NCBI GenBank assembly: GCA_051362555.1
Contig: CM120643.1
Coordinates: forward strand, 7,936,001 to 8,000,000
DNA: 64,000 bases
DNA from: Lingula anatina
Lineage: Eukaryota > Animalia > Brachiopoda
Direction of reading: 5' to 3'
Part shown: positions 1-64,000 of the stretch, piece by piece
Layout: every line of letters begins with the position of its first letter
Position numbering within the stretch: the stretch's first letter is position 1
Position numbers and translations under genes: made by a program
The notes under the pieces: model-generated
Databases searched by the model: none
Told to the model about the DNA's origin: nothing
The model's input: only the letters and a program-made list of their open reading frames with translations

Positions 1-1794
1 CTTTCTCCTTGCAAAATCAAAGCAACCAAAAAAACTGGACAACTCCACATAAATATTAATAGCAAAAATGTATTATCACTTTATCTTTATTGTCATCATC
101 TGTGAAACAAGATATGAAATGAAAGTTTCTTCAAAGTGCATTGTGGATCAGTGTATATTGTGGATAAGTGTTCCAGTGTACGCGGACAAGGTCGTTCAAT
201 GACGGCCTGGGGCAGGTTAGTAAACTTCAAGTTGATATCATGTCAACAAGATGCAAGGACACTGTCAATCACAATTAGGGGGAAGGCATGCGTGGTTTCC
301 CTTTAAAAACTATTATAGCCTAACATTGATTCTTCCCTCCGAAGTAAATGTGTGATTTTTTTCTTTTTAAACAAAAAAAGTTAAGGTATGAAAACGCTGA
401 ATGTATTTCAAACGTAGGTGTATATACAATACAAATAATGAAATCTGTGTCTCACTCTCACACGACACCCCCGCGTCCAAACTGACAGGATGGTGGCGAC
501 AGCAACGCCCCCCAGTCGACAATCTAAGATTGGAAGTCTATGAGCGATAGACTAATTAATGCCAAATTCCCGCATGACAACGATTTATAGACTCCCGGGA
601 ATTATTTTCCCTCAACGCTCTTTGTCGCGCTGGCGGTCAATGCAGCATTTATTTCAAAACAAGTTGACCGCAAATTAAGCACGATTTTGCACCTTCAAGT
701 TCCGTGTCACGTTTTCATATCATGCATCTTTTATTTCTACAAGTATTCTCTGCCCAAAATGCGTAAAAAAGAGAGTTATCTTACCAGGTTGTTTAGAAAA
801 CTTCTTTTTCCTCCGACTACACGTCTTCTCTCCTGTTCACCTCCAGGTTAAAATGACCACTCAGCTTCGCTTCTAACACCACTACACGTCACTTCCGGGC
901 ACAATCAGTCTTCTCCGATTCCCTTTATTAACTAACGTAGGAACTGCAAGTCTTCAAAATGGTTGAATACATGTAAGTTTAAATCAGTGAAAAGGGATCC
1001 AAAAAATATTTTTTCATTTTAATACTTATCATTCATCAGCTTTTGCATTTTCCATCTATTTTATCTCAGCTGCTTATGATAAGTGTCTAAATCATCAATT
1101 AAAAAATTCTCGTAAAATATAAATAGTTTAAGTCATGAATAATCCTTAGATATACACCCAATGCATATTTTCAAAGATGCCAGTGTGTTATTGTGATGTT
1201 ATACAAGTTGTTATTATTTTAACAAAAGTTAAAAGAAAATGATAAAAAACACCAGACTAAGCTATGGGTCCCGTGGCAATCTTCCTTCTACAATTTAAGT
1301 GTAAATTACTAGTAACTATGAAAACAGGAACTCACAAACAATATTACAATCACCATTTACCGAATCTGTATTAATTATTACTTTCAATCTTAAAACATTT
1401 AAGTCAACCATGAAACAATCTATAAGAGAATTGAATTGTGTTAATGGTATGGCAACTCCTGAGAACATCTTCAGTTATAATATAATGGCAGTGTTCCAAA
1501 ACCACGATACATATTAAATACAGGCTTGCTTAAATCTTAAACGGAAAGGAAGTATTATCAAGTGTTGCACCTGCTCAGCAAAGCTGCAAATTTTATTTTG
1601 CAGCATCACAATTTCACTAGCACAAATCAGTAATAATTGTTAGTATATTTGTAACATATTTAATATTCGTCATTTGCCTCTAATCTTCGCTAAACATTAT
1701 TAAAATATTACCACACATATTTATGATAAATGTATGCATATTTGTAATAACTAAATTTTGTCATTTGCTACGGGAATGGGGGGGGGTCTTAAAA

Positions 1795-2370
1795 ATAAAA
1801 ATTTTGGGCCGCAATTCCCACAGCAAATATGAAGGAGTACCAGTAGATAAGGCCGGTGCCATGAAACTGAGGGTCCGTGTGACAGAAAGTCCGTCCTCCA
1901 TATAGTTAGGGTTAGTTTGACCTAAGTAGGTCAAAATCTAGGGCGAGGCTCACTTGTACAAATGAATGGGAAGCGGACTCTCTGTCATGGGGGACTTTCT
2001 GGTACATGTCACCGGTGATGGCACAGAAATGGGAAAATTCTTGGTTTTGTCTAGTTTTGCTTGCATTATACATTTATATAAAATCTGATTCTCAAAATAA
2101 ATGCAATCGGCAAGTATTATGCTACAGGGATGGGAGTGAGGTGTTCTTAAGAATAAAAAAATTGGGCCTTAATTTTCCTCAGCAAATATAAAATAGTGCC
2201 AGTAGATAAGGACAATAATGGCACTAGGATGGAAAAAATCTTGGTTTTGTCTAGTTTTGCTTGCTATATGCATTTATATAAAAAATTGGGCCTCAATTCC
2301 CACAGCAAAAAAAATAGTGCCAGTAGATAAGGATAACAATGGCACAGGAATGGGAAAAAACTAGTTTTTT
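1795..2370. repeat. Degenerate ~120-bp tandem repeat, about 3 units
   Basis: aaaattgggcc...cagcaaa...ccagtagataagg...atggcac...ggaaaa recurs near 1798, 2158 and 2282. Confidence 0.6.
1853..2015. mobile_element. MITE with ~42-bp imperfect TIRs and internal GTTAGGGTTAG
   Basis: Left end ccggtgccatgaaactgagggtccgtgtgacagaaagtccg matches the reverse complement of the right end cggactctctgtcatgggggactttctggtacatgtcaccgg. It interrupts one unit of the surrounding degenerate repeat; sister units lack it. Confidence 0.6.
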
Positions 2371-2887
2371 CTCGCTTTACTTGTGTTATAGTCAAGAACA
2401 TATACATTTATACACAATGTACCCCTTCGTTAACATTAAGAGGTGTTGGGTTCTTAAATCTACAGTGGGATTTATTTAAGTAAGATAGTTACTTCTCTAA
2501 TTTGACTCAGGAAAGTCTAGGTAACGGCTCGAGTTATTCCTGGGGCTCCGTAACTTAAAAGCATCGCGTATTGCGAACGGCGATATCACATGGAATCGAG
2601 ACGCTTGCGCTCGGTCGCAATGCGCGCTGCTTTCGAGTTACGGGGCCCGGGAGAGCAAAGCAACGCAGCACCACAGCTTTGTATCCAAAAACCAAAATTC
2701 AACTCATTACCTGGACATCGGCTAGTTTTATGGAAGAAATTGGAGTGACAGAAATAGTGACGAGATTGTAAAAGTTTAAGCGAGAGGCGAAAGAGGATAA
2801 TTTCTACGAGCATACATGCGAGTCCATTTAAATTTATTTGCAAGTCTCGCTTTTTTTAGCGATCTGTACACGACCACTTTTTTTTTA

Positions 2888-2932
<45 letters not shown>
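2888..2932 (+). repeat. Poly(A) tract (~44 nt) preceded by a T run
   Basis: Direct reading. Confidence 0.9.
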
Positions 2933-2934
<2 letters not shown>

Positions 2935-5900
2935 AAATTATAGAATATTTTTTATTCAACTATTATGTACAATTTTGAATATTTACAGTTGATTTAAAAA
3001 GGACTAATAATCAGTAATGAAGTACGTAAACGCAATGAATTAATACATAGCAGTATTATCAAAAGTTCTAAGATTTTCCATCGTCTTCATCTAGCGTCGG
3101 AACGCACACAGTCCGATAATGCAGGTCTTGTGGTCGGAAACTGGTACCAGATGCTCTCGGGCCGTGGGGAAAAACCCGTCTAAAACCTTCGTGGGGAATG
3201 CCGGGAAAGTGCCCACGCCCGGATAATTCGGTCCTTATAACATGACGAAATCGGTTTCTATTGGCACGGCGCTGCGTACAGTTCAAGAATCGTCCCGTTT
3301 AAGACAGCATTGTGTGACGGAATAACCTTTGTCTTGACTAACTATTCTCTATATATACTATACACGAGGTGAAGCCTAAAAACTTATTAAAGTAAATCTT
3401 ACAGAAAAAGGCACTGAAGCCAATAAAAAACTAACAAGAGACAACAATTAAACAGAATCATTTTGACTATCTTGGAGAATTAAAACCATAAATAAAGTTA
3501 ATCATTTTACAACTGCAAGCATCTTTCAAAACTTTATTATAGTTCTCTTTATGATAAAATGCAAACAGATTCAAGTAATATAATTATAAATCGGGAATAT
3601 CAATGATTTCAACTAAACTTTGATATATAATTCGACTTAAAATACCAGGTTTCTAAAATGTAACTTTGCACTGAAATCGCAACTACCTGCATGATACAAG
3701 TACAGAATAAAGCAAGCTTGCTTCAAAATATTTCGGATCTCACATTACACTGTATGACCGCCCATGTAAATTTCAATCTGAATTTTTTTTTGATCCGGAG
3801 AAAAGGTGCATATGTGATGAAGTGGATGTATTTGTCAAGTATAACACTTGAGAAAATCTGAATATTAGTAATGTGATCTCTATCTTGAGAGATGACAGCA
3901 TCTCTCAAGAAGAGCAGACTGTACAAAAAATATAATGAAATATTTTCTCACACGTAAAATATTTCATTACAGATTTTGCACAATCTATCAATGAAAAATC
4001 TCTTCATGTAAAAGCGTTTACATGAAGTCAGATTTTACAAAGATGTGAGGGTTTGTTAGTAAGGTTAGTGTGCAGGTTAAGACCTTTTCAAATGCCATAC
4101 TGACAAACAACTCTACATCATCAAAAGCACAAATTTGAAAAATGACCATCTCAGATTGAAACAAAACACAGACGACCACAAGTGGTGGGAATGTTTTTGT
4201 GAGCAAAAAACTATCTGCATTCAGAATGTGGATAAAGCAACTCTATATTCAAATTTATTAATATAATAATTATAGCAACTGTAGTTGTAGACTTTTCCTA
4301 CAGAAGCACACATCTTATTCAATTGATCTTGTATGGAATGAAGAATTATCTTGAACCTCAGTTTTCTCTTCTGTTATTGAAATAAAATGGTTCACTGCAT
4401 AAGGCATAAAATACAAATGAAATTTGATGCAATTTCACCTTGACATGTTTGTAATCCATGAACCCCAAATATTCTCAGCATCCAAAAGACATACATTATT
4501 AGACTGTATTCCCACTACATTCAGTATTGTATATTGCCTTCATTACCATTCCACATTCTTTATATTTGTTTGCAGAACAAGCCGTGTCCTTCAACACCAA
4601 AACTCGTGGGATGTCCGAGCATCCATGAAAGTGTCCACAGGGCTCCTTGCTAACGCTGTACAGTGTTCAACATCTTGGACATTTGGTCTTGGGTCGACGT
4701 TATCTGACATCATGCAGGCGTAATTATTGGAAAACTCCCAATTCGTAGCCTACAAATGAAATCCAACTTTTACTCAAAAGTATGAAAAGCTATATCGAAA
4801 GCTTGCAGTACCTGCAACAAAGAAAGTATATCACTGGTATTTACACACCGTTAACATTAATGAAAAGTTTGGTTCTTAAAATGATCAGAGCGTTATTTCC
4901 AAATGTACAGTGAAATATGCTTCCTTTATTGAAATATATATATTAATCTTATAGAGTAAGTACGGTAATTCTCCAATCTATACGAACGATTTAAATTAAT
5001 TATTTTTGGAAGATAATCATTTTGTTCGTAAGACTTGAAATTCAGTCTGCTAAAAATTGCCACGCGTTCGTATCCATTGAAAAACGAATGGAATACGTCT
5101 GTACCGGAAGTTATCTCCACTTACCTACATTGCTAAGTGTAAGCATTACTTTCAGATTAAATCACTGTGATCAGCTTTTAGCACAAACAAATTATTCTTG
5201 CTATATTGCAATGAATTAAAACAAACTAAACAAAAGTCGGGAATTCAAGTTAAGAAACAATTTCTTCATACTAAAGAGGTACATTTCTCCCAAGACAAGA
5301 CAACATCGTTTTTCCCTGTTATGTTTTACCAAGACAGGACAACATCGTTTTTCCCAACTTCTGTCAAAAACAGACAAGAATATTTGCGTATCCAGTTGCA
5401 TATTTTATTTAATGCGTGTTTACTTTTAATATGATTTCACATATAGAAAATTTGCAATATTAATAATGTCACCCCCCCCCCCTCGGCCTACATAAATTTC
5501 TTCCGCCAAAACAAAATACTTGAAACTCCTCACAGTAGATATCACTGACGTTAATAGAGATTATACTTGATATAAAAAATAACATCAGCTCAATTCACGT
5601 CTATTTATGAAAGTCTTTTACAGCATATTAATTTGCACGCAATCAATGTAAACTTAATTAGAAAAAATACAGAAAACTGCAGGCAAATTTGTATAAAGTC
5701 ATACGGCACCTTTTTTTTTCACAATCACCAATATCAGTAAGGTTTACCTAATAGTTGTTCATGATACAAGGTCTTTAACAAGGAAAAACAAACAAACAAA
5801 CAAAAAAAAAAGCATGAACTTTATCACAACTCAAATTAGAAAAATAAATACAATACAAGACAGAACTCCTCTTAAAAATTTTAATTTCCTAATGACTACC

Positions 5901-7420
5901 AAAAACAAAGAAAAACTCGATCATTGACTATGGATTTCTCATACTCTTCTGTTGTGCGTAGATTTTACTGGAAACCAGTTATCGGTGAAACACCGATGGT
6001 GGATGTTGATGATCCAGTGGGCCGGCAGAAGTTAAGAAATGATAATAAACAGTAAGTAATTTATGTGTACTGATGCTTTCAATAATTTCTAAATAACAAT
6101 AGGGTTTTAAAACTGGCCTGCAGCTGCCGGCGGGCAGGTTAAGTCCTTCTATCGTCTCATTCAAAAACAGCACAAATACATGATAACAATCTCTCCTGTC
6201 AAGTGGCAGTTCCTTTGTTTGGAACGGTGGTCTGAAAACTCGCTTTGACGAATCATGGGGCGAGTTTCAATTGGGCACACTTTCTTGCGTTCGGAAAATT
6301 TAAATTGTGCCCAAGGTGAGTTTAGCGATCGTTCGTACAGAACGGAGACAAAAAATTCAGATTCAGAGAAAAAATGTTTCGTTCGTAATTATTGCGGCGT
6401 TCGTATAGATTGGAGAATTACCGTAGACAGCAGTCTTCAAAAAATAAATTATTTCAAACATTTGACAAAGAAGTAAGAAAAGATGTTGCTATATTGAATA
6501 TTGTAATGTTAGCCTACATGTTAAATTGTTGACTGTCTGTGCTACTTCTAATTCTACTGTTTGTTTACATAGGATATAGTTTTTGATCACTGTCAATAAT
6601 AAGAAACGCCATAATACACCACTAATAATTCTTAAAAAATTCAGAACCACTTTTCTTAAGTTGTTGATCCCCAATAACTTACAAAGTTATCTGTATAAAG
6701 ATCCCTCAATCCTGAAGAAGTGTTTCATCTGGAGGTTTGGTAGTTGCAATCTTCATTTTTAGAATCCACCACTTTTGGTAGCCTGCAAATTTAAATTATT
6801 ACTTCAAAATGTAATAAAAGTCAACCATTTGTATATGAAATGTGTTTTTAAAGTTTGAGCAGTTTGATGGGAAATAAATATCAAAAGCACTTTTGTCACA
6901 AACTTGGAAAAAACATTCAAGCGAAATATTTTGACATGCCACTGGCGACCTTCAGACTTAATGTCACAATGGGGTATTGCACAAATTAGTTTTAACGAAG
7001 GAAAAGGAACACTAACAGCATTCAAACGACTCTACTCAAAGACAAGTTTAAGTAAAGCCTGAACAATCTAGATCCAGCGGGAGGAGTGTACTAGTATTCC
7101 ATCAAGTGTTTAATTTGTGAAGGATTTATATGGAAGAGACAAAGAGAAAGTTGAACGTTAGAGTTAAAGAACACGGGAAGGAATAAGAAAGGGTACCCGA
7201 AGAGGGAAAAATATACTACAGCCCAAGGTAGCCTTCTGCTACAACGAACCATCACAAAAAAAACATTGATTGGGAGAGTGCCAAGATTCTACAAAAAGAA
7301 AGTGACTGGAGAACAAGAGGCGTAAAGGGAGGCATATAAACCAGGAAAATGCCTAACAATCTGAACAATATAGAGAGATGGAAATAATTACTCACTTCTA
7401 CGGTGGCCTTTTATTACCAC

Positions 7421-7767
7421 AACCACAGCACTGGAGGTGGGGGTGGTAGCTGCTAGTATACAATTTCTGGACCAGTGACAACGTCCCGGAGTCACATTGG
7501 TGGCGGTGGGTGTTGGGGGCGGTAGCTCCAAGTAATCTGGACCAGTGACCACGCCTCGGAGTCACATTGTTGGTGGTGGGTGGTGGGGGCGGTAGCTCCA
7601 AGTAATCTGGACCAGTAACCACGCCCTGGAGTCACATTGGTGGTGGTGGGTGGTGGGGGCGGTAGCTCCAAGTAATCTGGACCACTGACCACGCCTCGGA
7701 GTCACATTGTTGGTGGTGGGTGGTGGGGGCGGTAGCTCCAAGTAATCTGGACCACTGACCACGTCCT
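7421..7767. repeat. 70-bp GC-rich tandem repeat, about 5 copies, within one predicted exon
   Basis: gtcacattg occurs at 7491, 7561, 7631 and 7701. Confidence 0.9.
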
Positions 7768-9099
7768 GCAGAATATTGAGACTGTTGAGGATCTGAAAGT
7801 TGACGAATGGCATGTCAAAATATTTTGTATGAATGATAAGGTTTTTCCACATCTGAGACAAATTAAAAGAGCTTTTTACCTGTGAAAAATGAGCACTGAA
7901 TTTGCTAGAGTATTTTGTAAATGGAAAACAAATGCCTGCACCGAGTGACAGGTCCCAAACATTCTTAAAACAATTGTCTAAGACCTTGCACAAAATGCTC
8001 AGTTTGTTGGAGTTGCACTGATAAAAGATTTGTATTATCTATACAATGAATGACAATCTAGTTCATTTACCCTTATCCTGTCCCACAACTTACCTTGAAT
8101 GCTCTCTAATCACAACTATTGAAGGGCTCTTGAAACACTATGATATAGCTGACATGGCTTTCTCCATTTTAGCCTTGTTAACCTTGTTAAAATGGACCGT
8201 CATCAGGACAGGCGCTCGCCAATGCTATCTGCCTCAACTACAAAATAAAAAAATTATAAGTCAAAAGTTTCCCTCTTTACTTCTCCCACCCAAATCCAAT
8301 CTACTAACCATAAATATCTTAATCCTAGGAGTGGGTCATGGGTAAAAGACATTGCCTTCTGAATTTGAGCTGTCAAATTAATGTGGCTAACGGTTTTTAG
8401 TTTTTCAAGGTATGAAAAGTCACTTAAGTGTTTTGTTTTCCCCAAAAAACATGAGTGATATGTACCTTTTAAGGGTTTCCATCTCTGTGAAACGCCATAT
8501 GCTTCTGACGCTCCCCCATGCAGCCCCCTAACATACAGACCATGGCAGGACTCAACCATGCACCAAGGATTGAATGTGACCCTCTTCTTGCAACTCTTCA
8601 AAAAAGCGGGACTTTATCAGGAATTGCCCTAATTGAGTTCTGTAAATAGAAAGGAAAATTTGATTAGTTTTCAAAAATTGTATATCAAAAGCAGTCTGCA
8701 GCCAGAAAAATTGTTGGAATCGGTAGATTTCCAGAATGTGTCAATTTGGTGACATGGCTGTTAGATTTTTTTATAAGTATGAAAAAGAGCTTTTGATTTA
8801 TTTTAAATGTAACTGTTACATCATGATTCGAGAAAAATGTCAAGGTCTTGTTAATACAAATATTAATGCAATCCAGTCTAGTCCTATTGAACTTTGTATT
8901 TGGACCAGTGAATCAAGATTCAGACATCTATATCTAGTTTTTAGGAAAGAAGGTGGACAGAATGGCCAGTAGGGTGAAAAGTTTATGGCATAGACTGCTG
9001 CTGAAAAATTAATTTTAGTGTATTGTTCTCGCCAGTAACACGGGTTACCTTGCAGGTTTTTCCGCCTCAGTGAAACACCATATGCTTCAGACGCTTCTC

Positions 9100-9930
9100 C
9101 AATGCAGCCTCCTCAACAGACCGTGGCAGGACTCACTGGCACCAAGGATTGAGGGATGTATCGGAAGTGTGCACGTGGCCCTCTTCTCCTTGCAGTTGCC
9201 ATGAAACGTTGGACAAGACTCGCTGGACGCTTCCTAGTGCAGCCACCTCGTAGACAGACCATGGCAGGACTCGCTGGACGCTTCCCCAGTGCAGCCACCT
9301 CGTAGACGGACCATGGCAGGACTCGCTGGACGCTTCCCCAGTGCAGCCACCTCGCAGATAGACCATGGCAGGACTCGCTGGACGCTACCCAAGTGCAGCC
9401 ACCTCGCAGATAGACCATGGCACGACTCGCCGGACGCTTCCTTAATGCAGCCACCTCGTAGACAGGCCATGACAGGACTCGCTGGACGCTTCCCCAGTGC
9501 AGCCACATCAAAGAGACAGACCATGGCAGGACTCGCTGGCACCAAGGAATGGTCAAAGTGGCTTAAGTGTAGATGTGGGACGTCTCCTTGCAGTTGTGTT
9601 CTGTCAACAGAAAGAAAAATGAATTAATGACTTTTCATACTATGTCAGCACTCTGCAGTCAGGCTTACCTTTAAGTGGTTTCCATCTCATTGAAACACCA
9701 CATGACAAGACTCGCTGGACGCTTCCCCAGTGCAGCCACCTCGTAGACAGACCATGGCAAGACTCGCTGGACGCTTCCCCGGTGCAGCCACCTCGTAGAC
9801 AGACCATGGCAGGACTCGCTGGACGCTTCCCCGGTGCAGCCACCTCGTAGACAGACCATGACAGGACTCGCTGGACGCTTCCCCGGTGCAGCCACCTCGT
9901 AGACAGACCACGGCAGGACTCGCTGGCTCC
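9100..9930. repeat. 52-bp tandem repeat in two homologous blocks (~9215-9540 and ~9706-9927), with degenerate copies near 9100 and 8500-8555
   Basis: Unit tgcagccacctcgtagacagaccatggcaggactcgctggacgcttccccag; for example at 9731, 9783, 9835 and 9887. Confidence 0.9.
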
Positions 9931-9984
9931 AAGGGATGGTCGAAGTAGCTTAAGTGTAGATGTGGGGTGTCTCCTTGCAGTTGT

Positions 9985-11290
9985 GTCCTGTAGACAGAAA
10001 TAAAAACGAGATTAGATTTCTTTCATTTCTCAAACCCCCCCTTCCAAAAAGAAAAAAGATTACATACCTTAAGGAGTGTAGTCGAAGTCCCACAGGTGGC
10101 GCCCATCATCTTCTATGTCCTGTAAACAGAAATAAAAACGAGATTAGATTTCTTTCATTTCTCAAACTCCCCTTCCAAAAAGAAAAAAGATTACATACCT
10201 TAAGGAGTGTAGTCGAAGTCCCACAGGTGGCGCCCATCATCTTCCATGTCCTGTAAACAGAAATAAAAACGAGATTAGATTTCTTTCATTTCTCAAACTT
10301 CCTTTCCAAAAAGAAAAAAAGATTACATACCTTAAGGAGTGTAGTCGAAGTCCCACAGGTGGCGCCCATCATCTTCTATGTCCTGTAAACAGAAATAAAA
10401 ACGAGATTAGATTTCTTTCATTTCTCAAACCCCCCTTCCAAAAAGAAAAAAAGATTACATACCTTAAGGAGTGTAGTCGAAGTCCCACAGGTGGCGCCCA
10501 TCATCTTCTTATGTCCTGTAAACAGAAATAAAAACGAGATTAGATTTCTTTCATTTCTCAAACTTCCCTTCCAAAAAGAAAAAAATTACATACCTTAAGG
10601 AGTGTAGTCGAAGTCCCACAGGTGGCGCCCATCATCTTCTATGTCCTGTAAACAGAAATAAAAACGAGATTAGATTTCTTTCACTTCTCAAACCCCCCTT
10701 CCAAAAAGAAAAAAGATTACATACCTTAAGAAGTGTAGTCGAAGTCCCACAGGTGGCGCCCATCATCTTCTATGTCCTGTAAACAAAAAAATAAAAACGA
10801 GATTAGATTTCTTTCATTTCTCAAACCCCCCTTCCAAAAAGAAAAAAGATTACATACCTTAAGGAGTGTAGTCGAAGTCCCACAGGTGGCGCCCATCATC
10901 TTCTATGTCCTGTAAACAGAAATAAAAACGAGATTAGATTTCTTTCATTTCTCAAACCCCCCTTCCAAAAAGAAAAAAGATTACATACCTTAAGGAGTGT
11001 AGTCGAAGTCCCACAGGTGGCGCCCATCATCTTCTATGTCCTGTAAACAGAAATAAAAACGAGATTAGATTTCTTTCATTTCTCAAACTCCCCTTCCAAA
11101 AAGAAAAAAAATTACATACCTTAAGGAGTGTAGTCGAAGTCCCACAGGTGGCGCCCATCATCTTCCATGTCCTGTAAACAGAAATAAAAACGAGATTAGA
11201 TTTCTTTCATTTCTCAAACTTCCCTTCCAAAAAGAAAAAAAGATTACATACCTTAAAGAGTGTAGTCGAAGTCCCACAGGTGGCGCCCAC
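9985..11290 (-). repeat. 131-133-bp tandem array, 10 copies; each unit is a 52-nt exon-like segment plus a ~79-nt intron-like segment
   Basis: gtcgaagtcc occurs at 10081, 10212, 10344, 10476, 10607, 10738, 10871, 11002, 11133 and 11265. The minus strand reads TTAAG|GTATGT...CTAAT...TTTTTATTTCTGTTTACAG|GACAT. Confidence 0.9.
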
Positions 11291-11669
11291 CAGTTTGCAG
11301 TCTGCTTCCTGGACCTGTAATAAAAAGAAACCTGGAAAGCATGGGAATATGCAATGACACTACGACTCCAGCCCACGACAGCAAAAAGGTGAAGTATCCT
11401 GCGAAGATGACCGAGCGACGATTCCTCGTGGGGAGAAGCGAAGATTTTAGCTGGCCAGCTAAGAGAAACGCCGAATCCACCGTCTAGACGTCTGCGTGTG
11501 CAGGGAACAATATGTCGAAGAACGATGCGTTGACGTAGGATGAGTAGAAGATTCGGAGAAATGGGAGTCGACTCCCGTGTCCTTTGTGCTTGATACAGGG
11601 CGCAGTACATGGCATCCTTCCTGTTGCTCTAGATCTGTCCGCTGTTGAGTGAACGCACTTTTAAAATTT

Positions 11670-11730
11670 TGCGCTTTTATACCTTTGTTGACGTATAGTC
11701 ACATGATGGCGTTCTTGTTGTCACCAATGG
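11670..11730 (-). promoter_or_regulatory. Putative Pol II core promoter (TATA box, CCAAT-like element upstream)
   Basis: Minus strand reads GGTATAAAAG, then TTCACTC (Inr-like) ~28 nt downstream. ccaat lies at ~11724. Confidence 0.45.
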
Positions 11731-12240
11731 TCAACTTGTTCAAAGGGGATGGCCTTTGATAGTGATGCGCAAAGTTGGTAATAATATCTTATCAACATAT
11801 ACATTTTCTTTTATATTTTATATTTTGATTATTCTGCCTGTCAGTTTGTTTATAATAAGAGTAATAAGTTCTAAGCAATGTCTGTGAAATGTGCAGGCAA
11901 ATTTGATGAAAATTTCTGAGCAACATACCTTCTCCCTAAAATTTTTATAGGTACGATGTCCGTTAAGCTGGTAGCTGTGAACTTCTCGCAGGCTACTTTA
12001 GTGTGCGTGTATTTGAACACTGATCCAAAATGTGGATAATGTAATTTGGCGTAGGGTGACTGCATTTTTGAGGCAGCCTGAGGGAGTATGGTTGTTCTGA
12101 TTGTAGTGAATTGTAGAGAGACAATTGGAAGTACACTGGACTTAGCATGTTCAATCACCCAAGTACTCTGAAACACATTTTGTAATCAGCTGACTTGTTA
12201 TTCTGAAAAATGAAAAAACAAATTATATTGATTTACAAAA

Positions 12241-12561
12241 CTGGAAGATAGAAGCAGTGGATCATATTACTTATGCCAGGCAGAAGAAACGACTGAATGT
12301 ATATTTTTATATTCAAAACGTCTACTGATTTAGGTAATAATTAATAGCCTGGAAGATAGCAGCAGTGGATCATATTACTAATGCAAGGCAGAAGAAACGA
12401 GTGAATGTATATTTTTACATTCAAAACGTCTACTGATTTAGGTAATAATTAATAGCCTGGAAGATAGCAGCAGTGGATCATATTACTAATGCAAGGCAGA
12501 AGAAACGAGTGAATGTATATGTCTATATTCAAAACGTCTACTGATTTAGGTAATAATTAAC
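12241..12561. repeat. 108-bp tandem repeat, 3 copies
   Basis: ctggaagatag occurs at 12241, 12349 and 12457. Confidence 0.9.
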
Positions 12562-15500
12562 AACTGACGTCTCCCTTCATGGAGTCGGGTTATCAGTACT
12601 CCCACACCAGTAACATGAGTTATGAGTTGAGCAGAAACAGAAAAAGATTTTTTATAAAGATAATGCAAGTATATGTGTAGGCCCATTTATCTTTTTTTTA
12701 TATTAATAAACGTAAGAATTGTTTGTCCAAGTGAAACTTTACTTACATCAGCCTAGCAACTAAATCTGACGTTTTAACGTCTCCGAAAATAACTAGAATT
12801 TTTTTAATAACGCAATAATGCGGCCACCTTCGAGGTGTCGCCCGGTTTTTAAAAATTGTAAAAAAGAAACGTTTCGGGGCGTCTTTTGTCGCGGGTCATT
12901 ATTTTCAGTTGTTTGATGTTTTTTTGTAATATTTTAGCCATTGATAGAATCTATAATTCAGTTACATCCACGATTAGCTAGACGAAATGGTGACAGGGAA
13001 AAGTCAAATTTTTTAAACGGCAAAAACTGCATTCTCTTAGAAAGCAATTAGCAAACATTCATTTCCAGGCACTGTGAAAAATTCAACCGAAGTTGAAGAC
13101 AAAATGTGTCAAAAATAAACGTGCATGTCGTAATACCTATTTAAAGCAGTATAATTTTTGTTAGTATTAAAAACGTGTAAATATTATCCACATAGGATAT
13201 TTTTAAAGCCTTCGTTATTTAAAATATTTAAACTTCCCATACTTTGAGGCATGCATGAGTCGGAAAATGTTTGCATAATTACATAAAAAACTAGAATTAT
13301 CTCTTTATGTGACCACAGTTTACTCATGTGCCTTACATCTTTCCCTGAAACCCTTTCCCAATATCGATTTCAGATATTTTTGACACATTTTGTCTTCATC
13401 TGAATCACGTGTACGTTATCAAGTGTCATAAGGCGTACATTACGAAAATATTTAGGTCTTGGAACGTGATTTGATGACTTTTTTAAATGCATATATATAC
13501 AATTATAAATTTATAATTAAGTTATTTAATATCAAATTATAAGTTCTGACCGAGTTTTAAGATTTATTTTAGGAGGGGTAAAAAAAACCCAACCCCATCT
13601 AATATATATTGGATACATCCGTAGGCCTTTGTTCTTAGAACTAGGCGTACAAAATGTGTCTTCTAGCTAAAGTTATTATTATGGTGTATGTGTAATTAAA
13701 AAAAAACTACGTAAGAGTGACAATAGGTCATGTGTTTCGAATGCACCCCCACTCTCCGATCAGACATTACTTTTGTATAATTCACAGTCCATCTTCGTTG
13801 TAGTTTGTGACTTAACGTCATTTCTTAGTGAAGCGGTGTTGTCCTCAATTTACCTTAAATGTCCAAATTACTAAGAAGAAACCACTTGCAAGAATTATGA
13901 GGCTTTTTATACTGCTAGGTCTATAGACGTGATACACACGATATTTTGCAACCCCACAAAATCTGTTTCTTAAAATTTTGGTTCCACCACAAAGCTTAGC
14001 ACTATCATTCTTTTTTGCTTTATTGATATATTTTCAGTACATAAATAACCATTGTCTGTTGCCCAATTTTGCACAAAATTAAGATAATCCCCAAAACCTC
14101 ATTAATTGTGTTTCCTCCATCCCAAAAAATATTAAAAATTTCTCCTCATAATCTAGTAGTGCACTGGCATCTACACAGTACATAAATGTATCATTATAAT
14201 AACATCTTGTTCTTACTGATAACATAATTAGCTTAATTCCATAACAATTCTAAAATGTTAATAACAATGAAAATTCAAAGCAGATGGCAAGATTCTTATT
14301 GTGCTGATAAAGATAAAATATGTAAATTCAATACTGATTAGGTACTGTATACTGGCTCATTGAAAAAAGGGAACCGTTTCACAAAAAAATTAAGCTTAGA
14401 CTGCTAAATCTGGATAGCCAACTATACAAAGTCAACTTTGCGATATTGTCTTACAACTACAATTTTTTAAGAATGATTGGTCCACAGTTGATGAGTAGAA
14501 TACACATAAATGGGCTACTGACACCACTGCAAGTAAAAGACTTGCCAAGACAATCAAAATGTAAATCAAAGGAAAGTGAAAAGAAAGTAAAAAGACTGGA
14601 AAAAATGAGGCAAAATTGATAACTTGGTTAATGAGGGAACAATACTCTAGTTTTGATTAAATCAGAACTTTTCTTGCACCTATTTTTATTTTTGCCATTT
14701 TGTAAGTGAAAAAAGGGGAATAGGGGATTGGTGTAGTGAAAGCCCAACCTTAACCTTTGGATGCTATTCTCATTAAACATATGCATAAAAGACAAAATTT
14801 AGACCACAAATAGATTCATGCAATCTACCAACCTTTTTTACAGTGAGTCATTGCAACTTATCAGTTATTTCTGGCCTAGGCTATCTGTAAGATTCTTACA
14901 ACTGTGAAGTGCAACTTAGCCAGCTAAGTCTTTATAGGCTCAGATTTTAGACTACAAACCAACTTCAAACATTTAGTAAAGCAAGTGCAAGGAATAGTTA
15001 GTTTGAAGGCTCTGCCTCCCCACAGAGTGAGAACAAACACAGTCACACTGTATGATACATTACAGAAAACATTGGTTAAAAATATACTCTGGAATTTTAC
15101 ATTTTCACTAGTATAGAATCAATTTGATTTCTAAAACTGACTTATTATAAAAATACTCCTGTCAATTTAAAACTTTTTCATAAAGCATATCTGAAATACA
15201 CTGATAAAATATTATTAAAAATATTAAAATTTGATATTCACAGATAAAATAGGCTCAAGTCAAAATGATTAAGACAATTATTGAAGCATTATTCAAACCC
15301 CAATTTTGATTATTTTCATACAATTAGTGATTCACAAGTTTTTTAACAGAGTTGTACCTAATCTGACTACATGATATCTATCAAAATCTCTCTAAAATCA
15401 AGTGACAAAAATGCCCACAGTTTCAAGCACCATAAAATATGGCTTAAGTAAGTAATATCCTCAATTGTTTCATAATAAACGTCATGTCATTTGAATGTAC

Positions 15501-15759
15501 CATTCTCCAGAAAAAAAGATGAAGTTGCAAGGTTTGATAAGTCTGCGTTTACAGGTAGATGTCATAGTTTAATATACATGAGGCAGCTTTATATCGTGGT
15601 CAACAATATTATATTATATCAGTTTCTCTAGCCTCCATGTCTTATTCGTCATAATATTTTGATTTTCAAATTCAGGGTCCCCTAGTAAAAGATCTTGCAT
15701 TTCCTCTTGATCACAGAAGAATCTGAGTTGAGAATACAGTTGAGAATACAGAGTTAAAA

Positions 15760-15865
15760 TTAGGCCTCTCCTCTCCACTCAGGGTCCTCTTGCAACTGAA
15801 CCTGGCTGACATCCATGGTTACATCTTGAAAAATAATATATTCCCAAAAAAGTTTAAATGGTGCA

Positions 15866-15912
<47 letters not shown>

Positions 15913-17801
15913 TAAAATCAATAAATCTTGGACACATTACTTGTTGTACGTCTGAATAACACGACAGACAAGAAGAAAATAGTTGCTCTTGAAAATGGAC
16001 TTTAAGTAATGAAAATGCAAGATGACAGCTAGTAGATAGTACATGTGCATGTAATTTATTTGAAATTCTGACTTTTCAGTCCTAATGATTTAGATTATTT
16101 ATAGCCAATAATCTGAGAAAATAAAATATTCAACAGAGAAATTGATTGCAATAAATCCTGCTCGTACCTGACTGCTTAATATTCACTGCAACAAACCTCT
16201 CTACGACATCGTCCAGCTGATCAGTAGGGTCATCGTAATCACATCCTGTGTACGCTTTTTTCTCGAGGCAGTACTTAAGGAAACTACACCAAAGAGAAGT
16301 TGAAAATAAAGAAAGAATTGCCTACTTTCTTTTGTCTTTCTGTATGGACTTTCATTCACAATAAAAGAAAGAATTGCCTAGTAGACACCATTTTGTCTGT
16401 CAGTTTGGAGTTTAATTTACATGTTTTTTAACTTTCCTTTTTTTTCTATTTTTTTTTATTTAACAGTCTGTCTGAACTAAAATATGATAGCTTTCTCTTT
16501 TTAATCTTTCTATCCTCTTTGTTTTTTTTTTTGTCAGTCTGTCTGAACAAACATTAAAAATTTAATTTATGAACTTTATTAAATCCTTAACATTTCTTTT
16601 TTTGTTGGTTTGTCTGTCTGTCTGAACAAGAGTTCTTAGAAACAATGGGATTAAATAAAGATTAAATAAAGGAAAAAAATTTTGAACCTAACATGGCTGA
16701 TTTGTGTTTGGTTTGAAAAAGTCTTATAATTTGATTGAACTTTTTTTGCTTACTGATCAAATAAATTAAAATAATTCACTTCACCTGTTCCAATGTTCAT
16801 CTTGCGAAAGAAGAAACGGATTCCCTACAACAATCAATAGGGCCTTTGCTCTTGTGATCGACACATTAAACCTCTGAAAAAAAAAATTAATCCCACATGT
16901 AACTGTATGTGCGGGTGAACACTGAAGACAGTATAGTCTGAGACTAACTGTTCGTATCTCTTCTGTGAATTCCGCATCACATGGCATAGTCTCCGCAGTG
17001 CCATAGTGGAAAGAAATGGTGATGAAAATAGTATGGACTCTAGCTGCTTAAATAACCTTACATTTCAAAATATGTGTGTGCACATCCACATGTACAAAGT
17101 CTTATGAATTATGTGTTCACGCATATACACATGCCACAGCACAATCATGGTAATGACACTATCTTTTCAATGGGCAAAAATTATCAAACTTTCAAATGTA
17201 TACCTTTATAAACACATCAAGTATATAGTATTAGTGGTACTCTTACTGCACAGATTAGAACTATAGAGTAGCTTACTTTTTTATTCTGTTGTGACCATCC
17301 AATAGGAATTGGGTAGGAGTATTAAAATTTTAAAAATTAATGGCCTAAAAAATACCGCATCTGTAAAATTCACGATTTCCCCCCCACTGAAAAAAATCAA
17401 GTTATTACCATATGCTGAGGTGGCACTAGCAATTTTTTCTAAAGCCAAATTACTACTTTTTCATCACTTTTTTCTCCAAAATGGTTTAAATTTGACTAAA
17501 ATAAGTCAAATCAACCCTATTTTGTTTAGCCAATTGAAGTCAGTTTTAGCATTTGGCTTAATTGGGCAGTGTTAACTCTACCCCAGTTTGTGTGTCCACA
17601 TGCATAAGTGTACAAATGACTGACCTTTGGGTTCTTTAAAAAGCCCAGCTTGAACTCTGCGTCCAGAGCCAGGTAATCGGGGTTACTCCTCACGGTGGAG
17701 ACCATGATGACCCGTCTCTCCTGACCCTGAAATTCCTCCACACTGCCCACCTTTATGTCCCGAAAGTTTTTCTTGAACAGCAGTTGCCTCAGTTTTTGAA
17801 C
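15760..17801 (-). CDS. MOV10: MOV10-like SF1 RNA helicase, last four coding exons only (17625-17801, 16785-16873, 16168-16283, 15760-15824)
   Basis: Spliced in phase: VQKLRQ...KVGSVEEFQGQERRVIMVSTVRS...LGFLKNPK / RFNVSITRAKALLIVVGNPFLLSQDEHWN / SFLKYCLEKKAYTGCD... / DVTMDVSQVQLQEDPEWRGEA*. This contains helicase motifs V-VI and the MOV10-type PEWR C-terminus, with GT-AG junctions. Confidence 0.9.
15868..15912. repeat. (AAT)n microsatellite
   Basis: Direct reading. Confidence 0.95.
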
Positions 17802-17837
17802 CTGTGGAGAGAATAAAAAGGGATGTCTGTGCATTTA

Positions 17838-17940
17838 CAGGCCCGTAACCAGCAATTTCAAAAGGGGGGTTATTTTTCTGAAAAAGTGGACCTTTTTCCA
17901 TAAAAACTTTGAGAAAAAATTAAAAAGGAAAACATAACAA
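17838..17940. mobile_element. One end of a CAGGCCCGTA-type MITE (partner end not found)
   Basis: caggcccgtaaccagcaatttcaaaaggggggt; no matching tacgggcctg was seen downstream. Confidence 0.4.
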
Positions 17941-18170
17941 AACTAGAAAAGCACTCTGAGAGCACAGAGCTCTGCCAAGGCAGCAATTTTTGATAATTAT
18001 TGATTTTTGATAGATTATTGATCCAAACCACCACCAAAAACTAATCATTGTCTTTTTGACCCACTTCTGACAGTTCCTGAAACTTTCATCAAAATCGGTC
18101 CATAACTTTTTGAGTTACGTTGATGACAGACAAACAGGGGTGAAAACGTAACCTCCTTGGCAGAGGTAAA
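17941..18170 (-). mobile_element. Short non-autonomous Helentron (HINE/DINE-like)
   Basis: aactag end with a small stem-loop, sub-terminal inverted repeats ctctgccaagg / ccttggcagagg, a short (gaca)n core, and A-rich flanks. Confidence 0.7.
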
Positions 18171-18215
18171 TATAATTCCAATGAAGCTGCTATTCAAACT
18201 TTTAATCTTTGAGTT

Positions 18216-18217
<2 letters not shown>

Positions 18218-18276
<59 letters not shown>
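18218..18276. repeat. (TA)n microsatellite
   Basis: Direct reading. Confidence 0.95.
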
Positions 18277-18280
<4 letters not shown>

Positions 18281-20217
18281 TATTTGCAATATAAAACAAA
18301 ATTTTCCTGCATAATTATCACTGCTTCCTTATTATTAATCCAGCAGAGAGCTTAACCTTTGGGAGTTTACAGGGAAATATCAACAAGTGTGCTTTATGTA
18401 ATCTCATTTAATGGCCTATTAATTAGGCAAATGACTTTATAACTTTATAACTGAGACCCAAGGGAAATTTACAGACTGACCCTCTCAAAGGTCTTCAGGC
18501 CCATAAGTCACACCCTTAAAAAATGCACAAAACAATAATGCACAAAATAGGAGACTATCAATTCTGATACAATAATACATTATGTTTAACTGCACAGTCA
18601 ACATCAAATGTTTTAAAATTATGCACAACAGGTAACACCGACGAAAGTAAAAGCATAAGGCTTCAGGCCCATCAGAGTTCAAGTTTATACTTAGAAAGTG
18701 CCAAAATGAGAAAAATGAAAATTTCACAAAAAATGCATAAATTTAATAAAAGTGATAATCTAATAGAGCTGGCTTTCTAATATGAGCTGTATGTCAATCC
18801 TAAGAATCATTCTTGTAAGACTAGTTGAAAAAATAGAAAGTAACAGTTTTCTTTCTATAACGTTAATGGTGGCAGTGTACAAAAGAGGTTTTTTGTCAAT
18901 TTTGATGCAACATTACATAATGATTAACTGTATAAATACCACCAATTTTTAAATATCTACTATTAAAAACATGGACATTAAAAAAATGTGATTACCACTG
19001 GGCTTCATGCCCAAGGGAGCTCTAAGTCCCACATTGAAAATTCCAGTATGTGAAAGATAAAAATTTTCACAAAAAACCTCTATAACTTCCAGAAAATTAA
19101 CTAATGAGACAGATTTTCCAACTGAAGCTGTATTTCAGTCCTATGTTTCTTTCCTTTAAGTGTAAAAAGAGCAAGTGACATGGTTTTCCTTTCACGGTCA
19201 CTAAGGAGGCAGTGCCTAAAATAGGTTTTTGTTCAATTTTGATGCAATATTACATAATGCTTAACAGCATAATAACCATCAGTTTTTTAATGATAAAATA
19301 AAACTATCATGGATATTCACAAAATGAGTCTAGCCCATAGAGTTCAGAAACACTTTGAAAATCCCAAAATCTAAACAAGAGAAACTGTATTAAAAAGAGT
19401 TTATTTCCATTTTCAATACCTTTTTTACATGAAAAAAAATAATCGATTTACTGTCATTTTTATATGATCAATTAAAATATGTTGTCAAAGGAAAAATATC
19501 AATAGAACAAATTTAAATGTCCAACTTGCTCCATTCTGAGATTCTTAACTTAGTGAATGATTGAATCTGACGAACTTCAATGATTTGAGTTCCCTTCCAT
19601 TTTTGATACTTTATTACACAATGCACAATAAAAGGTGTACTGTCATTTTTATATAATCAACTAACAATATTTTTAAGAAGCAGAAAATGTCAAAACAACA
19701 CTTTTACATATCTAATTTGTTCCATATTGAGACTGTTAACATGCCTAAGAATTAAATCTGAAGAAAAGCCACTTATATGCAAAAAGGCTAATAACTTCAT
19801 CAAAACTTAACTGATCAAGCTTATTTTCAAACTTGATCTGTATATTAGTCAGACTGATCACTCCTGTAAGTTTCAAGACAAAAGGCTGATTGGTTTTCCT
19901 TAAAATGTGTTATCAGTGTTGCATATATGCTGAATAATGGAAAAAAACAGCATAACTTTAAATTTGTAAAAATAGTCCAATCAAGCCAATTTTCGAACTT
20001 GACCTGCGTATTATGAATATTCATCAGTTCTGTAAGTTTCAAGCCAAAAGGTAAAATGGTTTTCCACTTATCGTGTTATCAGTGCTGCATATATGCTGAG
20101 AAAATGCAGAAAATGGTTCATTTTGTTAATTTTGATGCAATAATAAATCATGCCTACAATAGCACTGTCAATCAACACTGAATTTTAATCATGCACAACA
20201 GGTGACATCGTCAATAA

Positions 20218-20374
20218 CAGGAGCGGATCCAGAGATATTTTCTGACAGTATTCCAAATTATCTTTGTTTATCCATCCTACATTTTTGATGGTCTTCCAAC
20301 AGAAAAAAACAGATACCCATCAATATGAACTTTAAAATATGAAAGACCCAGAAGACGGCCTCAATCCACCCCTG
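20218..20374 (-). mobile_element. MITE, CAGGGGCGGAT family (inverted copy)
   Basis: caggagcggatcc...tccacccctg with flanking duplication caataa; homologous to the copies at 44884, 47748, 49296 and 50625. Confidence 0.75.
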
Positions 20375-22347
20375 CAATAAGATTACAGTTTCAGGACCAA
20401 ATTCACATAATGAAAATCCCAATATTTGAATAATGATGACAATGCATAAATAATATTACATAATGTTTAAAGACATAAATGCAACTGTTTATTTGGAAAT
20501 ACAGAGAATGTGAAGAGCTTCAGGTGGATGGGAGCTGAAAATGCCAGTGTTTGAAAAATAAATTAAAAAGAAAACACAACAAAAATATCCCATTAAAGCT
20601 GCTATTCAAACTTTTAATCTTGCTGTAATAACATGATATGAATAACCCCAATGTGTTTGAGGATAATAAGGCACTGTTATTCAAATATTTTTTTTTCTTT
20701 TGTTAACTTATTTGCAATATTAAACAACATTTACCTGCAGAATTATCACAGATTCCTAATTATGTGACACAGTTAAGAGAGCTTAACCTATGGGACTTTA
20801 CTGGGAAATCTCAACGTGTTTTATGTAATCTTATTTAATGGGCACTTGGAAATTAATTAGGCAAATGATTTTATAGCTCTGAATTTAGCTTGTGATACCC
20901 CAAGGGACAATTACCACCATCCATAAACAGTAGCCCCATATAGCACTCTATAGAGCTGCATTGCTTCCAGAACAGAAAACAATCACTCTGATTTTCCAAC
21001 ACAAACTGCACGTCAGTCTTACAAAACTTTTCAGTAAGTTTGAGTATCATAAGCAACATGGTTTTTCCTTAATGGTCATTCCGGCAGCCATTTCCAAAAT
21101 AGGGTTTTCTTCAACTTTTATGCAATATAACATAATGACCATCAATTTTTAATAATAAAATAAAAGTATCATGGATATACAGAAAATGTGACATGGAAAG
21201 GTCTTCAAGGCCATGGAAGTTCAGAGTCACACTTTCAAAATGCCAAAATGTATACAAGAGATAACTGTATTAAATTGATTTTCTTCCATTTTCAACACCT
21301 TTTTTTCATATAACAAAGTAATCAATTTACTGTCATTTTTAAATGAACAACTGAGAAAATTGTTGACATAGGAAAAATATCAATAGAACAATTTTAAATG
21401 TCCAGTTTGCTCCATTCTGAGATTCTGAACATGGTGAATGATTGAATCTGACAAACTGTAAAGATATGAGTTTATTATTATTTCCATTTTTTGACACTTT
21501 ATTACACAATTACAGGTTTACCATCTTTTTTATATAATCAACTAACAATATTGTTAAGATGCAGAAAATGTCAAAAGAACACCTTTACATATCTAATTAG
21601 TTCACATATGAGATTGTTAACATGCCTAAGAATTAAATCAAAGGAAAAAACACTTATATACAAAAAAGGCATAACTTCACCAGAACTGAACCAATGGAGC
21701 TTATTTTCGAACTCCATCTGTATTTCAGTAAGACTGATCACCCCTGTAAATTTCAAGACAATTGGCCAATTGATTTTCCTTGAAATGCGTTATCGGTATT
21801 GAATACATGCTAAAAAAAGTGAAAAAACAGCATAACTTCCATAAAATGGGTCCAATCACGCTGATTTTCAAACTTGACCTGTGTATTATGAATAGTCATC
21901 AGTTCTGTAAGTTTCAAGCCAAAAGGTAAAACGTTTTTTCACTTATCGTGTTATCAGTGTTGCATATATGCTTTAAAAAATGAAAAAATAGCATAACTTC
22001 CATAAAAATGGCCCAATCATGCTGATTTTCAAACTTGACCTGCGTATTATGTATATTCATTAGTTCCATAAGTTTCAAGCCAAAAGGTAAAACGGTTTTT
22101 CACTTATCGTGTTATCGGTGTTGCATATATGCTGAAAAAAGTGAAAAAACAGCATAACTTCCATATAGATGGCCATATCATGCTGATTTTCGAACTTGAC
22201 CTGCATATTATGAAAGCTCATCAGTTCTGTAAGTTTCAAGCCAAAAGGTAAAACGGTTTTTCACTTATCATGTTATCGGTGGTCAAAGTGCACGGCGACG
22301 ACGACAGACGCAGGTGATGGCTATATGTACAGACACATCTGTGTCTG

Positions 22348-25300
22348 TACATAAAAAGCAGTTTACAGATACTAAAAATGTTCTTTACATAACCACACTT
22401 ATCAAAACTATATAAAATGTGGAAAAACTCACGGTGTGCTTGGCCAATCTTTAGAAAAAACTCTGTACAGTTCACGAGCGGCTGCTGATGAGCGAGCATG
22501 GAGCCTCGACATGAAAAACAAGGTCAAATACGGAGGCCCGTAACAACACACTCCTCGCCTGATATCTGATTGATATCACTATTTAACTAATACAATAAAA
22601 GTCTACTACCAAATAGAATGCACAACATATACTGAGTTTAGAACTTAACTTAGCCACTAAATTTGTAGTGTTTTGCTATTAAATCCCTCCTACAACATGT
22701 TCGCAACTTTACCAACTGTCCATCAAAAGAATAAGTTCACATATTGGTCTGACATATTTCACAGATTTTCCATCTTTCACTGTTCTGACCTCCACAGTTC
22801 TGACTTTACTGTCACATCCACTGGGAAAAACATTTTCTACTACTCCCATTGGCCAACTGCCTCGATGTAACTCACAGTCTCTGAGCAGCACAATGTCACA
22901 GATTTTCAAGTCTTTCTGCGAAGCTGTCCATTTCCCTCGCTTTTGTAATGACTGGAGATAACCATCTCTCCATCGCTTCCAGAATGTATTAGAAAGGATC
23001 TGCACATACTTCCATTGTGACTGGTATATTTCTCTCATATCTGTTGATGTGGTTGGGGTAGGTAATGGCTCCTTCTTCTGTGTAAGCAACATTGCTGGCG
23101 TGATGATTTCTGGGTCCTCTGGATCATAGGAAATGGGAGCCACAGGTCGAGAATTAATGACAGCACTAACTTCACACATAAAGGTAACTAGAACTTCATG
23201 AGTAAGCTTTTGGGTATGGCTGGTTAAAAACATAGCATCGAGTATTCTTCTGGCGAGACCGATAAGACATTCCCAGGCTCCACCCATGTGCGATGCATGC
23301 GGGGGATTGAACTTCCACACAATTCCCATGTCATGGAGGCGTTCTTGCCCTGGATCATTTTCAACAAAGATACCTGTGGCTTTAATCTGATCCAGGGCAC
23401 CTATGAAATTTGTGCCACGATCCGATCTGATCATTTTCACTGGTCCACGGATGGCTACGAAACGTCTAAGAGCATTGATGAAGGACGAAGAACTCATTTC
23501 TTCTATAACTTCTATGTGCACTGCCCTGGTAACTAAACAGCCAAAAATCAGGGCCCACCTTTTACTTTCAGCCTGACCACCTCTTGTTCTACGCGTGACC
23601 ACAGGCCATGGACCGAAGACATCAATTCCAACCGACGTGAAAGGAGGTCCTGGGGTTACTCTATCCTCAGGTAGATCAGCCATGCGTTGGTTCAAGAACT
23701 TGCCTCGCAACTTACGACATATTACGCACTTGTACAAGATTGAAGAAACTAGTCTTTTTGCTCCAATTATCCAAAATCCCTTGGAGCGAAGTGCAGACTC
23801 TGTCACATGTCTTCCTTGGTGAGGAGAAACTGAATGGTAGTGATTCACAAGTAAGTTTGCTATGTGAGATTTCTTCGGGATAATAATAGGATGCTTTTGA
23901 CCTTTCTCCAAAGGAGCATTGCTGAGGCGTCCTCCAACACGCAGAATGTGTTGGTCATCTAGTACTGGTGATAGTGTTGTCAATTTGCTGTCTGCAGGTA
24001 CACTGGCTTTCTTTTCCACCATGCTAATTTCTTCTCTGAAGGCATCTTCCTGTGCTTTCTTTATTAGGAATATCTCCGTAGCTTCGGTATCACTAGGGTC
24101 TTTAGGAGACATTTGCTTCTTTTCCTTCCAGGCTCTGCAAAACCTCTTCAAGAGAGAAATTGCCCTGACAAGAGATTTCCATGTTGAAAACTTTTCAAAC
24201 CTAGCAGCAATGCTTCTTAACAATACTGTAGCCTTCACATTGATTGTTGGACGTATTTCACAATCTGCATCTTCGTCAACTAGGTCAAAGCTACAGTTTT
24301 CACCAACTGTTGCTGTGACAACATCTTTCAAGAAATCTGGCCCTGTAATCCACTTACTACTTGAAAAATCCTGAACTGGGGTATTGCATCTTGTGCCGCA
24401 ATTGGCTGGGTTTTTCTCTGAGGGGATTTACTGCCACTGAGACGCCTTGGACCGTTTCAATATTGTAGCTACACGGTTGCTGACATATGTGTAGAACCGT
24501 CTGGTGTGATTATAGAGATAACCGAGTACGACTCTACTATCTGTGCAATACTTAAATGTTTCCATCGGAAGGTCAAGGTGTTCAGAGATTGTATCTGCAA
24601 GCTCTGTTGCTAAGACAGCTGCACAAAGTTCTAAACGTGGTATGGTCACACCACCTGGTGGTGATAGTTTGGACTTTCCCATGATAAAACCTACTTCTAT
24701 GGAGGTATCACGACGAGCTTTCAAGTAGGCAACTGCTGATATGGCACGTTCGGAGGCATCTGAGAATATCCATACCTCCAGGGAATCTGCTAAACTGAAA
24801 TCCACTGCAGTAATCATCCTTGGAACACGGAATTCTCTCAAGGAGAAAAGTGAACTTTTCCAAGATTCCCACTGGTGACAAAGGTGTTCTGGCAAAGGGT
24901 CATCCTTCGACATGCATCTCTCTTGCTAGCATTTTCCCGGTAACTGTCACTGGAGATAGGAAGCCAAGAGGATAAAAAAAAACTGTTGACGGTTGATAGA
25001 ATCCCACGTTTGGTAAATGGTCTTTCAGGAATGAAAAGGCTGAAACCAAAACAATCCTTATCCATATTCCATGAAATTCCAAGAGATGCTTGAGTAGGAA
25101 GCTCTTCTGTAAATAGGTCAAGATTCATGAGTGTTTTCTCTCGGTCTTCTGTTGGGAAGGCATTCACCACGTCTGGAGAATTGGAAGCGATTTTATGTAA
25201 CCGGATTCTTCCATTTTCCCACAAAACCTTCTGGGTTCTTTTCACTAGGTCTGTGAGGCTTTCCGAGTCTGATCCTGTGATGAGGGCATCATCTACATAA

Positions 25301-28300
25301 AAGTTCTTGGTGACAAAATGTTTCACATCTTCATCAGCATGTTCCACTGCTTTCCTAAGGCCATAGGTAGCTACGGCAGGTGCAAAGTGTTCCCAAATAC
25401 ATGGACTCTCATTCGGTATTCAATGATCTCTTTCTTTGGGTCATTATCTCTGTACCAGAAGAATCGTAGGAAGTCTCTGTGTTCTTCATTTACTAGAAAG
25501 GAGTAAAACATCTGTTGGATATCTGCTGTGACTGCGATTCTGTCTCTCCGAAATCTTAAAAGTACTCCCAATAAACTGTTGGTTTGGTTTGGTCCAGTGA
25601 GCAGATTCTCATTCAAAGAGTACCCTTCATACTTGATAGAAGAATCAAAAACTCCTCTCACTTTATCAGGTTTTCTGGGATGGTATATGGCAAAAAGAGG
25701 AAGGTACCAGACTTCCTTTCCAGGTGGAAGCTCGGGGGCTACTTCTGCAGCTTGAGAATCGAATATGTTCTCCATGAATTCCACCATGTGCTGAAGTTTA
25801 CGTTCGTCTTTCTTTAATGCTGCGTCAGATGATCTTGCCCTGCCTAAGACTTGTGACCTGTTATTCAGCATTCTCTGTCTTGGGTGTTTGAATGGGAGAG
25901 GAGCCATCCACTGATCCTTGTCTTTTCGCATAGATTCATTCATAATGTCAAGAAATTCCCTGTCCTCTGTGGACAAACTAATGCGGTCGTCTTGGGCTGT
26001 AATTTTGAAAACATCTGAACCAATCTGATTTTCTTCTTTCAAGAGTATTGCACTGGGACATGGTAGAAAGTTTGTAGGGCGCCCGTCGTTCATGATGTTG
26101 GTCTTGAAGGCGGATATCCTCTTTGGCTGATGTACTTTTCCAAGGCAGACTTCACCAATGATTACCCATCCGAGTGGTAGTTTCTGGCCAAATGGATGAT
26201 TCTTAGAACCCAGGAGTTGATCTTGAACATGATGTGCTTCAATTAGATCTCTGCCTATGAGCAGAACGATTTCAGCTTTGGGGTTCAAGGGTGGAATCTT
26301 CTCTGATAAAGAACTCAGGTGATCATACTGCATAGCCACGTCCGGAGTAGGGATTTCAGAACGATTCTTAGGAATGTCACACTCAATTATTTCGGGAAGC
26401 ACAAAGGACTGAGTACCATCATAAGACTCAACAATGAGGTCCACAGCATGCCTTGCTGATATGTGAGTGGTCCCTGAGCATGAAGACAATGAATAACTAC
26501 GCAACCCTCCTGAGATCTGCAGCTGGTCAAAAAGAGCTGGGGTTCCTAAGGACTTGTTACTCTGATCATCATGGACAGCATAAACTGCAACAGCCTCTTC
26601 TGGTCGGCCTTTGGGAAATACCCTCACTAAAACATTTTTAGCACATGACCGTCCAACGAATCCTTCTTCACACAATGCAGTACATTTAGTAATCACCTCC
26701 CCGCCATTCGCTCTTGGGGCAACACCTTCATCTGTGGAAACGTTGTTTCTTCTCTCAGCATTGTTTCTTCTTTCTGGAATACCACTCGGGGCACCTTTTA
26801 CTGGGCAATTGGTTTGGGAAGGAAATGTTTTCTCTCCACAAGATGACTGAATGTGGCCCTTGCGACAGCAACCAAAGCAATAGCCATATTTCCTCATAAT
26901 ACACTTCTGCTCATTCGGGCTTTTCTGACCAAACACTCTGCATTCCCTGAGTTCATGGTTTGTGCCATGCAGTGGGCACTCTTCTTTTTGAGCAACATCA
27001 GTCTTCCTGCTTGTTATCATGTTTCTTTCCTTTGGTCTGTCTTTAATAGAAGTATTGTGTGTAAAGTCATACTGAAAACAAGGATTGTTCTTTGTCTGGC
27101 TCAGCTTCTTAATGAATTTGACGAATTCAGGGAATGGAGGGTAATGGACTCTGTTGTTCTCTTTGTATTTCATGGCATGAGATGTCCACTTGTTCTGTTG
27201 GTCCTGAGTTAACTTGGCTACTATTGGGTTTATTCCTACCGCTGAGTCGAGATAGGACAGGGTCAATCCACACAATTCATCTTCTTTAAAGGCCTGAATC
27301 TCTGATAGGAGATCTAAAAGTTCATACAGTTTCAGTGTATCCTTTGACGTCAGTTTAGGAAACATGTCTATTTTCTTCCTCAGGACAGATTCTATTAGCT
27401 CTGGGCTACCGTATCTTTCCTCCAATCTTTCCCAAATCTCTTTGACTGCTTTCTGAGGTTGACTTGGATTTGCTGCTTTAATACTAATTGCATGCTTTCT
27501 GCTGGTGGGACCCAGCCATCTGATGAGTAAGTCTACCTCTTCTGATGCTGACAGTGCTAAATCTTTCTTCATACTAACAAAACTTTCTTTCCATGAAGCA
27601 TATGTCTCTGGGGTTTCTTGAAATGTAGTTAATCGAGTGAGGAGCAACTCCTTCTTCAGTAGATAATTCATTATCCCTGTCATTTCTCTGCCATTTTCAG
27701 TAGCTGGTGTGAATTCAGAGGCGTTCGGATTCAACTGTTCTGGTAAGACTCTTGGTAATTGTGGTACTTCAGTACTGGTGACTGCTGATGGAACGGGTTC
27801 TGGTCTACGCGCAATTTCTAAAAACTGAGGTGCCGTCACTGCTGACACACTTTGTTCTTGTCTTGTATCTGATTGTTGGGTGTGTATGGTTGCTGCTGAG
27901 TGTCTCTCTACGAAGGCTGCTGTGCGATTTACAGCACTTTCTATGGGTAGACCGGGGGATTCTGGTCGTCTTTTATGGGGAAACAACTGTATTTCTTCGT
28001 CTTCGAGTACCTGCGCTTCGGCCTCTGCTGCAGCATGAGATTTCCTTTCCATTAACAGCTCAAGCTCTGCTTCTAATTCAGCTTTTTGTCTGTTTCTTTC
28101 TGCAGCTCTGATCACGTTTTGTTCCTCCAAAATTGCCTGTCGTTTCTTCAGTTCTACTTCTTGCTCTGCAAACTTGAGCCGTGCACGTGCCGCTTCTGCT
28201 TTCGCTCTCTTTCTGATTGTGGATGAGGTGCCTGATGATGAAACAGATCTAGATCTAGCTGACGTAGCTAATTCTGCACCCAAGTCTGGAACTGTGCTTG

Positions 28301-28812
28301 ATGGCTCTTCGGCGCCTGTTGACATCTTGAAATGGAGCTAGAGGTGAATTGACTTCTAAATGGGCTGGACCTTTTTTACTGTCTTGTTTCCGGAAAACAA
28401 GAAGATAACCCTCTTTGTTGTTTGATACAGCTATCTTTATTTCCAACAAAGGAATGTGGTAAAAAACTGAAATAAAATAAAGAAAACCTTTGTCAAAATA
28501 CTGTTGATGATATTTCTATTACTTATTGTGGCACTTACAGGCCACCGTACCTTACAAAACTAGCGTGAAACGTGCAGCATTCTTGCAATGACAAGTTTTA
28601 ACGTGAATACATAAAAAAAGCAGTTTACAGATACTAAAAATGTTCTTTACATAACCACACTTATCAAAACTATATAAAATGTGGAAAAACTCACGGTGTG
28701 CTTGGCCAATCTTAAGAAAAAACTCTGTACAGTGCACGAGCGGCTGCTGATGAGCGAGCATGGAGCCTCGACATGAAAAACTAGGTCAAATACGGAGGCC
28801 CGTAACAACACA
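22348..28812 (-). mobile_element. BEL/Pao LTR retrotransposon, degenerate
   Basis: 5' LTR ~28380-28812 (TG...CA on the minus strand). The 3' LTR remnant at 22348-22550 is nearly identical (about 3 substitutions in ~200 bp). A purine tract aggcgaggag precedes the 3' LTR. Domain order is gag-PR-RT-RNaseH-IN. Confidence 0.95.
22709..28325 (-). pseudogene. BEL/Pao gag-pol polyprotein, disrupted by frameshifts (~25380, ~24975, ~24900) and a stop (24428)
   Basis: Gag Cys/His knuckles (CPLH...HELREC, CFGCCRKGHIQSSC), protease-like DDQSNKS, RT ADIQQMF and NFYVDD, RNase H FSDASERA...TIPRLELCAA, integrase GIDVFG...RSDRGTNF...GGAWE. Confidence 0.95.
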
Positions 28813-31800
28813 GTCCGATTTGAGTTGCCGTTTGACGTTTATTGGTAAAGTGGTCGCTCTGCTGACAGAAAATAGTGTACGAAACAGACATCGAGATAAC
28901 TTTCAATATTTTCAGTGCATATTAAAAACAATTCCACGATATTCAAATGTATACAGATCTTTTTTCTTGTCGCCAACATTTGCCATGGTGAAGCTACTAG
29001 AGTCATCCTGTATTGATATAACGTTAACGTTTGTAACATATAGTATCTACATTTAATATGAAGGACCCATACAACGTTTAATACAGTGCCCTTACAGCAG
29101 TTGCTGTCTCAACTTGTATAAACGGTAGTTAAACATGTAACCACAGCTTTGGCTCCTGAAGTGCATTATATCACATTCAATTTTGACTCAAATATTTCAA
29201 CTAAAGTCGTACGATTATCTTCTATGCTTCGATAGCCCAGTCTTGGAGTGCACAGCAATGGACTAAGGCTTACATATCATGTATGGTAGTACAAATACAG
29301 CTTGTTCTTAAAGAAATCTAAGACCCAAACAAGTATAGTGTGTCTTAAAAGGAATACAAGAAAAATTGCCTTCTTTTAAATTATATAGATCAGGGTGAAT
29401 ATAGTCTCATTTGTAATCTCAAAATTATATTATTTCCCAATAAAAATCAACATTTTTGATTAAATGGCCACCCAGGTTCTTACGTGTCGAATATGGCTTA
29501 CAAAATTCTTTCTAGGAGTTTATAGCTATATGATGTTTTTTCTCCTTGAATCCCCCCCTCCCCCAATGCACTGTTATACTTAAAGAAGTCACCATCTATG
29601 TTCCTTCACCGTAAGCGGCATTTTAGTTTTGTAATTAGGCTATGAAGTGTCCCTGATGATAAATATTTATTATTGCCCTCATGGAAGAAAATAAACAAAC
29701 ATGTAGGTACAGATATTTATCTTTTTCAGTACCAATTTTACTAAGTCTTATCACTTTCGTTTAATTTGAGAATTATATGGAATAAGCAAGGATCGATAAA
29801 TTTTGTGAATTGCCTGTACACATTTTTCGTGTCATTTGCACTTTCTCACCTTTTTAAATTCCAACTAAGGATATCATTTCAGCTGTTTTCTTTCACTTGT
29901 GTATAAACGCAAATGCACATTTCCCCATTTTTTTCCCCAACCCGATTCCTGCAATAATAAACTGCTCAAGATGGGTCCAAGTAAGCACCCAGTGAACAAC
30001 TTGTTTAGTTTGTCCTCAGTCCAAGCAATTACACCTTGAAATCCAATTACACTTAAATATTTCATTTTTATTTTTTTCTTATTCATTTTTAAACTTTTTA
30101 ATCATTTTCACTTTTGCTCTTACAAAACAATTTGCACTTAGCAGCATGCAGTACATATATGACATAATAGTTTTAAATAAATGTAATTTCTTACAGATGT
30201 AGTTGAACTCCTGGTGACTTGTAATCCTATCTGCATTCTAGGCTAATTCCCAATCTATGGGGATTAAAGGTACTGTGGTTTACCCCCAGTAAAACCAAGT
30301 TTAAGAAAGCGACACATGAACAATGACAAGAGAAATTGGCCCTATCTCCTTATGTCTACTGAGCTATCCATCACATACAGTGTGATGTTTAAACTGAATC
30401 CCTTTCAGCAACAAGTTCCCCAAAAAGGCTCACCATTCAATACTCTATCTTCATACATCATTGCATGATTCAGGTAGGTACATTGATCAGAGGCAGCATT
30501 GCCATTAAGTGCCAATATATGAAAACAAATACAAGACCACAGCCCAGTAAGTCAACTTCCTGGGACCAGAAGAGCTCAATGTCATGGTAAAGGGCCAATG
30601 ATGGTACATATTTCTTCAAGACCCTTTTAAATCCTGGGATAATCCTTGTATGAACATTTCACTTAATATGGCATACAGAACCGACGTAAAATGTACAATA
30701 TCCAACTAACACCAAAGTAATCATCCTGACAGATTACGCTAACAACACTTCTTGATGCACTTAATTGGAGGATTTTTTTGTGTGAAATTTCCAGAACACA
30801 GAACATCAAAAGTCCACTTCCCATTAATGAGATTGTAGAAACATCAAAGAATGAGACCTTCATAAGTAGGTCCATCATTCTCTGGTGACTCCTGTCTCAG
30901 TCTTAAATGCTCAATGGTGTTCTGGAAATGCTTATTAATCTGCTCAGTCTCTTCATTGGATTCTAAGTTTGGCAAGTCTTCACGGATCTTTCCGATTAGT
31001 TGATTTAGCACCTGGACTGTCATCTGAGGAAAGAAAAGAAAAGAAGTCCAATTACTTATCACGAACATATATTTTTGAACAAATTGTTCCAGGGCTTGGT
31101 AAGTGAATCTTTTAATTAGGCATACAATTACTATATAGTTGGCTTCATCAAAACGCAAATCTAATATGGTTGGATATATTATTCTTAAATATAATATAAA
31201 GGTATGTGAGTGTAAGTATGTGAGTGTTTATGCTTCTACGTGTATGTGATCATGTATGCATGCGAAACTGCAGTAAAAATAAGGAATATTCAAATTTACT
31301 TTTAAATGCTTCTTTTTATAGTCGGACCCAGTAAAAATATTAAATTGATCAAAACTTTTAACGCTAACACCTGAATAAAGGGATATTTAAATTAAAATTA
31401 ATATCCATTCCATTTCCATGCATACAGTATGTATCATGGTGCATTTCGTCGGCAAATTTTTCATATAATCAATGAAAAAATCCAAATTAATAATAATAAA
31501 ACTAAAATATATCTTCTTACGTGGCAGATTGAAAAAAAAAAGTGGCCCAGCTTTAAGATTCTAGCCACTGCAACGATTATTTCACCTGGTCATTTCCTTT
31601 TTCATACATATATATGTAATGGTTGAGGATCTCCACAAAGAGCTGCACTTGTACAGAGCTGTCCATGCACTGGTTGGCTATCCTCAGGCTTTTCTTCAGA
31701 CACTCCATCACACGTTTACCATCCTGGACCTGGAAGTACATATCATCAATAAAACTTAATAATGCACTGACAATTGTCCAAATAATTATCTTTAATAATA

Positions 31801-32419
31801 AATATCCTGATGATGATTTTTCTCAGGAAAGGAAAAAAGATGCCATCAGCATCATAAAGTTAATCTGTTTGTGTCGCCTGTTGTCGCCAAATGATCTCCA
31901 GTCATGTGGAAAGTCGTACAGCGCAAAGTCCACTCTCTGACCACCTTTGAGTAACTCACCAGTTATATACACTGCTCCACCAAAAATGAGGAACATGTTT
32001 CATAATTGCTTTTTTTTTTGGTCAGTATATTAATTAATTCAATGGTTTAAACAAAATCGTCAAAATTTTCTGTTTCTTATTATTATTATTATAAATGTTG
32101 GGTTAATACATATTTAACTTTCATGAACAATGAATTTGAAAAAAATACAAATTGGAAGTCTTAGCTACTCCTTTTATTGGAAGTCTTATAAAAAAGTATC
32201 ACCAAACACTATCAGCTAGCTGTTCCAGACTTTTGCTGTTCTCATAAAAGAAAGAAGTCACCATTTTCATAGCAGCCTTCCAATTAAGAAAGCTGAACAG
32301 AGTCACAACATACAAATAGCAGGTGCTAAACTAGATACTCGCTTGGTGTCTTATAATCCCGAAGGACTGGGTATTTTTTACACATGTCACTATAATTAAT
32401 GAATATATTAATTAATGTG

Positions 32420-32592
32420 GTATACAGGAATGGAAGTCCTAGAAATGGAAGTCCAGGCTCCCATATGATTAGTACAGGTTAGGGTTCGTTGGAGTATTGG
32501 GGTCAGTATATGGGAGGAATGTCACCCGTACAAAGTAGTGGGAAGTGCACTACAGTTCCTAGAGGAATACCATTCTTGTTACAGTGGCATTA
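32420..32592. mobile_element. Degenerate MITE with internal GGTTAGGG (also at ~55672-55840)
   Basis: Imperfect inverted ends tacaggaatgg...cctag / ctagagg...ccattc(t/c)tgttaca. Confidence 0.4.
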
Positions 32593-33554
32593 ATAATAAA
32601 TTTCTATTGTGATAATCATCACTATTGGCCAGCCCTTACCTCTTCCCCTTCGGACTCTCGCGTTTTTCCTGACCAGAACAGATGTGAGCACGTAGCCACA
32701 CCACGACACTGGTCTGGTTTCTTCAGAAGTTTGGAGGCTGCCAGAGCACATTGTGTTCTGAGAGGTTCATGGTTCTCTTCTCCAAAACACTTCATTTTCT
32801 CAAATGTGGCAATGATTAAAGTGATGGCAGAGAGCTGCGCCTTACTGTCACTGATTTCATCCTCGTACAGCGAAAATGCCTGGAAGAAACAGATGTTTTT
32901 TAGATACTAGAGATATTGCAATGTGAAAGTATTTTCTGTTTTGATTTAAATAAGAAAAAATTTGAAGATTCTTAATCTACAGCTAACCAAGCAAATACTT
33001 TCATTACTTGTATCAAGACATTTAAATGTTACTCTTAATTTTCACAAACTTATAAAAATCCTACTAAAATTTTTTAACTTATAAAGAATAACTGAAAATC
33101 AAATTATAAAATTAATATAAAATATAACCTTTCTTCGAATCCAAGATCTTATTACATTGAATATTTACCAGTGATCAAACATAACATTGATCAAACAGAG
33201 TAAAGGAAACATTTCATTCATAAGACAACTGTGCTCCATGGACATCACTATTTCTGAGGTCTACAAGACAACATACTGATCTAACCCGACGCTAATACCT
33301 GTATAAATATTCACCTGTGACAAGAATTCATATGCTACAGACTCATGGTTTTCAAATCCTATCTCTCCAGCAGCCAGTCCTCCCTGAAGAAAGAGTCTAA
33401 GCGGGACCTCGGCCATCTCTGCCTTTATCAGGGCTCCTATCGTCTGGTGACAAAACTGGAAAATCTTCTGACATTTTTTCTCCCACTTATCATCCTAGAA
33501 ATGGATGAAATATGGATTGAAAATGGGAACCTGCTTCAAATGGAGATATCAAAA

Positions 33555-33593
<39 letters not shown>

Positions 33594-33595
<2 letters not shown>

Positions 33596-33837
33596 GCCTA
33601 CCCAACTACCAGACATGAATGATCCTGAATTCACCAGTAAATTGGACCACACTACCCGTTTTCAAGGTGTGTATCAGTATGCGCTTCAAAGTATCAGACA
33701 TGACACCACTCTTGCCTAGTATGCGAAGTGATAGCGATGATTCTGAGCAGGGCTGGAAAGTAGTGCATCTCATCTCAAAATTTGTTCCAGGGTATAATAT
33801 TGTGAAATGCGACCGAGTCTGGTAGTTGGGTAGGGCA
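33594..33837. mobile_element. MITE with ~19-bp TIRs inserted in a (CT)n microsatellite (also at 56842-57164)
   Basis: cctacccaactaccagac ... gtctggtagttgggtagg, flanked on both sides by (ct)n. Confidence 0.75.
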
Positions 33838-34469
33838 GTCTCTCTCTCTCTCTCTCACACACACTCAATCAGTAGCAATAAATGCAAATAAATATGCCCC
33901 CCTCTCTCTCTCTCTCTGATGAATACAAAGGATTTCTGTATGTTTAGCACCTTATTGATAGATCATATCTGTTAATGACACACAAAACATTCACCTCCTC
34001 TTCTAGTTCTTTGTACTTGAAAGCCAATTTGTAGGCTGCAAACACCAATGGAGGCAGGGTGTACTTAATCCTCATGTTCCCACCATTCCCAAAGTGTTTC
34101 CTGGCCGCATTCAAGATCTGAAATCAAACCAAATTACTTTAATATGGGACATTTTTGAAAAACGTATGTGTGGTCTGCTGTTTTTTTTTCACACTGAACC
34201 AATCAATCATTCAATATCACAGACCTTAGCTAATAAAAAGATGAAATTAAGACATATAACAGCATTTCCACAACATACCTTTTTTTCACATCATAAAATG
34301 TTTATTTCCTTATGTTTAATGTACTTGTTATAACTGAAATATACATTTTATCTATACATTGCACTGAATGAGACTTATTTTGCAATTTTAAAGCCTCTTC
34401 TCACTAGGCTTGTCACAATTTATACCATTACAGCAATAGATAATACATATGTGCCCACAATCAATACCA

Positions 34470-34652
34470 TAGACCCCATTCAGAAAAGGTGATTATAACT
34501 ACTCCAAGATTAAAATATGGCAACCCAGTGTACAAAGCTTGACATCTAATCCACTAATAGACACTGAATAGATATCCCATGGGGAAGTATTCAAGTGAGT
34601 CGGCCATATTTGACCTTCGGACTAGTAAATCCCCTTTTCTGAATGGTCCATA
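34470..34652. mobile_element. MITE present only in VPS35 copy 1
   Basis: ccattcagaaaagg ... ccttttctgaatgg inverted ends; absent from the homologous intron of copy 2. Confidence 0.6.
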
Positions 34653-37600
34653 AACACTATCAAATTTAAATATTTTTCTTATGGATACTGGCATACCAAG
34701 TATTGTTGGTCAGCATCTTCCGCCTGCATTAGGTTAATTAACCTTCCCATCAGGCCTTGTTCCTCTGCGAAATCTTCGGGGTCAATATCATCTTGGGGCT
34801 GTCCTTCTTGGTCACAAACCAGTGGCGCCACCAAGTTCAACATTGCATCAACCTGATTTTATTTTTCACAGCTTGATCAGACAAGATATGGATAAGTTTA
34901 AATGAAAATTAAATGCTACAAAAATTTAACAACTTCCGTAATTAAAAAGTGTTTTATAGAATTTTTAATAAGAAGAACAGTAAAAAAGAGTTAAAATTCA
35001 CACTGGCCGTGAGTACAGAATATTAAATTTGGTGACTATATACTAATAGTGCAGCCTTTTTGATTTGCCCAATATGCCTTATCTATTACTCATTCATAAT
35101 TTGAGATGTTATATGACTTTGACACTTGAGAAACAAATATATATTACCAGAAAATACAAAAAAATTTCAATTTAAAAATACTAAAAAATAAATAATACTT
35201 AAAAATGCATGAAATATCTCAAAATATTTCAAATGAAACAAGAAATATTCCAAAATATCAAAAGACAAACCTGTTCCTGTGATGGTATCTTTATATCATT
35301 ATCTAATGCATTCACTATAATGTACGAGCTCATGCTCTTCTTGGCGGCAAAGTCAAAGTACTCAAAGAGTGCACCGAAGTGCTCCAGCTGCAGAACGGTC
35401 AGTATGTTATTATAGCTGTCCACTGGGATCTTCATAAGGCGCATCAACTCCTTGGAAACTGCACTGGAATTCTCAATGCTGTCAAAAGCAAGAGAGAAAA
35501 CATGTTATATCATATAACTACCTCCTCCCCCCCTTAACACACCTGAATAGAATATTGTCATATCACTAAATACACACAAACACTGCTTCCCCCTCCACTG
35601 ATCCCCCCTTCAATTACTGAAAAAAAAATTCACACCAATGGTCCCCTGTTGAATTTTGACTAGCTGAATCTTAATTCTAAACCGTACCAAATGGCAATGT
35701 TCCCCCTCTAAAATACCAAAATTTTTCAGGCCCTTAGGCAGGCCTGGAACCCCAAACCAACCACCCCTGCAAACTACTCACTGGTTCAGGTTGAGCCTGT
35801 TAAAGATCTCCTCGGTGGTCTCCAGGACCTTGTCCACGTAATCCACCCTGTCTGGGTAACACTTCAGGGCCAGGTTGATCAGCGCCACCTGTAGGGAAAC
35901 GATGTCCTCAGGAGGCATATCAGGACAATTCTGAAATATTAAGAAATCTTTCGAAAATTTTGTCTATAGAACATACACAGCAACAGCAATAGATTTTTCA
36001 AAGGATTGGGGATAAATTTCAGCAGTGAACAGGGATGTGAAGTACAAACAAGCTTGGTCGTCTTTATATAGACTATAAAATATCAGCTATATAAAATATA
36101 TTTTCTGAAGGATAGTCAACATAATGCATAATTATCGAAAAATAAACAGGCACTGATAACTGTCATAGTTGGTGTCACTGTTTTCTTTACCTGAATGACT
36201 TCAGAAATCTGCTGTGAAAATATATCGAAAAGTTGGATGTCTCGTGGTATACCAACACCTTCCTCTTTGTTGGCAAATTGGGCAAGTCTGTTGAAACAAA
36301 GAAAAACACATGATTTCAAATTTTGACAAGAAACTGTTCTTGCAAAGACTTTTACACTTCCAGGTTCAGGTAGAGATGCTTCATAAGACGATTATTTTAA
36401 ATGATACTAAACTTTTAGTCGTATCTCTATTTGTCATATCTGGGTGAAAAATCCCGTATAATACACTCCATCAAGTATTCCTGTGCTATGGGATCTCTAC
36501 AGCTAACTGTCTGCTCCAACACACCAGTCAGGATATGCTGGAAATAAATGGAATATATACACTAAACGTAACAAGTATTGAACCAAAATATACTATACAG
36601 GCCTTATAAACTGATTAGACATTTACTAACACTACCCACGGAACTTTTAGCACTTTTTAAGCAGCAAAATCTATAAAAAGTGAAATGAAACAAAACAGTC
36701 ACAAACCCTTTTATACATCTCCATGTCAACGCACTCTAACTGGCTGAGGCAAACCAGGTTGGTACCAACAAGGATTCACAGCTCACGTCTCTCCTGCTCG
36801 CGCTTGTCTTTGTCGCATGTATGTCCCTGGTGCTGCATGCGCACCCACAATTTGTTCATTTCAGCAAAGTTCAGGTGGATGAAATCGTTGCATTGACTCA
36901 ATCTGTTGTTTATAAGTTATTAATTATGGCATCCTTTCGGAAAGCTACTGCCGCAGAGCATTTATTAAAACAGACCTCACAAAGTTTCAAACCATCTATC
37001 AGTAAGACGTCCTGAATTTTCACTCCTAAAAATCACAAAAATTTTACAGTGTTTTACGTAACGCAGAGCACACAATAAATAATATATCATTATATGTGGT
37101 CAGGCATAACTAATCCCCAGTTGTTCATTTTTATATTATATAATATTATTATACATAACAACTTTTTTTATTTTGGGGGGGGGGGGATAAAAATTTAATG
37201 CATGTCTTTTTTAAAAGGGTAGGGTAGGACACTTCTTAAAAGTCAAAGTCGAGTTTGGACTTACAAACACATGATATATGTATTTCAAACTGGCTGAAGC
37301 CATAAATAAGTCACATACATTTTATTGATTTGGTTCTGATTTTTCTTTCGAGAATTTTATAATTGTTTTTCATGTACTAGTAAACATGCACACACTGCAG
37401 ATTTACATTGACTTTTAGCAACTGTCTAGTGTCATTGCCAATTGTACTGTATAAGTCAATATCAAGAAAATTACCTAAGAAATCCTCAACTACATCCTGA
37501 TAATGTTCATCTATAGTCTTCTTTTGGGTGAAAGACTGCAACCTCCTGGTTGATGAGGCACAGAGTAAACAGGAACTCAACGGGATGAGTTTTTGTGGAG

Positions 37601-38860
37601 TGTCTGATTCCATCATGTGCGCTTCACGTTTGATTATCACATGAGCAAAAACTAATATAGTATAGCACTGACCATGTCCAAGATAAACATGACAGGAGTT
37701 TCCAAAATGAAAGCCACATCATCCTGAAAAAGATTTTTTTAACAATTACACTTTTATTTAGGGAAAATAGACAAAATATTATTATATTATTATTTGCTTT
37801 TTGGTGTCTACATATTTGGGGAAAAAAGGCATAATAGGTTGGGAATGTTATCATGATGATATTTTATGCATGCTTTGGATTAAGTTAGGGTACATGTACG
37901 TTCGGCAATGGACAGAAATCAAGAGTGTATGGTTTTTATCAACTTAACTAATATCCAAAGGATCGAGGCTGGGAAGACCTGGGATTTCATGTTATTTTTT
38001 ATCTTATTCTAGTTTAAAACTGGAGGATATTTCGGAATATATAAAATCTGGAAATTCGGCGGCTGTTTGGGCGTGGTGGCCGAATAGAATAAAAAGGGGA
38101 GCGGGTTGATACCTCAACATACATTTCTGAGCATCAGAGGTTACAACACGCGTACGTATCAATGATCTTTTAGCAGACGTTACTATCATCTTTGTATACT
38201 GTATAGAAAGTCACCGCTAGAATAAAACAATTTCAAAGTTGAGTTTGCGTTACTCATTAAACAACCATATCACCGAGAAGAAGAAAAACACGGTGATAGA
38301 TAATATTGAATAACTTTTCCCTTACTGACAGTTTACTGGAATTAAATGGTACATTAATTCTATGAAAAATACCGGTAACGCTGACAATTGAGAGACATAC
38401 TAGTCTGACTGGTAGATATATGACCTAAATTTAACGTATTTAGCATTAGCAATGATGATAAAAGTGTTGTTTTTTCTTTTACTTCTTGTATTTATAACTT
38501 TTGAAAAAAAAAGACTTAAAATATTGTATACCCATTTATATCAACGCTACCAAAATTCACCATTTTGCTTATAATTTTAAAATTTTTCCCAACCCCCACC
38601 CACAAAAACGAGGGGGGGGGGGGCGGATGCAAAGCCGACCCCCCGTTGGCGTTGGAAAATTTTGGGTGATTTCTGAGGGCAACCGTGTCCATTTTTCCAA
38701 ATCTTTTATTTCAAGAGGGGAACATTGGTGTGATTTTTTTTCAGAAATCGAAGGGGGAGGGGGTCAGGACCCCTGATCCCCCCTTCTAAAGCTGCCACTG
38801 GATTATCACACCTGTCAGCATTGATAACTGCCACAAAGGGAACACCCTACGCCTCCCACC

Positions 38861-38864
<4 letters not shown>

Positions 38865-38917
<53 letters not shown>

Positions 38918-38918
38918 A
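38865..38918. repeat. (CT)n(CA)n compound microsatellite
   Basis: Direct reading. Confidence 0.95.
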
Positions 38919-40566
38919 AGCACGCACACATAGACACACTAAATTAATAAATAGGTAAGTATATAAAAAAACAATACTCCGTTTCTTTTATTTTCGAAAT
39001 TCTTTTCTTCAGTGTTTAGAAAAGAAACACCTAGTTTTTTTAAAAGTTCTGTATTAACAGTTTGCTTTGTCTTCTGCATAAAATTATAAATAACACCAAA
39101 GCATTTTTAGATTTATTAATGCCACGAAAAGTTTGTCGCCTTTTTTTCTTTATGAGACTATTCAGACTAAATATGTTCTCCTCCCACGATCGATTTCGTT
39201 AGCTCATCCACTAAAATGTACATAATCTGATTTGAGTTTTACTACATCTAGAGCGCAAGTCCTAGCGAATATTTTTCACAGGGTTTGCTCTCGAAACTGT
39301 AGCACAAGCCTTAAATATTTCTCTTCTCATGGTTAATTAAGTATATAATAGAATTCACATAGTAATAAAACAGATATTTGAAAATTAAAACATGATACAG
39401 AACATAAAGCGTTATTTAAAGCCTCAATACGCGGTTTAACCGCACATTATAGAAATCACATTTTCATTCAAATATATATCAATAAGATTAATATGAAATA
39501 GTTTCTTTCGTGGTCCCCTACGATAAATATTATTTTCGTTCAAATATGTTCCGTGCAATAATCTTTCCAATTCTCATGAGGAAAAAAAATCACAGTGACA
39601 GTTTTGAAGGTTTACAACCACTGAAACATAACTAATTGGAATATATAGTATATAAGTTAGTTGCCAATTAAACAAGGGGGTGGTATTACAAAACATCAAA
39701 TTCAGAGACAAAGCCTTAAAAACACTAAATACCACATGGCCATCTTCAAATGCTTAAAAAATTACCTTTTCATAATTATCTGCTTAGGATAATAAAAGGC
39801 GTGCAACCACTCCTCCTTTAATCCCCGAGAAAATGATAAACCTCAAAACGTACATCAAAATGGATAAAATGAACAGGGAAGGGGGGGGGGGGGAGAGGGG
39901 CGATCTGCTTGACATTTATAACAGGGTCATGGCTACTATACCACCTAGCGGTCAGTGAGTAATAATATCTACTCATATCAGTCTGAAGAAAGCCTACCTC
40001 CAGGTTGGTCACAAGCTAACGGTAGGACTACTTGTGCTAAATAATCATCATCAAAATATCAATCTTGTCAGACTAATGAACATTTTAACTCAATAATAAG
40101 ACAAAAATAGTTTAAGATCCTAATTTTCTTGGTGTAAGTTTTTATGCAGTATACTTGAGCGACCAATTCCTTCCATATATAATATATGAACATCTCAATC
40201 TGTCTAAAACGCTGGTTTTTAAGCAGGTCAATAGCCACTTGACTATATGAAGATCGAAGAATAAACAATTTGTTGCGATTAATTTTATATCCGTCGTTGC
40301 GACTCTCTGGGCAGAACAGACGCTATAGAGTGGCGCCTATGCTGAAAATCTGTACTTGAGATTCCTGAAGACGGCAACGCATTCAAGTCCAGGAATCTCT
40401 TTGTCTCCTGTAACTCCTATAGAGCTAGACGATATATCTTGCGAATCTGACATTCATCGTTTTCAACTGACACATTTTTATGAGTTTTGAGCTTCGATTT
40501 GCAAATTGAATAGCCTATTTACCAAGGTCATTTTGACAGTCGCATATCAAGTAAGCGCCGTCTCCC

Positions 40567-40935
40567 TCACACTCCCTCACACTCCACAGACAGTCGAGAA
40601 CTGGCAATTCCAAACTCTGTCAACACAGCCAGGTATGGTGATACTTGGCGAAGGGCTCGCAGAAAATCTTCAAAAACATCACGACGAAGTCCCTCCGGCT
40701 GAGTGTCCAAGTAGGACAAGACGCACCACAGTATAACAGACATTTTAAGCTTAGGGTCGGTGATGAAGATAATGTTATAACGCTGTTCTTCGGTCAAGAT
40801 ATAATATCCACGAAGCAGATTCGCAAATGTCTGGATTTTGTTCAAGTTATTGAGACTGGTTATCAGAGTGAAGAACAATAACAGGATCCGCTGTCGTTCT
40901 GTGGAGTTGGTGTCTTCTATAAATGTGATAGCCAT
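40567..40935 (-). CDS. Short ORF encoding a CARD/death-fold-like protein (122 aa)
   Basis: Upstream acceptor tttgcag and gaaaATG context. The pattern LLRGYYILTEEQRYNI...DPKLKMSVIL...DVFEDFLRALRQVSPYLA resembles the CARD consensus by eye. Confidence 0.45.
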   Translation of the reverse strand: MAITFIEDTNSTERQRILLLFFTLITSLNNLNKIQTFANLLRGYYILTEEQRYNIIFITDPKLKMSVILWCVLSYLDTQPEGLRRDVFEDFLRALRQVSPYLAVLTEFGIASSRLSVECEGV

Positions 40936-40973
40936 TTTCAGCGTTTGGGTAAACTCTGGATATTTACTGCAAA

Positions 40974-41012
<39 letters not shown>

Positions 41013-41052
41013 AATAAGATATTAATAATTATAATAAGTGAATTAAATAAAT

Positions 41053-41222
41053 GGGGTGTTCAGGCGCCTGGCTTCACATCCAGTGTTAAGGCCGGCTAGT
41101 CCATAAGGGCGAAAGGTGAAATTAAGTAGCTTGCCGGTGACCCGTAGATCACTCATGTCAACCTCTCCTCCCCGTGGTACACCCTGGAAACTAGGTCCTA
41201 GCGGGCCTAAGCTAGCGAGGCT
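41053..41222 (+). ncRNA. HDV-like self-cleaving ribozyme fold (slightly degenerate)
   Basis: P1 GGGGTGT(41053-59)/ACACCCT(41179-85) with G1-U wobble; L3 TCCCCGT; P3' GGT; GG for P1.1; P4 TAGGTCC/GGGCCTA; candidate catalytic C41212; P2 CCTC/GAGG. Confidence 0.65.
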
Positions 41223-41374
41223 CTGGCTAAGGGAAGGAAAACCCTGATATAAAACCTACCGCTGGGGGCCAACAACCCTCCTGGTTCAAATAATTGTTAC
41301 AGAAACCACAGAAACTTCTTAGTGACTGTGGCCTTATGTCCCACAAGGGACGAAGAGGAATGATGATGATGATT
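41053..41374 (+). mobile_element. Short non-autonomous RTE-clade-derived retroposon (bipartite 5' UTR plus 3' tail)
   Basis: TSD aattaaataaat (41041-41052 and 41375-41386), RTE-like 5' UTR motif ggaaggaaaaccctgatataaaacctaccgctg, and 3' end ggccttatgtcccacaagggacgaagagga(atg)n. Confidence 0.7.
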
Positions 41375-42189
41375 AATTAAATAAATAAACGAAAAGCAAA
41401 ACAATTAGAAAGAAATTAGAAAATTAAGTTGACTAGTTATAGAGACTGACTCGTAATCTTACATCATGTTTAATTACCTATCACGTAAACTTGGGGGGCT
41501 TTCTTTAATTAAACTGAAGCAGAAAAAATATTTCGTATAATTTGGGATTTGACTAATTATTAACGGGGTTTACGTGAAATACTAGAACCACGATGTAAAG
41601 ATGGATTCATGCATCATGTTTTCCAATCAGTTCCATTTCCCCATCAAAATAAACAATGGCTCCCCATAAATACCTAAAAACATGAATTATAACTAGAGGA
41701 GGGTAGTATAAAGGATTCGTAAAGGGCATCAAACCTGATTAAAACTTTCGCGGGAATGTCTAAAGGACCGGTCATTATCTAAGTCGCAGAATTTTGCCCG
41801 GTGTGGAGGAAAAAAATGCTTGTGCCCCCCCCTCCCCCTCCCCCCCCCCCCCCCCAACGAACAAAGTAGACATGTAAATTGATTAAGTTACTTTTCTAAA
41901 ATACGACATTAAAATATGTTAACTTTAATGAAAAAGTTCATGTGTCAGTTGAAAACAGAAAACCCTGTTACCTATTGCACTACAGTAATTGCTTGGACGA
42001 GAAAAATCTTTTTTATTCGAACAATTTACCAGGGAAGATACGTTACATACGTTACAGGTTTAAAGCTATGACGCAAAGCCTCCTGAATTACAGTTAAAAC
42101 ATTAAAACATCAAAAAAAAAAAAAGAAAAAAAAACTATAATTATCCTCATAACTGAATCACCACGCACGTGTTGGAAAACAACAGCAAA

Positions 42190-42220
<31 letters not shown>

Positions 42221-42247
42221 TAATAATAATAAGAATAATAATATTGT

Positions 42248-42281
<34 letters not shown>

Positions 42282-42409
42282 TATCTCCCGAAAAGTACAT
42301 TAGCGGAACATATATACGTTAATATCTACGTAAATCTGATGTTAAGTTCCCCATTTTGGAATATCATGTTAACCATGCTAAACATTACATTTAGATGTAG
42401 TATCGAGAC

Positions 42410-42444
<35 letters not shown>

Positions 42445-42649
42445 TTCCATACACACTTTTTAAAAAATTGAATACAACTTCATTAAATTTTATATTTTGA
42501 GACTTGTCACCTTTCATCTTGTGAAATTCACCTCTACGCTGAATGGAATTGAGTTTGGGTGCTACATAGATGCCTACATAAAAAAAGGTCCTATATCGAT
42601 TTTATTATAAAGAGGGGAATCCCCCTGACCTATCTGTGAGCTCCGGTTA

Positions 42650-43785
42650 GGCCACACTTTTTTAATTTTATGGATGACATCCTGCGCGCGCACCGATTTT
42701 CGTCCGTTCTCCAAAAAAAAAAAAAAAAAAATCCCCCCCCCCCCCCCCCCCCCAAGGAAGTCGGTTGTCGCAAACGTCGCTATTGAATTTGCCGGAAAAT
42801 GCAATCGGCAATCCTCGGCTAATTCCGCAAGCTCCATGCTGTCATTGTCGACTGCGGAGATATCCGAGTAGTTCCGAGTGCGGAAAATGAGCTTTCTGCG
42901 CATGCGTATTATCACCACGTGGAAATATGGCCGCTTTGCCGTCAAGTTCATCTCTAGCATTAATTTCAAAATACACGACAATTAAAGTCATAAAGAGAAC
43001 GGGGGTCGTCGTTTTGGATTGGTTTGCCATTGATATTGGACATGGAGATATCACATTTTTACAATTATACGAAAGGCTGGCCGCGGCCAGCGATCATCGC
43101 CCGGAAAATTTCAGTGACATTCTGGCCAGCGATCATCGCCCGGAAAATTTCAGTGACATTCTGTCCAAAGCAGCACATAGGCTTACCAGGTTTTTTTTTT
43201 TTTTTTGTAGCGAAAAAAGGGTCGACAAGAGCGTCGTGGTATTTGGTGGACTGAAGGTCAGACAGGCCACCAGATAGTTGGCTGCTACGTGTGAGTCGAA
43301 GTAGACAAAATGGCATCGACCGAAATTACCTTTTTTAGATTTGGTAGTAGGAAGCATAGGCCTATCTTTGCTTCATTTTTTAACAATTTTGTGAAGTGTT
43401 CACAATGCTTAAATTTTCTGAGAGTACAAATAAAGACACGCTGTTTATTTGATATTTGTTTTATTGATTGCTATACCAAGAGAATGCATGAAATAACCTT
43501 AAATAGATTTGGTAATATGCAGCACATATATATATTCATGACTTTTACCTTTCTACGAAGTAGGCCCTATTCACAATGCTTTAATATTTTGAGAGCATGG
43601 ATAAAGACATGTTGTTAGTTTGATACGTGTTTCTGTGGTAAATAAGTGTTTCCAGCTGTGTACTGAAAACATAACTTTTCTTAAGCAGTTTTTTTTTTTT
43701 TTTTTGACTGTTTTTTTTTTTTCGCCCGCTTGCGCCGATTTGGGGGTCCCCAGAGGATGTCATCCATAAAAATAAAAGTGTGGCC
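42650..43785. mobile_element. Non-autonomous TIR DNA transposon with GG termini and TTA TSD (Zator- or PIF/Harbinger-like)
   Basis: ggccacacttttttaattttatggatgacatcct vs aggatgtcatccataaaaataaaagtgtggcc, with tta on both flanks. Confidence 0.75.
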
Positions 43786-44883
43786 TTATTTAAACACTTC
43801 GACGACTCTTGCGAATGTCAGTGAGGAAAGAAACATTTGAAAGTAAATCATAATAAAAACATTGAAAAGTTCTCAAACACCCACACAAAATATCTATCTA
43901 TCTAAATCTATCTATCTATCTATCTATCTATCTATTCCCGTATGAAAAGTTCACATTTACCAAATATCACTTCAATGCGCGGATTTGATAAACGTAAGTC
44001 CGTGAGTAGCAGAGTACTTTTATCCCTACTGTTTTTTAACTACTGTATTTGTTTCTTGATTTTTTATTTTCGAGAATTCGCACAATTTTCCCATGTTTAT
44101 ATGTAAAATGCTTCCAAATAAACCACTCACCTTGCTGATTTACTTCGAATCCCAACTTTATTCCAAATGCTGATTACGCTCACAGAAAACGATACATCAT
44201 GACATATATATATGCATATGAGTGTCACCAACATGTCTCAGACCCGAGAATAATGCAGGCGGAATTTTTAGGCACCCGTTAAGTAGGTCAAAGTCTAGTC
44301 AAGCACAGAAATTTGACAAAGCCTGCCGGTTTTGCCGGTTTTGACACATACTGTCAATGTTGTGTACTTTTGCAAAAATAAAACCATTCATGATAAAGAG
44401 CTTTGCACAAACTTCAAACAACTGCGCATGTGCGAAAAGTGCTGTTTGAAATGAACAAGTTGGTGAAATTGACAAAGCCTGCCGGTTTTACCGTCTGGTT
44501 GATTTTATTTCATTAGCTCTCTGGTGTCTTTTTGAAAGTTTATATTAGAAATGTTCTATTGATTTTATGTTGTAAAAAGTAAATCCGTCGGAATTCCTTA
44601 GAAAAGCATTTATTTTACCTTCATTTTAAGGTAGTAATTAACAGTAAATTGTCAAAATTTGGGTGTTTTTCTGAATTTGTCAGTATTAGATAGATGAAAT
44701 ATCAACTACATATCAGCCTATCTTAAAATAATGGAAGTTTACAAATAAACCCGTAATTTTAGCCTAATTGCTAATTTACCCCTGTGGTAGCGTGTCTGAG
44801 TTTTAAATTAGGTCACACTTGTCCATATATGTGTTTGATTGGCAGCTCCACTGTGCAGCTGTATATTTCCCGTACTAGATTGC

Positions 44884-45048
44884 CAGGGGCGGATTTAGGC
44901 CGTCTTCTGGGTCTTCCGGAAGACGGTCAGATTTTCAAGTTTAAATTGACGGATATCAATTTTTTGTCGGAAGACCGTCAAAAATGTAGGATGGATCAGC
45001 TAAGATAATTTGGAAGACTGTCAGAAAATATCTTTGGATCCGCCCCTG
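44884..45048 (+). mobile_element. MITE, CAGGGGCGGAT family
   Basis: TIR caggggcggat/atccgcccctg; TSD attgc. Confidence 0.85.
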
Positions 45049-45638
45049 ATTGCTGCTAAGCCTTTCACATTCTGTGAGTAACGTCGAGCTTTCACTTGCC
45101 AAACAATACTTTTCATTTTGAATTTATCAGTGAACTTAATTCTGACGATCTATTAAAGCTTTAAAAAGCAGATATATAGATGAGACGTATATGGGCAAAG
45201 GCACTCCCCCTAGGTGTCACGTGGTGAAGAAGGCTGACGTCACGACTAACATGGTGGCTGCTGTCAATGCATGGAGGGGGCCTCCGGTTGAAAATGTTCA
45301 ATAATAATGTTGAAAATGGATGAAAGACATAGTGACAGTTACATAGGCAGTGAGTAGAGGGCTGAACCAGTATAAATAACTAAATTTCTCAGCTTGCCAA
45401 TGCAGCTCACTGATTATATAACGTTGGAATCTCCGGGGAGCACTAAAAGGCTGATTTCTCCGCTTCAGTTTATGGCTTCAAGAGAACGATTTAGACCAGT
45501 GTCAAAATAAATTAGAACTCTCAACCAATGAAAGCTGGTATTCATTCGTTAGATCTAAGGTTTGTCTGAAAGTATGTGTCTGGGATTTCATAACATCAGC
45601 TCCGTTTTCAACTTAGGCATGCTTTAGTTAGGCTAGGG

Positions 45639-47700
45639 TATGGAAGCGTATAAGTGCCACAACACACAACAAAATCACTCAACACACAACACAATTTCAA
45701 CACGACACATTTAACTTCTCGACACAACACCAAAGAAAATCGCAACACAACACATTAACTTCTCCACACAACGGAAATAGATGGCGCTTTCGGCGCGGAC
45801 GTCTTGGAAAAGCCGCGAAAACCCACAGAACGAGTCTGTGATTGTTTCCTTATTTTCTCAAGGCATTTACAATAATGTGTCACTTTTGGGGGTCCAGGAA
45901 AAGCGCACTTTTGAAAACATTCTATTACATAGAAGTTTTAATATCAGATAATCTGTTTTGAATGTTGCATATTCTATGCTGAGTGTGTGTGTGTGTATAT
46001 AATTGAGGGGGGGGGGGGGGGAGCCAAAATCGTATTTGCGGAGAGAAACAGGGGTGGACGGAGGGAGAAGCAAGCAGCAGCAAGTATACCACGACTAGGT
46101 AACCCTCATCGCGAAAGCCGGGCAGGTTCTTACGGTATCTCTTCGACGTGCGCTGAGACCGAGACGGTCGCCGATTATTGCCTACGGGGTACGGGCAACC
46201 CTCATCGCAGAAGCTTGCTAGGGTGTTTACGGTGTTACAGTCTTTCCTTGCCGCGCTGGGAGGCCGAGTTGACCGTCTGTACCAGTCACAGTCAGCCTGC
46301 ACAGCGGAAGCCGGGAAGTGGGGGTGGGGGAATAAGGGTGAGGTTGAAGAGGGGGAAGGGCCCCCCGGGGACTCCCTTTGTAGTTCGAAATATAATTTTT
46401 AATTTTATTGCATTTTTGAAAAGGATTCTGATGCCGAGAAACCAGTGTCGTTTTTCGAAAAACGATCCTGGCAGCCCGAAACTAGTGTCGTTTTTCAAAA
46501 ACGATTTTGACAACCAGAAACGAGTGTCGTTTTTCGAAAAACGATTCCGGCAACTAGAAAGTAGTGTCGCTTTTCAAAAACGATTCTAAGAAGCCAGAAT
46601 AGTTTTTTTACGGGGAGAAACAGGAGTGGACAGAGTAGAGGCAACGCGCGCTTAAAATCTACCGTGACCAGGTAACCTTCTCTGCGGAAGTTGGAAAGGG
46701 TGTTGTACGTTCTCTTCTCGCCGTGCGCTGAGACCGAGACGGTAGCGGTCAATGAAATAGGTGTCTTAAAAAAAAAAAACGATTCTGAAAAGCCAGAATC
46801 TTTCTTTTTCAATAAAATTAAAAATGATACCTCAAACTACAAAGGAAGAACCTGGGGGCCCTTCCCCTTCCTCACTCTCTTCCGCCAACCCCAACCCCAC
46901 CAAAACACCCTTCACGGTTTTCGCTGTAAAGGCGGCCTGTGCCTCGTAGAGGCGGTCATCTAGTCTTCAGTGCACAGCGAGAAAAAACCAAAACTCCCTG
47001 AATACCCTGCCCGGCATCGGGTCCGTAGGCAATGATCGGCGACCGTCTCGGTCTCAGCGCACGGCGAGGAGAGACCGTAACACCCTGTCCGGCTTTCACA
47101 GTGAGAGTTACCTAGTCGCGGTACACGCACACCGCTGGTTGTCTCTCCCTCTGCTCACCCCTGTTTCTCTCCGCAAAAATTATTCTGGCTTCTCAGCATC
47201 GTTTTTGAAAAACTAAACTAGTTTCTGGTTGCCAGGTTCGTTTTTGAAAAATGAAACTGGAAACTAGAAACTAGACACTAACTTCAGCGCTCTGTGTCAA
47301 ATTACAAGTTCGGTGTTACTATTTACTATGATATGCTAGTTAATGAAGTACAGATGTGTATTGAATGTATAAATTGTCACATATGATATTGGTCGGTCTG
47401 AGTACAATTAGAACACTAGCTATAGTTTTTAAATTATTTTTATTACTTTTAATTTTAATTAATTATTCTTATTTTCTGTAATTTTGGGTTTATTTTTTTG
47501 TTTAAGATTCACGGTATACTATTTTTAAGGTCAGCTGATAATTTGAATGAACCTGTTACTGTTTATAAGTGAAGAAAATTTTCTAAAATTTCATAATTAT
47601 CCACTTATATTTTCTGTCAAATCCGCACCCATTGTCAATAGCTAATATATCCCCCGGCTTCAATACTGTAAACATCAATAATACCCCCCCCCCCCCCTCA

Positions 47701-47738
<38 letters not shown>

Positions 47739-48248
47739 CATAGAATACAGGGGCGGATTTAGGCCGTCTTCTGGGTCTTCCGGAAGACGGTCAGATTTTC
47801 AAGTTTACATTGACGGGTATCTGATTTTTTTCTGTCGGAAGACGGTCAAAAATGGAGGATGGATCAACAAAGATAATTTGGAAGACTGTCAGAAAATATC
47901 TCTGAATCCGTCCCTGGAATATGCAACATTCACAACAAATTATCTGATATTAAAACTTCTCTGTAGTACAATGTTTTCAAAAGTGCGCTTTTCCTGGACC
48001 CCAAAGTGACACATTATTATAAATGCCTTGAGAAAATAAGGAAACAATTACAGAATCGTTGTGGGTTTTCGCGGCTTTTCCAAGACGTCCGCGCCGAAAG
48101 CGCCATCTATTTCCATTGTGTCGAGAAGTAAATGTGTTGTGTTGCGATTTTCTTTGGTGTTGTGTCAAGAAGTTAAATGTGTCGTGTTGAAATTGTGTTG
48201 TGTGTTGAGTGATTTTGTTGTGTGTTGTGGCACTTATACGCTTCCATA
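45639..48248. mobile_element. Foldback non-autonomous DNA transposon, IS3EU-like (TAT...ATA ends, 6-bp TSD CTAGGG, ~380-bp TIRs)
   Basis: tatggaagcgtataagtgccacaacac... is mirrored at 47680-48248, with ctaggg on both flanks. There is an inner inverted pair and short tandem repeats. Confidence 0.8.
47748..47916 (+). mobile_element. MITE, CAGGGGCGGAT family, nested in the right TIR of the foldback element
   Basis: TSD gaata; the left TIR shows the empty site. Confidence 0.85.
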
Positions 48249-49295
48249 CTAGGGGGTCTCGTTGAACTGGAAACCAAGTTTATTTTGATATCTCTGCTAA
48301 TTTAACACATATCGCTAATTTGAGGCGCATTCTTGTTGATCCCTATGAGGGCTCACGAGTCAAGCTGTCTACACATGTCCATTTGTAGTGGACTTCTAGT
48401 TTTTAAGGTGTAAAGATCATGTTGAGCACATGCACCTATTAAGCATTATATCTCATTACGTAACGATTACATAATAAAATAAGGATATGAAATGAAGAGC
48501 TGTTGAAATAAGCTTTCTATTGATATGTAACATGTTGGTATATCTTGGCCGGTTTAGAAGATAGCTACCCCTGTTATCTACATCCTTAAGGGGATTCCCA
48601 TTGTATTTATAGTGTTATATGTGGCCCCAATGGGGATTTTCACACCTCCCCCACTCTTGATTAATAAAATGCTTCATCTGGAGGATTGTAAATTATATTG
48701 CAAAATACATTGAAAATCGTAGGAAGGTTAACTGCAGATAATGCTGCGAGGATATTCTTAACAGTGGGGGAACTCGGCCAATATAAAATTTTTAACTTCG
48801 TTTTTACGATTTTGGAGCGCCTGTTCTAATTTTTGAAAGCGAGGCAATGGAACCAAACAATGCGATACAATTTGTAATCTCGTAAAAATTGCTATTTTTA
48901 TATAAAGGTTATAGCATGGAGTACATCGAAATGCGACTTGTTTATTATTATGATCTTTAATAATTATTAATATAATGTGCGTGCGCATCTTTTGACGTAT
49001 CACGTGATACCCTTCCAACCACCACTGTTGTTTCCCAGTGGCTCACAGAAAAAGTACTGGGAGCTATATTAATGAAACTTACATTATCTGAAAATTTGAT
49101 TTGTTTTCTACAAAAATGTAAAAAATTTAAATTTCAATGAACAAAAAAAAAATTTTGACACCCATGGCACCGTTACCGTGTTTTGACCCATATATATCAT
49201 TTGATTTTCATTTATTCTTTATAAGTTGAAAAAAAAATTAGTAGGATTTGTTAAGTTTGTGAAAATGAAGAGTAAGAATTATGTCTTGTTACATG

Positions 49296-49718
49296 CAGGG
49301 GCGGATTTAGGCGCTCTTCTGGGTCTTCCGGAAGACGGTCAGATTTTCAAGTTTACATTGACGGGTATTTAATTTTAATTTTTTCTGATGGTAGACGGTC
49401 AAAATTGGAGAATGAATCAACAAAAACAATTTGGAAGACTCAGTAAATGGTTTTTCATTCGCCCCTGACGTGATATCAGTCTTTATTTGGTGAGCTTTAG
49501 AGTCTTCAAAACAAGAACTTTTTTCTTTTTAAATCAAAACAAAGAGTTCTTACACATTCAGGGGTGGATCGAGGCCATCTCCTGGGTCTTCTGGAAGACC
49601 ATCAGAATTTTTCTAGTTTACATTGACAAGCATCCAATTTTTCTGTCGGAAGACGGTCAAAAATTGAAGATGGATCAAAAAGACAGTTGGCACAACTGTC
49701 AGAAAATATCTCTGGATA
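49296..49718 (+). mobile_element. Two further CAGGGGCGGAT MITE copies (49296-49467; 49559-~49718, truncated by (TA)n)
   Basis: Same internal sequence; TSD acatg/acgtg for the first copy. Confidence 0.75.
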
Positions 49719-49727
49719 TATATATAC

Positions 49728-49781
<54 letters not shown>

Positions 49782-49860
49782 CTACCACAAAGTTAAGTTT
49801 CATTGTCAATGTTATTTCATCCTTCAGCATGCAATAATAGCATTCATAATTTTTGTATAG

Positions 49861-51560
49861 GTGAAGTGCTGCATGAGAGGGAAGATCATTGCCATGTGTT
49901 TAAAGAATTACTGGACATCTTAGAGATGGACAAATTCGAGATTTTGACGGCACAAAACTTGTGGAGATGCTTCATGACAAAGACACCATCCTTACATACT
50001 CCGCACTTGTAAGGAAAAATAAACAGAGTGTGCCTGATTGTGAAAGGTTAGTTTTATTAGGCCCCTAGGGACCATTTCCACAGATATTTGGACTGATCTA
50101 TCTCCTTGGGGAGTCTCACTAAATTGCTATCAACTGGACAGATCAGTTGGACCGATCCAGATGGATCGATATAGGCATGGGAGGCCAGTCCTATTCCTCT
50201 ACCTTCTCATTCTCTGGTATTATGTATATAATTATCAGAGATGTTTATCCATAGTCTGTAAATGCATTGTTTATAAACTATTTAAATTCCTGAATAACCT
50301 AAATGTTTTTTTTTTTCTAATACTTACCCTATTTCATTTTTAGAATATTTTCTAAACCTATGATCAAGATCATGGAAGAGAAGGGGTATACTTATGAAGC
50401 CACCTTCCTGAAAATAGTTTTCAACTGGCACAGAGCTGCTGATGGTAGAGGCCTCACTGAACCAAAAAGAAGGCAGTACAACCATGGCTTTCTGAATTAC
50501 ATACTAGATGGGTGGATTCCTTGGCAGACATGGCCAGGGTATAATTATAGGGATATTGATGTTAACTGGTGGGTATAGACTACGTACATCATATACACTG
50601 AGTGTGACATAACACATGATAGTTCAGGGGCGGATTTAGGCCGTCTTCTGGGTCTTCCGGAAGACAGTCAGATTTTTAAGTTTACATTGAGGGGTATCTA
50701 ATTTTTTCTGTCGGAAGACGGTCAAAAATGGTGGATGGATCAACAAAGATAATTTGGAAGACTGTCAGAAAATATTTCTGGATCCGCCCCTGTAGTTGAT
50801 GGGGGACTTTTTCTGGTGGCTTTTAATAAATTATGTTTGATATGTCATATACATGGGCAATTGTTTAAAATTTTCATTTTATTTGTAGCCCAATCAAAGG
50901 CATCTGTGGTTTAACAAGAGAACTAGTGGTGGCCCTTGTCTACAATCTGGAGTCAAAATTGCAGAGGTAAACGGATGTAACACGTCCTCCAAAAAAACCC
51001 AGAAACTGATGATGTTAAAGCATTTTTTGCTATGTTGAGGGGTCTAGCTGTTGGGAAAAACACAAAACAACTCTTTGAGCAATATCCGTAAGAATATTAA
51101 GTCTTAAATTATTTTTTGGCGTAATGAACGTAAACTTTGATAAAAAACAGCATATTAAATTATTCTAAAAATAATATATGATACATATTAAATGAGTACT
51201 TAAAAATATATAGATAATTTCTGCATGAAAGATGATGACATTACTTTATGATAACATTATTAATGTCGATTCCTTTGCATATTCAGAAAAATCCTTCAGG
51301 AGTTCTTCAAAAAGATAGATAATGAAGAAAAGCTCTACTACTATACAGGTCACTGTGTCTATGGGATTAACAAATAACTCCCCTCCTTTTATGAACCTGG
51401 TAAAAGTGACAGGTTTGAAAAATTGAAGGGAGGAAGAAGGGGAGACCAGGTGTATTTGCGGCAGGTAGAGCAACCTACACAGCTGCAGGTGGTCAGTCTG
51501 TAAGAGCAATTAAGGTTTCACAGTGCCACAGAGGAGCTACCATCTGTGCAGGTAGCTGTG
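49861..51560 (+). pseudogene. Degenerate intron-containing P-element/THAP9-like transposase fragment
   Basis: Exons ~49861-50047 (EDHCHVFK...LTYSALVRKNKQSVPDCE), ~50344-50567 (IFSKPMIKIMEEKGY...NWHRAADGRGL...WIPW) and ~50889-51090 (IKGICGLTRELVVALVYNLES...TDDVKAFF). D(2)H motif present; frameshifts present. Confidence 0.55.
50625..50792 (+). mobile_element. MITE, CAGGGGCGGAT family
   Basis: TIRs intact; TSD tagtt. Confidence 0.85.
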
Positions 51561-52506
51561 CCTGATCTGTTATGATATTAGAAATGAGCTCTTTAAAGAG
51601 GATCAATATTACAGTAAGGAATTTCCATCATCTGAATTTTTCAATGTTTATTGCAATTCCTTTGTATTTAAGAGAAGGACATCTTCAAATTTACAGGAAT
51701 GATTCATACTGATCAAATACAGAAGAAATTCAGATATAAGAGTTATGAACTGTCATATTTGAAGTAACAGTTTGTTGATTTGAAAAAATATTATTAAATA
51801 TATTAATTCTGTATCAGCAACATTAAAAGTTTCTTAAAAGCAATTGGGACATGAAATCAACACTATAAAGAAAATATCAATTTATTATTGAACATATTTA
51901 CTTTTTCTTATCACTTGGATAGGCCAAGCTCCTTTTTTAAGTAACAAATAACATAAAAACCTGGCACTTTCCACAACCTAAAGAAAATCTTGTCAACAGT
52001 CACTAAATCTAAATAAACGTACTGCCATAATTCCTGTGGTAAATGACCAATAGTAATGCTTATCTAATCATTATAGGAGTGCCAAATAGAAGGGAAACAT
52101 TTCACCAAGTCTCTGCGGTGAAATACATTCAAAATTATCTTCTAGATCAGCAGCAGAGTAGATATATGAAGAGCATGCAATAATCCTACCCCCCCCCACC
52201 CCCCCCCCTTACAGTCATTCTTGGTACCTTTCCGTGACCACTGACCTTTTTTTTTCGTCAGCATGAGTTGAAAGTGCAGTGTGTAAATGACAACAAAATA
52301 AAAATGAAATCAAAAAGGTGTGGTGGGGGTTGGCTCAGCAAAGAGTGTTTTCATTGGGCCTTGACCAGTTTAATTATGAAAATATATTTTTCTTTTCCTG
52401 ATAAACAGTAACAGTTGTACTCAAGTATTATCCTGAATAAATGTGTTGAACGTTAAAACATTCCTAATACACCGTCACACCTACAAATTAAACCGAGAGA
52501 ACGGCC

Positions 52507-55500
52507 CAGCAATGGACTGCTTACACATCATATATGATAGTAAGAATACAGCTTGGTCTTAAAAAAATCTAAGACCAAAACAGGTTAAGTGTGTCTTAAA
52601 AGAAATACAAGAAAAATCGCTTTCTTTTAAATTATATAGATCAGGGTGAACATAGTCTCAATTGAAATCTCAAAATTATATTATTTCCCAATAAAAATCA
52701 ACATTTTTGATTAAATGGTCACCCAGGTTTTTACGTGTTGAATATCGCTTACAAAATTCTTTCCAGGAGTTTATAGCTATATGATATTTTTTTCTCCTTG
52801 AATCCCCCCCCCCCCCCCCCCCAATTGTCATACTTAAAGAAATCACCATCTGTGTTCCTTCACCGTAAGCGGCATTTTAGTTTTGTAATTAGGCTATGAA
52901 GTGTCCCTGATGATAAATATTTATTATTGCCCTCATGGAAGAAAATAAACGTACATGTAGGTACAGACATTTATCTTTTTCAGTACCAATTTTACTAAGT
53001 CTTATCACTTTCGTTTAATTTGAAAATTATATGGAATAAGCAAGGATCGATAAATTTTGTGAATTGCCTGTACACATTTTTTGTGTCATTTGCACTTTCT
53101 CACCTTTTTAAATTCCAACTAAGGATATCATTTCAGCTGTTTTCTTTCACTTGTGTATAAACGCAAATGCACATTTCCCCATTTTTTCCCCAACCTGATT
53201 CCTGCAATAATAAACTGCTCAAGATGGGTCCAAGTAAGCACCCAGTGAACAACTTGTTTAGTTTGTCCTCGGTCCAAGCAATTACACCTTGAAATCCAAT
53301 TACACTTAAGTATTTCATTTTTATTTTTTTCTTATTCATTTTTAAACTTTTTAATCATTTTCATTTTTGCTCTTACAAAACAATTTGCACTTAGCAGCAT
53401 GCAGTACATATATGACATAATAGTTAAATAAATAGTCATTTTTTACAGATGTAGTTGAACTCCTGGTGACTTGTAATCCTATCTGCATTCTAGGCTAATT
53501 CCCAATCTATGGGGATTAAAGGTACTGTGGTTTACCCCCAGTAAAACCAAGTTTAAGAAAGCGACACATGAACAATGACAAGAGAAATTGGCCCTATCTC
53601 CATATGTGTACTGAAGTAACCATCACATACAGTGTGATGTTTAAACTGAATCCCTTTCAGCAACAAGTTCCCCAAAAAGGCTCACCATTCAATACTCTAT
53701 CTTCATACATCATTGCATGATTCAGGTAGGTACATTGATCAGAGGCAGCATTGCCATTAAGTGCCAATATATGAAAACAAATACAAGACCACAGCCCAGC
53801 AAGTCAACTTCCTGGGACCAGAAGAGCTCAATGTCATGGTAAAGGGCCAATGATGGTACATATTTCTTCAAGACCCTTTTAAATCCTGGGATAATCCTTG
53901 TATGAACTTTTCACTTAATATGGCATACAGAACCGACGTAAAATGTACAATATCCAACTAACACCAAAGTAATCATCCAGATAGATTATGCTAACAACAC
54001 TTATTGATGCAGTTAAAAGGAGGATTTTTTTTGTGTGAAATTTCCATTTCCCATTAATGAGATTGTAGAAACATCAAAGAATGAGACCTTCATAAGTAGG
54101 TCCATCATTCTCTGGTGACTCCTGTCTCAGTCTTAAATGCTCAATGGTGTTCTGGAAATGCTTATTTATCTGCTCAGTCTCTTCATTGGATTCTAAGTTA
54201 GGCAAGTCTTCACGGATCTTTCCGATCAGTTGATTTAGCACCTGGACCGTCATCTGAGGAAAGAAAGGAAAAGAAGTCTGATTACTGGACTAATCACAAA
54301 GATATATTTTTGAACAAATTGTTCCAGTGCTTGCTAAATGGATCTTTAAATTAGGCATAGAATTACTGTATAGTTAGCTTCACCAAAACACAAATCTAAT
54401 AGAGTTGGATATATTATTCTTTAATGTAATATAAGGGTATGTGAGCGTATGTATGTATGTTTATGCTTCTACGTGTATGTGATCATGTATGCATGCATGT
54501 GGATCCAGTGCAGTTTGGAGACATGTTAAAATAAAGAATATTCAAATTTACTTCTAAATACTACTATTCATAGTTGGACCCAGTAAAGTACTAAATTGAT
54601 CAAAACTACTAACAATCAAACCTGAATAATGAGATATTTAAATTAAAATCCATTCTGTTTCCATGCATACAGTATATATTGTCTATCAAGGCACGTTTCG
54701 TCAGCACATTTTTAATATAATCCATGATAAAATCCAAAATAATAATTATAAAACTAAAAAATATTTCCTAATGTGGTAGATTGAAAAAAAAAGTGACCCT
54801 GCAATAAGATTCAAAACACTGCAATAATTATTTCACCTGGTCATTTCCTTTTTCATACATATATATGTAATGGTTGAGGATCTCCACAAAGAGCTGCACT
54901 TGGACAGAGCTGTCCATGCATTGGTTGGCTATCCTCAGGCTTTTCTTCAGACACTCCATCACACGTTTACCATCCTGGACCTGGAAGTACATATCATCAA
55001 TAAAATTTAATAATGTACTGATAATTGTCCAAATAATAAATTCTAATAATCAATATCCTGATGATGATTTTTCTCTGGAAAGGAAAAAAAGATGCCATCA
55101 GCATCATGAGGTCAATCTGTTTGTATCGCCTGTTGTTGGCAAGTGAGCTCTGGTCATGCGGCAAGTCGTTAAGTACAAAGTTCACACTCTGACCACCTTA
55201 GAGTAACTCCCCAGTTATGTACACTGTTCCACCAAAAATGAGGAACATATTTCATAATTGCTTTTTTTTTCTTTTGGTCAGTATATCAATTAATTCAACG
55301 ATTTTAACAAATCATCAAAATTTTCTGTATCTTATCATTATTATAAATGTTGGGTTAATACATATTTAACTTTCATGAACAATGAATTTGAAAAAAATAC
55401 AAATTGGAAGTCTTAGCTACTCCTTTTATTGGAAGTCTTATAAAAAAGTATCACCAAACACTATCAGCTAGCTGTTCCAGACTTTTGCTGTTCTCATAAA

Positions 55501-56806
55501 AGAAAGAAGTCACCATTTTCATCGCCCACTTCCAATTAAGAAAGCTGAACAGAGTCACAACATACAAATAGCAGGTGCTAAACTAGATACTCGCTTGGTG
55601 TCTTATAATCCCGAAGGACTGGGTATTTTTTACACATGTCACTATAATTAATGAATATATTAATTAATGTGGTATACAGGAATGGAAGTCCTAGAAATGG
55701 AAGTCCAGGCTCCCATATGATTAGTACAGGTTAGGGTTCGTTGGAGTATTGGGGTCAGTATATGGGAGGAATGTCACCCGTACAAAGTAGTGGGAAGTGC
55801 ACTACAGTTCCTAGAGGAATACCATTCCTGTTACAGTGGCATTAATAATAAATTTCTATTGTGATAATCATCACTATTGGCCAGCCCTTACCTCTTCCCC
55901 TTCGGACTCTCGCGTTTTTCCTGACCAGAACAGATGTGAGCACGTAGCCACACCACGACACTGGTCTGGTTTCTTCAGAAGTTTGGAGGCTGCCAGAGCA
56001 CATTGTGTTCTGAGAGGTTCATGGTTCTCTTCTCCAAAACACTTCATTTTCTCAAATGTGGCAATGATTAAAGTGATGGCAGAGAGCTGCGCCTTACTGT
56101 CACTGATTTCATCCTCGTACAGCGAAAATGCCTGGAAGAAACAGATGTTTTTTAGATACTAGAGATATTGCAATGTGAAAGTATTTTCTGTTTTGATTTA
56201 AATAAGAAAAAATTTGAAGATTCTCAATCTACAGCTAACCAAGCAAATACTTTCATTACTTGTATCAAGACATTTAAATGTTACTCTTAATTTTCACAAA
56301 CTTATAAAAATCCTACTAAAATTTTTTAACTTATAAAGAATAACTGAAAATCAAATTATAAAATTAATATAAAATATAACCTTTCTTCGAATCCAAGATC
56401 TTATTACATTGAATATTTACCAGTGATCAAACATAACACTGATCAAACAGAGTAAAGGAAACATTTCATTCATAAGACAACTGTGCTCCATGGACATCAC
56501 TATTTCTGAGGTCTACAAGACAACATACTGATCTAACCCGACGCTAATACCTGTATAAATATTCACCTGTGACAAGAATTCATATGCTACAGACTCATGG
56601 TTTTCAAATCCTATCTCTCCAGCAGCCAGTCCTCCCTGAAGAAAGAGTCTAAGCGGGACCTCGGCCATCTCTGCCTTTATCAGGGCTCCTATCGTCTGGT
56701 GACAAAACTGGAAAATCTTCTGACATTTTTTCTCCCACTTATCATCCTAGAAATGGATGAAATATGGATTGAAAATGGGAACCTGCTTCAAATGGAGATA
56801 TCAAAA

Positions 56807-56843
<37 letters not shown>

Positions 56844-59813
56844 GCCTACCCAACTACCAGACATGAATGATCCTGAATTCACCAGTAAATTGGACCACAC
56901 TACCCGTTTTCAAGGTGTGTAGGCCTACCCAACTACCAGACATGAATGATCCTGAATTCACCAGTAAATTGGACCACACTACCCGTTTTCAAGGTGTGTA
57001 TCAGTATGCGCTTCAAAGTATCAGACATGACACCACTCTTGCCTAGTATGCGAAGTGATAGCGATGATTCTGAGCAGGGCTGGAAAGTAGTGCATCTCAT
57101 CTCAAAATTTGTTCCAGGGTATAATATTGTGAAATGCGACCGAGTCTGGTAGTTGGGTAGGGCAGTCTCTCTCTCTCTCTCTCACACACACTCAATCAGT
57201 AGCAATAAATGCAAATAAATATGCCCCCCTCTCTCTCTCTCTCTGATGAATACAAAGGATTTCTGTATGTTTAGCACCTTATTGATAGATCATATCATAA
57301 TCTGTTAATGACACACAAAACATTCACCTCCTCTTCTAGTTCTTTGTACTTGAAAGCCAATTTGTAGGCTGCAAACACCAATGGAGGCAGGGTGTACTTA
57401 ATCCTCATGTTCCCACCATTTCCAAAGTGTTTCCTGGCCGCATTCAAGATCTGAAATCAAACCAAATTACTTTAATATGGGACATATTTGAAAAACATAC
57501 TGTAGCTGTGGTCTGCTGTTTTTTTTTCACACTGAACCAATCAACCATTTAATGTCACAGACCTTAGCTAATAAAAAGATTAGAGACAAAACAGCATTTC
57601 CAAAACATACCTTTTTTCACACCAGAAAAATTCTTATTTGCATATAATTATGCATAATGTACGTGTTATAACTGAAAAATATACATCTAATCTATGCATT
57701 GCACTGAATGAGATTTATTTTGCAATTATAAAGCCTCTCCTCACTAGGTTTGTCAAAATTTATACCATAGAACTAACACTCGCCAAATGCTAAAACTAAA
57801 ATTGACTAAACACAAAATGGTGGATTTAACTTGTTTTAGTCAAATTTCAACCATATGAAGAAAAAAGTGAGGAAAAAGCAGTGATTTGGCTATGAGAAAA
57901 AAATTGCCAGAGCTACCCCAGCCATTATATCAATAGATAATACATATAAAACATTATATCAATAGATAATACATATTAAACATTATATCAATAGATAATA
58001 CATATAAAACAAACACATAAGACTTTTACAAATTTAAATATTTTCCTTTGGTTACTGTCATACCAAATATTGTTGGTCAGCATCTTCCGCCTGCATGAGG
58101 TTAATTAACCTTCCCATCAGGCCTTGTTCCTCTGCAAAATCTTCTGGGTCAATATCATCTTGGGGCTGTCCTTCTTGGTCACAAACCAGTGGCGCCACCA
58201 AGTTCAATATTGCATCAACCTGATTGTGAACAATGTATATTTTCCTTACCTGTTTTATTTTTCACAGCTTGATCAGACAAGATACAGATATGTTTAAATG
58301 AAAATTAAATGCTACAAAAATTTAACAACTTTCGTAATTAAAAAGTGTTTTACACAATTTTTAATAAGAAGAACATAGTAAAAAAGAGTGAGTACAGAAT
58401 ATTAAATTTGGTGACTAAATACTAGTAGTGCAGCCTTTTTGATTTGCCCAATATGCCTTATCTATTACTCATACATAATGTGAGATGTTATATGACTTTG
58501 ACACTTGAGAAACAAATATATATTACCAGAAACTACAAAAAATTTCAATTTAAAAATACTAAAAAATAAATAATACTTAAAAATGCATGAAATATCTCAA
58601 AATATTTCAAATGAAACAAGAAATATTCCAAAATATCAAAAGACAAACCTGTTCCTGTGATGGTATCTTTATATCATTATCTAATGCATTCACTATAATG
58701 TACGAGCTCATGCTCTTCTTGGCGGCAAAGTCAAAGTACTCAAAGAGTGGACCGAAGTGCTCCAGCTGCAGAACGGTCAGTATGTTATTATAGCTGTCCA
58801 CTGGGATCTTCATAAGGCGCATCAACTCCTTGGAAACTGCACTGGAATTCTCTATGCTGTCAAATACAAGAGAGATAACATGTTATATCATATAACTACC
58901 TGACTACTATCACACACACACACACACACACACACCTGAATAGAATATTGTCATATCACTAAATACACACAAACACTGCTTCCCCCTTCACTGATCCCCC
59001 CTTCAATTACTGAAAAAAAAATTCACACCAATGGTTTGAATTTTGACTAGTTGAATCTTAATTCTAAACCGTACCAAATGGCAATGTTCCCCCTCTAAAA
59101 TACCAAAATTTTTCAGGCCCTAAGGCAGGCCTGGAACCCCAAACCAACCACCCCTGCAAACTACTCACTGGTCCAGGTTGAGCCTGTTAAAGATCTCCTC
59201 AGTTGTCTCCAGGACCTTGTCCACGTAATCCACCCTGTCTGGGTAACACTTCAGGGCCAGGTTGATCAGCGCCACCTGCAGGGAAACGATGTCTTCAGGA
59301 GGCATATCAGGACGATTCTGAAATATTGAGAAATCTATTGAAAATTTTGTCTATAGAACATAAACAGCAACAGCAATGGGTTTTTCAAAGGATTGGGGTG
59401 TAATTTTCACAGGGAACAGGGATACGTAGAGCCAGCTAGCTTGGTCTTGTTTATATAGATTATAAAATAACAGCTACATATAAGATATTCTCTGAAGGAC
59501 AGTCAGCATAATTCATAATTATCGAAGGCATTGGAAATTGTCATAGTTGCTGTCACTGTTTTCTTTACCTGAATGACTTGAGAAATCTGCTGTGAAAATA
59601 TATCAAAAAGTTGGATGTCTTGTGGTATACCAACACCTTCCTCTTTGTTGGCAAATTGGGCAAGTCTGTTGAAACAAAGAAAAACACACATGACTTCAAA
59701 TTTTGACAGGAAATATAACTGTTCTTGCAAAGACTTTTACACTTCCAGGTTCAGGTAGAGATGCTTCATAAGACGATTATTTTGAATGATACTAAACTTT
59801 AAGTCGTATCTCT
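52507..59813. repeat. Segmental duplication, copy 2
   Basis: Colinear with 29255-36428. Confidence 0.95.
54074..59665 (-). CDS. VPS35: VPS35 retromer subunit, last nine coding exons (59569-59665, 59169-59317, 58649-58856, 58064-58219, 57328-57450, 56567-56746, 55892-56131, 54837-54980, 54074-54253); upstream exons not in window
   Basis: GT-AG exons in phase, with no stops seen. It keeps conserved residues changed in copy 1 ([15 protein letters not shown]). Confidence 0.85.
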
Positions 59814-60189
59814 GTTGGATTTTGCAGTTGACCTCTCTCCTTACTGGTGCAAATCACTGGAAGTTGCTGGGAAAGATTATAGTAGGTGTCTAAATTTTCC
59901 AGTTAGTATCTTTTCCATTAACCTCTAACATTAAAGAGAAAACAAGTTCAAAACGAGCTAGTACTGAGTAGATTTGAAAATTTGAAAGCTACACTTTATA
60001 ATTACAACAAAATATCAATTCAATGCTTCAAGCTTAACAAGATTAAAGGGACAAAAAATAGGATTAAAAACGCCTTTTTAGTGCATGGATTGCTTCTTTT
60101 TTAACTTATCTGAGAACAATTGCTATGGGTAAAGCATAAAATGGCAGGTAAATGGCCTTAATCAATATCGAAAAAAAGAATCATATTCA

Positions 60190-61500
60190 CCGTCCACTTT
60201 CGAACCCCGGGCGTCAGCCATCTTGACACAGTTTGAAATAACGCGGCTTCTCGACTCAGATACGAGATGTAAACAATGCAGACAGCATGCCGTTTCGAAG
60301 GTGAGCGTGGACGTGAAGGAGAAGAGGAATTGCTCACCGAATCTTTGCAGGTAAGCGAGTTATATTTACCAAAAGTACTTTAAAATGGGAAGATGGCAGT
60401 GGAAATCAAAATGTCTGGCAGAGGAAGTTAAAAAGCGTAGATAACTGCTAATAATTAACGTTTCCTCGGGTAACGCACTCGCAGCCAAATCACTCGCACT
60501 GGGTACGTACTACTAGTTATATAAAGCGAGATAGTGCACTTTACCCCTGAGGTGTATCGATAGTTCTGTAAAGCAGGAGGAATACCCTTTTCTGCTCAAT
60601 GTGGTCATCTACCAGTACTTACAGACTAACCTCACACCATATTCTCGCAGGGGAATCCCATGAGATATACAATGTAACTCGAGTACTAGTGGGGTTAGAG
60701 GGTGTTCTTTGTACGGCACGTAACTACGTTAGCTTATTTGTAAATTTAATAATATTGTCAATGAATATGATTATAAGGAATGATTTTTTAGCCTTTCAGA
60801 GGAGGAATTGGGTGATACATCCCTTCAAGCACGAGTGAAGAGATCAGGTATGTTAATAATTTTAGCAGTATAACATGGGCGGATCCAGGAATATTTGAAA
60901 GGGGGGGGGGTCCGCGGATGCAAAGCCGACCCCCCCTAGTTGGCGTGGGGTCCTGGGCCTGCTTAAAACTTTGGTATTTTAGAGGGTGAACAGTGCCATT
61001 TGGTACGGTTTAGCACTTTACTGTAGTAAATTAGCTAGTCAAAATTCTAATTCCAAGTGGGGAATATTAGTGTGATTTTTTTACATCAGTTCTTTGAAAC
61101 CATGTGTGATTATGTTATTTCTTCTTGTGGCCTTTATGATTTAATGCAGCTGCAGATATTTAAATTTAATTTTTTTTTTTTTTTTTGCCATAATCAGACT
61201 TGCTTCTTTATAATAAGCTGGTTATCATGTAGTGATCATGCCCTCTAATTTGTTGATTTTTGTTAAAGAATAGTGCTGTTATGATAATATCAATACATTT
61301 TTTTCTTTATAACCATTTTATGTAATTTTACTATTACAGTGCCTCAAGTTATGTCTGGAAAACTCATACCAGGAAGCACTCCAATCTTACAATACTGCAT
61401 CACTTCAATGTCGGTGTGACAAGTTGTGTAAAAGACTGCTACAAAAAATTTGCAGCGATGACCACATGATCCACCACCTTTTACCAAAACCGAGTGAACA
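60190..61500 (+). other. CpG-rich promoter-like segment and short spliced exons (donor ~60350, exon ~60799-60847, acceptor ~61339)
   Basis: gccatcttg motif, gcag|gtaagc, tttcag|...cag|gtatgt, ttacag|; no sustained ORF. Confidence 0.3.
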
Positions 61501-62079
61501 GTTTTATATTATAATGCCCATGTACATGTATTTAAAGTGACAAGACTGAGATCAGCGAGAGCCTCAAGGCCTTTATTTTCTGTGCATTGTCAAGTCTTCA
61601 ATAATTTTATAATTTTGTCAAATACATCCAAAGATTCAATTCTAATGCAATACTTGAAAACTTTTTTAGAATATATTTTAATGTCGAACATGTTTTTCTA
61701 AGAACTAGCCCTTTAGTAAATTAACATGTACTATCCAACTGTTATTATTAATCAACATATTGTTATGTACAAAGCATAAGCTGCAGTATCAATGAAGCAT
61801 TAACTGGGTAGAGATTATGAATGAAATAAAAGTTTAAATATTGAAACATCTTTTATTTATATTTGGCAAAAATACAAGAATAAACAAAGTTTGCTACATA
61901 AGTTTGGAATTTGGCCAAATCATCTTTATTATTACCTGTCACATGTAATGAATGAGACATACACAGATTCTGTAAGCTAGAATGCATAATTATTTTCATA
62001 CTCATTAATGCCATCTTCATAAATAAGCCTTCTATTCAAGCATTCACAAACTTTCACATTGTGCAGTACACATTATAGT

Positions 62080-63830
62080 ATGATAACATTTTTGAGAGAG
62101 ACTTATTAATAGCCAGGCTATCATGTTAAGAGTCTGATGTACATGCAGACCCATGAGGATTGCAGATCAACAAATTATCCCCCTCTCTGTCAGTGTATTG
62201 ACTCACGTGAGCTGTCTCCATGCAAAGGGATGTGTCATAAGAAAGGACCAACCCAACTTACACAAACATAAATTGTTTCATCAGTAAGATATTCACACAT
62301 ACTTTTCCAAGATGTGCAGGGAATAAATAGAAAGGTATAAATATTTCTTTAAAAAATACAGGCATAGCTTCCCTGCATGAATTCTAAATAATGGCTGAGT
62401 GGAGAATTGAATACAGGCACAAGTGTTCACTCAAACCATTTTTGTAGATCTTAAAAGAAATGACATGCAGTCATTTGCCAAATACAGAATTTTATGCTGT
62501 AACAAAGTCACAAAACTGCAACTGGTGATCTTACAAAATCTAACAACACACTGGTTTAAAATCAAGTTGAAATCACAATATGCCACCAGTACCATATTCC
62601 ATAATACATTTGATGTCATTTAGATTTAAGAAGTAAATGCTGGACCAAAATGGTTTATTCTCAATATCAGGCATATGACTTAGGTTTGGGAGGAAAGACC
62701 ACCTTGATTTCCAATCTGTCTGCATTATAGCATACATGTAAGTGCTAGATGGTTTGAAGTCAGCAGATTATGCTTTGTCACATTGGCAAGATGAGTTCAC
62801 TGAATATATCCTGTAAGCAGCACTCGAAAGTCAGGAAAAGTCTCTCACTATCCAACTCGTCCCCGCTTTGGACCCTCAAGAAAAGTTCATCTTTTTTTGG
62901 TGGAGAGCCATGGAGTTCCTCTTCCATGTAAAAAAACTCTTCTTCAGGACATCATACTGGCAGTTGCTCATAACCTTTAGGTCTAAAAAAGCAAATCAAA
63001 ATAATAATAATAATAATTTATTAAGATTGCAACCCAGTGGGTTGAAGTTGTACATAGTGTTAAGAAAATTATAATGAAAATAAAGTGAATATTTGCTTGA
63101 ATAAAACTGAGTTAAAAGACTGCTAATTGAACTTTAAAATTATTGTTCTTAGGATAAAAGACAACATAATACTATTGGAAATTTAAAAGTGCATACGGAA
63201 TAAAAAAGCATCAGAATCTGTCGGTCTTAAATTGTGGCACTTTGTTACTATTGTTTGATCTTAAAAGACGATTGGATTGATCAATAAAGATGTGATTCAG
63301 TTTGTCAGAGGATTCAGTTATTTTGTAAAAGAAAGTTTTGCACAGATCTCTTCGTTTATCTAAAGTACACATATGCCAGGTTCAGGGTTTCATCATAGTA
63401 TAGGTCAGGGAAAATAATCTTCAAAGCACGAGTTTGGTCAGTCTCTTAGAGTTTGCATTGCTCTATAGTTAGTCCTGGATGCCACACAGGGCAGGCATAT
63501 TCTAGAATTGAGTGCACAATACTTTGGTAAAGCTTAGCTCGTTTCAGTTGACGGAGGAAATAGAGTCTTGCATTATGTTTACATTATGTGTCGCCAATTT
63601 GGAAAAAAAATTGATAAAAGAGAAATCATGCACCTATATGCCTAATATATGAGGAATGAATATCAGCTTATTAAAATTCTGCTTACTCTAAAGACATGTT
63701 TTAGTCCCATGTTGGATCATCAGGATCCTTTAATTCCCTCTTCTTCAGCATCTTCCTCCTCTTCCATCTGCACTTCTTCCAGTTCAGGCATACCATAGGA
63801 AAAAGTTACCTTGATACTGCAACCAAAAAA
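62080..63830 (-). pseudogene. Decayed spliced coding relic, possibly of a large DNA transposon
   Basis: Codon-like exon remnants with many stops (DLKVMSNCQYDVLKK...; LSYDTSLCMET...; acidic EEVQMEEEEDAEEE and DPDDPTW). Confidence 0.3.
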
Positions 63831-64000
63831 AAAAAAAGCAACAGTACATAAAATAAGATAATCGAGTTTGAGAAAAATTACGAAAAAACATAACTGAAAT
63901 AAGTATAAAACTCAACTGAAATAAGTATAAATGCCATTTTTCTCAATATGATCACCTTAAATTATCTAGACTGTCATCTTCAACTGTACTAGTATTAACT

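What the first reader, a model, noticed from the sequence alone, without database searches (positions are those of the whole stretch)
9985..11290. A 'satellite' whose every unit is a complete exon plus intron: 10 near-identical introns separating nine 52-nt micro-exons
Seen: on the minus strand each 131-133-bp unit has a donor AAG|GTATGT, a CTAAT branch-point match, a pyrimidine tract and TTACAG|. Length variation falls mostly in intronic homopolymer runs, and the exon stays 52 nt except one 53-nt copy near 10510. The common exon variant (GACATAGAAGATGATGGGCGCCACCTGTGGGACTTCGACTACACTCCTTAAG) has a stop in all three frames and is not a multiple of 3. Inference: a tandem amplification spanning one intron created a multi-exon cassette. 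Splicing would turn it into a 52-nt RNA repeat of variable copy number, for example a multivalent protein-binding lncRNA, a circRNA source or a splicing-dense scaffold.
Basis: partly seen in the sequence, partly recalled or inferred. Interest (0 to 1): 0.8.

Follow-up and report, generated by a model that had tools for sequence, protein, structure and literature searches.

The report
Mostly unspliced exon-intron array, lamp-shell RNA
One short intron with its exon edges has been copied ten times in a row inside a spliced, likely non-coding RNA gene of a lamp shell (Lingula); RNA reads show the copied introns can be cut out but mostly stay in, so the array is likely a tolerated duplication by-product rather than a precise splicing device.

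Summary
RNA reads show minus-strand transcription from about 11650. The predicted exon-exon junction appears in 3 of 4 runs (4, 6 and 6 reads), but retained introns dominate: about 3% spliced in X1 and 14-20% in X7/X9. In X1 the 409- and 301-nt introns downstream are removed almost completely. A Lingula anatina RefSeq model ends in the same exon 1-to-micro-exon junction. The locus belongs to a Lingula family of at least four spliced loci. Its ORF has no outside relatives and is broken by start loss and non-triplet indels in reads. I found no small-RNA cargo or structure. The micro-exon is a chimera of the two exons flanking one ancestral intron, so the array arose by intron-spanning tandem duplication. 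Exon-plus-intron repeats are known (SmPoMuc, C19MC-HG, amphioxus mirages); this is a compact, cargo-free, mostly retained variant. Interest 0.35.

The parts
11674..11681 (-). TATA box (TATAAAAG), 31 nt upstream of an initiator-like site at about 11650
   Evidence: sequence; read depth falls to 2 (X1) and 0 (X7, X9) above 11651; start site inferred
11252..11650 (-). Exon 1 (about 399 nt). Its last 38 nt are the source of the 3' part of each micro-exon. An acceptor-like site at 11315 has no junction reads listed
   Evidence: depth 10-15 in X1, 2-7 in X7/X9; alignment
11158..11610 (-). Longest ORF (150 aa if introns are retained), matching RefSeq XP_013408834.1 at 94 of its first 96 aa; not maintained among expressed haplotypes
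   Evidence: ATG lost at 11610 in 3/6, 1/1 and 1/1 reads; 1-nt indels at 11547 (6/13) and 11321 (4/17)
9988..11251 (-). Array of ten 78-81-nt introns and nine 52/53-nt exons (11171-11120, 11040-10989, 10909-10858, 10776-10725, 10645-10594, 10515-10463, 10382-10331, 10250-10199, 10119-10068)
   Evidence: spliced and retained reads
9669..9987 (-). Exon B (319 nt), with intronless 52-nt repeats unrelated in sequence to the micro-exon; its first 4 nt start each micro-exon
   Evidence: 10 X1 reads link a retained array intron to a variant of this exon; its 3' donor was not tested by reads
9601..9668 (-). 68-nt GT-AG intron (predicted)
   Evidence: sequence; not covered by either read lay
9049..9600 (-). 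Exon C (552 nt), a duplicate of exon B (88% over 316 nt) with more 52-nt repeats
   Evidence: 3' part covered and spliced
8640..9048 (-). 409-nt intron, efficiently spliced
   Evidence: 29 (X1) and 19 (X2) junction reads; interior depth 0-1.7 (X1) and 0-7.5 (X2)
8466..8639 (-). Exon D, a diverged homologue of the 3' part of exon C
8238..8465 (-). 228-nt intron, partly retained
   Evidence: junction reads 2+5 (X1), 1+11 (X2), 3 (X7), 9 (X9); interior depth about 4-8 (X1), 2-5 (X2)
8094..8237 (-). Exon E, with a polymorphic 2-nt insertion
   Evidence: 8138 +TA in 18/27 and 14/25 reads
7793..8093 (-). 301-nt intron, efficiently spliced
   Evidence: 28 (X1) and 27 (X2) junction reads, interior depth 0-1.5
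7433..7792 (-). Exon F, beginning a 70-nt tandem repeat; the 3' end of the transcript was not determined

Best explanation
The array is ten head-to-tail copies of one short intron with its exon edges inside a spliced, poly(A)-selected minus-strand RNA that is likely non-coding; its introns are spliced in a minority of reads and retained in most, and it is likely a tolerated by-product of tandem duplication. Steps: (1, shown) each micro-exon is a chimera of 4 nt from exon B's start, 10 nt of unknown origin and 38 nt from exon 1's end. (2, inferred) One duplication with breakpoints in the two exons flanking an 80-nt intron made the unit; unequal crossing-over then expanded it in blocks (units 1/8 and 2/9 each differ by one edit). 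(3, shown) The locus is transcribed from about 11650 and its longer downstream introns are removed. (4, shown) Array introns are mostly kept. (5, inferred) Retention reflects crowding of 79-nt introns around 52-nt exons, plus loss of the spliced form: its first ORF stops in the first or second micro-exon ahead of many junctions and would be a nonsense-mediated-decay target, while the retained form would stay nuclear. (6, inferred) With no protein to protect, the host RNA tolerates the extra non-triplet exons.
For: Chimera and block structure. Junction reads 11171->11120 with exactly the 2-letter ambiguity expected of AG|G: X1 4 reads (4 starts), X7 6 (4), X9 6 (4); X7 loose ends spell the junction. 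Intron-retaining unit-to-unit joints: 42, 2 and 11; spliced share 2.7% (95% CI 0.7-6.8), 20% (8-39), 14% (5-29). X1 is stranded (about 140 vs 3) and neighbouring introns have near-zero depth, so the retained reads are not DNA carry-over. Non-coding: 0 of 13 locus ORFs pass a Pfam cut-off while both control ORFs do; only the same locus is found among 1.84 billion representatives; start loss and non-triplet indels in exons 1, D and E; three Lingula paralogue models read the same DNA modules in shifting frames. No Rfam match, box C or significant fold. Exon B/C/D duplicates and 52- and 70-nt repeats show the locus duplicates internally again and again. Short introns are more often retained in mammals (PMC4216919, passages).
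Against: The exon-1 ORF is longer than chance: 2 of 200 (retained) and 8 of 200 (spliced) shuffles reach it. Two RefSeq versions differ by 3- and 9-nt in-frame indels. All ten copies keep intact splice signals, and the array is multi-copy in three runs with differing variants, which selection could also produce. X7 and X9 reads come from diverged haplotypes or paralogues and barely cover this locus's downstream exons, so the array-versus-neighbour contrast rests on X1 alone. The 228-nt intron is also partly retained. Short reads do not link array and downstream exons on one molecule. Nuclear location and NMD were not tested. X4 gave only 2 reads.
Confidence: 0.65

Rival explanations
1. Functional nuclear-retention or scaffold module: ten strong splice-site pairs hold U1/U2AF and U-rich-binding proteins, keep the RNA nuclear, and let copy number and regulated splicing tune its release.
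For: Retention is near total in X1 while the 301- and 409-nt introns are removed. The spliced share differs between X1 and X7+X9 (Fisher p=0.0004; mates counted separately). TUG1/TERT precedent (PMC8175569, abstract).
Against: No excess conservation of exons, no significant structure, family found only in Lingula; the difference between runs may be haplotype or library.
Confidence: 0.15
2. Orphan protein gene: exon 1 plus the first micro-exon encodes a 132-136-aa protein (RefSeq LOC106172600), and the array and later exons are an intron-rich 3' UTR that limits it through NMD.
For: RefSeq models end exactly at the micro-exon stop; ORF longer than 96-99% of shuffles; in-frame indels between the two models; 8 of 18 read variants silent (p=0.10).
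Against: ATG lost in part of the reads of three runs; frameshifts at 11547 and 11321; the window allele itself differs in frame from the model; no homologue outside the locus; an upstream ATG in another frame.
Confidence: 0.1
3. Small-RNA host like C19MC-HG: each intron releases a miRNA, mirtron or snoRNA and the exons are by-products.
For: Repeated non-coding exons are the hallmark of such hosts (PMC2691840, passages); the intron folds into two local hairpins.
Against: Fold z-scores of -1.39, -1.00 and -0.16 for 3 introns tested; intron ends unpaired (no mirtron); no box C or D in the array intron tested; no Rfam match; introns are mostly not excised.
Confidence: 0.04
4. In-frame repeat protein through a cryptic acceptor 7 nt inside the exon, which would give 45-nt exons, or a circRNA source.
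For: The 45-nt piece is open in one frame; identical exons with short introns could back-splice.
Against: No joint going back 45 was listed in any of 4 runs (threshold 3 reads); 2 of 9 exons lack that AG; the libraries showing the junction are poly(A) or oligo-dT selected, which favours linear RNA.
Confidence: 0.04
5. Assembly expansion of a single unit.
For: No DNA reads were available to check the window's copy number.
Against: Units carry shared substitution patterns; unit-to-unit reads exist; folded depth is 12, 5.5 and 8 times the unique upstream depth (3' bias may inflate this); the unit-5 variant appears in 19 of 132 X1 reads.
Confidence: 0.02

Closest known systems
C19MC host gene (primates; PMC2691840, passages read)
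   Same: Non-coding Pol II transcript built from repeated exon-plus-intron units, giving spliced repeated exons
   Different: There the units are 400-700 nt, the exon is 123 nt and each intron carries a miRNA; here the unit is 131 nt, no cargo was found and introns are mostly retained
SmPoMuc exon-2 repeats of Schistosoma mansoni (PMC2576457, passages read; it also names SOWgp and spider silk genes)
   Same: Exon with flanking intron tandemly repeated up to 20 times, over 93% identical, variable between individuals, in a multi-locus family
   Different: A 27-nt in-frame coding exon in a unit of about 1 kb; here a 52-nt frame-breaking exon with stops
Amphioxus 'mirage' minisatellites (PMC3087553, passages read)
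   Same: Minisatellite-like duplication of splice boundaries, 81-100% identical units of similar size, unstable copy number, spare splice signals mostly unused
   Different: Mirages copy one boundary into an intron and leave the mRNA normal; here both boundaries and the whole intron are copied, so the copies end up in the RNA
Internal tandem repeats remodelling young human paralogues (PMC2812944, abstract and first half of Results read)
   Same: Minisatellite expansion changes exon-intron structure in recently duplicated gene families
   Different: Units average 30 bp and four copies; the part I read describes no complete exon-plus-intron unit
TUG1 lncRNA / TERT retained introns (PMC8175569, abstract only)
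   Same: Specific introns stably retained while others are removed
   Different: Single, unrepeated introns with shown nuclear location and function; neither is shown here

Membership tests
Spliced long non-coding RNA | Transcribed, over 200 nt, spliced, in poly(A) libraries | tested here: met
Spliced long non-coding RNA | No conserved ORF | tested here: met
   start loss and frameshifts in reads; no homologue beyond the locus; ORF length above chance is the caveat
Spliced long non-coding RNA | Not translated | not testable with these tools
   needs ribosome profiling or proteomics
Small-RNA host gene with repeated exons (C19MC-HG type) | Repeated non-coding exons spliced together | tested here: met
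   junction reads in 3 of 4 runs, a minority
Small-RNA host gene with repeated exons (C19MC-HG type) | Intron encodes a miRNA, mirtron or snoRNA | tested here: not met
   no small-RNA run was available
Coding exon-intron repeats (SmPoMuc type) | Repeat unit is an exon plus flanking intron, with high identity | tested here: met
Coding exon-intron repeats (SmPoMuc type) | Exon is a multiple of 3 and open | tested here: not met
   52/53 nt with stops; 45-nt variant junction not listed
Coding exon-intron repeats (SmPoMuc type) | Copy number varies between individuals | tested here: inconclusive
   variant mix and depth ratio differ between runs, but RNA depth is no copy count
Amphioxus mirage minisatellites | Unit holds one exon-intron boundary and is spliced out with the intron | tested here: not met
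   unit holds a whole intron and stays in the RNA
Amphioxus mirage minisatellites | Duplicated splice signals mostly unused | tested here: met
   3-20% use
Nuclear retained-intron RNA (TUG1 type) | Specific introns retained in poly(A) RNA while neighbours are spliced | tested here: met
   run X1; not linked on single molecules
Nuclear retained-intron RNA (TUG1 type) | Retained form nuclear and stable; splicing regulated | not testable with these tools
   needs fractionation or FISH
circRNA locus | Back-splice junction, RNase R resistance | not testable with these tools
   identical exons make back- and forward-splice joints the same

The most novel reading that the evidence does not exclude
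A copy-number-tunable 'splice-site tether': ten compact, consensus-signal introns are kept unspliced on purpose, so that a Lingula lncRNA holds many early spliceosome complexes and stays nuclear, while tissue-dependent splicing of the array releases or destroys it.
Probability: 0.12. Interest if true: 0.7.

Novelty: new variant of a known kind. Interest (0 to 1): 0.35.

Why it matters
It is a recent, sequence-resolved case of multiplying an intron ninefold by intron-spanning duplication, with RNA evidence. It shows that consensus donor, branch point and acceptor are not enough when 79-nt introns alternate with 52-nt exons. That makes it a ready natural reporter for exon versus intron definition and for NMD tolerance of new exons. 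If retention is functional, it would be a new kind of lncRNA localisation module. If neutral, it is one more splice-junction duplication in a genome where earlier, unchecked scan notes report many.

Tried and rejected
No whole genome is held, so paralogues and intronless copies could not be searched in DNA. The run search gave 'no RNA holder listed' in the index and listed no DNA run; I laid 5 of the 9 raw RNA runs offered (X1, X4, X7, X9 on one array unit; X1, X2, X7, X9 downstream). A 29-nt exon pattern gave 0 matches in metagenome contigs and only the 10 array places in the window. Rfam: one chance match on the wrong strand, E 0.86. Pfam: only sub-threshold hits on locus ORFs. The shared 52-nt length of micro-exon and downstream repeat is rejected as homology (500 of 500 shuffles score as well). 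No terminal inverted repeats flank the locus among the 25 longest of 122 pairs shown, so no transposon reading. A read-through of MOV10 was considered: its stop is at about 15762, and X1 depth is zero at 11804-11955. A hairpin covering the pyrimidine tract could explain retention but is not significant (z -1.39). A paralogue model seems to read through a similar short intron (4 of 1000 shuffles, but the 68-nt intron scores as well): a lead only. The ESM Atlas gave no answer. Literature searches (listings only) showed no description of this locus; Zhuo 2007 and Gao and Lynch 2009 were seen only as titles in a reference list. No supplements were read; those of the mirage and human-paralogue papers may list whole-intron units.

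Full report
Observation. The array is as described: ten minus-strand introns of 78-81 nt (AAG|GTATGT ... CTAAT ... TACAG|) and nine exons of 52 nt, one of them 53; TRF gives period 131, 9.9 copies, 96%. A full set of intron signals arose in 4 of 5000 shuffles of the unit and in 1 of 477 other 131-nt pieces of the window (my own thresholds). Exons are not significantly more conserved than introns (p=0.32).

Context. The window is animal DNA with the last exons of a MOV10-like helicase (AAA_12 hit; the name MOV10 is my recognition of the sequence), two VPS35 copies and an LTR element. The helicase stop lies at about 15762. The array sits 4.5 kb further on, in a separate minus-strand unit with a TATA box at 11681 and an initiator-like site at about 11650. 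Protein searches returned only Lingula anatina gene models: three for the downstream repeats and LOC106172600 for exon 1, identical in 94 of the first 96 residues. I infer the window is Lingula.

Origin. The micro-exon's last 41 nt match the end of exon 1 with two mismatches (0 of 500 shuffles), and its first 4 nt are the start of exon B. The unit is therefore one ancestral intron with both exon edges. Units 1 and 8, and 2 and 9, differ by one edit each, which suggests block duplication. Exons B, C and D are older duplicates of one another, and the locus also holds 52- and 70-nt exonic repeats. The downstream 52-nt repeat is unrelated to the micro-exon.

RNA. I laid four runs on a stretch with a single unit, so that reads of all units fold onto it. 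X1 is stranded: depth about 140 on the unit and 10-15 on unique exon 1, falling to 2 above 11651; first mates lie on +, which in most libraries means minus-strand RNA. The exon-to-exon joint 11171->11120 was seen in X1 (4 reads), X7 (6) and X9 (6), with the 2-letter ambiguity expected at this junction; the tool marks the letters between as 'not known', but X7 loose ends spell the junction. X4 had only 2 reads. Intron-retaining unit-to-unit joints numbered 42, 2 and 11, and 144, 24 and 36 reads covered the intron near the acceptor, giving spliced shares of about 3%, 20% and 14% (mates counted separately, so rough). No joint for a cryptic 45-nt exon was listed.

Neighbouring introns. On 7772-9211, X1 and X2 splice the 409-nt intron (29 and 19 reads) and the 301-nt intron (28 and 27) with little or no intronic depth. 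The 228-nt intron is partly retained. Retention thus tracks the array and perhaps short length, and is not DNA contamination. X7 and X9 reads there are mostly under 95% alike and show neither of those two junctions, so they derive from diverged haplotypes or paralogues. One loose end translates like the start of paralogue model P0003 (read by eye). The contrast between array and neighbours rests on X1.

Independent annotation. Both RefSeq isoforms end with exon 1 joined to one micro-exon and its stop, so another assembly carries the micro-exon and annotates this junction. Whether RNA supports that model I could not see.

Coding potential. For: the exon-1 ORF is longer than 96-99% of shuffles, and the two RefSeq versions differ by in-frame indels. 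Against: its ATG is changed in 3/6, 1/1 and 1/1 reads; 1-nt indels occur at 11547 (6/13) and 11321 (4/17); exons D and E carry non-triplet indels (8596 in 25/26; 8138 in 18/27); 8 of 18 variants are silent (p=0.10); phmmer over 1.84 billion representatives finds only the locus itself; paralogue models read the same modules in different frames. I take the RNA as likely non-coding.

Cargo and structure. No Rfam family, no box C or D in the array intron tested, and no fold beyond shuffles in 8 of 8 sequences.

Not an assembly artefact. Unit-to-unit reads, folded-to-unique depth ratios of 12, 5.5 and 8, and a unit-5 variant in 19 of 132 X1 reads show multi-copy arrays in the sampled animals. The exact copy number in the window was not checked against DNA reads.

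Mechanism. Shown: chimeric unit, transcription, minor splicing, major retention, efficient splicing downstream. Inferred: expansion by unequal crossing-over; poor splicing through crowding; loss of spliced molecules by NMD; nuclear holding of retained ones; neutrality. Confidence 0.65. The main rival is a functional retention or scaffold module (0.15).

Known systems. Exon-plus-intron repeats are in print for coding SmPoMuc (passages), non-coding C19MC-HG (passages) and, as single boundaries, amphioxus mirages (passages). The array works like a cargo-free C19MC-HG built by a mirage-like process, but fails a defining test for each family. Earlier scan notes, unchecked, report many mirages in this genome and similar arrays in a fungus and a lizard; they lowered my sense of surprise but are not evidence. 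Searches listed no paper on this locus.

Verdict. Real and transcribed; spliceable but mostly retained; a new variant of a known kind; interest 0.35.

Noticed in passing
window 9217-9926 and 7433-7771: Intronless exonic repeats of 52 and 70 nt in the same transcript; the 52-nt unit has no stop in any minus-strand frame, so automated models read through it cycling all three frames (P0001-P0003)
   Followed up: partly
window 7772-9211, reads: Reads under 90% alike and loose ends show at least one more expressed paralogue; with three RefSeq loci this is an apparently undescribed Lingula family of spliced repeat RNAs
   Followed up: partly
window 12108-12240: In X1, first mates on the minus strand reach depth 10-14, suggesting plus-strand RNA diverging from the promoter, or reads from a dispersed repeat next to the 108-nt x3 array (12241-12560)
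   Followed up: no
window 29250-36431 and 52504-59816: Tandem segmental duplication of VPS35 exons, 91-94% identical
   Followed up: no
window 22348-28816: LTR retrotransposon with 97% identical LTRs and broken gag-pol frames (Bel/Pao type by my recognition), upstream of the helicase exons I located
   Followed up: no
window 4961-6425: Element with perfect 28-nt terminal inverted repeats, likely a non-autonomous DNA transposon
   Followed up: no
window 3140-3220 (minus strand): Three NF-kB-like sites (motif recalled) close together in a GC-rich patch near a CCAAT box
   Followed up: no
window 15762-17800 (minus strand): Last exons of a MOV10-like helicase; AATAAA near 14020
   Followed up: partly
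window 56842-57000: Exact 79-nt tandem duplication present in only one of the two VPS35 copies, inside an insertion with inverted ends
   Followed up: partly
window 11184-11334, run X7: Two reads join exon 1 directly to an array-type acceptor, pointing to a haplotype with a different 5' edge of the array
   Followed up: no
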